DNA of 38,145 bases from an uncultured Deinococcales bacterium (lineage in GTDB: Bacteria > Deinococcota > Deinococci > Deinococcales > JAAFIG01): contig CAXTTL010000017.1 in the NCBI GenBank assembly GCA_964247135.1, positions 1 to 38,145 on the forward strand, given 5' to 3'. A model generated the notes under the pieces. The model made no database searches. It was not told where the DNA came from and worked only from the letters and a program-made list of their open reading frames with translations. Below, piece by piece: positions 1 through 38,145 of this stretch. The first letter of the stretch is position 1; each line of letters starts with the position of its first letter. Made by a program: the position numbers and the translations under genes.

Positions 1-268
1 AGACACGCATAGTATTGCTTCATTTGGTAAATACTTGTTTGAATAATCCAATTGAACATCATTCCACCATTCCTTTTCTTTGAGTTGATTTTGAAAAATG
101 CCACGCAATATTGGCGTGATCAACTTTCAAATCGAATGCACACTTCGACCTGTGATTCTTCTGACATAAGTTCTCAAGTTTCTCGAGTACAGGTGCGTCA
201 ACACCTAGTTTCAAAGAATCCGCTTTGAGCAAGAATTAAATCCGCGCAATCATTCAAGTGATATAACC

Positions 269-1914
269 TCAAGATGCAGCGAGGGCGCAAAGATGCAATT
301 CTCCAGCCACACCAGCACAGGTCACAGCGGTGACTGTGCCACGATCACCTGTCTGACCTTCAACATCACCGAACGCAGTCCACCCAGTACGCTGTCCAAT
401 GGTGTGCCATAAGTGACCGTCTGTCGTCACACCGCCGACGTGAAGCCCAGAGTCTAGGGACGCACAATCAACTTCGACAAATAAACCCCGATCGCCTGAT
501 TGACCTTCAACATCACCAAAGGGTGTCCAACGTCCATCGGCTCTGCGAATGCTGTGCCACAAATGCCCGTCGGATGTGACAATACATAGGTTTAACTCAC
601 TACCAGTACCATCGGAGGCAACTGCCATTGCCCGACCCCGATCACCAGCTTGTCCTTTCACATCACCAAAGGGTGTCCAGCGTCCGTCGCTTCTGCGAAT
701 GCTGTGCCACAAACGACCATCGTTGGTGATACCACTCACGTGCAATTCGCTATTCACGACGGCACAGTTCACATCTACAAACGTTCCTCGATCCCCTGTT
801 TGACCTTCAACATCAGCAAATGGCGACCACCTGCCAGTTTGAAATTGAGCCAGTGAATGCCACAAGTGCCCATCTGTCGTGACAACACACATGTGAAGGT
901 CAGAACCAGTACCAGCCACAGAAACCTTGACGACATGACCTGGATCTCCTACAACGTTCTTGACATTGCCAAATGCAGTCCAATGCCCGTCTTGTCTCCG
1001 AATAGCGTGCCACAAGTTGCCGTCAAAGGATGAACCGCTGATGTGCATTTCACCACTCACACTGGCACAAGAGATGTCAGCAAACGGACTCAATCCACCA
1101 ACTTGTGCTGCCACGTCCCCAAACGGAGTCCAGTTTGTTGGATGCCGAATGGTGTGCCAAAGTTTGCTTGCAGCGACTGGGGCAATTCCCACAAGAGCAC
1201 GTGTGGCAAGTCCAACGGATCGCCCATCTGAGGTGACAGGCAAGCCATCTCGTAAATGCCAGATAAAAGTGATCTCGATGAGTCCTTGTCCACCAGGTTC
1301 TTGAAACTGAATCACTTCTGGGTCACTCGTATTTTGACCATTAAATGGACTCGAGAAATTGTTGAGGGTCAAGTTAAGCATTCCAGGTACATAAGGATCA
1401 TCTGCTAACCCTAGCCATTGACCAACAAAAGTGTTCGCCAGTTTTCCTATCTCACGTGAAATATCATTCCAAACAGACGCTGGGATAGTAGGTGTCAAAT
1501 CAATTCCTTCATGGCTTAGGGTCGTGCCAAGATCACGAAGCTTAGGGTCGTGCCAAGATCACGAACCACCTTTTCAACGACAGAACTGATGGTATTTTCA
1601 AAGCCACCTCCGTCATCTTTTTCAGCCAACAAGAGATTGACTGCGAAGTTAACAGAACCAGTACCTTCTTGAACCAATGTTTGCATAACGACTGTTGCAG
1701 GATTAAAAAGTTGTTCTCGACCAGATTCGTACTGGTTACCCAAGAAAACTTTTTCAAATGGCTGCAATGTCGCTGTTGGCATGGCAGTAATCACCGCCGC
1801 GAAGTCCAAGGAATCTGGGTCGGTTTCGAGTGGAATACCAAAAATATTCTGCCGATTTGTTGTTCTGCGAACACACTTAACCTTGGTGATTTGAAGCTCG
1901 AGTGTCTTTGCCAT
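269..1914 (-). pseudogene. Beta-propeller lectin-like repeat protein (PLL/tachylectin-like), split into ORFs 1516..1914 and 269..1498 by a 26-bp duplication
   Basis: Six ~50-aa repeats of the form LWHxIRxxDGxWTxFGDVEGQxGDRG. Removing one copy of the 26-bp duplication fuses the two ORFs into 539 aa (...VVRDLGTTLS-HEGIDLTPTIP...). GGAG RBS upstream of 1914; 269..1498 starts on TTG. Confidence 0.75.
1514..1565. repeat. Perfect 26-bp tandem duplication
   Basis: GCTTAGGGTCGTGCCAAGATCACGAA at 1514-1539 and 1540-1565. Confidence 0.97.
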
Positions 1915-1984
1915 AATTTGGAATCTCCTTCATTTTCAAGTCGTCACTGACGAACCAAATGAGCATGTTCTGAGGTAAAAATAC

Positions 1985-2422
1985 TTAGGTTTCGACCATC
2001 GTTAACGACACCGTGCGAAACACAACCGTCACCACAGGAACTTTTACCGCGATCACGCCCTCAACCATCCTCGAGATGCCCGTCACCTGATAACAATCCA
2101 CAATTCCCGTGCCCACCAGCGTTGGCTCGAGGTTGCTTTCATCTCCGCTTCGAGCATCAAAAGTCTGGGATTCGATGCTCTTGATGCGTTGCCCAGCATG
2201 GGCTTCGCTGGTGTTGAGCAGCACAAAAGTTTTGCTCAGGTTGATGCTCGAGCCTTCGGGTTTGAGCGCTTGAAAGAATGTTTGTGCTTCACACTCGAGC
2301 AGCACACCCCGCACGATCAGGTTGACCGAGACCGTCCAACGCAAGTGTTTGGTCTGAAAGATCGCGGTTGGGTCGGCGCGAAGTTCGATGTCGCCTGGTC
2401 GGAATACGGTGTGGTTTCGCAT
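1985..2422 (-). CDS. Hypothetical protein (145 aa, beta-rich)
   Basis: ATG preceded by a strong AAGGAGGT RBS; no recognisable motif. Confidence 0.65.
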   Translation of the reverse strand: MRNHTVFRPGDIELRADPTAIFQTKHLRWTVSVNLIVRGVLLECEAQTFFQALKPEGSSINLSKTFVLLNTSEAHAGQRIKSIESQTFDARSGDESNLEPTLVGTGIVDCYQVTGISRMVEGVIAVKVPVVTVVFRTVSLTMVET

Positions 2423-2470
2423 GGGTTCACCTCCTTTCTGCGAAATTTGTTGGGGTGCTTAAGTGAAATC

Positions 2471-2521
2471 AAAAAACCTCCTTTCTTTGGACTCGAGGTG
2501 TTGCTCGAGCCTTGAAAGGAG
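2471..2521 (-). terminator. Hairpin plus U-tract downstream of the S8 protease
   Basis: CTCCTTTC (2478-2485) pairs with GAAAGGAG (2514-2521); inner stem from two CTCGAG (2492, 2504); T6 follows on the minus strand. Confidence 0.55.
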
Positions 2522-2561
2522 ATTGCCAGAAGGGGGTTTAATACGGGATTATGAGAGAAAG

Positions 2562-4235
2562 TTAGCGACCCAACAACGAGCGTATTGCGTCGATATTATG
2601 TCGGAACACGGGAATCTTATATTTTTCTGGGGTTGTTGCGCCTGCAAAGACGCAATTATTCCGAAAGTTTTGATCTGGCGGAGTACCAGTTGGCGGGTTA
2701 AGGAAGCAATAATAATCTTGCTGAGTGCCAGCTCGGACAATGAAGCTTTCGACTTGTGATGCTGTCCAATTTGGATTTTGAGACCTCAAGACAGCAGCGA
2801 TACCTGTGATGATTGGTGCTGAGAACGATGTTCCACTCCGTAATTCGCTTACAAAACTGAATGATCCGCCAAGATTTGTTCCGTATAAAATTTTGATTTT
2901 CTCGCCATATGTAACGACATCCACTGATCGGTTCATGGTGCTGAATCTCGAGATATCTTTTCTACTATTGATTGACCCGACTGAAATAATCCCATCTACA
3001 TTTCCTGCTGCGACAGCGATACTCCCACTAGACCATGCAGCAGGATAAACGGGTTGATTCCAGCCGCGAAGTTGGTCAGACTCTGGACGCAGTGCGTCTT
3101 CGGTAAAGTTTCCAGCCCTACGCATTTCAGATGTCTCACGACTTCTTTCGGTTGGTGAACGATTCCATAGCAGATTACGGCTATTGCCCGATCCCGCAAC
3201 CACAAGTGCTCCTTCGGATAAAACGTCTTGTATTGCTTCATAAACCAATTTGGAGTCGTAAAAACCACCGAAGCTCATATTGACCACCTGAGCGTGTCGG
3301 TAGGCGGCATAACAGAGTCCAATCGTAACGTTCCTGCCAGTACACAGACCATCTTGGTCACAGACCTTAGCAGGAATCATTTCAGAGCCGACTGCAATTC
3401 CACTAATGAGTTGCGCAATTGGTGTTCCATGCTTATGCCCTACAATTCCATTTTCTCCTGGGTCTGGGCTAACAAAATCATCCCGATTCCAGCTTGTGAA
3501 GTTTGGCGGGTTGGCAGTCGTGTCTATGCCAATAGGTCGTTTGAAGTCAGTCTTGATATTGAAACGGTTCAAAATATAAGAGTTAAGAGCAATTAAAGAA
3601 TCAAGAGGATTAGTATCAAATCCCGAATCAAGTATTGCGACTTTCACGCCTCTAGCACTTTGACTCAAACCAGTTAGATCAACTGGGTCAGATTCATCTG
3701 TTGCCTGCATCATGGAATCTGGTTTGGTAAAGCCAGGATTTGGTCCAACCTTCAGAATGTCTTCGCCCGATTGATATCCAAACGAATTCGTCAAAAGAAC
3801 CATTTCGTCTTCAACAGCACGGATAATTCTATCGAGGGCATACACATCATCTGGTGCGCCGTCCGTCCGAAGTGTCAACAGTGTTCCACCACAAACGCGC
3901 GGGTGATTCAAAAGCCTCATGCCTGTATCTACAAATCCTGTGGATAGATCATACGTATAGCGCTCATCTATTGTGATTTTCACCTTTAATTTCAATCCTA
4001 GTAAGTTTATTCGGTTCTTAATTTCACGAATCCACTCTTCGATACTCGTGCCGTTAGGTCGATCTAGTGTTTTGCCACCAGGGTTTACCAAAATCAAAAT
4101 TTCATTTGGGACAAAATCCGATCCTGGTTGAAAGCCCTTAAGAGAAACATGATTCGATTGTTGAGCATGAGCGACCCATGCCACCGTCAATACCAAGCTT
4201 AAGACACCAAACCACCACTTCAACATCTTTTTCAT
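2562..4235 (-). CDS. Secreted S8 (subtilisin-like) serine peptidase
   Basis: Signal peptide (MKKMLKWW...AHA); catalytic motifs VAILDSG, HGT, GTSFSAP; VVNMSFG and AGSGN. Confidence 0.93.
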   Translation of the reverse strand: MKKMLKWWFGVLSLVLTVAWVAHAQQSNHVSLKGFQPGSDFVPNEILILVNPGGKTLDRPNGTSIEEWIREIKNRINLLGLKLKVKITIDERYTYDLSTGFVDTGMRLLNHPRVCGGTLLTLRTDGAPDDVYALDRIIRAVEDEMVLLTNSFGYQSGEDILKVGPNPGFTKPDSMMQATDESDPVDLTGLSQSARGVKVAILDSGFDTNPLDSLIALNSYILNRFNIKTDFKRPIGIDTTANPPNFTSWNRDDFVSPDPGENGIVGHKHGTPIAQLISGIAVGSEMIPAKVCDQDGLCTGRNVTIGLCYAAYRHAQVVNMSFGGFYDSKLVYEAIQDVLSEGALVVAGSGNSRNLLWNRSPTERSRETSEMRRAGNFTEDALRPESDQLRGWNQPVYPAAWSSGSIAVAAGNVDGIISVGSINSRKDISRFSTMNRSVDVVTYGEKIKILYGTNLGGSFSFVSELRSGTSFSAPIITGIAAVLRSQNPNWTASQVESFIVRAGTQQDYYCFLNPPTGTPPDQNFRNNCVFAGATTPEKYKIPVFRHNIDAIRSLLGR

Positions 4236-4274
4236 TGGGTGTTACCTCCGATTATGATTGTGTCGGGATTGGGT

Positions 4275-7200
4275 TTAATTGAGCATGAATTGTTGTACCA
4301 GACGTTCACGAGCCATACTTTGCAGGTCAAAATCTTTAAGCACAATACCAATATCAAGTTCAAGCCGCATCAGCTCGTAGCCATCGGCGATTGAAGCTAA
4401 TGCACCTCGAGCAGCCTCAAACTGGTTTGCCACGAACAATTGGGTAGCAATGGTTGCTGGTGTTGAATCCAGCTTATGCGCCTGTTCTGCTTGGTCGGAA
4501 CTCATTTCCATCCTTGCTAAACGAATCAACGCAGCTTGTAGTCGTTCAGTGGCTTTGGCTTGCCTTGCGAATGCAACTGATTTTTGGTAGCACGTTATGG
4601 CTTTTGAAGTCTGGTTTAGCACCACTGCCAATTCACCTTCAAACCATCGTAAGTCAGCCTCGAGCGCGATCATGGGCTGTTCTGCCAGCAACTTAAAAGC
4701 TTGATTTAACGCATTTTCAACTTCAACATACAGTCCCAATCGTAAACCAACCTCTGCCACATTGCTAAGAATAGTTACTTGAAAATACGAATTATGTTGT
4801 GTGTCTTTGGCTTTCAACGCATGTTGGTACGCCTCGTGTGCAGCTTGGTAATCTACTCGTTCAAAATGCACGTTTCCAAGATTATTGAACCAGATGCCAG
4901 CCACATACTCGAGACCATAGACACTGCGGGTTTCAATCGCTTTTTGAGCGTGAAAGATGGCTTCATCAAGTTTGCCCTCACGTGTATATGCTATCCCCAG
5001 TTTGTCATGTGCTGCTCCAAGAACACTGATGTTCGAGGTGTCCTCAGCCAATACAATGGCTTCCTGTAATGTGGACAATGCAGCTTTACGGTTTGTAAAA
5101 ATTAAAATGCTCCCCAATTCTGTCAAACTTCCCGCCAAATCATGGTTTTGTTGTAAGGTTCGTTGAATATGTATGGCTTCCCGATACCAGGTTTCTGCTT
5201 CAGCAAATTCACGATTTAAGAAACAACACCAGCCCAGCATGGTCAAGGCTCGTGCGCGTTCTGCCTGTGTATTTTGACCAATCACACCCTCGAGCACTGC
5301 CAACGTGTGTTTGGCAGTTTCGTGACCTCGTACCGTATCTCCAAGACCATTGAGGAGCAAGCCACTTTTGGCGTTCAACACCCCTGCGACTGTAACGACA
5401 TCTGTCTCGAAAGATAACGCTTCAGCCGCCTCCAAATCTTGTAACGCCTCGTCATACCGCCCATGCCTTTCCAGCATCCTCGAGCGCTTGGTGAGCACCT
5501 GGATGCGATCAATGGTGCTGCGGGTAAGTGCCAACGCCCGATCAAACCACATCAAACCATCGGTCAAGTTGCCACGAAGCACGTGTGTTTCTCCTGCCTC
5601 TAGGAATGCCCGAAGCGCAACACTTTCGTCAGCTTCTTCCCACAAGTCTCGAGCCACCCAGAAATGCCCCGCCGATGCCAAAGCCTCCTGACGTTGCGCC
5701 CGTGCCGCCCGCAAATGCAGAATGCCCGCCCGTGCAAGGTGCGTGCGGTTCAGCACCGCTTGCCGTATCAAATCATGCTCGAATTGCACGCCTGCACCTC
5801 CAACTTGCACCAACCCAACCCGTGAAAGTTGCTCGAGCACCGTGGCGGTCTCTTCGGCGGAACGTCCAGAAACGCGTTGCAGCAAACCCACTTTGCTTTG
5901 ATCTCCCAACACGCCCAATGCCTCGAGCGTCTGCTGTGACACCTCGGGTTGCACGTCGAGTCTGGCATCAATCAGGTCTTGCATCTGACGCGCTTGGGTG
6001 TCGGGGTCGGCTCGCAAGAGTTCGAGCACGTGCAATGGATTGCCGCCCGAAACCGCCCTCAGTTGCGCGGCATCAATGTCTGGTTGGTTCAAGGCTGTCG
6101 CCAGTTCCATGATGGCGATCTGGTCAAGCGGTTTGACCTCATGGACTCGCCCTTGCACTTGGGCAACAAATCTCAGGAATTCTCCGACATGGCTGGAGTC
6201 GTGGGGCTGTTCTCGCGTGGTGGCTACAAACGCCAGTCCCGCTCGAGGCGGTTTGGTAATCAGGTGTTGCACCAACTCGAGGGTCAACGCGTCCGCCCAT
6301 TGCAGGTCATCGAGCCAGATCAGCACGGGTTGTTCCTGATCGAGCAGGGCGCGAATTGCCTCGAACACCCCAAGGCGTTCCAAGTCTGGTGCATTCGGTC
6401 GCCCAGTGGGATTCAGGGCATCTGGCATCCACCTTGCCAGCGCGTCTCGCCAGGCGGTGGGCATCTGGTCAAGTATGGCTGGGTGTTGCTGCACCAATTG
6501 TCGGATGGCACTGTCAAAGGTCTGCAAGGGCAGGGCAGCCCGAACCACACTGCCGCCAAACAGGATGCCGCCGTGTCGGTTTGACAGCCATCGTTCACGC
6601 AATGCCTGAGCCAAGCGCGTTTTGCCGACGCCAGGCTCACCGCGCAGCACCACCGCAGGAACGCGAACCGTGCCGCTTGGCTCGAGCAGGGTGTCCAACA
6701 TGGTCAGTTCGGTTTGCCTGCCAACCAACGGCGCAAGAACCACGTTCGTCCCAGGCTCGAGGTGCAGCCATTCGCGTGCCAACATCGTCTCGCTTTCAAA
6801 CGCGCCATTCCGAGCCGCCGCCAATGCCGCTCGAGTTCGGGCGGTGGGTTCAACCCCCAACTCTTCGCGTTGTTGTTGTGCCAAGACGGTGTAGACCTGT
6901 ATGGCTTCATCACTGCGCTCGAGCGCACCCAAAGTTAGGATCAGTCGTCTCGAGGCATCTTCCTGTGGACCCACGTCACCACAGGCGAGGTTTAAAAATG
7001 GCAATGCCTTCTCGTACTGTGTCGCTTGCAGGTGTGTTGCAGCAATCATCGAGGCAAGCGTGCGCCACTGGGTTTCAAACTCTTCACGGCGAGAGTACAG
7101 CCACTCCTCGAATTCCTCGCCCAAACCGGCAGCCCAATCCCGAACCTCGAGTCCCTCGAGCAGTACCCCGCGATGCAAATCCCAAATGCTGGGGTCGCGT

Positions 7201-7520
7201 TTTGCGATGCCGTCGCGCCAGTTTTGAACATCCGATTGCACGTCTTGCAAGGCAATAAACTGTGCATCAATCTCGAGCGCATCCGCACCCAAGACCCGTT
7301 TCATCCCTGCCAGAGACACGGCAAGGTTGTTCAAGGGGTCGTCTGAACCAGACCACAACAGTTGTGCAAGCGTTTTACGGCGAGAACGTCCCTCGAGTGC
7401 CAGGTATGCCAGCAACGCTGCCCGTTTCGGTCCCAAGTCCAACAGTTTGCCGTCCCGTCGGATTTCAACAGGACCAAGAAAACACAATCGGACTTGCCCA
7501 GAAGACTGTGTGTGCGACAC
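4275..7520 (-). CDS. SARP/BTAD transcriptional activator with STAND-type AAA ATPase and C-terminal TPRs
   Basis: N-terminal ALLAYLAL...LAQLLW and FEEWL...ELGVEP (wHTH/BTAD); Walker A GEPGVGKT; Walker B LIWLDDLQWAD; GGNPL; TPR repeats. Confidence 0.9.
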   Translation of the reverse strand: MSHTQSSGQVRLCFLGPVEIRRDGKLLDLGPKRAALLAYLALEGRSRRKTLAQLLWSGSDDPLNNLAVSLAGMKRVLGADALEIDAQFIALQDVQSDVQNWRDGIAKRDPSIWDLHRGVLLEGLEVRDWAAGLGEEFEEWLYSRREEFETQWRTLASMIAATHLQATQYEKALPFLNLACGDVGPQEDASRRLILTLGALERSDEAIQVYTVLAQQQREELGVEPTARTRAALAAARNGAFESETMLAREWLHLEPGTNVVLAPLVGRQTELTMLDTLLEPSGTVRVPAVVLRGEPGVGKTRLAQALRERWLSNRHGGILFGGSVVRAALPLQTFDSAIRQLVQQHPAILDQMPTAWRDALARWMPDALNPTGRPNAPDLERLGVFEAIRALLDQEQPVLIWLDDLQWADALTLELVQHLITKPPRAGLAFVATTREQPHDSSHVGEFLRFVAQVQGRVHEVKPLDQIAIMELATALNQPDIDAAQLRAVSGGNPLHVLELLRADPDTQARQMQDLIDARLDVQPEVSQQTLEALGVLGDQSKVGLLQRVSGRSAEETATVLEQLSRVGLVQVGGAGVQFEHDLIRQAVLNRTHLARAGILHLRAARAQRQEALASAGHFWVARDLWEEADESVALRAFLEAGETHVLRGNLTDGLMWFDRALALTRSTIDRIQVLTKRSRMLERHGRYDEALQDLEAAEALSFETDVVTVAGVLNAKSGLLLNGLGDTVRGHETAKHTLAVLEGVIGQNTQAERARALTMLGWCCFLNREFAEAETWYREAIHIQRTLQQNHDLAGSLTELGSILIFTNRKAALSTLQEAIVLAEDTSNISVLGAAHDKLGIAYTREGKLDEAIFHAQKAIETRSVYGLEYVAGIWFNNLGNVHFERVDYQAAHEAYQHALKAKDTQHNSYFQVTILSNVAEVGLRLGLYVEVENALNQAFKLLAEQPMIALEADLRWFEGELAVVLNQTSKAITCYQKSVAFARQAKATERLQAALIRLARMEMSSDQAEQAHKLDSTPATIATQLFVANQFEAARGALASIADGYELMRLELDIGIVLKDFDLQSMARERLVQQFMLN

Positions 7521-7565
7521 GATGCTTCATTCCTCACATTATTTATACCATGTGTCCCTCGCATG

Positions 7566-7589
7566 AATTGCTCTGAGAGCTGAGCAATT
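7566..7589. promoter_or_regulatory. Inverted repeat upstream of the BTAD regulator (candidate operator)
   Basis: AATTGCTC-N8-GAGCAATT about 45 bp upstream of the start codon. Confidence 0.3.
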
Positions 7590-7653
7590 TTTCCAATTTG
7601 ATTTTCGTTGTTTGCATATTAATTCCGACGCAAGCACCTCAAGTGACCGATAA

Positions 7654-7691
7654 AAATCTTGTGCCATCGTTGCAACGATGGCACAAGATTT
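7654..7691 (-). terminator. Perfect 38-bp palindrome, likely terminator of the peptide/coiled-coil/thioredoxin unit
   Basis: AAATCTTGTGCCATCGTTG|CAACGATGGCACAAGATTT about 20 bp after the thioredoxin stop; ends in a T-run on the minus strand. Confidence 0.7.
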
Positions 7692-7710
7692 CAGAGTATG
7701 GTTTGTGTTT

Positions 7711-8043
7711 TCAGCTTGTTTGGGCAGTTAGAAACGGCTCGAGCCTGCGAACATATTCTCTCTTTGGCAATGCACCAAGCACCACTTCAACGGGCATTCC
7801 ATCCTGAAACAACATCACCACTGGCAAACTCGAGATGTGCAATTTCAACGCGGTACTGGGCTGGTCATCAATGTTCAGTTTCGCCACGCTCAAACAACCC
7901 TCGTGTTCTCGAGCGAGTTCGCGCACGATGCTGTCGGTGACTTGGCAAGGTCCACACCACGGTGCCCAAAAATCCACCAAAGTCAAGCCATGCGCCACAC
8001 CCGAATCAAAGGTGTCATCAGTCAAAGTCAAGATTTCGCTCAT
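7711..8043 (-). CDS. trxA: Thioredoxin
   Basis: LVDFWAPWCGPC active site, KLNID and a cis-Pro-like SLP; 110 aa; ATGA overlap with the upstream gene. Confidence 0.93.
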   Translation of the reverse strand: MSEILTLTDDTFDSGVAHGLTLVDFWAPWCGPCQVTDSIVRELAREHEGCLSVAKLNIDDQPSTALKLHISSLPVVMLFQDGMPVEVVLGALPKREYVRRLEPFLTAQTS

Positions 8044-8687
8044 GGCGCTCCTCGAGTTTCAGGGATTTTGGTTGCATCTTTGTTGCGGTGCTGCAAGACG
8101 TCCACCAAGGCATTTTCTGCTTCGATTGATCGCTCGAGTTCCCGAATTCGAGCTTGGGCTGGCTCGAATTGGTCGCTGTCAGATGGCAAACGAGAAATCC
8201 AAGAAGATAACGTTTCACGGAGTTGTGAAAGACGACGAACCTCTTCAGTGGCTTGATTCAACTCGAGGTCGAATTTTTCATTGTCGTTTGCAACCGTTGG
8301 CTGCCAAACCGCCCCAGGCTCAAGACGCCGTAATTCTTGCTGCATGTTGTTGCTGATCTCGAGCAAGCGCTTTTTTTCTTGCTCAACAAAATTTCGCAAG
8401 TGATCATCAGTCTCTGGGTCAGCCAAGGTTTGTTCGGCGAATTGCAAACGGAGGTGCAAACGCTCGAGTTGCTGCCTGATGGCATCGGGGGTCATTGGCA
8501 GACCTTGACCTGGTTGCTCGAGGCTGGCAGTCAACCTCGAGAGAATCTGTCGTGTTTCTGCCAGCCTCATTTCATAGTGAATCCGATCCATTTCGGAGGG
8601 TTGCTCGGCGATCAAACGCTCGAGTGTCTCGATACGGCGTTTGGCGATTTGAATGCTAAGTTCAGTTTGATTGGTTGCGTTGCTCAT
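8040..8687 (-). CDS. Hypothetical coiled-coil protein (215 aa, repeated helical hairpins)
   Basis: E/Q/R/L-rich heptads; stop overlaps the trxA start. Confidence 0.7.
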   Translation of the reverse strand: MSNATNQTELSIQIAKRRIETLERLIAEQPSEMDRIHYEMRLAETRQILSRLTASLEQPGQGLPMTPDAIRQQLERLHLRLQFAEQTLADPETDDHLRNFVEQEKKRLLEISNNMQQELRRLEPGAVWQPTVANDNEKFDLELNQATEEVRRLSQLRETLSSWISRLPSDSDQFEPAQARIRELERSIEAENALVDVLQHRNKDATKIPETRGAP

Positions 8688-8744
8688 GATGAAAGTCTCG
8701 AGTGAACGCTGATGGCAGGTTCACCTTGTCCAAGGGAGTTTTGA

Positions 8745-8888
8745 TCAAATACAAGGAAAAAATGGACATTCCCACATAATGGAACCGCCTCTGGCTTTGC
8801 TTGGGTGTTCACCAGCCAAGGTTGAGGACGAAAAAAACAAACCCAACAAACCAAGTATCACCAATGCTTGCAACAGTTTTCTTTTCAT
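8745..8888 (-). CDS. Small secreted peptide precursor (47 aa), below the ORF-track cutoff
   Basis: GAGGAG RBS then MKRKLLQALVILGLLGLFFSSSTLA|GEHPSKARGGSIMWECPFFPCI*. Basic N-region, hydrophobic H-region and T-L-A cleavage site of a Sec signal. Confidence 0.75.
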   Translation of the reverse strand: MKRKLLQALVILGLLGLFFSSSTLAGEHPSKARGGSIMWECPFFPCI

Positions 8889-8911
8889 GACTTGCTCCTC
8901 TCGAATTTGGT

Positions 8912-8968
8912 TTTTGCCCAGGCAAAATCACTGTACGCCAGTTCTGAAAAGATTCTGGAAATTTCCAG
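8912..8968. promoter_or_regulatory. Two palindromes in the divergent promoter region
   Basis: TTTTGCC-CA-GGCAAAA (8912-8927) and perfect CTGGAAATTTCCAG (8955-8968). Confidence 0.4.
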
Positions 8969-9077
8969 GGAATTATCCAAAAATCTTCTCAGTCGGTCAT
9001 TAAAGTAATGAAGTAGTCTCGAGATCAAATTGCTCTTCACAGTGCGCCTCATCATCTGGAAACCAGAAAGGACACTA

Positions 9078-10823
9078 ATGACAGTGGCATACCTCAATTT
9101 AACAGCGCCGCTTTTGGACGCGCAAACACTGGCTGATCCTCGAGGTTTTGAGCAATGGTGGGAAGCCACCAGGCAGCTTGGTTGGAGTCACGAACAACGA
9201 TTGGCTGCCATTCTCGAGATTGATGGTCCGCTCGCCAGCGTTCGTGCCAGCAATGTGTATGCCGACCTGAGAGACCCTGAGCAGTGGGTCTTTGCGGCTG
9301 GACAAGGCTTGCTTTCGTCCGATGTTGCGGTGCGGTGTCTGGCAACGGCAAGGCTTGGCTTTCACGAGATCATCAACGCGTCATACACGTTTGGTAAGGG
9401 TTCGGTCAGTGGTGGAGCGGTAGCCATTCCTATTCTCGAGCGAGCTTTGAGCGAAGTAGAGAACGTGACTGAAAGGACACCGCTTGTCTTGGAGGCAATG
9501 TTTCGTTTGTACCAGGGTTTAACTGAGGCATACAAGCAAGGTGGAGAACATCAAAAAGCCATTGGGACGGCTTCTGAAGCCATCAAATACGCCAAAGCCC
9601 TGGGTCTGAAAGGTGGTTTGCAAGCCGCCCTACAGATGCTTGCAGCCACTTATGTTGTGGCAGGTGACACCGAACGCGCCCTTGCCGAATACGACGCATT
9701 GATCCAAACACCAGGCATCAGTAAACCAGTCTTGGACGTTGCCTGGGCGAATCGTGCCTTACTCCTGCTGGCACTCGGAGACGATGATGCCGCCATGCAC
9801 TCACTCGAGGATTCAGGCGATGAAGTTCGAGTCCAAGCCTGTAGGCAGTACATCCTCTGCTCAACGGGTCGCGGTGGTCTAGCGGGTGAGGTCTTGGGTG
9901 GTCTTGAGGGAATGCCGCTCGAGTTTGTCTTTCACACCAAATGTTACCGTTTGCTGCTGGCAAACGAAGGGCAGCCAAGCCCTGATGATTTAAACAAGAT
10001 CGCGCAGGTGGCTCAGGATTTCCGACCACTCATTCCATATGCCACCATGATGCGGGATTGGTTTATCAGTCTTGCCCAGCTTCGCCAAGGACATGCCGTT
10101 GCTGCCGCAATTCATGCCCGAACCATGCCTTGGCAAGAGCTTCCAAAGCACTACCATGCCGCTCGAGGTCGGGCGATCATGTTGTGGCTCGAGATTGGAT
10201 TGCATTATGGCAGTGAAGATTTGGCGCTGCTCACCAGATTGACCTCTGAACTCAATTCCTTGTTCACGCAAATCTTGAATCCATCAACTCGAGTTTGTCT
10301 GGCAAGAACCTTGACCTTGTGGCATCCGTTGGCGGCGGCATTTCTGGCATATTCACCAAATTCACTGCCCGAGTTTATTCAAAGTGCCTCAACCTCGGTT
10401 TGGCGCGATGCGCGACCCATTACAGTGTACGGCAAAGGTGTCACCACCCGCACACCTTTTGTTGCCAAAGCCTTGAGTGATTTTGGCTATCGCACCGAAG
10501 ACCGTGAGGGCGGCACTGAAGAAACCAAACTGCTGACCGTGCTGCGCCGACCCCCTGCTCGAGTGGGCGAGCCAATGCACGTGCGTCCGATTATCTCGCC
10601 GGCTTTGCTGGTTTACAACTTGATTCGAGCAGATGACGCACCAGATTCTGTATGGCGACGTTCGGCACTCGAGTTGTCTCGCTCGCATGGTCTAATTCCT
10701 GTTCCACAAACCCAAAATTACCATTCGCGTGAAGTCAGTCACATCAACTCCTGGCTTGAAAAACTGCTGGGTGGAGAAGTGAGTCCAGTCGGATTTCGGG
10801 CTGAGGTTCGCGGTACGCCGTGA
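9078..10823 (+). CDS. TPR-containing all-helical protein (~581 aa), candidate peptide receptor/regulator
   Basis: GAAAGGA RBS before ATG 9078; TPR-like helices LTEAYKQGGEHQKAIGTASEAI and LAATYVVAGDTERALAEY; no signal peptide. Confidence 0.75.
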   Translation: MTVAYLNLTAPLLDAQTLADPRGFEQWWEATRQLGWSHEQRLAAILEIDGPLASVRASNVYADLRDPEQWVFAAGQGLLSSDVAVRCLATARLGFHEIINASYTFGKGSVSGGAVAIPILERALSEVENVTERTPLVLEAMFRLYQGLTEAYKQGGEHQKAIGTASEAIKYAKALGLKGGLQAALQMLAATYVVAGDTERALAEYDALIQTPGISKPVLDVAWANRALLLLALGDDDAAMHSLEDSGDEVRVQACRQYILCSTGRGGLAGEVLGGLEGMPLEFVFHTKCYRLLLANEGQPSPDDLNKIAQVAQDFRPLIPYATMMRDWFISLAQLRQGHAVAAAIHARTMPWQELPKHYHAARGRAIMLWLEIGLHYGSEDLALLTRLTSELNSLFTQILNPSTRVCLARTLTLWHPLAAAFLAYSPNSLPEFIQSASTSVWRDARPITVYGKGVTTRTPFVAKALSDFGYRTEDREGGTEETKLLTVLRRPPARVGEPMHVRPIISPALLVYNLIRADDAPDSVWRRSALELSRSHGLIPVPQTQNYHSREVSHINSWLEKLLGGEVSPVGFRAEVRGTP

Positions 10824-10869
10824 GCCACGCGACCAGCACACTGCAAGATAAACTCAAAGTTCGAGGCAT

Positions 10870-11508
10870 TTAAACTCGAGCTTTTACAATGACTTCCTTT
10901 TTGCCATCCATGTATTTGATCTCTGAGATGTGCGCCAGCATTTCAGGGTAAGAATTAAAAATCGGATAAGAGGATTGCTCTATTGGTTCTCCAGAACTGT
11001 AATTATCATAAATATCCAATATGTTGAACTGGTAGATTTTTTTATCGTTGCTCTTGAGGTTAATCCCAAGAAAATAGCTACTTGCATCAGGAAATCCTTT
11101 CACTGTCGCAATTGGAAATAATGCAAAATCTTCACTGCTTTCAAGCATAATTTTTCGGTTATCTCCGCGAAACGAAAAAGAACTAAACGAAATCGAATAC
11201 CAAGACACGTCAAGCCTGTCATCTATTGGTGTTGTATTGACAAATGAAGAGAATTTAAAATCGCTGTCTTGAGCGGCTAAAAACCCAGAAAGTGTGGTCA
11301 GGAACTGGGTTAAATGTTCGGGAAGCGTAATCTCAAATTTAGCTTCAAGGGCTTGAATTGCATTTTTTGTATTTTTATAGGTCGAGATTGAGCTAAATTT
11401 ATCAATGAAAGATTTATAGAAATTCTTTTCTGTTGGTAGAATGTTCGCGTTTTCAACAGATTGAATCGCTTCATCGTGATCTAGTGTCGTTATAAAATCA
11501 TTGTTCAT
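10870..11508 (-). CDS. SMI1/KNR4 (SUKH)-like immunity protein
   Basis: IQALEAKFEITLPEHLTQFL...G SUKH-type motif; AT-rich; 12 bp downstream of the toxin gene. Confidence 0.75.
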   Translation of the reverse strand: MNNDFITTLDHDEAIQSVENANILPTEKNFYKSFIDKFSSISTYKNTKNAIQALEAKFEITLPEHLTQFLTTLSGFLAAQDSDFKFSSFVNTTPIDDRLDVSWYSISFSSFSFRGDNRKIMLESSEDFALFPIATVKGFPDASSYFLGINLKSNDKKIYQFNILDIYDNYSSGEPIEQSSYPIFNSYPEMLAHISEIKYMDGKKEVIVKARV

Positions 11509-11520
11509 CTTCAGATTTCC

Positions 11521-14500
11521 TTATTTGAAAATTTCAAAAATTTCTTTGTGGTTCTCTTTCCCGTGTGTTTTAAACTGGGAAAATCCTGGATCTTGGTGAA
11601 TGTCAATCTTCGTACCCCCTCCATCATCCCAAGCCAACAAAGGATGCAATGGAGACAAAGGCATGGATGCGCCGTCCCAAATCCAATCAGTCGCCACATT
11701 TTTAAGTGTATCTTTACACGTTCTAATGCTTGAAAGTGAATTTCTGAATGCGACTCGCAATTCGTTATGAAATTTACTTTGTGGAACAAATTGTTGAACA
11801 TAGGTAATCTTTTGTGTGATGGGGTCTTGGTCTCCCAAATAAATATTTGAACCCACATGTCCTTGGAATACAGCGTATCGTGTGTTGTTGAAAGTGTGAT
11901 TTTCGGCTCTACTCGCAGAAAAAATAACCTTCTTATTTTCGGTCCTCAACACATTTTGCAAATCAATCCACTCTGGTATTTCGCCTACCTTGCTTGCTTC
12001 CATATCCCGATCAATCACTTCCAACATCAAATCGGTGGGTATCCATTCGTGATTGCCGCTGAGGACTCGACGAAACATATTTTTCAACTCGGCACGATGG
12101 TCAAGCTTCCCGTTGGTTTTTTGATTCCACAATTCGCCCAACTTCTTGCGATCAATCCCACTCAAGGTCTTCCCCGCCGCAATACCCTTCATAAATTGAA
12201 CAATCCCACCTGCCAGATCAACCGCTTGCTTCAAATTCTCAACCGTCATACCCGCATGGTTCAAAATTGGAAATGCAATTTCCATGTGTTGCTTCACCGA
12301 CTGCAAGGTGTTCACCGCGATCTTACTCAAATCAGCATCGCTCGAGACTTTGCTCTCAGGTAAGGATTTCACCTTGTCACTCGAGGTATTCCTGGCTCGA
12401 GGATTGGTTTTGAGGACATTGCGCATTTGAGCGATGCCTTTACCAACCTCTTTGCCTGACGCACTGATTTGATCGCTGACGGTCTTAAATTCTGGACTGC
12501 CCACAGCCAATTTCTGTCGGGCATCGGCTTTAAAATCTTGCAGGTGAGCAATGATTTCTTTGGGTGTGCTTGCCATCATCATGATGGGTTGCCCTGCCTT
12601 GATTTCTGCCCAAACGTTGTGCACTGCGGCTTTGCCATCAGCGGTAACATCACCGTTGATTTCAATTGGTTTCATCAACACATGATCTGAAACCACGGTA
12701 CTTGAAGGTGCAACGGGCTTTTGTGGATCAGTTGTTGTTTTGCCGCTCGAGGTTGGTGTAACCGCCGTGCTTGGTTTGCTGCCTGGTGTGACTTTCTTGA
12801 CCAAACTCGAGAACATCTTTGAAAACCATGCCGCAATCCGCTCGAGGACTTTTTTGATGGGTGCTTGAATCTTTGCCAATGCCGCCTTGATGCTCGAGGC
12901 AATCTTGGTTAAACCTGCCGCTGAAGCGAGGAAGCCCAAGGCAAGCGAGAATCCATTTCCCAGCGTATCCTCAATTTTTTGTACCGCGCCCTTAATATCA
13001 CCTTTGGCGATGCTGGCAAAGCTCGAGGTCAGGCTTTTCAGGAACTTGCCGATTTGCTTGGCGCGTTCAATAAAGAACATCACCGCGTTATAAATGTTGA
13101 TCGCCGCTTGAACCAAACCACCACCAGGTACAAGCATCGTCAAGAGCTTTTTGATTCCAGCCGTGATGATGGATTTGATCGCGAAGTCTTTTAAGCTGCT
13201 CATGATGGTCGTCGGCAACTCCGCCGCCATTTGCATCAACTCAGAACCTTTGCTCTCAACAAGGCTGATCACAGGGCTTAAACTGCCCGTCTTCGCCACG
13301 TCCTGCAAGACCCCGCCCGAAGCCTCGAGTTGTGCCAAACCACCATTGGGCAGGCTGCTCTCGAGCATTGGACGCAAGTTGTTCTTGTAATCGAGTCCCA
13401 CCACTTGCAAACCCACGCTCAACAAACCGGCGGTATCGGCTTTCTTGGGAATGTCAAAACCAGCACCCAGCGCACCGTGCAACCAATCCATCACGCCATG
13501 CTCGAGGTGTGATTCAAAGTGATCTTGAAAATTATGAAAACCTTGACTGAAAGACTTTTGCAAATTGTCCATGAACGCGCCAGGATCATCCCAAACCAGT
13601 CTGACGTTACTTCCAATCGCCTCGAGGGTTTCAATCACCTCTTCACCACCAAGTTCTTTGATGGTTTTCTTGACGATGCTCTTGCCAATCTCGGCGGCTG
13701 CCTCGAGCGGATGGTCAAGCAAGCGTCCGTTGTTGACCGTGCCTTTTAAAGCTTCGGCATAGGCTTGGCTTGGAATCCAAATGTAAAACCCAACCATCGG
13801 GTTGGCGTTCTTCCAGGCAACCACGCTGGATTCATCGCCCCAAGCCAGTTGATCTGAGGGCATCTTGATGCTTTTCGGATTGAGCTTTGCCAGCACACCG
13901 ACGTAAAAACGCAGGTCAAGCCCGATTTTGGCTTTAAAGTAATGGCTGGCGATATCAATCGCGTTATCGCCTGGTTTGATCTCGTAAAACGTGGCTTTCG
14001 CATCGGGTGCAACCGAGATGTTCTGCGCCGCGACAAAGCCCGTTTCACCCGAGTCGAGTTTGATGCGGTACCAGCTTGTGATCTGCTCGGTGATCAAAAA
14101 TGTCGTGCCAAATTTCAGTTCTTGAACAATGTTTGCTTTGCTCGAGGTGTCCATGCTGTTGCGAAGTTTGACGTTTGCATCTTTACTGAACGCTGCACCA
14201 CGAAGATTCAAAGGCGTACCTTTGGGTTCTTTGCTGTTGGTCTCTGCGGTTGGAGTGGTCTTGGTTTGACTCGGTTCGCGTTGGAGTTGTACCTCAAGGT
14301 TCGAGCGTTGCATTGCCTCGAGTCTCATGCGGTGAATGACGGGTTGGCTCGAGAGCAATGGTGAATTCGGCTGCGCTCGGTTTTCAAGGTTTTTGAAGCT
14401 CGAGCCTGGTTTAGGTTTCGCATTCGGATCGAACCTTGCCGCGAGTTCAGTGCCTTTGGCTCGAGCTTCGGTCTCAAGCTGTGGGCTGGCATCAATCCCA

Positions 14501-15708
14501 GGACTGACTTGACCTGAAGCTTGTTGAACCGTGTGCGTGACTTCGTGCGCGAGCAATTCGTAACCAGAATTTGTGTTCGGTTCGTAAGTTCCTGTTTGGA
14601 AGAAAATATCCTTGCCCGTTGTGAAGGCAATCGCATTCACACTCTTGGCGAGTTGGTCAGCCTCTGTATCTGTATGCACCCGAACACTCTCGAGGTTGGT
14701 ATTCAATCCTGCCTCAAGTTGATGACGCACGTTTTCAGGTAATGGACTGCCAGCACCGAGCTTGGCTTTGATCTTCTCGCTTATGCCAGAGTTCGGCGTT
14801 GTTGGATTCGCTTCAGTTGTCGCCAATTGTAATGCTTGAGCTTGAATTCCATCATCAGTAAATAAAGCTTGCCGTTGCATCTCGAGATTCTGCTCACCCT
14901 CAGCAACCAGCCGTTGAATGCTCGAGTAATCGCTTTGCCTTGGATTGATGCCTGCCAGTAAACCGCCCAAGGCAAAATCTCGGTCTGCTTTACGTTGAAT
15001 GTTCAGAATCGCACTCGCCGCGTCTTTGGGGGTTAAACCACTCGAGAGACGCTGCGCGGTATATGTTTTCCCAAGGGCGAAGGCTTGCTGATCGGTTGGT
15101 TTGATGACACTTGGACCATCGAGAAATGGGGTACTCGGGTGGTTGTGTTGTGCTCGGAGCACTGGCAGTTCAGTGTTAAACCATTCAGCTCGAACAGTCA
15201 AGGCATTTTTAGGCTGGGCGGCTTGAGACGCCTGCGATTGCAAGCTCATACGGTCATCTACCAGGCGTTGCACCAACTCAGGAACGAGCGTCGCCTGATA
15301 CGAGGCTCGAGCATTTGCGGCTTGGATGCTCGAGTTTTTCAGACCCTCGAGATTCTTGCGTTGCACTGGGGATTTGATAAAACTCGAGAAAAAGTTTTGT
15401 TGTTTGGCATGAAGTTCTTGAGCACGTTGAACTCGCGCTTGTTGTTCTCGAGCAACAGCTTGATCTTGCAATCGTTGAACTCGAGCTTGCTCTTGAATAA
15501 CCGCTCGAGCTTGACGTTGAAGGCTGGCTTGTTCGGCATCACGCTGAATTCGAGCTTGACTTTGCTCGAGTTGGGCTTTCGCCCGTTGCAATTGCGCGGG
15601 TGTGGCGGGTTGAACTCGAGCCACACCACCAACAGTTGTTGCCAATTTCCTATTCTCAGGCTCGCGCTGAACAACCACATTGGGTTTTTTCAGGCGCTCG
15701 AGGGTCAT
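11521..15708 (-). CDS. DUF4157 (eCIS-core) domain polymorphic toxin with SH3/LysM-like, helical/hydrophobic and C-terminal toxin regions
   Basis: GSPLP...VRVHTD...AIAFTTGKDIFF...LLAHEVTHTVQQ (DUF4157, HExxH); many xQR motifs; WYRI...GETGFV (SH3b-like); YEIKPGDNAIDIA (LysM-like); His-containing C-terminus. Confidence 0.85.
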   Translation of the reverse strand: MTLERLKKPNVVVQREPENRKLATTVGGVARVQPATPAQLQRAKAQLEQSQARIQRDAEQASLQRQARAVIQEQARVQRLQDQAVAREQQARVQRAQELHAKQQNFFSSFIKSPVQRKNLEGLKNSSIQAANARASYQATLVPELVQRLVDDRMSLQSQASQAAQPKNALTVRAEWFNTELPVLRAQHNHPSTPFLDGPSVIKPTDQQAFALGKTYTAQRLSSGLTPKDAASAILNIQRKADRDFALGGLLAGINPRQSDYSSIQRLVAEGEQNLEMQRQALFTDDGIQAQALQLATTEANPTTPNSGISEKIKAKLGAGSPLPENVRHQLEAGLNTNLESVRVHTDTEADQLAKSVNAIAFTTGKDIFFQTGTYEPNTNSGYELLAHEVTHTVQQASGQVSPGIDASPQLETEARAKGTELAARFDPNAKPKPGSSFKNLENRAQPNSPLLSSQPVIHRMRLEAMQRSNLEVQLQREPSQTKTTPTAETNSKEPKGTPLNLRGAAFSKDANVKLRNSMDTSSKANIVQELKFGTTFLITEQITSWYRIKLDSGETGFVAAQNISVAPDAKATFYEIKPGDNAIDIASHYFKAKIGLDLRFYVGVLAKLNPKSIKMPSDQLAWGDESSVVAWKNANPMVGFYIWIPSQAYAEALKGTVNNGRLLDHPLEAAAEIGKSIVKKTIKELGGEEVIETLEAIGSNVRLVWDDPGAFMDNLQKSFSQGFHNFQDHFESHLEHGVMDWLHGALGAGFDIPKKADTAGLLSVGLQVVGLDYKNNLRPMLESSLPNGGLAQLEASGGVLQDVAKTGSLSPVISLVESKGSELMQMAAELPTTIMSSLKDFAIKSIITAGIKKLLTMLVPGGGLVQAAINIYNAVMFFIERAKQIGKFLKSLTSSFASIAKGDIKGAVQKIEDTLGNGFSLALGFLASAAGLTKIASSIKAALAKIQAPIKKVLERIAAWFSKMFSSLVKKVTPGSKPSTAVTPTSSGKTTTDPQKPVAPSSTVVSDHVLMKPIEINGDVTADGKAAVHNVWAEIKAGQPIMMMASTPKEIIAHLQDFKADARQKLAVGSPEFKTVSDQISASGKEVGKGIAQMRNVLKTNPRARNTSSDKVKSLPESKVSSDADLSKIAVNTLQSVKQHMEIAFPILNHAGMTVENLKQAVDLAGGIVQFMKGIAAGKTLSGIDRKKLGELWNQKTNGKLDHRAELKNMFRRVLSGNHEWIPTDLMLEVIDRDMEASKVGEIPEWIDLQNVLRTENKKVIFSASRAENHTFNNTRYAVFQGHVGSNIYLGDQDPITQKITYVQQFVPQSKFHNELRVAFRNSLSSIRTCKDTLKNVATDWIWDGASMPLSPLHPLLAWDDGGGTKIDIHQDPGFSQFKTHGKENHKEIFEIFK

Positions 15709-16011
15709 GCAAAAACTCTACCACAACGATTGCGAAACTATACTTGCAACATCGAAAGCGCTGTTGCTTACAGCCTCAATGTGGCGTACCTGCCAATGTT
15801 TTCGATTCGCTCTCGTTGAATCATCCGTTTGAAAAAATTCCTGATCTTTTCGGCACAAATTCCAGTAAGTTCAAACTTCTTTTCGTCAAAAGTTCGTGTA
15901 CAAGCAGATAGATCGCTTACAGTCAACCCAACACGCGAATCTCGAGGATTCGTGAAACCCATTGCCTCTCGTCAACAGGGACAGTGCAGGCTTTGCATTG
16001 TTGGGTGGGCT

Positions 16012-16896
16012 ATGAGCATCAAAGTCATGACCGAAGTTTGGGAAAGCTCGAGCACCAAAGGCGGAGCGCGTTTGGTCTTGCTGGCACTTGCCGATTACGC
16101 CAATGACGAGGGTTACTGTCATCCAGGAGTCGAACGCCTCGCCTTGAAATCTGCGCTGACCGAACGCAACGTGCAGTTCATCTTGCGTGATCTCGAGGCT
16201 AGAGGAGAATTGGTGACACTGCAACGGATGGGTCGAGGGCATGTCAACGCCTATTGGGTGTTGCCACCAAAAACCATCACGCGTTTGAGGTTCGAGGGCA
16301 AAACGGCGAAATCTTTTCACCCTTTTCAGGTGCTCGAGGAAAAGGTGAAAAGCGGTGCAGAAAAGGTGAAAACAAACGCACAAATGGTGAAATCTGAGAC
16401 CGAAAAGGTGAAGCCCACTTCACCCAGAACCGTCAAGAACCATCAAGAATCACCAAGAACCAACACCTCTAGCGAAGATACTTCGGAAATCGAAGCATCA
16501 CGAGATTCGACAGGCGAGAACCAACCCTCGAGCGTCCAGAACACGCAGCAGGGAAATCGCAACGGGCATTCTCAAAGTTCCGCGCCGCGTGCCGCCAATC
16601 GTGCTTGGATGACCTGGCTCGAGACCAATCAAATTCCTGAATGGCTCGAGTTGGAGGTTTGGCAGCGTTGGTTGCATGACCTTGATGAACGAACAAGTCG
16701 CATCACGTCTGGGCGACTCGAGGAACAACTCAAACGCCTCCAAGAACTGCATTTGATTGGTGAACCACAAGCCGCAATCGTGGCTCGAGCCATCGCCGGT
16801 GGCTGGGGAAACTTCTATCCACCACGAACCAAAACCAATCCGTTATCAACGCCAAAACCAGTCTCTAGTGGAGAACGTTATGGGAGGTACAGATGA
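16012..16896 (+). CDS. Phage/plasmid-type HTH replication initiator (lambda O-like architecture)
   Basis: N-terminal wHTH (LVLLALADYANDEGYCHPGVERLA), internal repeats, low-complexity linker, C-terminal helical domain; ATGA-coupled to a DnaC-like gene. Start moved to ATG 16012. Confidence 0.8.
   Translation: MSIKVMTEVWESSSTKGGARLVLLALADYANDEGYCHPGVERLALKSALTERNVQFILRDLEARGELVTLQRMGRGHVNAYWVLPPKTITRLRFEGKTAKSFHPFQVLEEKVKSGAEKVKTNAQMVKSETEKVKPTSPRTVKNHQESPRTNTSSEDTSEIEASRDSTGENQPSSVQNTQQGNRNGHSQSSAPRAANRAWMTWLETNQIPEWLELEVWQRWLHDLDERTSRITSGRLEEQLKRLQELHLIGEPQAAIVARAIAGGWGNFYPPRTKTNPLSTPKPVSSGERYGRYR
16339..16424 (+). repeat. Four iteron-like direct repeats with exact 21-bp period (putative origin)
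   Basis: GGTGAA cores at 16344, 16365, 16386 and 16407 (consensus GAAAAGGTGAAA); inverted TTCACC at 16316 and 16419. Confidence 0.7.
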
Positions 16897-17651
16897 ACGT
16901 TCAGGAACCGTCTCAAGCCGTCAAGAAGCCCATGAATTTCAGATCCAAAGACGAGTTGCCGACTTGTCCATGTTGTGGCGCAACCGCACTCGAGGGTCGT
17001 TGGAAAAGTGCTTTTGACCTGCAACACCAATGCAATTGCATCCTCGAGCGAGCCAGTGCCTATGAAGTTGGAGTTCAACGCTTGTGGGACAAGCGAAAAC
17101 GCTGTCTGAATTACCTCGAATCACTACCCACACGGTATCAAAATTACACCTACGATTTTCTCGAGCGCACGACTGGAAATGCTGAAGGTTTCGATGCCGG
17201 ATTGACGCTCGAGCTTGGTCAAACCTTGTACTTGTGGGGCAATCCTGGCAATGGTAAAACCCACCTCGCTTGCGCCATTGGCTTTGCCTTACTCGAGCGC
17301 ACAACGGTAACGTTTTGGAACATGGCGAACTTGTATGCGGTGTTGCGGGATTGTGTGGCTCGAGATGTACCACGCCCAAATTTGATCGCATCAGGAACGT
17401 TGATTTTGGATGACCTGGGCAAAGTCAAGACCAGCGAATTCGTTTACGAAACCCTGTACGCCTGTCTCGAGGCGCGTTGGTCGAATGGCAAAACCACGGT
17501 ATTCACTGCCAATCACAAACCTGGCATCGTTGCGGATCGTCTGACACCAGCCAGTTTGGACAGTGAAGCCGCCGATGCGATCCTCTCGAGGATGATTGCG
17601 GGGCGTGTGATCGAAGTCAGTGGCACAGATCGGCGCGAGGGCACGTCATGA
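16893..17651 (+). CDS. DnaC/IstB-like ATPase (helicase loader) with N-terminal Zn-binding Cys motif
   Basis: CPCC...CNC; Walker A GNPGNGKTHLA; Walker B LILDDLG; TVFTAN; ILSRM. Confidence 0.88.
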   Translation: MNVQEPSQAVKKPMNFRSKDELPTCPCCGATALEGRWKSAFDLQHQCNCILERASAYEVGVQRLWDKRKRCLNYLESLPTRYQNYTYDFLERTTGNAEGFDAGLTLELGQTLYLWGNPGNGKTHLACAIGFALLERTTVTFWNMANLYAVLRDCVARDVPRPNLIASGTLILDDLGKVKTSEFVYETLYACLEARWSNGKTTVFTANHKPGIVADRLTPASLDSEAADAILSRMIAGRVIEVSGTDRREGTS

Positions 17652-18082
17652 CCGCCCTGAACCCCGCAGCGATGGCTTGGCAGCGTTTCTCGAGGGGTTT
17701 GCCCGAAGAGGTGCGTTCGGTTGAGATGGCACTCCTCGGTGGGTTGCGGAGTTTCGAGCAATGGCGAACCTGTTTGGACACTGCGAATCATCTCGCCGCT
17801 CGAATCAATATCAACATCCACCGACGTGCGGCAGGCTCGAGTCCGGTGAATGTACCGTGGCGTTCGCTAAAACTCTTGGCAAATGGTGAATCCATGACTG
17901 CTGAAACCATCAGCAAGATGCTCGAGGTTCACGTGGACGTGGTGCGTCGCGCCATGAAAACCTTCCGAGGGAAAAACTGGGTGACAGCCAATGCCACCTA
18001 CACCAAAGAACAACCTCGAGTGTTTACCATCACCGCACTTGGTCAGAGTGCCCTCGAGCGTATTTGTGACGGGGTGCAATGA
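17648..18082 (+). CDS. Winged-HTH DNA-binding protein
   Basis: C-terminal MTAETISKMLEV...VRRAM...W...FTITALG; overlaps both neighbours. Confidence 0.65.
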   Translation: MTALNPAAMAWQRFSRGLPEEVRSVEMALLGGLRSFEQWRTCLDTANHLAARININIHRRAAGSSPVNVPWRSLKLLANGESMTAETISKMLEVHVDVVRRAMKTFRGKNWVTANATYTKEQPRVFTITALGQSALERICDGVQ

Positions 18083-18930
18083 TGCCCAAAAACGAAACCC
18101 GTTTGATCCCGATGGAACACATTCACCGTTCGATCAGCACCCCTCGAGAGCACCACGATGAGGCAGCCCTCGAGCGTTTGGCGCACTGGATTCGGCGGCG
18201 TGGTTTGTTGCAACCGATCCTTGTGCGGAATGTTGGAAAAAACGAATTTGAGGTGGTGGCGGGAGAACGTCGGTTTCTTGCCGCGCAACGGGCAGGCTTG
18301 ACCGAACTCGAGTGTCGGGTACGCGAGTATCCAGACCCGATCAAAGAATCAGACTTACCAGGCGATGTCTTTGCGCTCGAGGATGCACTGATCGAGAATT
18401 TGGTACGCGAAAACCTCTCTAAACTTGAGGAATCCGAAGCCATCCTCAACTTGGTCTGCTTGCACCTCGGGGAGCAACCAACTTTTGTAGTTGAGAGATT
18501 GGCAGCATTGCACCACCGCGCCAGAAAACACCGTCAACCGCTTTGCATGTGCGAGGACGATGACCGAATTCTCGACGTCTTTAAATTGCTCAATCTGATT
18601 GGGTGGCAAGCCTTTTACACCCACCGCGTTCCGCTTCTAAACTTACCTGATGACGTAAAACCCTTGGTTCACTGTCGTTGCACCAGTTATGCCCTGGCAA
18701 GGCGCATCGGCAAACTCGAGCCAGCACAACGCCGTACTGTGGTCGCTCGAGTCAAAACAGGGCAACTTAGAGGCACGGCGCTGAAACTCGAGTTGGACAA
18801 ACTGCTGGGCGTGACACGAAGACCATCACATCGGTTCAATCAAATTCGCCGCATCCTGCCCAAGCACCTCGAGAATCCAAAAGTCAAACAATCGCTTGAA
18901 AATCTCGAGCGGGAATTGGGGCTTTCATGA
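18079..18930 (+). CDS. parB: ParB/RepB/Spo0J family protein
   Basis: GLLQPILVR, VVAGERRFLAA (CTP-binding box), ALIENLVRENL. Confidence 0.9.
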   Translation: MMPKNETRLIPMEHIHRSISTPREHHDEAALERLAHWIRRRGLLQPILVRNVGKNEFEVVAGERRFLAAQRAGLTELECRVREYPDPIKESDLPGDVFALEDALIENLVRENLSKLEESEAILNLVCLHLGEQPTFVVERLAALHHRARKHRQPLCMCEDDDRILDVFKLLNLIGWQAFYTHRVPLLNLPDDVKPLVHCRCTSYALARRIGKLEPAQRRTVVARVKTGQLRGTALKLELDKLLGVTRRPSHRFNQIRRILPKHLENPKVKQSLENLERELGLS

Positions 18931-19478
18931 CCGAACGATTTGATTTGTCAGCCGCGATCACCGCCCTGAACGCTGGGGATGTGGTGGGGCGACGCAACTT
19001 TGAAGCCTACCGCGATTGGGCAAAACTCGAGCGGGATTGGCTCGAGCCAGAAGAACTCACGCACCTCGAGCGGGCGATGGAATTTGTGCGGAAACGCAAT
19101 CGGTCTTTGGTGGAAGCCCTCGAGCGCACCAAAAATCCGTCACGCGCAGTTGAAAACCAACCAATGGACATTGCCAATCTGAGTGCGATGGCTCGAGAAT
19201 TGCGGGCATTAAAACAAGTGAATGATGCCTCGAGACGCGACCAAAAAGCGTTGGTGGCACGACTGAAAGCCGAAGATGTTTACTACGACGCTTGGGAGGC
19301 TCGACTGCGATCTGCTGAAGAAGAATTTGAAACTTTGTGGAACGCGGTGGATGAATTGATTCGCCTCTCGAGTGCCAGTGCGCCGAGGTTGGAGAAGCTC
19401 GAGAAGCGGGTGGGGTTTCGCTTCTTGCGGCAGCAAAATCACTCTAAAGATTCAAAGCTCAACGATACTAATACCTAG
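18927..19478 (+). CDS. Hypothetical coiled-coil protein, 3' end altered by IS630 insertion
   Basis: ATGA-coupled to parB; stop codon lies inside the IS end. Confidence 0.65.
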   Translation: MTERFDLSAAITALNAGDVVGRRNFEAYRDWAKLERDWLEPEELTHLERAMEFVRKRNRSLVEALERTKNPSRAVENQPMDIANLSAMARELRALKQVNDASRRDQKALVARLKAEDVYYDAWEARLRSAEEEFETLWNAVDELIRLSSASAPRLEKLEKRVGFRFLRQQNHSKDSKLNDTNT

Positions 19479-20191
19479 CTAACGAAGTTTTGAGACTTTA
19501 TTTCAGGATACAAACGCCTCAACTTGATCCGCGCATCCGAAGTCCGAAACTGCCAATTAATTCGTACCTGTGCAGCATTCCGCTTCACCGACCATGCTTG
19601 TGCCTCACGTTCCAAACAGACCAAATTCTCAATCCGACGATGCAAACATTGCGACGACAACGCAGACAACTCAATCTCTGCCATATCCAACCAACTCGCA
19701 TGCTCAGGCGTGTAATGCCACTCGAACTTACGAGCGATAGTCCGCGCCAATTCTGGCTCAAATGCCTTGTACAATGCTCCAAGACCATGTGTGGCAAGGT
19801 TATCCGTCACCAACACAATCTTGTCAGCCTCAGGGTAATCCTCAAACACCAATCCTTTGAGAATCTCTGCCAACTCGAGTTGCGTATGATTCTCTTTGAC
19901 CCAGACGCGACGCTTTCCTACAAGCGGCTCGACGGCCAGGAAAACATGACCAACCCCGTTGCGTTCGTACACGTAATCCTGACGACTTGGTTGACCCGGT
20001 TTCATTGGAAGACTTCCGTCTGGTGTTCCATGCAATTCTTTTAAGGCTTCATCAAGGCACACCACAGGATGTGCCGGATCATAAGGGCGAGCATAAACAT
20101 CGAGTACATCCTCCATTTTTGCAACAAAGTTCGCGCTTGGACGAGCAATACACCAGCTTTTCACCTGCCACGGTTTAAGCTCGTTTTTTTT
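19475..20191 (-). CDS. IS630 transposase OrfB (DDE), joined by -1 frameshift at an A8 run
   Basis: VVCLDE, LVTDNLATH, HYTPEHASWLDMAEIE; the A8 run at 20184-20191 gives KKNELKPWQVKSWC in the -1 frame. Confidence 0.88.
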   Translation of the reverse strand, partial: KKNELKPWQVKSWCIARPSANFVAKMEDVLDVYARPYDPAHPVVCLDEALKELHGTPDGSLPMKPGQPSRQDYVYERNGVGHVFLAVEPLVGKRRVWVKENHTQLELAEILKGLVFEDYPEADKIVLVTDNLATHGLGALYKAFEPELARTIARKFEWHYTPEHASWLDMAEIELSALSSQCLHRRIENLVCLEREAQAWSVKRNAAQVRINWQFRTSDARIKLRRLYPEIKSQNFVS

Positions 20192-20616
20192 AGGCGTTTA
20201 TACACTGCGACATTGCTCAACGCATCCACGTAGCCGAGCGTGACCATTTGTTCAGCCAGCAATCGGAGTGTCCAACGTTTACGACCTTCGGGTGGTTCAC
20301 TGCACGCGAGGAGGACCAGTTTGGCTTCAAGATCACCCGTGATTTTGGGTGGTGCTCCAGTCCGTGGTCGGTCATGAAGGGCATCATGAAGTCCGTTCAG
20401 CGTAAAGGCACGACATATGCGAACCACGCGGTCTTTACTGCAATCGAGGAGTTGAGCAATCTCACTCTGGGTTTTATGTTTTGGTTGGTTGCGATCTGCG
20501 TAGAGCAACATTTGTGCTCGAGCGATGACTCGAGAGTGGTGTTTGCCTCTACGAGTGTAGTTGAGGAGTTGACTGCGTTCTTCGGGGGTCAGGCGAACTG
20601 GGAGGTGTTGGCTCAT
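20161..20616 (-). CDS. IS630 transposase OrfA (HTH)
   Basis: RAQMLL...RPRTGAP...LACSEPPEGRKRWTLRLLA. ATG 20616 is inside the IS; the ORF-track start (20742) lies outside it. Confidence 0.9.
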   Translation of the reverse strand: MSQHLPVRLTPEERSQLLNYTRRGKHHSRVIARAQMLLYADRNQPKHKTQSEIAQLLDCSKDRVVRICRAFTLNGLHDALHDRPRTGAPPKITGDLEAKLVLLACSEPPEGRKRWTLRLLAEQMVTLGYVDALSNVAVYKRLKKTSLNRGR

Positions 20617-20738
20617 ACTTAAGTGTGCTACAAAATCATGAAATTTTGTTAGCAAGGTACTAACCAACTTCATCAAAATAAGAGAGAAAAACCAAGATGA
20701 CATTTCTGGGTGTTTTAAGGCACAAAAGGATTTGAAAT

Positions 20739-23171
20739 TCAAGTTGGTTTTACCCGAAGGCGAAGTTTGGTGCGAATTTGTTCTAATTTTTCGGATTTAT
20801 TTTTTGCGTCGTTTTCATTTTCCCCTTTGATCGAATTTAAGTGCTCGATCAATCTGTTGAGAAATTCTTCAAGGTCGTCCAGCACCCATCGTGGTACTGG
20901 GATTTTTTTGATTGCAATTCCGAGCGATTCGCTTCGGCTTTGCACGTATTGCGTTTTTTCGGGGTCAAATAAACTGATTAAGAATTTAATCATAAGTCGA
21001 TCAAGTTGAACAATAGAAGAATCAATTTTTTGCAAACACCGCAAACTGGCTAACTTCCAGCATCTCACTGCACTTGAAGTTCTACCATAGCCGAGAAAAG
21101 CAAGCCCTAAATTTGACATTGCGTGGTAATCTGCGGGATTTTCCGTGTTGGCGGACATGAAGCAAGTCATTGCTTGAAACACATGGTTTTTTTTGAGAGA
21201 TGTGTCTTTGGAAGCAATTCTTCCAAGTTGATGCCAACCCATCCAATTGAAGAAAATGTCGCGTTCTCCAGGCGAAAGTTTGGATCGCTGGTGCGGTGAC
21301 ATCAAACGAAGTTTTGTGATGACATCTTGGTATGCTTTCGCAACACTATCAAAATTATCAGTCTGCGGTTCCATAGTTCTCTTACTCAGGAGTTCACTTG
21401 TGGCAGCTAAATTAAATCTAGCGTGGATCAAGTACGGATTAAATGATATCGCCTGACGGAACGCTTGTTGTGCATTTTCCAAATGACTCCAATAATCTGA
21501 TTTCATTTGTTCGATTGGCAAACCAGTCTTTTGGCGCTCGAGTTCTGCCATTTTAGAATGCCAGATTCCGAGGCACAAAAATGCAAGCGGCTGAACCTCA
21601 TCGAGCAACACGGCTTCAAAGCATTCGGAGCTTTTTTGATAACACATATTCTGATCTTTTTTATCGCTAGAGATCGCCCCCATACTGAGGTAAGCCAAGC
21701 CAATGCGGCAAAGTAAATGTTGGGGTGCGTTGTATTCAGGTACATGTTTTGCCAACCACAAACAATATTTCATGGCTGATTCAAGACCTTCAACCAGTGC
21801 GGCATAGCTTTCCGAGGCAAGCACATCGTTCTCTTCCAGAAACCGCACTTGATCGGGATTCAGATCGGTAGCATGACGTAAATAACCCTCGAGTGCCAAG
21901 GAATAAACCTCGAAGGCGGAATATTTGCGATCCAAAAGTAAAGTTGGGTCTATGTGACTTCCAGGCAGCGCCAAAGAAGCCCAACGCCATTCTCCACTGA
22001 AACTGGCGGCAATCTGACCGCCCAGTTCCTTAACCAAATCGAGGGTACTTGCATTGTTATGCTGGTCACGGGTGCCTTGAAAAGCTTGAACATCAGTCCC
22101 TTCGACCCGAACCACGATATGCAGTTCTTTTTCTTCAATTCGTACCGAACCAATAATTGACCGTGCTGGTTTTCCAAAAGGCCACAACCGTTTCAAGACG
22201 ACAAACAACGTACCAATCTGCAAACTTGTGCTGGCAGCCGTGACTGTTCCAATTCCGACCAAGCGATCAGTCAAATCCGCCGTTGCAGGTCGCAAATCAA
22301 GAAACCAACCCGAACGTCGGGAGAAATCCCCCAACAAAGCTGGATGCTCGTGTAGACGTTTTATACGATGAAGCTCTGCCACCAGCGAATCTGAAATACT
22401 TCGGCTTAATGTTTGGTCTTTGTTGCCATCCATCGAAAAGGGTAAAACAAATACCCCAGCATCTTGTACCGTAACCCATGTCAGCAGGATAAACACAGTC
22501 CCCAGCGCAATAAACACCACCACAAGTCCAAGTTGTGCTTCGACTGACTTTCGCAAGGTTTCCAAGACTTCTGCGATTCTCGAGTTTGAATCTGAGGCTA
22601 CGCCTGTTGTCCCATTGGTTGTGTTTGAGGGGGGTGATGTACTTTTGTTATTTGTTTGTTCAGTGGTTTTGCTCAACGCGGGTGAACTTGGGCTTGGGGT
22701 TGACTTTTTGGTGACGTTCAAAGAACCCAAGCCCAATGCAATTGAACATACGAAGGCAACCAATAGCAGCGTAGGGCGGATCAGCGGCAACCCATTCAGT
22801 ATGGCTCGACGCAACCGCAGAAAACGAAAATGAAATGTTGACCAATAGAAGAAGACATATGGAATTATGATGCTTAAAAGTAATCCAACTTCAACATAAG
22901 GGTTTTGCTTGTTCAAAAACTTAAGTGTATTTTCCCAGATCTGTGACCAATTAATCGCAATGTAAACGCTATGAATTACAAACAACACCATCGCACTACA
23001 AAGCAAAAATCCTAGCAAAAGCCAGATGCCATATCGTCGCCGAAAATCTCGATCAAATCTGAATCGTTCAATTAAATACATGACCTGAACTCGGAACTCA
23101 TATCCATTTACCACATTTGAATACATCCATTCTTTGAATTGATTTGGAAATTGCTTTTTAGGCGCTGTCAT
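20739..23171 (-). CDS. Membrane protein (about 4 N-terminal TM helices) with C-terminal TPR-like region
   Basis: Hydrophobic segments in aa ~48-235; TPR-like AFRQAISFNP...ARFNLA and AMSNLGLAFLGYG; ATGA overlap with the upstream gene. Confidence 0.75.
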   Translation of the reverse strand: MTAPKKQFPNQFKEWMYSNVVNGYEFRVQVMYLIERFRFDRDFRRRYGIWLLLGFLLCSAMVLFVIHSVYIAINWSQIWENTLKFLNKQNPYVEVGLLLSIIIPYVFFYWSTFHFRFLRLRRAILNGLPLIRPTLLLVAFVCSIALGLGSLNVTKKSTPSPSSPALSKTTEQTNNKSTSPPSNTTNGTTGVASDSNSRIAEVLETLRKSVEAQLGLVVVFIALGTVFILLTWVTVQDAGVFVLPFSMDGNKDQTLSRSISDSLVAELHRIKRLHEHPALLGDFSRRSGWFLDLRPATADLTDRLVGIGTVTAASTSLQIGTLFVVLKRLWPFGKPARSIIGSVRIEEKELHIVVRVEGTDVQAFQGTRDQHNNASTLDLVKELGGQIAASFSGEWRWASLALPGSHIDPTLLLDRKYSAFEVYSLALEGYLRHATDLNPDQVRFLEENDVLASESYAALVEGLESAMKYCLWLAKHVPEYNAPQHLLCRIGLAYLSMGAISSDKKDQNMCYQKSSECFEAVLLDEVQPLAFLCLGIWHSKMAELERQKTGLPIEQMKSDYWSHLENAQQAFRQAISFNPYLIHARFNLAATSELLSKRTMEPQTDNFDSVAKAYQDVITKLRLMSPHQRSKLSPGERDIFFNWMGWHQLGRIASKDTSLKKNHVFQAMTCFMSANTENPADYHAMSNLGLAFLGYGRTSSAVRCWKLASLRCLQKIDSSIVQLDRLMIKFLISLFDPEKTQYVQSRSESLGIAIKKIPVPRWVLDDLEEFLNRLIEHLNSIKGENENDAKNKSEKLEQIRTKLRLRVKPT

Positions 23172-25510
23172 TCATTTTCTCCACTACGAGTGAGATGTGC
23201 GCCAATCTGATCAATAGTGTATGACTCGAGGAAATCGGCTTGCCCACAAATGCCCATTGCATCAACATCTATCATTGGATCAAGCACATTGACCTCACCC
23301 TGACCTGCCGCCCAAGCGCTCTCCCATAAGACCGCCAGTAAGTGCGTTCCGTTTTGCATGACTTTAATCGTGTTTGTCCCAAATTTTGTCCAGAAGAATT
23401 CCGCTCGAGCTTTTGGTTTGCCATCAAAATCGATGAAGGCTTGAACAATGTCTGTTGGTGACAGCAAGCTGAAGGTGGATCGCATCAGTTCGATGGTTTT
23501 TTGTGCGGCGCTGAATCCGTCGGCAATCAATTCGTCGGCGTTGACTTTTAGTGTGCGTTGAAGCGCATCAAGAATTTCACCCCGATGGGCGTTAACCATA
23601 TCATCTTCATAAGCCGCATGTACCCCCTTGCCCAGTGGCTCTGTCACGTCTTCATCTACACCATTGCGGTGATGTACGGTGCGGGTGACGTGTCTGAATG
23701 GGTCGCCATCGTGCAGGTACGAAACGTGCAAGGGTTGGCACGAATCACCCAGGTAATGCGTTAAGACTCCCGCAGCACACACAAATTCTGGGGCTTTGCC
23801 TTCTCGGGCAAAACGCACCATCTCATCAAAAATTTGCCAGACCCGAAACGGTAGCAATCCACGGTGGACTTTTGAAATCTTTTCCCCAGTGAGGATATCG
23901 GTCACAGATTCGTAGAAGTCATTCCAAAAATTTGGATCAATGTTTTTTGGGTTTTCGCATAGGGTCAGTAAGTCTTCACCAACCTCGTTTTTTTGATCCA
24001 TGTCAGCAAAATGGTTTGGTCCTTCAAAGGGTCTTGTATGACCTTGATGACTGAGCCTTGGTTTCCAATAGAAATCTGGTACATCCGCCAATGGCACGTT
24101 TGCCTCATCACCAAGCCCTTTGAATTCGCCGTTGCGGATGGTGCCGTCATCGGGTGCAATCAAGGTCGCATTGTTTTTCATCAATGCCGCGAGTTTGGAA
24201 TCTTGACTCGATAGTGCCCCAATCACGCTGGTGGCGATGGAAAAGTGTCCTACGGCTCCCCAAGTGTTCGGTTGGTCAAGGTTCCAATCGCGCACCAGGT
24301 CAACATCAAGCAGGTTGCAAACAGTGCTGAGGCAAGTTGCCAAAGCGTAAGACTGCGAATTTCCTGCACTACCAAGCAGGTTTGCGCCCCACTGCATGCC
24401 AATGGGGAGATACGATGCTGGCTTGGCAGAGGCTTGAATTTGGTCTCTCGTCTCTGAGGCTAATGGCTGAGGCTCGAGCAAAAACAGCGTTCCTGAGTCT
24501 CCTGGGTGGGTGCTGAATGTTGGTTGGCTATCGGAATGTTCAGAATCATTGTGATGATTAACAGAACGAGGACCGATAAAAAGATCGGCAATGTAATCGA
24601 AGCCGCCCTGAGATTTGTAACGGTAAAACAGTGCCTGAATTTCGCCTTTCATGATGCCGCTGGCAGCACCATGCCCTTGAACCCAACAACCAATCAATGC
24701 CAGACTGAGGCTGTAAACTGAAACGTCAAACATTGGTCCCATTGCGCCAATGCCCTCGATTTGTGCGGTCCAATCCTCGAGCCGATCCACATCAATCAAA
24801 CCCACATCGAGATTGACGAACACATCGTTGCCGACAAAACCAGGGTACAATTCCATGAATTTCATTCGGGTAAGTTGTTTGGCGGCAGTTACCCCAACCC
24901 GTTCAATGCGTCCTTGGCGTTGGGTGTACACGACCTCGCCTGTTTCGCCAGTCACATGCCTGTTAGTAAGGGCATACGTTTTGTGACCATCGCGCACCAG
25001 GCAGGCAATCGTTGCCACATGCCGCTGTCCTTGTACGGATGCCAGAATTGGACGACCCCCACCAATGTTGTTGAGTGGAAAGTTGATGGGGGCGGCAGGA
25101 GGCGCAACTGCCTCTCGGGGTGCTTTGATCACACAAACGGGAATGCGTCGCCCATCAGGAAGGTATAGGGTTTTGGGTACGATCTGGTCAGGATTGTACC
25201 CACCACCATCGTAAAAAGCGCTGGGCGGTATCCATTGGTTGACAAACACCAGAATTGCGGGCCACGAATACGGACGTACTTCAGAATTCTCGAGGGTGCG
25301 TTCGTCTGTTCCATGTACTTTCCCTGCGCCCTGATGGTCAGGCCAACTGTCGTCAATGCGGATTCGGTAGCGTCCTATCGCGGTGGCAACCACGTTGGGG
25401 TGGCGCATCAGGTGAATGTGATACAGGTCTTGGGCATCAAGGAGGTCTTTGAGTGAAAGTTGATCGTAGTCGTTTAAGCTGGTTTGATAGGCACGCAAGT
25501 CCATATCCAT
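23168..25510 (-). CDS. Trypsin-like (Nal1-type) serine protease fused to an S1/P1 nuclease / Zn-phospholipase C domain
   Basis: Triad LTNRH185, D235VGLI, GDS339G; then W417GAVGH, ADVPD, HFADMD, HYLGDSCQPLH, HAAYE. No signal peptide. Confidence 0.82.
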   Translation of the reverse strand: MDMDLRAYQTSLNDYDQLSLKDLLDAQDLYHIHLMRHPNVVATAIGRYRIRIDDSWPDHQGAGKVHGTDERTLENSEVRPYSWPAILVFVNQWIPPSAFYDGGGYNPDQIVPKTLYLPDGRRIPVCVIKAPREAVAPPAAPINFPLNNIGGGRPILASVQGQRHVATIACLVRDGHKTYALTNRHVTGETGEVVYTQRQGRIERVGVTAAKQLTRMKFMELYPGFVGNDVFVNLDVGLIDVDRLEDWTAQIEGIGAMGPMFDVSVYSLSLALIGCWVQGHGAASGIMKGEIQALFYRYKSQGGFDYIADLFIGPRSVNHHNDSEHSDSQPTFSTHPGDSGTLFLLEPQPLASETRDQIQASAKPASYLPIGMQWGANLLGSAGNSQSYALATCLSTVCNLLDVDLVRDWNLDQPNTWGAVGHFSIATSVIGALSSQDSKLAALMKNNATLIAPDDGTIRNGEFKGLGDEANVPLADVPDFYWKPRLSHQGHTRPFEGPNHFADMDQKNEVGEDLLTLCENPKNIDPNFWNDFYESVTDILTGEKISKVHRGLLPFRVWQIFDEMVRFAREGKAPEFVCAAGVLTHYLGDSCQPLHVSYLHDGDPFRHVTRTVHHRNGVDEDVTEPLGKGVHAAYEDDMVNAHRGEILDALQRTLKVNADELIADGFSAAQKTIELMRSTFSLLSPTDIVQAFIDFDGKPKARAEFFWTKFGTNTIKVMQNGTHLLAVLWESAWAAGQGEVNVLDPMIDVDAMGICGQADFLESYTIDQIGAHLTRSGENE

Positions 25511-25665
25511 ATGGGTGTCCTTTCGGGATCACAATTGATCGCGGTTAATTTGGTGCTGTGATAAACTCGGCTTCGTAAGCGCTTTTCAAAGACCGCCTTG
25601 ACAAAGTAAAATCACGTTTCCAAATTGGTTCAAAGATCAAGATCAAAGCATTGAAAAATTCGTGT

Positions 25666-26685
25666 TTAGAAGGTGATCGTCCAACCACGATGTCGGGCTT
25701 GGGTTTTGCTGTACGAAACCCCATGAATCTTGATGCCGTTGGGGTCAAGCAGCGTGATGCTGTCTCCTTTGTTCGAGAGCATCGGTTCTGGCAGTTCAAT
25801 CAGCGCCGTTTCACCTGCCTCGAGCATTCCCGTCAGCAGTTGCGGCGATTGTTGACGGTTCAAGAGCGACCATCCCTCGAGGTCCACCGCTTTGGTTGAG
25901 GTGTTCAGCAATGAAACTGTTTCTGCCTCACTCTGAACTGGGTTGGGAACAGCCGCGACAATCAGCACAACACCATCAGGAATGTTGCGTTGCCGTCCTG
26001 GTTGCGGTTCGGTGACCGGACGCACACCTTTCAAGGCTTGACCCGTCTGGTCATCGGTGTGCCAGGCTTGGGTTTGGAATTTTAAGAACACCGCCACCCA
26101 GTGGTTCTGGCTGGGAAACTCAAAGATCAGTCCACCATCCTGCCAGACGCCATTGTCCTTGCTGAATTGCCCTCGAGGATTGCCTTGGTTCATGTGAATG
26201 TCATGCACACCCGTGCTGGGTTCGGGATGAAAATAACTTTTTTGCGGCGGTTTTCCAGGCGCGTCTTGCCAGCGTTCACCAAACGCATAAACCCGAGCCT
26301 GCGGGTCGCCGCTGGCGCGTTGCACCCAGAATTCGATTTTGTCGTTCAGATCGTTGTCGGCTCCCGGTTTGGTGAAGGGCAGCGGCTTCATCTGGCTGGG
26401 TTCAAACAGGTTGCCACGAATGAAATCCAGCGCCACACCACCCGCTTTGGAAGGCAGGGCATGAAAAGCATCGCTCAGGGTTGGCAGTGTCTCGAGCAAA
26501 TGGTGATCAAAACCATCGACGATCAGGTATTCAACCTCACTGCCATCGGCACTTTGGACGTTGATCGGCACTCGAAACCGCACATCGCCAGTCTCGAGCA
26601 GCAATTGAAAGTGATTCGAGTTTTTCATGGCAAGTTGATGCTCGAGAATTCTTCCTTTGACCAGACCATAATGATTGAGCGGCAT
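25666..26685 (-). CDS. YukJ/DUF2278 family protein with C-terminal lamin-tail-like domain
   Basis: MPLxxYGLVKG, LDFIRGNLF, GVHDIHMNQGN, WQDGG, FLKFQTQAWHTD; C-terminal PNP...ETVSLLN...VDLEGWSL...LSNKGDSITL. Confidence 0.85.
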   Translation of the reverse strand: MPLNHYGLVKGRILEHQLAMKNSNHFQLLLETGDVRFRVPINVQSADGSEVEYLIVDGFDHHLLETLPTLSDAFHALPSKAGGVALDFIRGNLFEPSQMKPLPFTKPGADNDLNDKIEFWVQRASGDPQARVYAFGERWQDAPGKPPQKSYFHPEPSTGVHDIHMNQGNPRGQFSKDNGVWQDGGLIFEFPSQNHWVAVFLKFQTQAWHTDDQTGQALKGVRPVTEPQPGRQRNIPDGVVLIVAAVPNPVQSEAETVSLLNTSTKAVDLEGWSLLNRQQSPQLLTGMLEAGETALIELPEPMLSNKGDSITLLDPNGIKIHGVSYSKTQARHRGWTITF

Positions 26686-26805
26686 CTTTCCTCCTTGGAG
26701 AGCAGTTGAGGTTACGAGAGTTCGACTGGCGTCAAAATACTGGCGTTAAAGCAATAAAACGTATTTTGGGATTTGCAAATACAATTTTTAAGAGTTTGTC
26801 ATATG

Positions 26806-26855
26806 AACGTCGATAAAACATCGATTTTCTTACCCCTTTAAAATTGACTCAGAAA
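26806..26855 (-). repeat. 50-bp site, copy A of a distant inverted pair
   Basis: AACGTCGATAAAACATCGATTT-N16-TTGACTCAGAAA; 39/50 ungapped identity to the reverse complement of 34851-34900. Confidence 0.8.
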
Positions 26856-26932
26856 AAGTGAGCCTTCTACACTCAACTGTAATTCGGAAACTGAGTTTGG
26901 TTGGTGTTGATACTCGAGTCGGAGGATCACCC

Positions 26933-27697
26933 ATGCTCAAACCCCTGATCGCCGTTGTGATTGCAGTCTTTTTCCTGTCCACCTCGAGCTTCTCTCAAAG
27001 TCTTGGCGGCAATATCACCACTATCTTTTACGCCGATGATGTACAAGCCAAGCCAGGAAAACTCGAGATTGACCCTGCCTCTCACGCCATTGTGCGGTTC
27101 TACGATGAGGTTAAATTCGCCTTCTCGAGACGTTCTGACATTCTCAAAGCCCTGCCCAAAGGCAGTGATGTTGTGCTGTACGCCATGACCGAGAAAGCCG
27201 AAACCGATTTGTCCGTGCTGGTGGATGGCAAATGGCATTTTTTCAGCGTTAGCGTTCGCAAGGGTGTGGGTTTGCACTATTACGAAATCAAAAAGCGCGA
27301 GACGGTTTCAACAACCATCCCAACATCGGATAACAACGCGGTTATCCCCACGCCCAAACCCGCCTCACCCTCGAGTGCGTCGCTGCTTGCGCCCGATTGG
27401 ATACGCTGGAATCTCAACCCAATTTTCAGCTCGAGCAATGAAATTCGGGTCGCGTACACCCTCGAGAACACTGGTAAGCAAAGTGTAATTGCTCCTCAAA
27501 AAGACCTGCAAATTTTGCGCGACGGTCAAGCGCTCAAGTTCAGGCTCGAGAACACGGGCGAGATCAAGCTTGACCCTGGCGAGGTCTTCAACGGCATCAT
27601 CCGCATCAATGCGCCTCCTGGCACTCTGAAATTCCAGTGGAATTTGCACGTGGCGGGTTCGACCAAAACCTTCAGGCTCGAGGCAGAACTGAAATGA
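26933..27697 (+). CDS. Secreted beta-rich protein, putative conjugation component (TraK/VirB9-like)
   Basis: GGAGG RBS, signal peptide, two beta domains separated by a P/S/T linker; coupled to the next gene. Family call is from context only. Confidence 0.5.
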   Translation: MLKPLIAVVIAVFFLSTSSFSQSLGGNITTIFYADDVQAKPGKLEIDPASHAIVRFYDEVKFAFSRRSDILKALPKGSDVVLYAMTEKAETDLSVLVDGKWHFFSVSVRKGVGLHYYEIKKRETVSTTIPTSDNNAVIPTPKPASPSSASLLAPDWIRWNLNPIFSSSNEIRVAYTLENTGKQSVIAPQKDLQILRDGQALKFRLENTGEIKLDPGEVFNGIIRINAPPGTLKFQWNLHVAGSTKTFRLEAELK

Positions 27698-28953
27698 AAC
27701 GCTTTGTTGTGTTGCTGGTTTTGCTGATCTCGAGCGTCAGCGCTCAAGTGGTCGGACGGTTGTCGTATATCGAACCCGAGTCTGCCCCAGAAATCGTGAC
27801 CCGAGGTGATCTTCGGCGCTTGCCGACGGGATTTGTTGAACTGCTTCACGATGCAAGGCTCGAGCAGTGCAAACGTCAGAATTACGAGCGTTGTTCGACT
27901 TACGAGTGGAGCGTGCCATTCATGCCTGAAAGCATCGCGCAAAAGGTTGAACGCGGTCTGTCCGAAGCTTGGAATCGCTTTGATTCCCGCACCTATTGGC
28001 GCATCAACACGGCGATCAATGGCGATGGCGCGTACTGGTGGAATTGCGTCAACGCCAGCTACAACTACGATGGGATTCTAGGCATCTGGGATCGGAATAC
28101 TTCCGTCTACCTGCCAGCTTCTGAATTCTGCGATGACCTCAATCCAGAGTACGCGTTGTGGATTCCAACGTTTTGCTCGAGCATGGATGCGTTAACGCGG
28201 TGGGATCGGATTGCGACGATCTTCGCTCAAGCCTATGCCCACGCCATGACGCACTATTACCTGGATTACTGGAAAGATGTGCTCGAGGTGATCATCAAGA
28301 ACATGCCGCTCGCCTTGTGGTGGGATGGTGTGTACCCCGTGCTACCAGGTCAAACGAGTGGCTTGGTGTTGCAACCGATCATTGGATTGCCCAACCCACA
28401 GCAGTACCTCGAGTTGGCTCGAGATGCCCAGAGCCGTGATCTTCGTGGTTTTGCCTATGTGCTGGCACGATACCCGTTTCTGAATTTGCTGGGCAATGCC
28501 ATCACCAATCAAGTGCAAGAATTGGTGCGGCGTTATCCAATCGAATCCGAACAGGATGGTCAGCCAGGCTTGCAGAACCTCGAGCCGCTTAAAGCTGGAC
28601 TCTCGAGACGGGAAGGGATTTTCACGCGATCAAACCAATGGGCAACCTACCCTTGGTTGTTCAGCTCGGATGGACCAGAACCCAAAGGGAGCAGTGGGGC
28701 TGCCACGCAATACGAGTACGCGGGTGTTGGTCATGCTGTCTTTTTCGCGGCACAATCGAAATTCATCCTCGAGTTCAGCCCTCGAGTGCCGATCTTCTGG
28801 CGGATGTGTTTCACCGAAAGTTTCCCGCCTATTCCAATTCCGATCCCTGTGCCAATGCCGATGGTTCATGCCGTCTCGAGGGTGGACACGCAGTGGTTGA
28901 GTGTCCCTGAAGGTTATCCGATTCCTGGGGTGAAGGGCGTGCCACTGTTTTGA
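27694..28953 (+). CDS. Secreted Cys/Trp/Pro-rich protein, putative conjugation component (TraU-like)
   Basis: Signal peptide MKRFVVLLVLLISSVSA; several Cys; ATGA overlap. Family call is tentative. Confidence 0.45.
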   Translation: MKRFVVLLVLLISSVSAQVVGRLSYIEPESAPEIVTRGDLRRLPTGFVELLHDARLEQCKRQNYERCSTYEWSVPFMPESIAQKVERGLSEAWNRFDSRTYWRINTAINGDGAYWWNCVNASYNYDGILGIWDRNTSVYLPASEFCDDLNPEYALWIPTFCSSMDALTRWDRIATIFAQAYAHAMTHYYLDYWKDVLEVIIKNMPLALWWDGVYPVLPGQTSGLVLQPIIGLPNPQQYLELARDAQSRDLRGFAYVLARYPFLNLLGNAITNQVQELVRRYPIESEQDGQPGLQNLEPLKAGLSRREGIFTRSNQWATYPWLFSSDGPEPKGSSGAATQYEYAGVGHAVFFAAQSKFILEFSPRVPIFWRMCFTESFPPIPIPIPVPMPMVHAVSRVDTQWLSVPEGYPIPGVKGVPLF

Positions 28954-29005
28954 AGGCTGGCTTACTGCACGAAATACGCCATTTCCGATTCTCGAGCACG
29001 AGAAG

Positions 29006-37605: not shown

Positions 37606-38145
37606 TTCGGCATAAACAGCACTTGAAACGGTGTGTTCGGCTCGAGTTGCGCGTACTTGATCGCTTGTTGTCCTTGCGGATTGAGGAAGGCTTGCGCCAG
37701 ACTTTGCAAGAGGTTCAAGCCCAAGTTTGGTTGCGGACTGTTGACGGTGGTCGTCCCATTCAAGACCGTGGTGGTCGCGCCTTGCAATACACCCTGCAAG
37801 TAATTCGATGTCCCTTGCAAGCCAGCGTTGAACAACTTGGAGACCACATCAGGACCATCCTCACGGACTTGGGCGGTCACTCCAGGAAAGCCGTCCGCAC
37901 TGAGCGCCGTGCCATTGACGGACTGCGAGATGTTGTCCCTGCTGACCTCGAGCAAGCTGATTTGCACCCGACCCGCATTGGTCAAGCTCGCCTTGCCAAA
38001 AGCAAACACACCATCCTCAAGCATGGCAACCACGGGTGATTCCTGCCCTTGCACCACTACCAATCCCAGCACGAGTTTTGCCCCCAATCGTGTGCCTGGT
38101 GGGTAGGGACTCGAGCTTGAAGGGTCGGCTTGTTTCTTCGTTTGG
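37602..38145 (-). CDS. TrbI/VirB10-like conjugation protein, C-terminal part (5' end outside window)
   Basis: Frame is open to the window edge (QTKKQADPSSSSPYPPGTRLGAKL...); GTxLxAxL...SPVVA...DGxPG...LEPNTPFQVLF resembles the VirB10/TrbI barrel. Confidence 0.55.
   Translation of the reverse strand, partial: QTKKQADPSSSSPYPPGTRLGAKLVLGLVVVQGQESPVVAMLEDGVFAFGKASLTNAGRVQISLLEVSRDNISQSVNGTALSADGFPGVTAQVREDGPDVVSKLFNAGLQGTSNYLQGVLQGATTTVLNGTTTVNSPQPNLGLNLLQSLAQAFLNPQGQQAIKYAQLEPNTPFQVLFMPK

Follow-up and report, generated by a model that had tools for sequence, protein, structure and literature searches.

A NAL1-like protease fused to an S1/P1-nuclease/phospholipase C-fold domain in a bacterial protein: a candidate self-processing zymogen

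Introduction

In the window (the whole stretch of 38,145 nucleotides that was analysed), three open reading frames, here called A, B and C, lie on the minus strand and span 26685-20739 (Table 1). An earlier note had proposed that they form a new defence system, in which the trypsin-like protease of the middle protein would release, by a cut between T416 and W417, a zinc hydrolase fused behind it. Members of the superfamily of this hydrolase use the free amino end of Trp1 as part of their metal site. The locus raises the question of whether the internal tryptophan of B corresponds to such a terminus, which protease would free it, and whether A and C take part.

Table 1. Features of the locus (positions in the window; residue numbers refer to protein B).
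Feature	Position	Strand	Description	Basis
IS630-type transposase	19475..20742	-	Two overlapping ORFs	Pfam HTH_32/HTH_29 and DDE_3
Gene C	20739..23171	-	810-aa membrane protein, TPR-like C-terminal part, near-orphan	
Gene B	23168..25510	-	780-aa fusion protein; large unnamed family	ORF call
B, residues 417-780	23171..24262	-	Predicted trinuclear-zinc S1/P1-nuclease/phospholipase C-fold domain	AF2, VIA, Pfam
B, residues 411-417	24260..24280	-	Linker and predicted scissile bond (DQPNT|W; T416 as P1, W417 as P1')	pLDDT, conservation
B, residues 1-416	24263..25510	-	Predicted NAL1-like chymotrypsin-fold serine protease	Pfam, profile, Foldseek
B, S339 codon	24494-24496	-		
B, D235 codon	24806-24808	-		
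B, H185 codon	24956-24958	-		
Gene A	25666..26685	-	339 aa, DUF2278 (YukJ-like) and lamin-tail domain	Pfam

Gene organization

The ORF coordinates bear out the common orientation of the three genes and the coupling of the last two: the stop codon of B and the start codon of C overlap in the sequence ATGA, and A and B are separated by 155 nt. The residues to which attention had been drawn are present in the translations, namely H185 (TNRHV), D235 (LDVGL), S339 (GDSGT) and T416-W417-G-A-V-G-H422 in B, and the HDIHMNQG motif in A (first residue 161). Since no segment of A or B passes the hydropathy threshold in a Kyte-Doolittle scan, neither a signal peptide nor a transmembrane helix is indicated in these two proteins; the signal-less character claimed for B agrees with the lack of a hydrophobic N-terminal segment (maximum KD19 1.44). 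The same scan gives about four hydrophobic segments in C (48-66, 95-113, 135-153 and 217-235). The promoter/terminator scan of 20400-27000 stayed at chance level (6 vs 6.7 expected and 7 vs 8.0 expected). The contig is rich in mobile or conflict-type genes.

The N-terminal half of B

By profile and by predicted model, the N-terminal half of B is a NAL1-type serine protease. The protein matches Pfam Nal1_C with 27.3 bits (cut-off 26.1), the profile of the B family finds NAL1 in the PDB with an E value of 4e-15 over ~310 profile positions, and Foldseek superposes this half on NAL1 (E 8e-22, TMt 0.70-0.79). Apart from NAL1, the family profile reaches one PDB sequence with E below 0.1, AtENDO2 (E 0.02), and a single-sequence PDB search with B gave nothing useful (best E 0.13). 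The triad H185/D235/S339 is present in 77/77 aligned family members, and one row among 79 representatives carries H in the 235 column. The WG strand (W374-G375) is invariant, and is followed in the B of the window by A376; W374-G375-x376 presumably corresponds to chymotrypsin 215-217, an assignment made from motif resemblance and not by residue-level superposition.

Rice NAL1 (NARROW LEAF 1), a homologue of this half of B, shares with it the H/D/S triad and a strand of the WGG type, but lacks a zinc domain and carries out the degradation of other proteins in a hexameric cage, a trimer of dimers whose assembly is needed for a competent triad (PMC12012508). A complex prediction for two copies of B 1-416, run without controls (score 0.00, mark 0.42), is neutral on oligomerisation.

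The C-terminal half of B

In Foldseek the full 780-residue model returned protease matches only, and the zinc domain was folded separately for a fold search of its own. The AF2 model of residues 417-780 (pLDDT 95.3, pTM 0.94) has the S1/P1-nuclease/zinc-PLC fold: in VIA it is similar to all 29 superfamily entries listed (PLC, alpha-toxin, S1, P1, SmNuc1, TBN1 and AtBFN2), with Z scores of 15.8-18.0 over 217-238 aligned residues (rmsd 3.0-3.9), the next best Z being 3.5. In Foldseek the best 29 matches listed (ranks 1-36) all belong to the S1/P1-PLC superfamily (E 1e-3 to 8e-2). W417, residue 1 of this model, aligns in VIA to residue 1 of 1ah7, 1ak0, 1ca1 and 3w52, and to the first listed residue of S1, SmNuc1 and TBN1 (21, 27 and 26, respectively). 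The solved relatives among the VIA entries all start at Trp, and in the superpositions W417 is the structural equivalent of the mature Trp1 of P1 nuclease, B. cereus PLC, alpha-toxin and AtBFN2.

The later His/Asp motifs, read before as zinc ligands of this superfamily, are near-invariant within the family, and the motifs of B go well beyond what chance would give. W417, H422, D479, H500, D503, D505, H595, H631 and E635 are present in 77/77 aligned family members, and H585, D589 and D476 in 76/77. The candidate zinc ligands are W417, H422, D476 or D479, H500, H585, D589, H595, H631 and E635, their distribution over the metals being our assumption from spacing and motif resemblance. With respect to the zinc PLCs, the second ligand of B presumably follows the P1-type spacing W-x4-H.

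The Pfam matches of B to S1-P1_nuclease and Zn_dep_PLPC are sub-threshold (E 0.03), the C-terminal domain scoring 17.0 bits where the former model has a gathering score of 29.5, and 16.4 bits where the latter has 26.8. At E<=0.1 the two models match 76/77 and 73/77 of the family C-domains, S1-P1_nuclease being the top Pfam family of the clade, and the best E values of relatives are 2.5e-12 and 4.7e-6. Because the domain of the window falls below the cut-offs while its relatives score far better, the clade appears to be a divergent sister of the known families.

The junction and residue 376

In the full-length AF2 model of B, pLDDT falls below 50 only at residues 1-12 and 411-417, the latter being the sole internal low-confidence segment. 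Position 417 is W in 153/154 sequences and F in 1/154; in Listeria PC-PLC (LmPC-PLC) the W1F exchange is tolerated (PMC10576769). The presumed P1 residue, 416, is far more variable (Y 81, F 5, T 48, S 9, V 5, I 3 and R 3; n=154), and its identity goes along with that of residue 376 in the protease half: where P1 is aromatic, 84/86 sequences have Gly at 376, and where it is T, S, V, I or R, 65/68 have another residue there. Among 779 columns, residue 376 is the best predictor of P1 (accuracy 0.968, the next 0.877). Exceptions include a T with Gly (sequence L078) and two sequences with Y and Ala. On the tree, ~5.3 of 6 supported independent contrasts agree with the pairing and none is opposed; the covariation comprises 8 changes, and it does not reach significance in a sign test (median p 0.06, range 0.03-0.125).

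The first 77 sequences, with only T, S or Y at 416, had suggested that a hydroxyl group of this residue substitutes for the amino ligand in uncut B. This idea was rejected, as F, V, I and R also occur; the varied chemistry of 416 speaks against a stand-in for the metal ligand and in favour of a P1 side chain that is paired with residue 376.

An uncut, bifunctional B, whose protease would be directed at other targets, in the way that NAL1 attacks FZP and TPR2 (self-processing is not mentioned in PMC12012508), and whose zinc domain would be active with an internal Trp or serve as a binding or regulatory module, is in our estimation unlikely. In the AF2 model of the uncut chain each domain is well folded, but the solved relatives all begin at Trp, the proenzyme of LmPC-PLC is inactive and a single residue added before W1 abolishes its activity (PMC10576769), and the near-invariant W417 is found exactly at the domain boundary, within a linker predicted to be disordered. 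The pairing of a chemically varied 416 (Y, F, T, S, V, I, R) with 376 also speaks against a B that is never cut.

The B family and its genomic context

The family is large, with 2077 homologues at E<=1e-3 when 8000 candidates were scored, and 2282 representatives at E<=1e-3 in a 50%-identity library. Its members are mostly solitary and unnamed, and are spread across many soil phyla; the named matches seen are hypothetical proteins, with the exception of one plasmid gene called 'S1/P1 Nuclease'. Homologues were found on 5/72,556 plasmids and 0/50,697 phages. Some loci adjoin toxin-antitoxin genes, an anti-phage dGTPase, Tn7-like genes, or an integrase with IS91; the locus of the window adjoins IS630, and certain others adjoin housekeeping genes. 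No neighbour recurs beyond one clade in 160 loci, the commonest neighbour cluster (11/160) being confined to a single clade. A recurrent link to a sensor (STAND, Hachiman, retron etc.) was not seen in these loci, and neither Pfam nor the full-length AF2 model gives an extra or sensor domain in B. The PADLOC model PDLC03017 ('trypsin-like') matches the whole protein with an E value of 2.3e-39 and its halves with 4e-27 and 1e-11; the system that owns this model was not found in the retron type XI paper, the UG/Abi paper or the literature listing for PADLOC.

Among the shorter relatives of B, 10 of the 120 listed were inspected: in 6 the Trp is still preceded by residues of the protease part, the start of the other 4 lies within the zinc domain, all 10 are truncated gene calls, and none is a stand-alone zinc domain that starts at Trp. 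In the sequences sampled, this clade never showed its zinc domain apart from the protease domain. This bears on the possibility that a separate cellular or phage protease cuts before W417 while the fused protease does other work, e.g. degrades the released enzyme. There are precedents in Listeria PC-PLC, which is matured by Mpl (PMC10576769), and in the MBL-nuclease zymogens of Hachiman and AVAST, which are cut by a partner protease (PMC12799240). For B such an arrangement is quite improbable, given that the 160 loci contain no conserved protease gene next to it, that the zinc domain was not seen without the protease domain in the sequences sampled, and that covariation ties P1 to residue 376, which belongs to the fused protease.

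Proposed mechanism and comparison with known systems

We consider it rather probable that gene B is a functional unit by itself and encodes a self-processing zymogen, the protease of which cuts before W417; the zinc enzyme is probably active only after the protease has cut ahead of this buried residue. B would be a soluble, signal-less proenzyme built of a NAL1-type protease (residues 1 to ~410), a short flexible linker, and a trinuclear-zinc phosphodiesterase (417-780). The protease would cut the chain to which it belongs behind residue 416, which is T in this protein and Y, F, S, V or I in relatives, since the ribosome cannot start a cytoplasmic protein with Trp, whose free N-terminus the metal site needs. 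The cut, made in cis or between the subunits of an oligomer, would expose W417 and switch the zinc enzyme on, and may be either a constitutive maturation or a triggered event, e.g. triggered by assembly, as a competent triad needs the hexamer in NAL1. Nucleic acid, nucleotides or phospholipid are candidate substrates. The zymogen part of the earlier proposal has gained support in silico, from the position of W417 in the fold, the low-confidence junction, the P1/376 covariation and the LmPC-PLC precedent, and from these we infer the cleavage, the identity of the cutter and the activation by the cut.

The PC-PLCs of Listeria (PlcB) and B. cereus have the same fold (Z 17.4-17.6, W417 on W1), and are activated by removal of the residues preceding Trp1 (PMC10576769). 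They are, however, secreted, with a propeptide of 14-26 residues that is cut by a separate protease, whereas in B, for which no signal peptide is indicated, an entire 416-residue protease of the same polypeptide takes the place of the 'propeptide', and the zinc domain is ~100 residues longer.

The S1/P1 nucleases (P1, Aspergillus S1, SmNuc1, AtBFN2/ENDO2, TBN1) are similar to B in fold (Z 15.8-17.4) and in the N-terminal WGxxGH motif. In the known nucleases, which are secreted or extracytoplasmic, removal of the signal peptide exposes the Trp, while B has no export signal and the domain of the window stays under the Pfam cut-off. The alphavirus capsid protease, of the chymotrypsin fold, makes a single cis cut at its own C-terminal end. 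The topology of the B cut, 6-10 residues past the last protease element, would resemble it; the capsid protease is viral and has no zinc enzyme downstream. Tox-HET-C is a third branch of the PLC/S1-P1 superfamily and a toxin in conflict systems (PMC3482391), but it is an exported cargo with other processing proteases, and B has no Pfam Het-C match.

[quoted passage not shown] These have two genes, linked to a sensor such as STAND or Hachiman, and cleavage removes gating loops, whereas B is one sensor-less chain, with a protease clade and an effector fold unlike theirs; the S1/P1-PLC fold is absent from the ten modules surveyed in bioRxiv 10.1101/2025.11.14.688446.

That B is a self-contained suicide or immune effector, in which a signal drives the assembly of a NAL1-type cage, the [T/Y]|W self-cut follows, and the released nuclease or phospholipase kills or arrests the cell, is a tentative reading that we hold to be doubtful. 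If true, it would add a protease-gated class that needs no separate sensor gene, and give plant NAL1 a bacterial ancestor with a defined self-substrate. The need of zinc PLCs and S1/P1 nucleases for a free N-terminal Trp, and the licensing of latent hydrolases by a protease, are known already; a covalent fusion that lets a cytoplasmic protein make its own N-terminal Trp was not found in the literature searched. Should the cut be real, B would offer a clean, testable model of cis or oligomer-gated zymogen activation, with P1 and residue 376 as a swappable specificity pair, a bacterial context for an agronomically important plant protease, and possibly a new type of effector among prokaryotic cell-death and defence enzymes.

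Genes A and C

Protein A consists of DUF2278 (Pfam E 5e-71) and an LTD (E 1.6e-9). A single-protein PDB sequence search with A gave nothing useful, its PADLOC match is weak and covers the LTD part only, and NCBIfam has no model for A or B. No functional study of DUF2278/YukJ is among the literature matches listed, which contain one unrelated mention of DUF2278. The TPR matches of C in Pfam are all sub-threshold, language-model features score it as TPR-like (0.92-0.94), and PADLOC has no matching model. A search of 5.8 billion proteins gave a single real homologue for C (P0122, 37% identity), which has no match in any of the 160 B-family loci.

The three-gene system proposed in the earlier note is not supported: it fails the test of conserved co-occurrence that the note itself had set. 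C occurs in 0/160 B-family loci (110 with at least 2 kb downstream) and in 0/40 related genomes. A is near B in 2/160 loci (96 with at least 2 kb upstream), in one of them 8.5 kb away and in the other weak and divergent, and is found in 1/40 related genomes. The latter genome (G008, same family, 91% complete) has homologues of A and B 1.2 kb apart, with a DUF2252 gene between them, and lacks C. With these counts, the single-clade neighbour cluster, the weak PADLOC match of A and the lack of one for C, it is highly improbable that A, B and C form one defence system in which C senses infection, the B protease releases the nuclease/phospholipase and A is a partner, despite the shared orientation, the ATGA overlap of B and C, the proximity of A and B in G008 and the many mobile or conflict-type genes on the contig. 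A is a local neighbour of B and not a family-wide partner, and the apparent operon partners lie outside the conserved unit; A and C may be local passengers or lineage-specific additions. The IS630-type transposase follows immediately after C and forms the boundary of the gene block.

Organization of the locus

Genes A, B and C lie head to tail on the minus strand of the window, which is an entire contig of 38,145 bp; its source assembly is a metagenome-assembled genome of 84% completeness. A gap of 155 nt separates A from B, and the stop codon of B overlaps the start codon of C in an ATGA. The co-oriented arrangement with coupling of the last two genes, described in the earlier note, is confirmed.

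Features of the window and their coordinates
Feature	Position	Strand	Remarks
Gene A	26685..25666	-	ORF, 339 aa
Gene B	25510..23168	-	ORF, 780 aa
Gene C	23171..20739	-	ORF, 810 aa
S8 subtilase, 557 aa	2562-4235	-	next to the STAND-type gene
STAND-type protein, 1081 aa	4275-7520	-	BTAD + AAA_16/NACHT-like ATPase + TPR repeats; directly upstream of the subtilase
eCIS_core protein, 1395 aa	11521-15708	-	eCIS_core E 1.6e-27; SH3_3 sub-threshold (24.5 bits, cut-off 27)
Mobile-element-like block	15829-20742		HTH_36 protein, IstB/DnaC-like ATPase, ParB_N protein, IS630-type transposase
IS630-type transposase	20161-20742 + 19475-20164		split in two overlapping ORFs
Two ORFs, 279 and 438 aa	26858-28953	+	divergent from gene A; no Pfam match
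Mutagenesis cassette	29006-34584		SRAP (SOS-response peptidase), ImuB-like Y-family polymerase, DnaE2-like error-prone Pol III alpha

The product of gene A matches DUF2278 (E 5e-71) and a lamin-tail domain (LTD; E 1.6e-9) in Pfam. In the ESM Atlas, the DUF2278(+LTD) architecture recurs in clusters from bacteria and from Ascomycota (scores 0.97), and 20-46% of their members carry the LTD. A search for a solved relative of A gave none, and no functional study of DUF2278/YukJ was found in the literature searched. The C protein shows only TPR matches in Pfam, all sub-threshold, and about four hydrophobic segments, which A and B lack.

Folds and conserved sites of the B protein

The B protein consists of a NAL1-like protease (residues 1-416) followed by a domain with the S1/P1-nuclease/zinc-PLC fold (417-780). 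The triad H185/D235/S339 and the junction T416-W417-GAVG-H422, as listed in the earlier note, are all found at their positions in the translation, and the trypsin-type triad with an S1/P1-PLC-type domain behind it is upheld by both the fold matches and an alignment of 77 family members. In Pfam, Nal1_C scores above its cut-off for the window protein, and both S1-P1_nuclease and Zn_dep_PLPC fall below theirs. In the PDB, the family profile matches rice NAL1 over the N-terminal half (E 4e-15, ~310 positions), and Foldseek aligns this half with the NAL1 structure (E 8e-22, TMt 0.70-0.79). The C-terminal half, modeled alone from W417 (pLDDT 95.3, pTM 0.94), matches only the S1/P1-nuclease/zinc-PLC superfamily (VIA Z 15.8-18.0 for all 29 entries, next best 3.5), and Foldseek agrees on this superfamily. 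As to the substrate, nucleases and PLCs are tied in the VIA scores, and the Pfam matches of the family C-domains lean to S1/P1 (S1-P1_nuclease in 76/77, best E 2.5e-12; Zn_dep_PLPC in 73/77, best 4.7e-6). The triad, W417, H422, D479, H500, D503, D505, H595, H631 and E635 are invariant in the 77 aligned members, while H585, D589 and D476 are each present in 76.

The junction and the P1 residue

The full-length model (pLDDT 88.6, pTM 0.60) falls under pLDDT 50 only in segments 1-12 and 411-417, the latter being the junction with the predicted cut T416|W417. Residue 1 of the C-half model (W417) pairs with chain residue 1 of B. cereus PLC, P1 nuclease, alpha-toxin and AtBFN2, and with residues 21, 27 and 26 of S1, SmNuc1 and TBN1, the presumed mature N-termini.

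The junction was compared in 154 sequences (77 locus translations and, of 79 representatives with a length of 690 aa or more, 77; P0386 and P0320, whose C-terminal parts are degenerate or different, were excluded). The residue before the Trp (P1) varies by clade: Y in 81, F in 5, T in 48, S in 9, V in 5, I in 3 and R in 3. Residue 376 directly follows the invariant W374-G375, which, judged by motif rather than by superposition, we take to resemble the S1-pocket wall formed by Trp215-Gly216 in proteases of the chymotrypsin fold. Where P1 is aromatic, residue 376 is Gly in 84 of 86 sequences, and among the other 68 it is something other than Gly in 65. Among 779 columns it is the best single predictor of the P1 class (accuracy 0.968, mutual information 0.81 of 0.99 bits); a linker residue comes second (0.877). 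After 376, the P1 class is best tracked by linker positions 412 and 413 and by N147-N148, part of the protease-domain motif PLNNIGGG; these residues may make additional subsite contacts with the linker. If residue 416 occupies the S1 site of its own fused protease, an open pocket is expected with a large P1 and an occluded one with a small P1. On a FastTree phylogeny built without columns 416 and 376, each trait changes eight times, and the six independent contrasts on supported branches include ~5.3 concordant and no opposite ones (sign test, median p 0.06, not significant); the 77-sequence tree gives three contrasts, two of them concordant. The covariation is thus suggestive.

Position 417 has a single non-Trp residue among the 154 sequences, a Phe. 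This is likewise the replacement tolerated by Listeria PC-PLC, which, according to PMC10576769, is synthesised as an inactive proenzyme, is switched off by a single extra residue before W1, and keeps its activity among W1 substitutions only in W1F. Among the 10 shorter proteins examined, out of 120 listed, no stand-alone zinc domain of the B clade was found: six retain protease-derived residues before the Trp, and four begin inside the zinc domain.

Proposed activation

The earlier proposal that B is a zymogen survives and is strengthened in silico by the placement of W417 on mature residue 1, by the junction, and by the P1/376 pairing. Most likely, we infer, the protease domain would cleave the 416-417 bond, either in cis or from one subunit to another, and the zinc domain would be activated by the free Trp N-terminus gained in this way. 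Secreted relatives obtain their free Trp by removal of a signal or propeptide, whereas B would obtain it by the fused protease. Self-cutting would allow a cytoplasmic enzyme with an N-terminal Trp, with which translation alone cannot start. Cutting may be triggered or constitutive. NAL1 needs its hexamer for a competent triad (PMC12012508), which makes assembly a possible switch for B; against a trigger stands that B has neither a sensor domain nor a partner gene.

Distribution and genomic neighborhood

B homologues number 2077 at E<=1e-3 among 8000 candidates scored, and the best 120 share 55-70% identity over their full length, an unusually high conservation across phyla. In a 50%-identity library, the family counts 2282 representatives at E<=1e-3, falling to 1284 at <=1e-10 and to 579 at <=1e-30. 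The source names shown are all 'hypothetical', except for one plasmid gene named 'S1/P1 Nuclease'. Record titles of the relatives, mostly from soil, name Planctomycetota, Alpha- and Gammaproteobacteria, Acidobacteriota, Gemmatimonadota, Verrucomicrobiota, Chloroflexota, Bacteroidota, Myxococcota and others.

The neighborhood was analyzed in 160 loci: 80 from one-genome-per-species contigs (the best 80 of 225 relatives among 320 candidate stretches) and 80 from metagenomes (191 of 316 candidate stretches being relatives). Flanking sequence of 2 kb or more is present upstream of B in 96 loci and downstream in 110. A search of 5.8 billion clustered proteins gave C a single real homologue, P0122 (37% identity), and two further matches that were weak and TPR-type. 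By tblastn, neither C nor P0122 occurs in any of the 160 loci. A matches in two, 8.5 kb downstream of the B relative in one (L016) and, weakly (24-28% identity), divergent and ~0.7 kb upstream in the other (L147). When all ORFs that lie within 4 kb of B and encode 100 aa or more were clustered, the commonest neighbor reached 11 of 160 loci, all from one closely related group with ordinary synteny; the 80-locus run agrees. Among 40 related genomes, B is found in G008 (73% identity, genome 91% complete) and as a fragment in a second one, A in G008 only, and C in none. A and B of G008 are 1.2 kb apart, A upstream, and a DUF2252 gene separates them; a single block shared within a single bacterial family does not amount to a conserved system. 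The three genes are thus not supported as a system, as neither A nor C recurs beside B relatives, and the roles that the earlier note had suggested for C (possible sensor) and A (possible partner) are not supported either.

A DUF2252 gene also adjoins B homologues in 3 of the 160 loci, in differing orientations and once frameshifted. It is a weak recurring neighbor (L085 2564-3652; L122, L127, L031).

Possible role

The PADLOC-DB model PDLC03017 'trypsin-like' hits the N-terminal (E 4e-27, profile 12-301) as well as the C-terminal half of B (E 1e-11, profile 431-576), which implies that proteins built in this way have been gathered for a system, known or candidate; that system was not found in the literature searched. 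The match argues for defense, as do the patchiness of B among related genomes, the toxin-antitoxin genes, anti-phage dGTPase, Tn7-like genes, or integrase and IS91 adjoining it at some loci, the IS630 element beside it in the window, where mobile and conflict-type genes abound, and the established theme of protease-licensed effectors (PMC12799240; bioRxiv 10.1101/2025.11.14.688446). The S1/P1-PLC fold of B is absent from the ten modules listed in the latter. On the other hand, the gene is solitary, many neighbors are housekeeping-like, few plasmids (5/72,556) and none of the phages in the collection (0/50,697) carry it, and its conservation is high. A role in triggered death or defense seems rather unlikely. 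A search of the main texts of open-access papers turned up no account of an S1/P1-PLC domain joined to a protease of NAL1 or trypsin type. We rate B as an extension of two known kinds, the propeptide-gated zinc PLC/nuclease and the protease-licensed effector.

Other genes in the window

The IS630-type transposase starts at the C stop codon, and its insertion may have cut off whatever once followed C. The STAND-type and S8 subtilase genes form a sensor-plus-protease pair (2562-7520) like protease-associated conflict systems, and the eCIS_core protein is polymorphic-toxin or contractile-injection-cargo-like. Both ORFs divergent from A encode hydrophobic N-terminal stretches, so their products may be secreted. 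The mutagenesis cassette lies a few kb from gene A.
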